Below, piece by piece: positions 1 through 64,000 of a DNA stretch of 64,000 nt. This DNA comes from Octopus bimaculoides (taxonomy: Eukaryota): NCBI RefSeq assembly GCF_001194135.2, contig NC_068988.1:50618506-50682505 (forward strand), in the 5' to 3' direction. The position numbers and the translations under genes were made by a program. The first letter of the stretch is position 1, and the number at the start of each line of letters is the position of its first letter. Below the pieces are notes generated by a model. That model made no database searches, was not told the origin of the DNA, and was given only the letters and a program-made list of their open reading frames with translations.

Positions 1-66
1 TTATTTTGAAAATGCCAATTGAAGATAGTCTGTGTAATACTTTGTTTCTTTTTTTGTCTTTTCTAG

Positions 67-32834
<32,768 letters not shown>

Positions 32835-32947
32835 ACTGTTTACTTCTCAGCTGGCTGACCTGTTCATACATACACACACACTGGACTAGGTTGTGTGTAT
32901 GTATGTAACACTCATTTATGTGTATATATAAATATACTATATATATA

Positions 32948-33118
32948 TAGTACAAGTGGAAAGATATATTTTTTTCAATGCGTAAGTACTGATAGAACAG
33001 TATATATAGGATAAAATCCTTACAGAGCAGAAAAATCTATCAGCAACCAGCCAATCCTATATATGCCGTTCTATCAATACTTATGCATTGAAAAAAATAT
33101 ATCTTTCTACTTGTACTA
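32948..33118. repeat. Long inverted repeat (65-bp arms, 41-nt loop) in the MED23 3'UTR; MITE/foldback-like
   Basis: Arms 32948-33012 and 33054-33118 are 60/65 complementary; all 5 differences are transitions. Confidence 0.9.
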
Positions 33119-33508
33119 CAATACATTTCAGTGCTTCAAAAACAAACTTAGTTTGTTCACATATGACGTAATATATATATATATATNNNNNNNNNNNNNN
33201 NNNNNNNNNNNNNNNNNNNNNNNNNNNNNNNNNNNNNNNNNNNNNNNNNNNNNNNNNNNNNNNNNNNNNNNNNNNNNNNNNNNNNNNNNNNNNNNNNNNN
33301 NNNNNNNNNNNNNNNNNNNNNNNNNNNNNNNNNNNNNNNNNNNNNNNNNNNNNNNNNNNNNNNNNNNNNNNNNNNNNNNNNNNNNNNNNNNNTTGAACAA
33401 TGTATAATAAAGACATGAATGAACATTGTAGATATGAATATATCTTCTATCCACATTGACCCATACCATGCTTGGGTAAGTTTATTGGTACGTACGTGTG
33501 TTTTTTTT

Positions 33509-33591
<83 letters not shown>

Positions 33592-35993
33592 GTATGTGTG
33601 TGTATATATATGAAGGGTTTCTTTTTAGTTTCCACTTAGCAAATTCACTCATAAGGTGCTGCACACTAGGACTGGCTATAAAACCATCCGGTTGTACAAC
33701 AAATTTCTTAACCACACAGTCTCATATATATGTGTATGTGTGTATATATATGTATATATATTCATATATATATATATATATATATATATCTATATATATA
33801 TATATACATGCACATATGCACACACACACACATATATATATATCTGTGTTTTATGTGCATGTGTATATATCATCATCATCATCATTTAATGTTTGTTTTC
33901 CATGCTGGCATGGTTTGGATTGTTTGACAGGATCTGGCAAGCCAAAGGAATGCATTGAACTCCTATGTCAGTTTCAGCATGGTGGCTATAGCTGGATGAC
34001 CTTCCTAATGTCAACCACTTTACAGTGTGTACTGGGTGCCTTTTTTTTTTTTATACCATAGGCTCTATTGAGTTCCCCAAGTAATTTGCAAGAGAAGAAA
34101 AGAAAAGGAAAAAGACTTCTCAACTAAGTGGGGTGTATGTAGTTGAAGTGGTGGTGAGCGCTATACTAGGTATTGAGAAGCTGAAAAATGATAGAGGGAC
34201 AAGCACAACTGTCTTGCTATAGAGGAGATACATGGCTACCCTGTGTTATGTAAGTGTAGGTGGGAGTAGCTGAGAAGAAAATAAAAATGAGTGATGACGT
34301 ACTAGAACAAACTCTAAAGGCACAGGTAGGTGAGTTTAAAAGAGGGTACATGGTATAGACAGTGGATCAGTAGGGAAGGTGAAGGTGAGTAATTTCTTAA
34401 GAGTGTGAGAAGAAAGTAATAGGTGGTTAGAGATAGGGGTGGAGGTGAATGTGAGTGATGAGCAAGAGTGGAGGTAAAGTTGATTGGAAACATCAGTATG
34501 GAGATGGGGGTAGGGCAGTTAAAGTGAGGGAGGTAGAAGCAACTCTGTGCAAGGAATAAGGATGGGAAGAAAAGAGCTGCACAGTGACAAAGATGGAGGT
34601 CAGAGGTATATAATGCTGACTGTAGTGAGTGGGGTAGCAATGGGGTTGGAGTTGGGACAGCGGTCTTTGATGGCAAATACACAAGAGCATTGAAGATAAT
34701 AGCAGATATGAGAGGTGTTAAAGATGAAGTGTGGCAAGATTAAGATGGCTTGTATTCTCAGCTAACCACTTGCCAATATGAGATTTGTCACCTCCAGTAC
34801 ATAGAAGTACATCCCATTGACAAGGCTCAACAAAGCTGAAATGCATTGGGTATTCTCGTTAGCTGCTGCTAGGATGATTTTTTTCTCCAATATACTATTT
34901 TTAAATGCAGCACATCCACATGAGATGTTATCTTTGGATGAGTAACTTAGTAAATTTGCTTTTCAAAAATGTATTCACATTTAGTATGATACATAAATGA
35001 CTATTTTAATTTAATAATGCTTCTCTTGCAAATGATGGATATTTATTCAACTGGACAGCTATCAGCAACATCAGTGAACATTTTTCATTGCTTCCGATAT
35101 ATCTGATGTGACAAATCTTGTATAGGTATGTGGTTGACTGTGAGTACACATCATTGATAAGACCAGTAAGGCTGAAATGCATCTAGCATTCTTGCAAGCA
35201 ACTGCTGGGATGATTTCCATCTTCCTCTGACATATATTGTGGTTTAAATACAACACGTCCATAGGAGATGTTATCTTTGGATGAATGCTGTAATAAATTT
35301 GCGTTTCAAAAATTTATTTACATTGTGTCTGATACATCATTTAATACAACTTCTATTGTATACAATGGATATATAAATATAATATATGCATATATTTATG
35401 TATACAGTAAGTACAGGTGTGGCTGTGTGGTTAAGAAGCTTGCATCTCAACCAGATGGTTTTGGGTTCAGTCCTACTGTGTGGTACTCCCTGGGCAAATG
35501 TACTATAGCCTCAGGCTGACCAAAGCTTTGTGAGTGGATTTGGTTGAAGAAACTGTATTGTATACACACACACATATGCACGTGTGTGTGAGTGAGTGTA
35601 TAGTGTTTCTTTGTTTCAACATCACATGATAGTTGTGAAATGATTGTCACCATCTTACAAGCATTATCATTCATTTCTACACTTCTACGAGAACATGTTT
35701 GGCCATAGAGAAATATAACCTTATTTGGAAACAGGTGAGAGTTGGCATCCAACTATAGAAAATCTGCCTTAATAATTCTGTCCAGCACATGTAAGTCTGG
35801 AAAATTGAACTTTAAAAGGATAATGATCTATATGAAAATTTCTGATCTAGGAGACAAGAAATCCAAAGAGGATTTTATATGAGTTAAATATAACCGTAGA
35901 ACAAATAAAATCACTGTATATGTACACACACACTCAAGCACACACACACATGCACATCTGTCTGTCTATCTATTTATCTATCTATATCTATCA

Positions 35994-36027
<34 letters not shown>

Positions 36028-37968
36028 TTACTTAGGAGAAGCACTTGCCTTGCAGTTGATTTGTTCTGAGACCATGTGTTGAAACTATAACAGTTGCTGT
36101 GTGGAAAAAAAACATAGCCATTCTAAAACACATGAAACCTGCAGTGGAACTATGTCCGTGACCAGGTTGCAGTAAACATGATGAAAATTTTAACACCAAG
36201 TAATAAATGTTTAAGTTAACAGTTTTTGTGTGTGTTTGAATGGTTAATATGTCTTCTACATTATAATTGTCATGTATATATATAATAGTGTATAAGCAAT
36301 TTATGTATTTATACACAAAAGTGGTGACCTTTGACAGGACACCTTACATGCTAGAAAGGGCAGTTAAAGCCCAAACCATGAATAAGGGCAATTTCAAAGA
36401 GAATGAAAATAAAAAATATTTGTAGCCACCGATATGAAAATTTTTCTAAATTTTCTACCCTTATTATTTTCATGGTATATATATATATACCATAGATCTA
36501 TTACTTCCATCATAGGAATAAGATTAAGATTAATGTAATATAAAGCTGAAGCAAATTAACACCAAATATACAGTGCGTGTGTTTTTATTGGCTAAACTGG
36601 CAATATGACCATCCCCAAGTACAACAATATATATATATATACCTACATATATTTATATAATGGAGATACATCATTATTTTATGTCCATTTTCCATGCAGA
36701 CATGGAATAGGAGGATTCAACAGGATTCAGTAGGTTCCAAGTTTACGTCTTGTTGCAATGTCTCATTTTTGGCTTGATTTCTATAGTTGGATGCCCTCCC
36801 TAATACCAGCTACTTTACAGAGTATAACGGGTGCATTTTTTTTTCTTGGCACTAGCATTATAGACCTTGCATTGTAGTTTGCTAAGTGAAGAGTTCCTAT
36901 GATGGAAGTAATAGATCTATTGTGAAAGGATAGTAATGGAGAGAATATCAGAGGATACAGCATCAGGATGAGAGTAAAAGAGAATCACACACGTACATAC
37001 ACATACATTCATATGCACACCAACTCCTCTCTACCAAATATTTTGGCTTTGTGTCTAAGGAATTCTTAGGGGTAACAGGTTGCCGGAATGGTTAGAGTAG
37101 CAGAAAAAAAATGTTTTGCTGCCTTAATTCTGCATTGTTACCTTCTGAGTTCAAATCCTGCCAAGTTCAAATTTTCCTGTCATCTTTTCAAAGTTCATCA
37201 AATATAGTATCATTCAAGTACTGAGGTTGACGTAATCAACTAGCCTCCTCCTTTGAAAATTGCTAGTCTTGGGCCTAAATGAGAAACAGTTATTATTGTA
37301 ATTATTAGCAAGAAGCAAGCTGCTGACAGTTGAGTATACAGCTTGGTTATGATTTCTGGTGTCGTCCCCTTTCTCTTCATTAACACATAAAATAAGTTTA
37401 AGCCTCATTCCAATTAAAAAAAGGAAAACATTTTATTTTATAAGTGTCTGATAGCAGATTTTTAACTGCAACACGACATCTTTTGGCCTCCAGCATAGTT
37501 CATCATCATCATCATTGTCATCATTGTTGTCATCATCATCATGGTTTTATTTTAGTTACTATTCATTTGTTTCTCTATTTCACTTGTCATCCATTTTTGT
37601 TTTTTTTTTGGTGGGGGAGGATGTCTGAAGGAAAAATGTATATTATGATGGTAATAATAAGTACATAATAATAATGTATAATTCTTAAAAATATAAATCT
37701 TTTTTGTTTGTTTTTCTTTTTAGTTGATAGCTTTTGTGTTATTTTAAGTTGTTCATCCTTTGATGTGTGTTAACTAATAAATATCAAAACATAGCAATGA
37801 TGCTCCATTTGCAGAAATGTCAAAATAAAATATTTCAGGTGAGAGCAGCCGAACATCACAACCCAAGAAATATACATCGAATAAATGAAGCTTACCACCA
37901 CTCACAACAACAAATATAACCATTCATACTATAGCCACCAATAATCCTACATATACTACCTGATAAAA

Positions 37969-39284
37969 TACAGGGTTGGCATGGTTAGAATGCCTTTGCT
38001 GGGCTCCTTAGAGGAATTTTGATAAATTCTTTAAATAAAAACCTATTTTAGTCCTTTCAGCAATGATGACAGAGAAAAGTTGCTCTTCACTTGCTGCTCA
38101 AAATGCACCATAAATGTTTGATTACTACACTCTATGAGTGGTTGGCGTTAGGAAGGGCATCCAGCTGTAGAAACTCTGCCAAATTAGATTGGAGCCTGGT
38201 GTTGCCATCCGGTTTCACCAGTCCTCAGTCAAATCGTCCAACCCATGCTAGCATGGAAAGCGGACGTTAAACGATGATGATGAGATCTGGTGATTGTGGA
38301 GGCTAGTGCAAGTAGTTTAATTCCCTTTTGTGTTCTTCGTATAAATTTTGAATAACATTAACTGTGTGAATCGGTGCATTATCATCCTGGAAGATTATGC
38401 TATCATAAAGGCATGATATATCATAGAATGGACATGATCATCAAAAATACTCAGATTAGTCTTAGTGTTATTTCTACCATGGTAGAACAATTGAAGGACA
38501 GAGAATTTTGTGGTATGGTTACCCAAAATCATAACAAAACTGCATTTCATGGTACGAGCCACATAGTCAAGATTCAAGGCTTCTTTGGGCTGTCTTCAGA
38601 CATGAACTCACTCTGAAATGGGGAAAAACTGAATGATGATTCATCAGAGATGACATCAACTAAGCCATTGACCATTTCTAATTGTCTAAACACCATTTTT
38701 CCTGCTTATCAATGTTGATGGGTGGGGGTTGGGACATAAGGGGTTAGCAGTTTTAGCCCTCCCAGTGTATCAAGCTTTACAGAACTCACAACTAAAATGT
38801 TTGGTTGATACATGGTGGTCAAGTTGGTGGTTTAGCTCTATCATCACTTTTCTTGCCAAAACTCAATGGTTTTTAGTTACAATATGTTTCACTATTTTGT
38901 GATCCCTTTCTTTGAGCTTTGCCTTCTGTCCAGAATTATGCTTACCAGAGCTAGTTTTACCTTAGTTTTTGAATGCCACCATGTCTTCAGAGACTTACTT
39001 TTTAAAACATTAAACAATTTAGCAGTTTAAGTAACTGAAGCCCATCTGCAAACCCAACGAGTTGTCCTCTTTGGAAATCAGATAGGTCACACATTTCAAC
39101 TTGATTAAATTTTAAAATCTGCACCCTGCCACACACAACAAACAACAGAGGCTATATTATGAAGTACAAAGCAGAATGCATACATATACAGACTAGAACA
39201 ATATTGAATTTGGCAAATTGCCACTAGAAAAAAAAACAATTAAATAAAAAGTGGTTTTTCCATTATTTCGCCCAACCCCTATAT
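37969..39284 (-). mobile_element. Decayed Tc1-family DNA transposon interrupted by a SINE
   Basis: Minus-strand ISDESSF, IFQDDNAPIHT, PPQSPD..IKHLW motifs; imperfect termini tacagggttggc / cgcccaacccctata. Confidence 0.78.
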
Positions 39285-40439
39285 ATGTATATATATAGGG
39301 GTTCCAGACTGGTAGTGCAAACTCTAAGTGTAGACATACCATAGTCATACATGGTTTTAAATATTTAAATAGATAGCAGGAGAGCGGCTGACAAAGGTCT
39401 TACTGAGTGACGCTTAGACACCCTCAGCCTTTTGGACAATCTTAGAGATGTGGTTTGTCCAACACAGATTGCTGTTTAAAATTGAAAAAAAAAAGGCAAC
39501 CTCAGCATAAACAACAAAAACGTTATTATCGTCATCATCCCACTTTTGTCAATAATCTTCTATTGTAAGGTATTTAAAACTATTTACATTTTTTATTATC
39601 TTACTACAATGATGCTGAGAGGATATCAAAAGAACAAAACATTAACAGCAATAGTATTTAAAAATAGCCACCATGAAAGCAACTAGTCAGAGACCTCTAC
39701 CACCACCACCATTACTACTGCTACTACTGAGAAAATTTGCAGAATTCTCATGCGATTTTCATGAAATAATCATATTTGTTTTGTTTTATAGACATACAAA
39801 TATCGTGGCATTAGGTCGCAGTTTACAATGTTGATAAGTCTCAACAACAACAATTGATACTTTATCCTTTGTAATATATCGCATCTGTGGCAAAGCCTTT
39901 GACCTCCGTATGACCGAGTCTTGCTCTTGTTTAGTCCCCGGATCAAGCCTGATTAGGTACACCTACCAATGTACAACTTTGAACATATATTTAGAAAGAA
40001 CAAAGTATATATAATAAAGGGGAGGGGAATTTCATTCGAGTATACGTTACAATTTAGTAAGCATGAAAAATCTAATTAAAAGTAATTACGCAATGAAAAA
40101 AGGGTACGATTAATACTATTTTAATTATGCCGGTGAATACGGAGGACAACTCTGGATAAATTCCGATTTTATTTGACCGACCAAGAGAAGAATAAACTTC
40201 CCGTGCCAGTCGAAGTAATGATGAGAGAATCGTTACGTAGATATAGATTATTGCTCACATGTAGCCATGAAAATGAACGCAGACGTGGTTGTGTAGTAAG
40301 AAGCTAGCTTCCCAACCACATGGTTCCGGGTTCATTCCCACTGTGGCATCTTGGGCAAGTGTCTTCTACTATAGCTTCGAGCTGACCAAAACCTTGTGAG
40401 TGGAATTGATAGACGGAAACTTAAAAGAAGTCCGTCGTG

Positions 40440-40477
<38 letters not shown>

Positions 40478-40480
<3 letters not shown>

Positions 40481-41640
40481 TGACCCAACTTTTCGTCGGA
40501 TGTCACTTTGTCCAACGTCGTTTCGTCCACATGTCTTGGTCCGATGATCTTTTTGTCCAACGACTTTTTGCCCAATTTTAAATAAACTCTTTAGAAAACA
40601 AGGTGAACATCAAAATCAAATAATCATTGAGAATTTTATTGATATGCTTCAAGTAAAATACTGTGGAAAAATGTATTGAAAAAAAGTAATTTAAAAAAAA
40701 TACGATATAACTAATGGTTTATTATGATCACTTAANNNNNNNNNNNNNNNNNNNNNNNNNNNNNNNNNNNNNNNNNNNNNNNNNNNNNNNNNNNNNNNNN
40801 NNNNNNNNNNNNNNNNNNNNNNNNNNNNNNNNNNNNNNNNNNNNNNNNNNNNNNNNNNNNNNNNNNNNNNNNNNNNNNNNNNNNNNNNNNNNNNNNNNNN
40901 NNNNNNNNCCCCGCAGCATTATTTATTTCGGGAAGATCTTGAAAAATACGCTGATTAACATTCCATACAGCTATCGGGAATGTAGGTGGTTCTTTCCTTC
41001 GTCCAACACCACGTCCTCTCACAACGCCTATGTAAGTCAAGTCGAAGTAAGAGATGAATTCAGCAGGTATTTCTTCGTCGTCTATTAATTTTTCGACATC
41101 TTCAACGGGTAGGAAAGCTAATGCTGAGAAACATCGAATTTTAAGAGAGAATTCAGTCTTTATTGTATTTTTCTTTGAGGCTTAAATCTGTAACTTTTCG
41201 AAATATGAAATGAAACAAACATGCCATGATAGATGAATTAAGGAATGATGAATTAAATGCCTTATGAACTACAACTTTGAAATCTGCCATGAGATCAGGC
41301 GGATATGCATCAGGTTGCATAATTTTCAATTGCTCGAAAAATAATTCGTATGTCTACTTTGATTTGTTCGGCAGTAATATAAAGACCTGTGGAGAACTGT
41401 TACCTTTAACTTGTACATGCATGCTAAACAGTTGAAACCACTGATCTGGCACAATTTTGAACGTTCCATCACACGCCTAATGTCAATATGATGCTATATC
41501 CTGAAGAGAAATTTCTGATGCAAATACTAGTATGCGCTGTTGATCATCGATACCTGAATCGTATCTCAGAAACTGTTAGCCATTATCAAGTTTACAATAT
41601 TCTTCAGGTATTTCAAAACCAGTTCTATCTCTTGGATTAG
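40478..41640 (-). mobile_element. Mutator-like (MULE) transposase remnant
   Basis: Minus-strand ACDGTFKIVP, LMADF, ACLFH, FSALAFLPVEDV, YFDLTYIG...VWNV motifs; contains an N gap. Confidence 0.8.
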
Positions 41641-41689
41641 TAGATTAAAAGTAGATAATAATAATAATAATAATAATGATGATGATGAT

Positions 41690-42780
41690 AATATTAGCTG
41701 CACAACTCAACACCTTGTTAAATGTCGACCAAGTAACACCAGAGTGGTTGACAATGGGTAGGACAGTGCTGTGCTTGAAAAACATCGAAAAAGGCAATAC
41801 GGTAGACAATTACGGGCCGATATCCTGCTTGCCACTTATGTGGAAATTATTGACTGAAATAGTCGCAGAGTCAATGTACGGACATCTGGGAAAAAAATGG
41901 AGGCCTGCCACATGAGCAGAAGGGTTGCAAGCGTAAGTGCAGAGGTACCAAGGGTCAACTCCTAGTAGACAAAACTATACTTAGAGACTGCATGAGGAGG
42001 AAAACTAACTTAGCCATGTTATGGATCGATTATCGTAAGGCGTACGATATGATCCCACATTCTTGGATTATGGAATGTATGAACCTATTTGGTATTCCAT
42101 CGAATGTTGAGCGATTGCTTGGGAAAAGTATGGCGAAGTGGAGGACAGAACTGACAGCATATAGAAGTTTAGGGACAATAGGAATCAGGAGAGGCATCTT
42201 CCAAGGGGACTGCCTGTCCCCACTGATCTTTGTACTGTGCAAGATACCACTAACATTGATTCTACGGAAAGCAAAAGCTGGGTATGTATTCAAGAGCCGC
42301 CAACAAAAAGTCAACCACTTGTTATTCATGGATGACCTCAAACTTTATGGTAATGAATTTCAAGTCAGCTCCATCGTTGATGCGGTGTATACTTTCAGTG
42401 CTGATATCAGAATGGAGTTCGGACTGAAAAAGTGAGGTGGACGGGCTAGCGATACCGCCGGGGGAAGTTATGAAGCAGATGGAAGAGACGGGCTACAAGT
42501 ACTTGGAGATACTGGAAATAATAAATTGACGGAGAAAGAAATGACAGAAAAATTTAAGGTGGAGTACTTGCGCAGACTGAGACTGATCCTTAAGTCAAAA
42601 TTAAACGGACGGAATAAGATTGAAGCTGTCCACACCTGGGTGGTTTCCCTCATTAGATATGGAGTAGGGGTGATCGCATGGACAGTAGATGAACTAAACA
42701 GCTTAGACAGAGAAACAAGGAAGTTGCTGACTAGATATGGGATACTCTACCCAAAAAGTGACATAGACAGACTGATTGGA
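41690..42780 (+). mobile_element. Non-LTR retrotransposon RT fragment, R4/Dong-like (R2 superfamily), frameshifted
   Basis: [41 protein letters not shown] motifs. Confidence 0.85.
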
Positions 42781-42950
42781 TGCGGATACAACATTAGAAC
42801 AGAAGAATAGAACATAGCATAGAGTTGCAAAACACATTTCCTAGAAGCACGTAGCGATATTTGTAATTGTTGAAAAACATCAGTATCTCCGGTATCTGAA
42901 TGTTCCTGGCGGTTCTTTGCATGATGTGGGTATAATCCCTTCCTCTAGAC

Positions 42951-43305
42951 CAGTGATTCTTAACCGGAATCCATATGGCCCCTGAGGCTCCATATAAGAA
43001 TTTTGATGGGGTCCACGCAACAAAATAATAAATTGAAGTTCCACCATAGCATTTTAGAGCCCTTGAAAAAAACAAAATTTTTTTTCAGATGTATGGAGTG
43101 GTATATATTGCAAGAAACAGCTAAATTTTTTCTGTAGCATTTTACAATGTTCAACCTAAAGAAGTTAATGACTGAAAAGCAAAATAGGAATTTTGAAAGA
43201 AGTTTCTATAAAACCAGTTTTTAAACCTTGAACAGCTATGGGGGTCTAACAGAATAAAATTGTAATCAAAGGGGTCCCGAGATAAAAAATGGTTGAGAAC
43301 CCCTG
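42951..43305. mobile_element. hAT-type MITE
   Basis: TIR cagtgattcttaacc…ggttgagaacccctg; TSD ctctagac/ctctcgac. Confidence 0.78.
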
Positions 43306-43604
43306 CTCTCGACTAAACAATTTTAAAATGCGCTTTGATCACGGATACACGGTTGATTTGGTGATGAAGAGACATGAATTTCCTAAAATAGACAACACAA
43401 TAGTAACCATATTTGCGTAGTAAACTTAATCCATCGGTTTATAAATATTCGAAGTATATACTGCTTATGCATGTACATGCATGTATAAACACACATTTCC
43501 CCACTTGTACAAACGACAATAGTGGCAACAAATGTTGCTATAGTGAAGTTCTTAATTCTTCAGATGCTATTGAGGCAAAATTGGTCAAGCGGGACAAAGC
43601 TTCG

Positions 43605-43613
43605 TATATAAGG
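43605..43613 (+). promoter_or_regulatory. Candidate TATA box (TATATAAGG)
   Basis: Sequence match only, positioned upstream of the candidate first exon. Confidence 0.3.
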
Positions 43614-43636
43614 GTCATGTTCATTCTTATTTATAG

Positions 43637-43692
43637 ACAAAACACTCACAAGTCTTGATCTGTATACAGACGAACTCACCGTTTGCTGGAAA
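43637..43692 (+). other. Candidate non-coding first exon of the peptide gene
   Basis: No ATG; strong donor AA|GTAAGT at 43693; lies ~30 nt downstream of a TATA-like box. Confidence 0.35.
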
Positions 43693-44108
43693 GTAAGTTT
43701 TCTTCCTTTAATAATGGGAGATTCTGTTTCCTATTTGTTTTTACTTCTTGTATTTTGCTTCTGATACGTTAATATATATATAACCATAAAGATATGCTGT
43801 GTGACATTCTAAAATAAAAGGAAATAAATTTTTAGGATATACCAGTCTCCATATTCCCTATAGTTATATTTAGTGCTAATAATATACACTCCAGATAATA
43901 TTACCATCCAATGGAGCGAACACGAAATTACCCATCGGAAGAATTTACTGCTTGAGTGACAACTTCTAGTAGTCATACACTTTAAATATTAATCGATGCG
44001 GTTATCGGCAACCTGGAACATAACTGAGAGCTACCACAGTATCTGCCCGGATTATATATCCCTCTAAACTCACACACACACATGTATGTATGTAACTCTC
44101 TCTCAATC

Positions 44109-44150
<42 letters not shown>

Positions 44151-44421
44151 TGCGTATGTATATATATATATATATATATTTATAAAAGAACGTTGACCAC
44201 TAACGTGGACAATTAATGTGCTAGAAATAGATCACATCTTGTGTCTATTAAGACCTAAATTGTTCTCAACATGAAATATAGCAGCATACCAAAACGTGAG
44301 CGGGCAAGACATTTAAAATCACCTAAAAAAGCATTCTTAAACAGGTACCGGTTTCGGATTTAACAAATCTTACCGATTGTCCATTCCTCTTCAGCCTGAT
44401 TTGTAATGTAACCGCAATTTT

Positions 44422-44824
44422 NNNNNNNNNNNNNNNNNNNNNNNNNNNNNNNNNNNNNNNNNNNNNNNNNNNNNNNNNNNNNNNNNNNNNNNNNNNNNNN
44501 NNNNNNNNNNNNNNNNNNNNNNNNNNNNNNNNNNNNNNNNNNNNNNNNNNNNNNNNNNNNNNNNNNNNNNNNNNNNNNNNNNNNNNNNNNNNNNNNNNNN
44601 NNNNNNNNNNNNNNNNNNNNNNNNNNNNNNNNNNNNNNNNNNNNNNNNNNNNNNNNNNNNNNNNNNNNNNNNNNNNNNNNNNNNNNNNNNNNNNNNNNNN
44701 NNNNNNNNNNNNNNNNNNNNNNNNNNNNNNNNNNNNNNNNNNNNNNNNNNNNNNNNNNNNNNNNNNNNNNNNNNNNNNNNNNNNNNNNNNNNNNNNNNNN
44801 NNNNNNNNNNNNNNNNNNNNNNNN
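44422..44824. other. Assembly gap (largest; others at ~26190, 33187-33392, 40736-40908, 45765-45864, 47996-48095)
   Basis: Runs of N. Confidence 0.99.
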
Positions 44825-45731
44825 TATACGAGGTGGTATCAAAACGTTACCGGACTAGTAGCGCGCCAACAGATGGCAGCAAACGGTTGTTTGCGCAGAG
44901 AGAGATAGCAAAGACTTTCATGAGGCAGTGTGCCGTGTGACATTGCTGTGTTTACTTCGCTAGTTGTGAAGTTTGTGTTTTTGTGATCACGTGTGTGCTG
45001 TAGCCAGCGATTTTGTCATGGGCAGGATGTTGGAACAAAGAGCCAACGTGAAATTTTGCGTTAAACGTGGGAAGTCTGCTACGGAGACATTGAGCATGCT
45101 TCGGTAAGCTTACGGAGACGAAGCAATGAGTCGTACGCAATGTTTCGAGTGGCTAGGGCACTTCAAAAGCAGAAGAACGTCCCTGCAAGACATGCCACGA
45201 GCGTCATCCCCGGAAATGTGATATTGTGTATTGAGAATTCGTCTCCCAGGGTCAGACAGTCAATCGAGAATTCTACCGCGATGTTTTTAAGCGTTTGAAG
45301 GAGGATATTCTATGAAAGCGACCGGATTTGTGGAGCGCGAAGAATTGGATTTCTCACAATGACAATGTACCCTGTCGCCGTGCTCTCCTCATACGTGAGT
45401 TTCTCGCCAAAAACAGCATGATATCGCTTCCATACCCGCCCTATTCGCCAGATTTAGCAACTGCAGACTTCCATCTCTTCCTCACGATGAAAATGTAGCT
45501 CAAAGGTCTCCGTATTAACACCGTTGTCGAGATCCAGAGCGAATTATAGAAGGTCCTCGACTCACTGACGGAAAACGACTTCCAGTTCGGATTCCGAAAA
45601 TGGCACGAATGATGGGACTGGTGTATGGCTGCGCAAGGTAATCATTTCGAAGGAGATGATGTTAAAACTTAGGTAAATAAGTTTTTTTTTTTATTGAACA
45701 TAACTAGTACGGAAATCTTTTGATGACACCT

Positions 45732-45737
<6 letters not shown>
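44825..45737 (+). mobile_element. Internally deleted mariner transposon with TIRs and TA ends
   Basis: TIRs tatacgaggtggtatcaaaacgttaccggactagt / actagtacggaaatcttttgatgacaccttgtata; EQRANVKFCVK, PYPPYSPDLATADFHLF, GNHFEGD with stops. Confidence 0.9.
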
Positions 45738-45764
<27 letters not shown>

Positions 45765-46283
45765 NNNNNNNNNNNNNNNNNNNNNNNNNNNNNNNNNNNN
45801 NNNNNNNNNNNNNNNNNNNNNNNNNNNNNNNNNNNNNNNNNNNNNNNNNNNNNNNNNNNNNNNNGACTTGTATACCGGAATATATGGTAATTCTTCAATG
45901 AAGAATAATCTTTCCATATACCTTATGGCTGTCGCATTGTTATTGAGTAAAGCCACCCTTTTGCTCCCCATCTTGCCTTATTTCAAAGAAGTTATGCCTT
46001 CTTCCCACGGGTTTTCATGATGGCAAAGTCATACACCTGTATGGCAGGCTAAACTCATTCCTAGTTAGCCTACGGCTCTTCTTTTGAAGATGTAGCCGCA
46101 CGTGCAACTTGACTATTACGACTGACTCTGCTTAAACTACACCTTAGAGTGCCCTCAGAAACGAAGAAACTACAAAAAAATGCAGGCTGATCAAAGTCTA
46201 AAAACACTATAGATTTCAAGTTGGATTATCTTTCCCTCATGCACATTTACACGCACACATACACACACATATATATACATGTA

Positions 46284-46604
46284 TGTATGCGAGTTGGTAA
46301 CAAAAAGTTTTCCGACTAGTTCTGTAGCGTCAACAGATGACAGCACACGGTTGCGTGTAAAATGAGAGCTAATATTGATCTTCATGTCGCTGTGATAATC
46401 CAGAACGAATCGGAGAAAGTCCTCGACTCGCTTAAGGAAAACGACTTCCAGTCCGGATTCCAAAAGTGATAGGAATGCTAGGGCTGGTGTATTGCAGCAC
46501 AAGGTTACTTATTTCGAAGTAGATGATGTTAAAACTCAGGTAAATAAGTTATTTTTTTATTTATGCATTACTAGTCCTCCAACTCTTTGATATCACCTCG
46601 TATA
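46284..46604 (+). mobile_element. Short mariner deletion derivative (MITE) related to 44825-45737
   Basis: Similar TIRs (…actagtcctccaactctttgatatcacctcgtata) and the transposase 3' end. Confidence 0.8.
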
Positions 46605-46961
46605 TTCACATTCCATTCTTCATTTCTTTCTTTCTTTCTTTCTTTCTTTCCTTCCTTCCTTCCTTCCTTTCGTTCGTTCGTTCGTTCGTTTGTTTGTTTG
46701 TTTGTTTGTTTCTTTCTTTCTTCCAAATGAACTCGTTCAACCAGCTAATTCGACTTATGAAAACTATCATTATCATGAATTTCAAATGTAAATCTCTTGG
46801 CCCACATTTCAAAAATAAATAAGTAAAAATATAAACAAACAAATAAATAAATAAATAAATACACAAATAAATAAATAAATAAATAACGTAAAATTTCTCC
46901 GTGCGCAAAAGTATCAGTAATTGTTTTTCTAACTAAATTTGCCTTGTTTTATCATATCTAG

Positions 46962-46997
46962 ATGAAAAACGCGTCCAAGTACCCTGGTGGAAAAAAT
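46962..46997 (+). CDS. Microexon A (36 nt): [12 protein letters not shown]
   Basis: gccttgttttatcatatctag| ... |gtatgt; flanks homologous to the other units. Confidence 0.72.
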
Positions 46998-48095
46998 GTA
47001 TGTCTACAAAGCAAGAATCAATTAATAGATGCACAGAATTATAGGCGACAAGTGTGTTTGCGTGTGTGTTTGCGTGTGTGTTTGCATGTATGTGTTTGCC
47101 TGTTTGTTTGCATGTGTGTGTGTGTATTTGCGTGTGTGTGTGTTTGCGTGTGTGTTTGTGTGTATGTGTGTTTGCATGTGTGTTTGTGTCTGTGTGTGTG
47201 TATGTGTGTGTGTGTATGTGTGTTTGTGTGTGTTTGTATGTGTATGTTTGTGCGCGCATGCGTGTGTGAGTGCGTGTTGAAGTATGATCGTAAAAGTCGT
47301 TCTCTTTGTGTAATAGCGAATTTATCGCATCTATCCATGCATAAACTTGGAGATACACATATACATACATACATAATACATAATACATACATACATGCAT
47401 ACACATACATATATTCATATAAAGACACACACGTATACACACATGCATACATACATATATATATATATACATACATGTATATCTACATACGTACGTGCGT
47501 ACATACGTACGTACATACATGCATACATACATACACACATACATACATACATACATACATACATACATACATACATACATGATGACTGAAACTCAATTTT
47601 GCGGAATGTCATCGCTTGATTGCTCTCTTATAGCAGCATCTATGTGACTTTTCAGTCCTGCAAGGGTCAACACTTTTATGTAAAAATGTAGTAATGATGG
47701 GCACCTCTATCAGCAGGTGTTCAGAGACTTATCACTCACACTGTTACATGCCTTCATTCTATTACGGTTTTTTTTCATTGTTTATTTTGACTTGTTCGGC
47801 TATGGCTACCCATAATATACAATACGTAATAGAGATGTTAAAAAAAATTAAGCGGTGACTGTATCCGAATATTTTTAAGTGTGGGAAGACCTTGTACAGA
47901 GCCAGGCACCTTGGGCAAGCGTCTTCTACTATAGTCTCGGACCAACCAAAGCCTTATGAGCGGATTTGGTAGACGGAAACTGAAGAGAAGCCTGTNNNNN
48001 NNNNNNNNNNNNNNNNNNNNNNNNNNNNNNNNNNNNNNNNNNNNNNNNNNNNNNNNNNNNNNNNNNNNNNNNNNNNNNNNNNNNNNNNNNNNNNN

Positions 48096-48145
<50 letters not shown>

Positions 48146-48186
48146 CTATTATTATCATCATCATTATTATTATTATTGTTATTATC

Positions 48187-48269
<83 letters not shown>

Positions 48270-51200
48270 CATTATTATTGTTTTCCATCATTATTTCCAT
48301 CATTTGTAAATTGAAATGGGGAAATGAGAATTGTTTCTTAAAATTGAAATCGTGAGTGAATGAGAAATTAAAATGAAATCTGAATCGAAAAATATTGTAA
48401 TTGAAATTCGGTATGGAAGCTAACAAAGAGTTCTTTTAGATTTTAAATATTGTTTTTCGATTTGAGTTCGGAGTTTCTTACAAATAGAAGTTTTCCAGTC
48501 ACCAAATATAACTCATATCATAAAAATTATCAATTGTGTGAAGTTCAGATTTTACTCCCCGACCTTGAAAGAAAGAACAAAACCAAAAAGAGAAAAGAAA
48601 ATACACAAAACAACAAAAACAAAACAAACAAAAACAAATTCTCATTCGGAGTTAATGTTCTCAATGCATTTCATCTTATTTTATAATATACAGATAAAGA
48701 TCATGACTACGGTAGCAGGCGTTGGCATCGTAAGTATACAAATTTAGAATAATCTTTTTACCGAAAAATTGATATGCGATAACTCTATATATTGATTTGT
48801 AACATTGGTACAGAGCTACATATCATTGACAAGAGGGTATGGTATATTGAATCGATCTCAGCACTTGACTGGTACTTTGTTTTATCCACTCTTAAAGGAT
48901 GAAAGCTAAATCTGACATCTTCGGGATTTGATCTCAGAAATTATAAGGCTGCAACTTACTACTGCAAAGTATTTTGTCCGACGCTCTAACGATCTTTCTA
49001 ATCTATCATTTACTATCCTAATACTTCAATGGATGATAAACTTCATACATACATATATACAGGTATACTTGCATACATAAAAACATACATACATACATGC
49101 ATACATGCAGACTTCAGCTTTTTGTCTGAACGTATATAGTTTTCACAAAGTCATCTTACCTTCATATGAAATAGCTTAGCTGTAAAATTCTGGTAAAGTT
49201 TTATGCGAATATTTTCCCTTATTTAAGGATTAGATATATATATTTCAGTATATATGTGTATACTATCACTTCGGCACTTGACGTGTGGCACACCGCGCAT
49301 CTGTAAAGGCAAAATCAGTTTAATGGAGTACGTGAGCTTATGTGCAGCACAAGCATTTGATCATTATAAACAAATCCTCTGTATAAGGTGTTGAGCAAGA
49401 AATTACAGAACCGTCTTCCTTGGATCGAGAGATTATCATTAAATTAAGTATGTGTAAATGAGTTAAATAGCTTTTCGGTAAAGCTTCGTTCGTATTGCAT
49501 GTTTATGAAGTATGTACGATAACACACACTTAAAAGCAAGGCAAAAATAGAAGAAATCTCAAGCTATGAATAGTTATGAAATTTAATTACTGCTAAATTC
49601 TGTCGAAACTTTCAAAATCTATCAGCATATTTTAAATTTACAAATCCTCATGCTTAATGCTAAATAACGAACTAGATCAAAGACAAGAATTTACAAGCTT
49701 TGGTGAAAGAGTAAAGTATAAGTCGGCGTACTGAAAATATATAATGCTGAAGAAGCTGTCCTTCAGATATAATTAATCAGATTAATATATGGCTTCAACG
49801 AAACAGGATATTAGTTCAAGAATCTCAGAATTTATCGTTGGTATTTCATAACATTGAATGGAAAGTGTAAAGATTTCTGAAGATGTACCAACAACTTTCA
49901 ATCTTATCAATAAATAAATAAATGAATAAATAAATAAAGCTAAAATTGTTCACTCGACTGTCTTCCAGTACGTTTTCTTTATGATTTTGATTAGCTGTCC
50001 CGAAGTGTTTTCTTTATATAATTGTACCTACTGTATTATCATTACATTGTATCATCTCAGTTAACTGAGGGAAGAAACAGGGAATATGGTAGAGTATATA
50101 TATTTCGCAGATATATTAACAAAATAATACAAGAAAAAAGACAGGAAATAAACACAAGAAAGTAGTGGCCGGTCTCAAAATACCATTAATTATCTCGTTT
50201 ACTATCCTGTGATTCTGCACATATATCACTTAACATATTACTGAATGCACTATGGAGCTCCCGTAAGCTCGTATAATCAAGTCAAATCTGTCTTTTCTGT
50301 AATTCTAAATGTACTATTTTACATCTACAAGATAATTTAACATTATGAGGACCGAGTATTCTATTAATAATCTTGATAGCACGCCTCCACATCTACATTA
50401 TTTCGTTGGTTGTGATAAAAAAATAGTTCTGTATTGATTATTTGACATCATCAAAAATATTCTAAACGGAATATTTTCTGGTTATTTATTTATTCTAAAT
50501 ATTAAAAAAAATTCTTATTTATTTATTTATTTATTTATTATTTATTTATTTATTTTTCTTCATTTATGGTCCGTTTGCATATTTAAATTTTGTGTTTTGA
50601 CTTAAATCAAATTCACAAGAAAATGTGAAATCGAATTCAATTGAAAAAGTTATAAAGATTGTTGCTGAAATTAGGAATGGAACGGAAAAATCAATAATTT
50701 CAGTTGTTTAAATATCTGTTCTCGATTAATGCTTATATTTTAAATTCTATATATTCATGTCTTCAATTAACTCTTACCAGACAAAATTTGGTTTATAAAA
50801 ATATTAGCTTGATGAAACTTGTATTTTAAACTGAAAATAATATCCTTCTAAAGATATTTCCGCTTTGTTTTCTAATATATAGGTAGACATCATGATGTTG
50901 ATTGGCATGGGAATCGTAAGTAAAACAAACCTAGAATTATATTTTAATCGAGAAAAGTCAATGTGTAACTTTCTATATCAGTTAGTTGGCACTCCGTCGC
51001 TTACGACGTCGAGGGTTCCAGTTGATCCGATCAACGGAACAGCCTACTCGTGAAATTAACGTGGAAGTGGCTGAGCACTCCACAGACACGTGTACCCTTA
51101 ACGTAGTTCTCGGGGATATTCAGCGTGACACAGTGTGACAAGGCTGACCCTTTGAATTACGGGCACAACAGAAACAGGAAGTAAGAGTGACAGAAAGTTG

Positions 51201-52878
51201 TGGTGAAAGAGTACAGCAGGGTTCGCCACCATCCCCTGCCGGAGCCTCGTGGAGCTTTAGGTGTTTTCGCTCAATAAACACTCACAACGCCCGGTCTGGG
51301 AATCGAAACCGCGATCCTATGACCGCGAGTCCGCTGCCCTAACCACTGGGCCATTGCGCCTCCACACTTTCTATATTAACTTCTGACATTTGTACAGGAC
51401 TAGATATTTTCGATGAGAGAATAAAGTACATTGAATCGAACTCAGTACTAGGCTAGCACTTTAACTTATTCCCTCCGGAAGAAAGAAAGCTAACATTGAC
51501 ATAGAAGAATTTCAACTTAGGACAAAGTAGGTATAGCTACTTATATTCTATAAAGGATTTTATATGACGTTCTAATGATTCAGCAATAACGCCTTCTTAA
51601 TAGCTATTTGTATTAAGGTACAATAAGATCCCTCAATGGGTGATAAACTTAATATATACAGATATTGTTAAGTGTAAATGTTATTTTTAAGTTTGAACGC
51701 ATATAATTGCTTCCATGCTATAACATGAAATAGCAGAGCTGAAAAAAAGAAACGGTTATGACTCTATCTAAATATTGTTGCGTAAGTATCTTAATATTAC
51801 ACACACTTTAACATAAATGTATAAATAAGTTCATTAATCCTTTAGCAATAAATCTTTTATGTTATTTAAGTATGTCCGGTACCTTTAATAACCCGAAACA
51901 CACAAAAAAAAAAACAAGTTGAGAATAATTATAAAATTAAATTTGATTAAAATTTGTTGATACTTCTAAAGCCATCATCTTACATCTTAAATTGTATATA
52001 CGTTGACTATCAATAGTTAAATTCATTATAACCAACCGCTGATATAATTAAAGTACCCCTTATATTTGGCGTAATCCAATATATTCTGAACTGTTAACTT
52101 TTTTCTGTTTATTTATTTTGAGCAATCATTTGTTCATAATTTTTTACGTCCGTTTGAAATTCGAAATTCAGAATATGAATGTATCGTTTTAAAAGGAAGT
52201 CACTAGAGAATATGAAATCGAATTCAGTCGAAAACTTTAAAAAATAAAATTGAAATTCAAAATGGAATTAATAGAATAAATAATTTCAGTTGATTAAATA
52301 TTGACTTTTGTTTTCTGTTCGCATTTTAAGTTCTGTATATTCATTTCTTACAAATGAACTAAAAATTCGGTATGTGAAAATATTTACTAAATGTATTTCA
52401 TATTTTTAGTCCTATAATCCAGAATAAACTAAAAATAATGTCCTGATAGGGAATCCTTTTCTTCTAAATATATTTTGCTTTGTTTTATAATATACAGATA
52501 GACATCATGGCAGACACTGGCAAGGACATCGTAAGTACATCTAGAATAACATTTTTACTACAGGATCTAATATGTGATATTTCTATGTATTGATATCTGA
52601 CACTTTTAAAAAACTAATTTTTGTATAAGGGAGGGTATAGTATATTGAATCAACGTCCGTACTTGGCTGGAACTATATTTTATCTGTTCGGGAAAGTTGA
52701 GAACCAGAAATGACGTCAGCGCAATTTGATCGCAAAGCAGAAAAGCTGATATATAATTACTGGACAATATTTTGTCCAACATTCTAACGACCTTTTTTAT
52801 TCTTCGCCTCTATAGAATTATTTATTAAGCTGCAACAAAATATTTCAATAGGTGATAAATTTTACACACATACACGCA

Positions 52879-52940
<62 letters not shown>

Positions 52941-55900
52941 GAATGCAGATTTCAGCACAAGTGAACGCATATAATTATCGCTTTTATAAAAGCAGCATAT
53001 GAAACTTTTGAGCTACAAAATACGGTTATGATTATAGTTTTGCGTATATAAATATTATATATTACTTTAGCATAGATGTATAAATAAACCAAATAAATTT
53101 CGATAAGGAACTATTCGTTCTGCATGTTTATGAAGTGTGTACGATGCAATACAGCCAATAAACTACAAATATGCAGTGTACTCTCTCTGCAGTTTCTATT
53201 AATGCGATAACTGCCTTCGTTGCTATGGATCACCTAGTTGCGTACCACATTCTACTAGATGAACTTCTATCAATATTTTCTTCTGCTGGCAACCTTCTGC
53301 AGTTCTCTTCCTAAGCATATTTTCCGGCACTTGTAGATGCACACATGTTCAAGCTGAACATCACCTGCATTGATCTCACCATTCTTGCAGAGTCCCACCC
53401 CCAGACACATAGATAAAATATTATGAACTCAAAAACTGCGGGATGATTGAAGTCATTTCACTTGCGTTTTTGACAGTTTTTGGGGATAAGTTAAGCACCC
53501 TACGCTACTTTTTCTTTCCCATTTAATACAACGCTTTTGTGCTCGTATAAGAAGAAATTAATTCTATTACTAACATTTGCATGACAGAGTGGCATAGCTG
53601 CAGAAAGCTGATTACATATTCAACATTTCTTCCTTATGCCATTAACTTTGTCTTCAAATTCCACTGATTTCTTGTTTGCCTTTCATCTTCTGGGTTTGAT
53701 AACATTAGAACCGATCTAGCACTAGATCGATTAAATCAAACGTAAAATTGCCCCTAAATCTCTCACCTTTTTCCAAAATTTATTTCTAACATATGCACAA
53801 AGCCTCACATTTTTGGGGGAAATGTATTGCGTATCAATTAGCTACAATACTTGGTTTGTTTTTATTTCATAGAATCTGTATGAAGGAAAAGCAAAGCCAT
53901 CTTTGGTGGGTTTCGAAATACTAAAAGTTATTTTGTCCACTGCTCTTTGATTCTCGTTATTCGCAACACATGTCAATCTACTAACGAGACTCTTAAAATG
54001 CATAGACCACTTAGTAGGTTACCATGCTCTCGATAATACAATTGAGCGTTAGTGGGTCCATACAATTAAATTAGATCTTTCTACTGCTTTTACTGCCCTA
54101 TTTTACATTGACATTTGTCGGTGACTTTACTGTGTGAGAATAGAGAATCCTGTTAATATTCATTCCAAGATGTCCTACATAATTTCGGCGGCTGAGACGT
54201 TGAATGTCATGCACTATTTCGTAATCATAGTTTTTCTACCTCGATTACTTGATGAAATTCAAATGATCTCAAACAAAGTATTGTATTTCCAACAGTTTTA
54301 AAAGAAATTTTTGTATTTTATTTTCGCCTGTTTGAAATTTGTTTCAAAATCATGAATGAATGGCAAATAGAATACATTTGAAAAATTAAAAGATTAATTG
54401 AATTTTGGAATGGAATCGAAAAAATAATTTTAATTGTTTAAGTACTGACTTCCAGATTTCGTACCTTAAGTTCAATATTTAAAATTCTTTCAAACCGACT
54501 CTTCTCACAAAATTTCATCTGCAAAAATATCAGTTGACCAAATCTCATAATTTAGTTCTATCTCCCAGAATAAAATGAAAATAATATACCGAAAATAATT
54601 ATTTTCTTCTTAATATATTTCACTTTGTTTTATAATATACAGATGGACACTATAGGAAACCTTGGAATAAATATCGTAAGTATACCAATCTAGAATTACA
54701 TTTTATCTGCGAAGAGTTAGTTAATGTGTGGTTACATTAAATTAATCTCTAAAATTGGTATAAATTCAATCTTTTTTTGACGGGAGAGAAAAGTTTATTG
54801 AATCGACTTCAGTACTTGAATGGCACAGTTGTCTTATCCATTCCGGAAGAACGAAGTTCAGCATTGACATCGGTGAAATTTGATCTCAAGGAGTAACTAT
54901 CTACTGTAATCATATTAGGTTATTTAACATAATCCAAAATATTTTAAATAGAATATTTCCTGTTCAGTTTTTAGTACTTAAAAAAAAAAACATTTTGTAC
55001 GTTTGAAATTTGAAAAGCGGAATATGAGTGTGTTATCTTAGACTCAAAATCACGTGTAAATTTTAACTCGAATTAAATCGAAAAATTGAAACAAATTGTG
55101 ATTGAAATTCAGAACGGAATCGAGGAAAAAAATTCAGCTATTTACATATAAGACCTTCAGCTTGTGTTCGTATTTTGAATGTAGTAATTTAATTTCTTTC
55201 AAATTGACACTTATCACCGAAATTTGAATCTATGAATATTTCCGCTTCACGAATTTCATATTTTAATCCTACCCTCGAGAATAAACTGAAAATAATGATC
55301 TAATTGGAAATTATTGTTCTTGTTTTATACCATATAGGAAGAGTTTACTTGAGAAGATATTCGCGTAGACAATGTAAGTATGAAAATCTATAATCTTATT
55401 TTAACTGGGAAATTTTAATACTTGACTGGTACTTTATTTTATCTACCCTGGTACGATCTAAGGAAAAGTCAGCCGTAGCCAAATGTGAACATTCGGCAAC
55501 GTAGATGGATGTAACTTAGTGCCGGAAGTAGTTTTTACCCATCTCTCTGCGACAATCCCTTTTCTAAATATTAGAAATTGATTTCATACTTATTATAGTT
55601 AATGATATAATTGACGTATGTCTGGTTCACTTCGCACAACTTTCTAGTTTAAGAAATCTACTGGCTGTCTTTATAGACAATCATACCTGGAACAGGCCAG
55701 TGGACAAATACAGCTTATCTAGAATTTGCTTTCCTGATGTAACACAATTATATACCATAAATATCAAAATCATGTGATTATATTATAATCTGTTCGACCG
55801 AAAAAATAAAACAGCGCATTTCATTTCTCCGACACTGTAAACTAGAGATAAACTTTTGAATGTTTAATACACCTATTTACAATTATTCAAAAATATATAA

Positions 55901-56729
55901 TTGAATATATTAATTGTTGTAATCTACTTATTCATACATAAATAATTTCTAGAACAAATACTAAATTACTTAGTTTATCGAAGTAAAATAATTTTGTAAG
56001 TAAAAGTTTAAACATTTATAAATAAATTAGCTATTTAAAAAAAACCAAAACAGAAACACGTACTTGGAAATAAATGTTTTTGATCACAATATGTCATTAA
56101 GTAAAATTATTCATATACTATTATTATCATTATTATTATCATTAATTAATAAATAAAATGAATGTATTTATAAAGTATAATTTAGTATAATGAAGATAGC
56201 TTATTTGTAATCTATAATTAATAATTAACTACGAATATAATGATGTATTTTACAGTAAATACAAATATTTTTGCTGGAACTAATACGAAATACGAATTAA
56301 TCCACTAAAAAGTCTTTTTCCAAATGCCCACCTTACAAAATTTAAAATAACAAACCTTAAGTCTCAATAAAAAAACTTTAAAAGGAATCAGTATAAAAAT
56401 ATGAAATTAAAAGATAAAATATCAAAAAACTTAGTGCGGATCAGACATAGTAACAATTAAGGAAACAAATGTTTTAGTCTAATAATTTAATGTCTTAAAA
56501 TGACCTTGAGCAAGTGAACTAGTGGTTAGAACAACAAGATAGTGAAATAAAGTCCCAGAAAGACCACTGATTAAAATGTGGTGTGAGCAGAACATCCATA
56601 GTAAGGGAAATAAACTGAAAAAAAAAAAAAAAAAAACGCTTATACATTGATACTGATCATTACAGTGACATAAAATGTTATTTTGTTTCTATCTTTGCAG
56701 TCAGAAGACGTTACACCCGCCATGGTTAA
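46962..56729 (+). CDS. Unannotated microexon gene encoding a His/Arg/Trp/Tyr-rich cationic peptide (~78 aa visible, 5'-partial)
   Basis: Seven 33/36-nt exons with strong splice sites. Only the phase-1 frame is open across all of them, ending in TAA at 56727-56729. Confidence 0.8.
47050..47580. repeat. Compound (GT)n/(TACA)n microsatellite
   Basis: Direct. Confidence 0.96.
48096..48285. repeat. (TA)n, (AAT)n/(ATT)n microsatellites
   Basis: Direct. Confidence 0.96.
48694..48729 (+). CDS. Microexon B (36 nt): (Y)[11 protein letters not shown]
   Basis: ttattttataatatacag| ... |gtaagt. Confidence 0.82.
50883..50915 (+). CDS. Microexon C (33 nt): (R)[10 protein letters not shown]
   Basis: ctttgttttctaatatatag| ... 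|gtaagt. Confidence 0.82.
50979..51365 (-). mobile_element. Young tRNA-derived SINE with 11-bp TSD
   Basis: Minus-strand head gtggaggcgcaatggcccagtgg…ggtttcgattcc (A/B boxes); TSD actttctatat. Confidence 0.88.
52498..52530 (+). CDS. Microexon D (33 nt): (H)[10 protein letters not shown]
   Basis: ctttgttttataatatacag| ... |gtaagt. Confidence 0.84.
54643..54675 (+). CDS. Microexon E (33 nt): (H)[10 protein letters not shown]
   Basis: ctttgttttataatatacag| ... |gtaagt. Confidence 0.84.
55338..55373 (+). CDS. Microexon F (36 nt): (R)[11 protein letters not shown]
   Basis: cttgttttataccatatag| ... |gtaagt. Confidence 0.8.
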
Positions 56730-56733
56730 AATT
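56701..56733 (+). CDS. Microexon G (33 nt) with stop: (F)RRRYTRHG*
   Basis: ttttgtttctatctttgcag| ... |gtgagt; flanks not obviously homologous to units A-F. Confidence 0.72.
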
Positions 56734-57700
56734 GTGAGTATACTAAGTGAAATTACTAACCTTATTCAAGTGGTCCTAGAAATATTATTATGTTTTATTC
56801 CGAGATAGCTACAATGTAGTTCAGGCAACTTAAGATTGAATCTAAGAGGTGTTGGAAAGTTTGCGAAGTCAGCAAATCGTGTCAAATCGTCAGAACAATG
56901 AGGTAATCACCTAGGTATATTCCACTCAACAGCTAACTTCAATCAGATGGGAAAAGATCTCACAAAACGGTTATGATCCACCCTGTAAGTAGCAGCAGTG
57001 GTTTCACAGTGGAATCGAGCCGCGATTCGTTAGTCTGAAGTGTTGAACTGAATTGTAGTTGCAGGAAAACATTACCGGCAATAGACTGGCATCTTAACCA
57101 TGGGACTATTTGTTTCTCATCTCATCCAGTTATCGCAGACTTTTCTTTTATCTTTTACTTGTTTCGATCACTGAGGCTAGTCGAAAAAATCGATTCCATT
57201 TCTTTTTTTTTTTGTTTGTTTGTAAATCTGGTACTTATTCTGTCGGCTCTTTCGGCCTCTTATTGCCGGACCGCAATGTTACGGGGATGCAAACAAACCA
57301 ACACCGCTTGTAAATTGGTGCTGGGGGACAAACACGAACACAGATATATAGATATAAAAAAATATATTCATACATACATACATACATAGATATATACGAC
57401 AGGCTTCTTTCAGTTCCCGTCTACGAAATCCACTCAAAAAGTTTTGGTTGGCCTGGGGCCATAATAGAAGATACTTACCCAAGGTACCTCACAGTGGGAC
57501 TGAGCTTGGAACCATGTAGTTGTGAAGCAAACGTCTTACCACAGCCTGCACTATATCGTATAGTTGTAATGTTTTCTACATGAATTTTAGCAAATAAATA
57601 CGAAAATTTAACACATTAGAAAAGAAGTGAATGACCTTTCAGCATTAAACATAGTCTTTTACCACAAAAAGAAAATTAATGTTAATATACTTACTACATA

Positions 57701-57893
57701 AGGCGGCGAGCAGGCAGGATCATTAGCACGCCGGACAAAATGCTTAGCGGGATTTCATCCGTCTTGTTCTGAGTTCGACTTTACCTTTCATCGTTTCGGG
57801 GTCGATAAAATTAGTTCTAGGTGAACACTGGGGTCGATTTAATCGACTTACCTGCTCCCTCGAAATTGCTAGCCTTGTGCCAAAATTTGAACT
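57701..57893 (+). mobile_element. tRNA-SINE with MetaSINE-like central domain; other copies at ~1040-1290, 22197-22410, 31200-31330, 37070-37270, 58820-59030
   Basis: Recurrent core gactttgcctttcatcctttcggggtcgataaaataagtaccag; family name from memory, not a database search. Confidence 0.65.
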
Positions 57894-58093
57894 CAATATA
57901 TTTAATACATGGTGCATTAAAAAGCTAATAAGAAATATGCTTTAAGAATAAATGATGCTAGTTCATGATAAATGTCAATTTCATTTTTTCTCCTGGCAAA
58001 TACAAGAGACAACCCTGAACATGCACGCACGCGCACACTCACGCACACACACACGCACTCACACACACACTCTCTCTCTCTCTCTCTCTCTCA

Positions 58094-58127
<34 letters not shown>

Positions 58128-59060
58128 TGTGTGTGTATATATACTACGGATTTCTACACAGTTTCTGTTTACCTAATTCACTCACAAGACATTAGTCGAC
58201 TCGAAACTACATGCTCAATGTGCCACCTCGTGGGAATGAACCTGAAACCACATAGTTGCAAAGCGAGCTTCATTTATAAATTAAATAGATTAGCGGTGTC
58301 GTTATAGATAAGTTACTCTTAACACACTTAATGTACCATGCATTAAAATTAGCATGAACTTACCTGTCGTTTTACATACGAATGGAGTGTTTGAGTTTCT
58401 TAATATATTAATTTTGTGAAGAAGACGCGTAGCCTGGTGGGTCGGATGTTCACAGTTGATATCATTAGGTTGATACAAATGGAAGACTATGAAGAGTAAA
58501 AGTTATGACGTTTCGGACAGGGACCCTTTTAGGATATTAGAAGAAAGTCCAGGAGAAACAGAGAAAAGATGGAAGAGATGAAAGGAGATAAAAAGAAAAT
58601 AAAACCAGGAGAAAACGCGCGGAGGTTAGGTTCACATGTTCGACCTCTAAAACCCCTACACCACCCGCACATACACGCACATATGGTGCATATGTCTTTG
58701 GTTTTGTTCAAAAAGCTAAAACATGCTTTTGTATGAAACCAATGTTGCCCCTTTTGTATATTCAAATGAATCTTGTCTGTCGATGTATTGATATGAATAT
58801 TAGAACATCTTCCGAAAGACAGCAAGCTGGCAGAATCGTTACCGCACCGGGGGAAAAAATGCTCACCGGTATTTCGTCCGTTTTTACGTTCTGAGTTCAA
58901 ATATCACCGAGGTCGACTTTGCCTTTTATCCTTTTGAAGTCGTTAAAATAAGTACCAGTTGAACACTGGGGTCAATGTAATCGACTTGCTATTTTCCCCA
59001 AAATTACTGGTCATGTTCCATAATTTGAAACAAGTGAAATTTTCTTGCTTCTAACTTCAG

Positions 59061-59092
59061 ACAGAGACGGCTATCATTGAGAACAACATGAT
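59061..59092 (+). other. Candidate non-coding 3'UTR microexon (32 nt) of the peptide gene
   Basis: tttcttgcttctaacttcag| ... |gtaagt; length not divisible by 3. Confidence 0.45.
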
Positions 59093-59946
59093 GTAAGTAT
59101 TTAGAGTTCAGATTTAGTCCCAGTTTAGAATTTGATTCTGAAATCAGAACACTCCATTTCACCTCCCTATGTTTACAGTTTTACGTACTTCTTTGCTATT
59201 AATATGGTGTTTATTGATGATCTGATAAAATGTATATATCTAATAACTGATGAATAATATTTCAAAAATAATAAGAAAAAATACGGGAACCACATACTCC
59301 ACAGTATCTTTGTTACAGGGAACTGGTTTGTTCAGATAATTATGGCAGTAGATTCTGTATATTTAACATTCACGCTGAAGCGATGTGATATATTTTATTT
59401 AAAATGAAGTGATACGATTTTCTCAGAAAATTTTTTACTTTGTTCAACTCTTCACTACCAAGTACAAAAGCGAAATTTTGTGTAAACTTAAGGCATTTGA
59501 TAACCAACGCAAAGATTATGCATTCAAATCTGCTTCGTGCGTGGATTTTTATTGAAAATATCTCCGATTACTAAGCTATAAAGAATAACCCGAAAAAAAC
59601 TTACCACTGACGAGCAGCAAAAAAAAAAAAAAGGCAGATGCATGAGACTAAGTTGACTAGGGAGGGATGTCTTTTCTTAATATGATTCTTGATTTAGCGG
59701 TTCTGTTATTGTTTCATTTACATTTTATAAACTGTTGCTAAATGATTTTTCAAAATGCTTTTCCCATTTGCATGCTACATAGAGAATATCGTGCCGAACA
59801 GTTTGGCGAGCAAGATACTGTTGTTGCTGTGTAGCACCATGTTAGATTAGAATGAACAATGCAATACATATAAGATGCGAAGGAAGTTGATCGAATGATT
59901 AGGTGCAATCCACATGATCTACTTACTATACGGCACGTTTTAAGAG

Positions 59947-60332
59947 TAGTAGTTGGCACTCCGTCGCTTACGACGTCGAGGGTTCCAATTGATCTGACCA
60001 ATGGAACAACCTGCTCGTGAAATTAACGTGCAAGTGGCTGAGCACTCCACAGATACGTGTACCCTTAACGTATTTCTCGGGGATATTCAGCGTGACACAG
60101 TGTGACAAGGCTGACCCTTTGAATTACAGGCACAACAGAAACAGGAAGTAAGAGTGAGAGAAAGTTGTGGTGGAAGAGTACAGCAGGGTTCACCACCATC
60201 CCCTGCCGGAGCCTCGTGAAGCTTTAGGTGTTTTCGCTCAATAAACACTCACAACGCCCGGTCTGGGAATCGAAACCGTGATCCTATGACCGCGTGTCCG
60301 CTGCCCTAACCACTGGGCCATTGCGCCTCCAC
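59947..60332 (-). mobile_element. Near-identical copy of the 50979 SINE
   Basis: Direct alignment along the whole length; an older copy lies at ~11890-12190. Confidence 0.88.
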
Positions 60333-60619
60333 GTTTCAAGAGATACACTGGTTAATCGTATGGATGCAGAGTGACAGTATGAAGATGTTGCACTATCTCC
60401 GATATTCACTCTGTATCTGCATGCCTATTATTATTTAGCTCCGTATTAACTCCGATTGAAAGGATTATGATCAAAGCCACTCCAGCTATGATCATCCGTC
60501 TTAATTTCAGATACAGAATGTAGTTCTAGAAACGATATGAATCCTTCCTTTTTATAGACATTTGCGCGTTCTTTGAAGTAGATATGGCTGCTATTGCTAG
60601 CAGGTACAGTGATGACATA

Positions 60620-61080
60620 GAAGTTCGCTTGTTGCTTTGAGAGGCTTCTTTGCGCCTGTAGATTCTATTATTTTTGATGTGTATGTTCTTTTGTTGCCAC
60701 GAGGGATTAGGCGAAGAGGGATATTTTGTTTAAAGGATGTTTTTGTGAGTCTACAGCACTATGTTATTTTTTTATCCAGCATCCCTGATGAAATTTTTTT
60801 CCTAAGTGCAGGTTACCCAAGACATTATTTAATGTCTTCGCTTATGAGACGGTTGGGTATCATTTTAAAGAAATCTACTTGCAATCTACAGCTGGTCGAG
60901 TAACAATGTGGATGAGCTCTCTGTTGTCCTTGGCAGCGTAGCCAGATGGTGGACGTTGTCCGCTCCGGGCAACGCTTTTGTGGGGACGGCACTTTTGGGA
61001 TTACTGTATTAAGTCCGTGTAGGTCGCAAACCTTAGAGCTGCCGTGGCAAACACTCTACCTACGTCACATGTTGCTCCAT
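60620..61080 (-). mobile_element. Possible highly decayed retroelement (Penelope-like?) fragment
   Basis: Only a weak KQNIPLRLI resemblance to the PLE K..xPLRPI motif; higher GC than flanks. Confidence 0.25.
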
Positions 61081-61386
61081 GGTGTTTTAAATTTTTCTCG
61101 GTGTTTGTAATGATTGTATATATGCCGGAAACTGTTAAGATTGGAACTTGGAGTTTTAAAAGACAAATCCTTTCGATTTCAGTTGTTTTGTTTCTTTGTG
61201 TAGGTGGTTTGTGAGTGACCTATGAATATGCGAAGTGCATTATTTTTGTTCCTTTTCTAGTTTATTATGGTTTGTAGAAGAGGAATTGGGACCGAAGTAT
61301 GTTAGATTTAATGCATAGTTTGCATACTAATGTTTCTTTACATATCTGTTACACTGTAGGTTTGTGGATTTGGTAGACGCAATATC

Positions 61387-61422
<36 letters not shown>

Positions 61423-62579
61423 TGTGTGTGTGCGTGTGCGTGTGCGTGTGCGTGTGTGCGTGTGCGTGTGCGTGTGTGCGTGTGCGCGCGCGCGCGCGCG
61501 TGTATGTGTGTGTTCATGAGAGGACGTGCATAATTCTTTTTCGAGCCTTGGTATTATCTTTATATGTTCTAATTTGAAGGAGTCCATATTAAAATAATAT
61601 TTTAATGATTTTCTTTTCGTTTTTCTAAAGTTTTAGGGGACAGCAGTCGAAGAAAGTGCACAATCTCGGAATTTATAGCTAAGCAGTTCATTATGAATAA
61701 TGGTGTTCATCCTTTAAGGATTATTTTTTGCTTAACCGTTCACTAATGGGTATCACTAAGAACATCTGTCAACAGTGGATGAGACACTATTTTCCGCTAT
61801 TTTTCCAGACATTTTCTAAAAAACTACATTTACTCACTGACTATCTGAGTCCGAAATGTTCTTACAAATGTGACTTAATAAATAATTTTCATAACTGAAA
61901 ATAAAAACAACTATGTCTCGTTTTCTTGTAATATGCTTTCATTTGGTGACCTAGTTCCGTGGCATCTAATTATCTAGCTTTAAATATGTACTCCTTTACT
62001 TCAATCAACTCCCACCACTGCTCTGGTCTATTGCACTATGATATAAATTGAGGACAGCAAGAGAACACAGTTCTGGTCTATTGCACAATGTTTCTTTTTG
62101 TTTCTTGGTGGTTAGCTCATTGTACCTAGATAGAGCTGTGTAGACTAAAACAGTGATAGTAAACACTGATCCAAGGAAAAGTGAAGCAGACGAATTTTAT
62201 CTTAGGCAAAGTAAAATTTCGTTGAAGATATGAACTATCTATGGTGGATTTCGGGTTGCGTCAGTGATATTCAAATGTTTACTTACGCGTCAGAAAACTG
62301 CCCAATCGAGCAAGACCGAATGAAAGAAGCAAAAGAAACAGTAATAACACTGTATATTTTTAGTCAAGCAATGTAACCTTAGGAAACTAGCGTTTCAGCG
62401 TTGACAATAACTAAAATTATGAAATAATTTTCATGCAGTCAGGAAATAAAATTCAATGTTTCTAGCAGAATATTTTGTATGAGAGAGGAGAAATTATTGG
62501 TTTGGAAGGATAAATGCACTAGAAATAGTAAGAAAGAGAGGGGAGATAAAAAGAAGATAACAAGTGTTACTGTAGACTA

Positions 62580-63325
62580 GCATGTGAGTTTATGTGGAAG
62601 TGTGTGTACGTGCGTGTATATGTGTGCGTGTGTGTGTGTGCATTGTGTATGTGTTGTGCACGGAGAATTGTGTGCGTTTGTGTGTGCGTGTGTGCGTGTG
62701 CTCGTGTGTGGGTGTGCACGTGCGTGTGTGTGTGTATGCGAGCGGGAGAGAGGGGTGTGTTGGTATAGCCAAAGGGTGTGGGTTTCATGTGTGCGTGCAG
62801 ATGAGCATGTGTGCGTGCGTGCGTGTGTGTGTGTGCGCGCGGGGGGGTGTTGGGTGTGTACGTGTGTGCGTGTGTATGCACGAGCGAATGTGTGTGTGGT
62901 GTGTGTGTGGTTGCGCGTTTATCTGCGCGTGGGTGTGTGTGGTGTATGGTATGGTGTGTGTGTGGTGCGAGGGGTGTGTGCTCGTCGGTGTGTGTGTGTG
63001 AGTGTGGTGTGTGATAGGGTGTGAGGGGCGGGATGTCAAGAGTGTGTGTGTACATTGGTGTTGTTATTAGTGTATATGTGCTTGTGGGTGTACATATGGG
63101 TATGTGTGTGTGAATATGTAAATGTGCGTATAAGTGTGTATATGTGTGGGGCCCTATGTTGGTGTGTATGCATATGTGCATAAAACTGTGTGTGTGGAGG
63201 CCTCTGTGTGGGTGTGTGTGTTGCCGTGCATATTTATGTGTAGCAGTCTGTATGGAGGTGTGTGTGTGTGTATATGAGTATGAGTGCATGCGTATGAAAG
63301 TGTGTGTATGTGTGTGTGTGTATAT
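62580..63325. repeat. Degenerate (GT)n low-complexity tract
   Basis: Direct; source of spurious His/Thr and Cys/Val ORFs. Confidence 0.92.
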
Positions 63326-63955
63326 GAAAAAAATTCAATTTAAAATAAAGTTTCAAAATAAAACATGAGAAATCAAAGAAATATATAAAATAAAAAAATC
63401 AAAATCAAAAATAAAATAATTGAAAAAGATTATATAAATAAATCAGTAACAGAAAAAAAAAGTAATCAAATAAAAAATAGAACAGATTAAAATGTTTTTT
63501 TTAATATGGTGTGTGGAGAAAGTCATTGAACGGAAGGGGTTGTGTTGAGTCCGAAAGGAGTCGAAGTACGTAAACTGAAAATATAGCACTGTTCCTGGGG
63601 GAGTCTAGCGTTGGTGGATCCAAGGTGTTGGGCAAGGCAAAGACTGAGGTCTGATGTGGAGTGGTCTAGCAGGTGTTCGGTGAACTGGTCGGTTAAAGTT
63701 TATTGGAAAGATTGCACCTGATGCAGTAAATAAGGCTTGAGGAAGTGGAGGATAAGGAGTTCCTAATGGAGAGGGTGTGGTGGTTAGATCCAGTGTGGGT
63801 GGTGGTGTTGGTGATGAAAGGACCCGTCCCCGTCCTTCCGACTGTTTTGGAATACCTGATTCGTGGATTTCTCTCTACCATTGGAATACGTCACCTTTTT
63901 ATTCATTCCGAGTACATCATTTCTGCACCTTCGATTGTGAATCATACATTTTCAC

Positions 63956-64000
<45 letters not shown>

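Follow-up and report, generated by a model that had tools for sequence, protein, structure and literature searches.

Seven very short exons lie scattered through otherwise ORF-poor DNA of Octopus bimaculoides, and the locus raises the question of whether they belong to a functional gene and, if so, what that gene would encode. Within the window, the whole 64 kb stretch analysed here, a sequence-only reading had proposed seven exons of 33 or 36 nt with AG/GT borders, and all seven (A–G) were located where it put them (Table 1). YAG precedes each of them, their joined length is 240 nt, and they are spaced ~0.7–2.4 kb apart in DNA whose longest ORF does not exceed 12 codons. The proposed phase-1 splicing was reproduced as 77 residues (R18, H13, Y7, K6, W6, Cys 0), as were the TGA that ends one of the remaining frames in exon F, the many stops of the third and the TGG found in each of exons A–E. 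In the phase-1 frame all seven exons are phase 1-1, and a coding sequence built mostly of such very short symmetric exons with lengths divisible by 3 is the architecture of micro-exon genes (MEGs). Additional to that account are the tandem paralogy of the exons together with their intron flanks, a second open frame starting at the ATG of exon A, and an eighth exon, H.

Table 1. Features of the microexon array and its surroundings, in window coordinates
Feature	Position	Strand	Description
Weak candidate non-coding first exon	43605..43692	+	TATATAAGG (TATA); ~80 nt on, ...GGAAA followed by GTAAGT
Weak candidate first coding exon, phase 1	46727..46787	+	MNSFNQLIRLMKTIIIMNFK followed by GTAAAT; exon A lies 174 nt downstream
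Microexon A	46962..46997	+	36 nt; AG acceptor, donor GTATGT; phase-1 frame (x) + 11 residues; frame 0 opens with ATG
Assembly gap	47996..48095	.	Intron A–B, in the (TA)n tail of a SINE
Tandem array of units B–F	48300..55480	+	Flanks 60–68% identical; ~330 nt of upstream and ~200 nt of downstream intron conserved per unit
Microexon B	48694..48729	+	36 nt; 12 residues; donor GTAAGT
SINE fragment (dispersed, antisense)	48826..48940	-	Repeat families D15/D16; within every unit
Microexon C	50883..50915	+	33 nt; 11 residues; donor GTAAGT
Microexon D	52498..52530	+	33 nt; 11 residues; donor GTAAGT
Microexon E	54643..54675	+	33 nt; 11 residues; donor GTAAGT; first codon in frame 0 is ATG
Microexon F	55338..55373	+	36 nt; 12 residues; donor GTAAGT; open in the phase-1 frame alone, TGA in frame 0
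Exon G	56701..56733	+	33 nt; FRRRYTRHG, then stop; donor GTGAGT
Exon H (new)	59061..59092	+	32 nt; AG acceptor, donor GTAAGT; phase 1 gives YRDGYH, then stop

The pattern AG-N33/36-GT[AG][AT]GT preceded by a pyrimidine tract occurs ten times on the plus strand of the window and once on the minus strand, and seven of the ten plus-strand matches are exons A–G, within 9.8 kb. The acceptor 18-mer TTGTTTTATAATATACAG, allowing up to three mismatches, gives six matches against 0.47 expected, all at exons A–F (with three mismatches at exon A, which carries TTCTAAC ~30 nt upstream); because A–F are paralogues, the seven exons do not represent seven independent events, and their shared ancestry inflates several of the array statistics. 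Among units B–F, identity in the acceptor region (-20 to -1) reaches 0.83, and 0.9–1.0 among C, D and E, against 0.60–0.68 in the flanks, which ranks it first for conservation among 702 20-column windows, while the donor hexamer GTAAGT is identical throughout and is the sole perfect one among 730 6-column windows. All six units retain a branch-site-like motif, a pyrimidine tract, AG and a GTAAGT or GTATGT donor despite ~35–40% neutral divergence. Conservation of the splice signals of old duplicates far above the neutral level supports the view that A–G are probably genuine selected exons. Pure chance as the source of the array is ruled out by the clustering of the splice pattern, the acceptor 18-mer counts and the conservation of the splice signals.

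Judged from their alignment, exons A–F are old tandem duplicates of a unit of ~0.7–2.2 kb, in which ~550 nt of neighbouring intron was duplicated together with each exon. Identity among units is 60–68% in the flanks and 48–67% in the exon interiors; the middle portions are variable and carry insertions, and the upstream part of the unit has no other occurrence in the window. At exon A, the intron that follows can be aligned with the other units over its first 30 nt, and microsatellites have replaced the flanks. Every unit contains an antisense SINE fragment (besides the copy in Table 1, at ~51407–51502, 52624–52708, 54777–54870 and 55420–55467) matching other SINE copies at 37143–37225 and 58889–58959 on the opposite strand. 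Since the fragment is present in every unit, the duplications must be later than its insertion, and we used it as a neutral yardstick. The assembly gap lies within intron A–B and therefore leaves the reading frame unaffected. On the left the gap is flanked by a SINE copy sharing 83% identity with that at 40345–40430, which goes on as ...CGTCGTGTATATG(TA)n, and its right flank starts with (TA)n; the gap thus most likely conceals just a SINE tail and microsatellite, an additional hidden exon being formally conceivable.

Tandem units of ~0.7–2.2 kb with short exons and conserved intronic segments are also what would be seen in a gene hosting small RNAs in its introns, as in tandem snoRNA or miRNA clusters. 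This interpretation is very improbable given that Rfam matches were sub-threshold only and fell in microsatellites, that no conserved fold is shared by the conserved intron segment (-1.1 kcal/mol; covariation term positive), part of which is the old SINE fragment, and that no hairpin recurs per unit, the strongest folds belonging to an inserted SINE and to (ATT)n.

The exons themselves carry a pronounced period-3 signal. Every third exon base is a purine in 88–91% of cases, a value matched by none of 20,000 shuffles and compared with at most 0.70 in shifted control segments. Tested against intron composition, this position class deviates at p=1e-10 to 1e-12, and another position class is indistinguishable from background (p=0.8). 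In exon B all 12 such bases are purines, and the pattern continues in the same phase in exons G (9/11) and H (11/11). Beyond exons A–G, exon H alone among the AG..GT candidates of at least 30 nt, on either strand of the whole window, has perfect phase-specific purines.

Three frames could be read through these exons, and on sequence statistics the phase-1 frame is the favoured one. It places the purine at codon position 2, which makes it the stop-prone frame, yet none of its 13 T-purine-N codons ahead of the terminal stop is a stop (estimated P ~0.002–0.006), and simulations leave it open across six copies with P=0.012–0.07. It is uninterrupted over 75 codons and is the sole frame open through exon F. 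Its third-position composition agrees with that seen for MED23, which also lies in the window, and its synonymous-codon score of +0.04 to +0.10 bits per codon compares with +0.03 to +0.05 for in-frame MED23. It also has the lowest pN/pS of the three (0.65, against about 0.94 for frame 0 and 1.1).

If the same exons were instead translated in frame 0, starting at the ATG with which exon A begins and with introns in phase 0, they would encode a 61-residue Ile/Met/Gly/Asp-rich micropeptide. This frame is open from the ATG through A–E and again in G and H; its position-1 purine suits the RNY trend, with a position-specific log-likelihood ratio of 13 versus 4 bits, and its replacements appear conservative (V/I/M, with constant Gly and Ile). 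All stop codons start with T, however, so a purine at position 1 by itself keeps frame 0 open, and in simulation 'any frame' stayed open in 8–47% of runs. In addition, exon F contains a TGA in frame 0, and codon usage is aberrant: the synonymous-codon score of -0.48 bits per codon is below every MED23 off-frame, and GC3 is 0.50 versus 0.37 in MED23. Frame 0 would also turn the invariant T of TGG into a wobble base while positions 1 and 2 vary, and its pN/pS is close to one. Starting with ATG, ATA or GTA is a trait of the exon family, so the apparent start codon of exon A is weak evidence. We consider this micropeptide distinctly unlikely to be the product. It would be partly hydrophobic, terminating in exon F or, if F were skipped, extending through G and H.

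Exons that are genuinely spliced yet untranslated, as in an lncRNA or in untranslated regions, would be constrained in splicing alone. The exon interiors fit such a scheme in that they are not conserved beyond the introns (0.48–0.67 identity versus 0.60–0.68 in the flanks), as expected of non-coding exons; the favoured frame lacks a start codon, the stops in G and H are followed by further donors, and no homologue was matched in a database without close relatives of this genome. Against it, each of the seven exons has a length divisible by 3, as against only 15% of flank indels, the purine periodicity is strong, phase-locked across exons and reaches G and H, the stop-prone frame is kept clear of stops, TGG is invariant in A–E, and GC is raised in exons (0.42 versus 0.31 in introns). 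A wholly non-coding array accordingly appears unlikely to us, and we return to translation in the phase-1 frame as the preferred reading.

At the 3' end, the acceptor of exon G is the first strong one downstream of F, and the start of its intron, GTGAGTATAC, is similar to the family, its flanks being related to the A–F units weakly at most. The TAA stop of exon G sits 4 nt ahead of the donor. Exon H has TGA at the position where the repeats carry TGG, and after this stop coding of the same style continues (EQHD); it may serve as an alternative final coding exon or belong to the 3'UTR. Stops in G and H that precede further donor sites make for an unusual 3' structure.

At the 5' end, no in-frame ATG occurs in any exon in the phase-1 frame. 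Between the end of MED23 (~32.8 kb) and exon A, a stretch covering 32.9–46.96 kb, a search for phase-1 exons that combine an ATG with a signal-like core found none; four assembly gaps lie upstream, and the 5' end may be located elsewhere. The product of the weak phase-1 candidate immediately upstream of exon A is unconvincing as a signal peptide. The earlier label of a secreted antimicrobial thus finds no counterpart here, either as an in-frame ATG or as a signal-peptide exon. The only promoter-like candidate exon, at 43605–43692, pairs a TATA motif with a donor, a pairing expected by chance in AT-rich DNA. Joined to exon A, it adds an in-frame TGA and no ATG to the phase-1 frame, and the first AUG of the mRNA would then be the frame-0 ATG of exon A, a point in favour of the micropeptide. 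Transposon fragments and gaps crowd the DNA ahead of exon A.

A missing 5' end is also what would be expected of a relic, that is, a once-functional array now decayed into a pseudogene, or a coincidental repeat, with no present protein. Transposon fragments and gaps upstream, the takeover of the exon A flanks by microsatellites, and the TGA of exon H followed by coding-like codons all point in that direction. Intact splice signals in all six units despite ~35–40% neutral divergence, together with the intact 75-codon frame, argue against decay, which we regard as quite improbable.

We therefore favour, at about an even chance, an unannotated, fast-evolving microexon gene that is lineage-specific and codes for protein, the array being either all of it or its 3' part. 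Such a gene would have grown as a unit bearing one 33/36-nt phase-1/phase-1 cassette exon was repeatedly duplicated in tandem. Its splicing would depend on intronic signals of unusual strength: a TTCTAA-type branch site, YAG with a T-rich tract, and GTAAGTA. Such strength may offset the tiny exon size and the lack of G at the last exon base. If transcribed and translated, exons A–G would encode at least 77 residues, a polypeptide rich in His, Arg, Trp, Tyr and Lys and extremely basic. Selection would act on splicing, frame and composition (purine at codon position 2, which restricts residues to polar, charged or aromatic-polar ones, and one Trp per repeat), the exact sequence drifting at a roughly neutral rate. 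Length variants could arise by exon skipping, since each cassette is symmetric.

The predicted A–G peptide has a pI of ~11.6, a charge of ~+20 at pH 7, and 17% His, 23% Arg, 8% Lys, 8% Trp and 8% Gly, with no Ala or Cys. It is almost certainly disordered, and its basic and aromatic composition carries on into exons F and G. As a polycation it would presumably bind polyanionic or metal targets. Searches of the protein collection, Pfam and PDB returned no homologue of the spliced peptide, a result that says little since the collection is without close relatives of this genome.

Short symmetric same-phase exons, one repeat each, of tandem-duplication origin and alternatively spliceable, are found in tropoelastin, the titin PEVK region and the His-rich Tx microexons of avian troponin T. 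The octopus array is a similar run of repeat exons; those exons, however, show no sequence similarity to it and belong to large conserved genes, whereas here conserved flanking exons are absent and the ORF ends inside the array. Schistosome MEGs are built almost entirely from very short coding exons that are symmetric and divisible by 3 in length (PMC4015677). The octopus array shares with them short symmetric exons that can be skipped without breaking the frame and a small, low-complexity, fast-evolving orphan product, here predicted. It comes from another phylum, though, and has no sequence relationship, no flatworm MEG family match being obtained in the protein collection, Pfam or PDB; most MEGs also have their own 5' signal-peptide exon, for which no counterpart was found between MED23 and exon A, and the octopus microexons are tandem paralogues including their intron flanks. 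MEGs are further marked by exon-skipping isoforms, expression in secretory tissue and secreted products.

Among His-rich peptides, the suggested kinship with histatin/SCPP genes did not hold up. The histatins HTN1 and HTN3 of the SCPP locus are likewise cationic, rich in His, Arg, Lys and Tyr, with patches such as RHHG, but the octopus peptide additionally has 8% Trp and 23% Arg, and BLASTP against histatin 3 aligned only nine residues at E=0.089, leaving composition alone alike. SCPP genes as a rule have phase-0 introns throughout, in contrast to the phase-1 introns of the His-rich frame, for which no signal peptide was found. Histatins derived from STATH in anthropoid primates (PMC12457735), an origin that excludes homology with the octopus peptide. 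Squid histidine-rich beak proteins are cephalopod-specific, clustered and structural, and reportedly were not found in Octopus bimaculoides (PMC9068888); they consist of Gly/Ala/His repeats, whereas the octopus peptide has little Gly, no Ala and no GHG periodicity. High positive charge and aromatics recall Arg/Trp-rich antimicrobial and cell-penetrating peptides in composition only. Protamine-like sperm nuclear basic proteins are dominated by Arg, together with Lys, and show testis-specific expression; only the C-terminal 20–21 residues of the octopus peptide are protamine- or NLS-like in composition, and its Arg content of 23% (31% with Lys) is far lower than in protamines.

If expressed, the locus would be a clear case of a gene overlooked by standard annotation, having no ORF above 12 codons, no homologue and scattered exons, and a clean natural record of gene growth through tandem exon duplication. 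It would extend micro-exon gene architecture beyond flatworms and provide an unusual His/Arg/Trp/Tyr polycation, a candidate for antimicrobial, metal-binding, nucleic-acid-binding or phase-separating behaviour. The introns, with their SINE fragment, act as an internal neutral clock against which selection is visible on splice signals, frame and composition and not on sequence. A further, rather unlikely extension is that molluscs have their own version of the flatworm MEG strategy, in which a taxon-restricted gene, born and expanded from a single 33-nt cassette exon by tandem duplication, would supply a modular His/Arg/Trp/Tyr polycation whose length and charge are adjusted by skipping symmetric exons, with a role in host defence, in binding metals, or in a coacervate or adhesive. 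If not expressed, the array is a useful warning of how coding-like a decayed exon array may appear. Speculatively, A-to-I editing could recode the UGA of exon H, at the position of UGG in the repeats, to Trp.

The seven microexons proposed by the sequence-only reading have the positions, lengths and borders claimed for them, and their phase-1 splice product is likewise as described: a basic peptide of 77 residues (R18, H13, Y7, K6, W6, no Cys) ending at a terminal TAA. Of the remaining phases, frame 0 starts with an ATG at base 1 of exon A, is open through exons A–E and meets a TGA in F, and the third frame is full of stops. Across the whole window, the combination of a pyrimidine tract, AG, 33 or 36 nt and GT[AG][AT]GT occurs ten times on the + strand, seven of these being exons A–G, and once on the − strand. 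Intron A–B contains an assembly gap (47996–48095) that cannot affect the reading frame. Because its left flank belongs to a SINE with 83% identity to the copy at 40345–40430, and that copy runs on into ...CGTCGTGTATATG(TA)n, the (TA)n of which opens the right flank, the gap is best read from these flanks as an unassembled SINE tail plus microsatellite; a concealed exon is formally possible.

Coordinates of the microexon array, candidate exons and neighbouring features within the window
Feature	Position	Strand	Remarks
Exon A	46962–46997	+	36 nt
Exon B	48694–48729	+	36 nt
Exon C	50883–50915	+	33 nt
Exon D	52498–52530	+	33 nt
Exon E	54643–54675	+	33 nt
Exon F	55338–55373	+	36 nt
Exon G	56701–56733	+	33 nt
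Exon H (new)	59061–59092	+	purine pattern 11/11
Weak candidate first exon	43605–43692		upstream of exon A; TATATAAGG, then ~80 nt on ...GGAAA/GTAAGT
Weak alternative first exon	46727–46787		MNSFNQLIRLMKTIIIMNFK/GTAAAT
MED23 (3' two-thirds of gene)	1–32835	+	Pfam Med23
MED23 exon pieces	~3763–3921, ~4506–4700, ~7002–7208, ~28357–28533, ~30334–30378	+
MED23 last exon	~32640–32835	+	terminus ...IQEGFHF*, TAA at ~32835
Reverse-transcriptase fragment (RVT_1) and Mos1/mariner-like transposase remnant	41700–42810; 44825–45760; 46398–46605		between MED23 and exon A; Pfam RVT_1, weak HTH_48 match for mariner-like

Exons A–F are paralogues, a feature of the anatomy that the first reading had overlooked. 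With at most three mismatches allowed, the acceptor 18-mer TTGTTTTATAATATACAG has six matches in the window (0.47 expected), all of them at exons A–F. Exons B–F align with one another over some 330 nt of upstream and 200 nt of downstream flank; of this, exon A retains the acceptor plus 30 nt at the intron start. Each unit contains, at +95 to +210, part of a SINE in antisense, further copies of which are scattered across the window. The SINE must thus have been present before the unit was duplicated, and it provides a neutral yardstick. A transposon origin of the unit itself is not supported, since its upstream part is confined to the array within the window and the dispersed part is the embedded SINE fragment alone.

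Aligned units share 0.60–0.68 identity in their flanks, and the interiors of exons C, D and E (0.48–0.67) do not rise above this neutral level. The acceptor region (−20 to −1) reaches 0.83, and 0.90–1.00 among C, D and E; the region from −40 to −21, with a TTCTAA-type branch-site-like motif, reaches 0.76, and the donor GTAAGT is 100% identical. The acceptor window ranks first in conservation among 702 windows of 20 columns, and the donor is the sole perfect hexamer among 730 windows. Such a pattern is expected under selection for splicing, and on it chiefly rests the case that the exons are in use now or were formerly. Two alternatives were rejected: mutually exclusive exons belonging to some larger known gene, as recognisable constitutive flanking exons are lacking and G or H closes the ORF, and a 3' extension of MED23 (Mediator subunit 23), which shares their strand and terminates 14 kb upstream.

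All exon lengths are multiples of 3 and fall into two classes; among flank indels, multiples of 3 make up 15%. In the spliced sequence, base 1 of the exon and every third base thereafter is a purine in 91% of cases (A–E) or 88% (A–G), a periodicity equalled in 0 of 20000 shuffles, with shifted segments at ≤0.70 and random local segments at ≤0.74. Relative to intron composition, this position class departs at p=1e-10 to 1e-12, the second is C-rich (p=5e-4) and the third matches background (p=0.8), although these statistics are inflated by the common ancestry of the exons, and a single ancestral 33-mer could match by chance in ~5–10% of cases. Exon G shows the purine pattern as well (9/11), and exons are richer in GC than introns (0.42 vs 0.31). 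A spliced non-coding transcript, compatible with conserved splice signals around interiors evolving at the neutral rate and having to accommodate the three-base periodicity, is improbable.

A two-strand scan of the whole window for candidates of at least 30 nt with a perfect phase-specific pattern returned a single further one, exon H, which in phase reads YRDGYH-TGA-EQHD. Exon G carries a TAA 4 nt before its donor, and the stops of G and H both lie near the last junctions. The TGA of exon H (59078–59080) sits roughly where the repeat exons have a conserved TGG (Trp), and the codons following it (GAA CAA CAT GAT) keep the family style. Possible readings are a nonsense change of recent date, a true terminator and, as speculation, a site of A-to-I recoding. 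The array as a decayed relic, which would place use of the exons in the past and admit such a nonsense change, has to be set against acceptors and donors that stand out from their flanks, and is slightly less probable than a non-coding transcript.

As to which frame is read, the purine-rich class falls on codon position 1 in frame 0 and on position 2 in the phase-1 frame. Since every stop codon starts with T, frame 0 is open automatically; moreover, some frame remains open in 8–47% of runs of simulated neutral evolution, so the openness of frame 0 and its ATG weigh little. Members of the family typically start with ATR or GTA, and ATG also opens exon E. The phase-1 frame is the stop-prone one, yet all 13 of its T-purine-N codons upstream of the final TAA are sense codons (seven TAY, six TGG), an outcome with an estimated P of ~0.002–0.006 given the third-position composition observed. 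No other frame is open through exon F, and in simulation the phase-1 frame stayed open across six copies with P=0.012–0.07. Its third positions (A.30, C.18, G.14, T.38) agree with MED23. The synonymous-codon score of the phase-1 frame, +0.04 to +0.10 bits per codon, is level with that of in-frame MED23 exons that were held out (+0.03 to +0.05), and that of frame 0, −0.48, is lower than in all MED23 off-frames (−0.24 to +0.10). Pooled pN/pS among C, D and E is 0.65 vs 0.94 and 1.1 in the other frames, a hint only given the tiny counts. The invariant TGG is a complete Trp codon in the phase-1 frame; in frame 0 its T is a fixed wobble base although positions 1 and 2 vary. On account of stop avoidance, openness through F, codon usage, the pN/pS hint and the whole-codon TGG, the phase-1 frame is favoured over frame 0. 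A gene read in the phase-1 frame is plausible, with the chances for and against it about equal.

The phase-1 frame has no ATG in any of the exons, and a search for a 5' exon with a phase-1 ATG or a signal peptide gave weak candidates only. Joined to exon A, the candidate at 43605–43692 introduces a TGA and no ATG into the phase-1 frame and makes the frame-0 ATG the first AUG; the combination of TATATAAGG with a donor often arises by chance in DNA of this kind. Phase-1 symmetric cassettes are typical of extracellular proteins, which lends weak support to secretion. Across the assembled 32.9–46.96 kb, no exon in phase 1 has a core resembling a signal peptide, and the proposal of a secreted peptide is therefore unsupported. 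With a computed pI of 11.6, a charge of +20 at pH 7 and a GRAVY of −2.3, the product would be a disordered polycation that may bind membranes, metals, nucleic acids or matrix; the antimicrobial, metal-binding, adhesive or venom-gland role once suggested is not supported.

In a homology search, the phase-1 peptide matched nothing in the protein collection. A chimeric query, comprising the frame-0 peptide and a MED23 exon as positive control, retrieved only two Logan fragments of MED23 (L001 and L002; SRR34434955 and SRR34434943) at 60–81% identity and nothing for the peptide. These fragments, the only related sequences in the collection, are genomic contigs of a distant relative, with MED23 exons at 74% nucleotide identity to the window and introns ~ten times shorter. 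As the positive control met a distant relative only, the collection lacks the source genome and near relatives, and both peptide nulls are uninformative. Pfam and PDB gave nothing significant for the peptide, and a metagenome scan with the acceptor and donor motif gave 0 matches.

The term "histatin-like" proved an analogy of composition only: histatins arose from STATH within primates (PMC12457735), and BLASTP against histatin aligns only a 9-residue patch (E=0.089). Squid His-rich beak proteins differ in composition from the peptide, and O. bimaculoides is reported to lack them (PMC9068888). Flatworm micro-exon genes, built of short symmetric exons whose lengths are divisible by 3 and mostly having a signal peptide as well as variants that arise by exon skipping (PMC4015677), resemble the array in architecture, whereas their sequences are unrelated and no signal peptide was found at the locus. 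This architecture is already known; what would be new is its occurrence in a different lineage, with an orphan product. Literature searches turned up no account of such a microexon gene in octopus or other cephalopods, and nothing relevant on tandem exon duplication or His/Arg-rich octopus proteins.

The surrounding DNA is AT-rich (GC 0.27–0.42), with abundant microsatellites and SINE copies and six assembly gaps. The SINEs may fit those of octopus, in keeping with the cephalopod source assumed by the sequence-only reading. MED23 occupies the + strand from position 1 and matches Pfam Med23 profile positions 540–1272. The mariner-like remnant is interrupted by many stops, and a partial second copy of its 3' end (79–81% identical) lies 867 nt further on, immediately upstream of exon A. 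A SINE-like element of ~380 nt occurs in two copies, 95% identical, at 50983–51362, in the intron after exon C, and at 59950–60330; the former is therefore a young insertion in an old unit. The element's minus strand has a tRNA-like head at the start by eye, and ARAGORN calls no tRNA. The gaps at 33187–33392, 45765–45864 and 47996–48095, and also that at 26190–26199, adjoin (TA)n or (CA)n microsatellites, which suggests repeat collapse, not loss of unique sequence. A further gap lies at 44422–44824. Sub-threshold Rfam miRNA and snoRNA matches (mir-297, mir-3149, mir-466 and others) at 47040–47580, 44066–44192 and 49038–49113 all fall within TG/CA/TA microsatellites and are artefacts. The reading of the array as a host gene for small RNAs found no support. 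Finally, a long low-complexity GT-rich tract at 61380–63330, with strongly positive GC skew (0.44 over the last 2 kb), yields long spurious ORFs on both strands.
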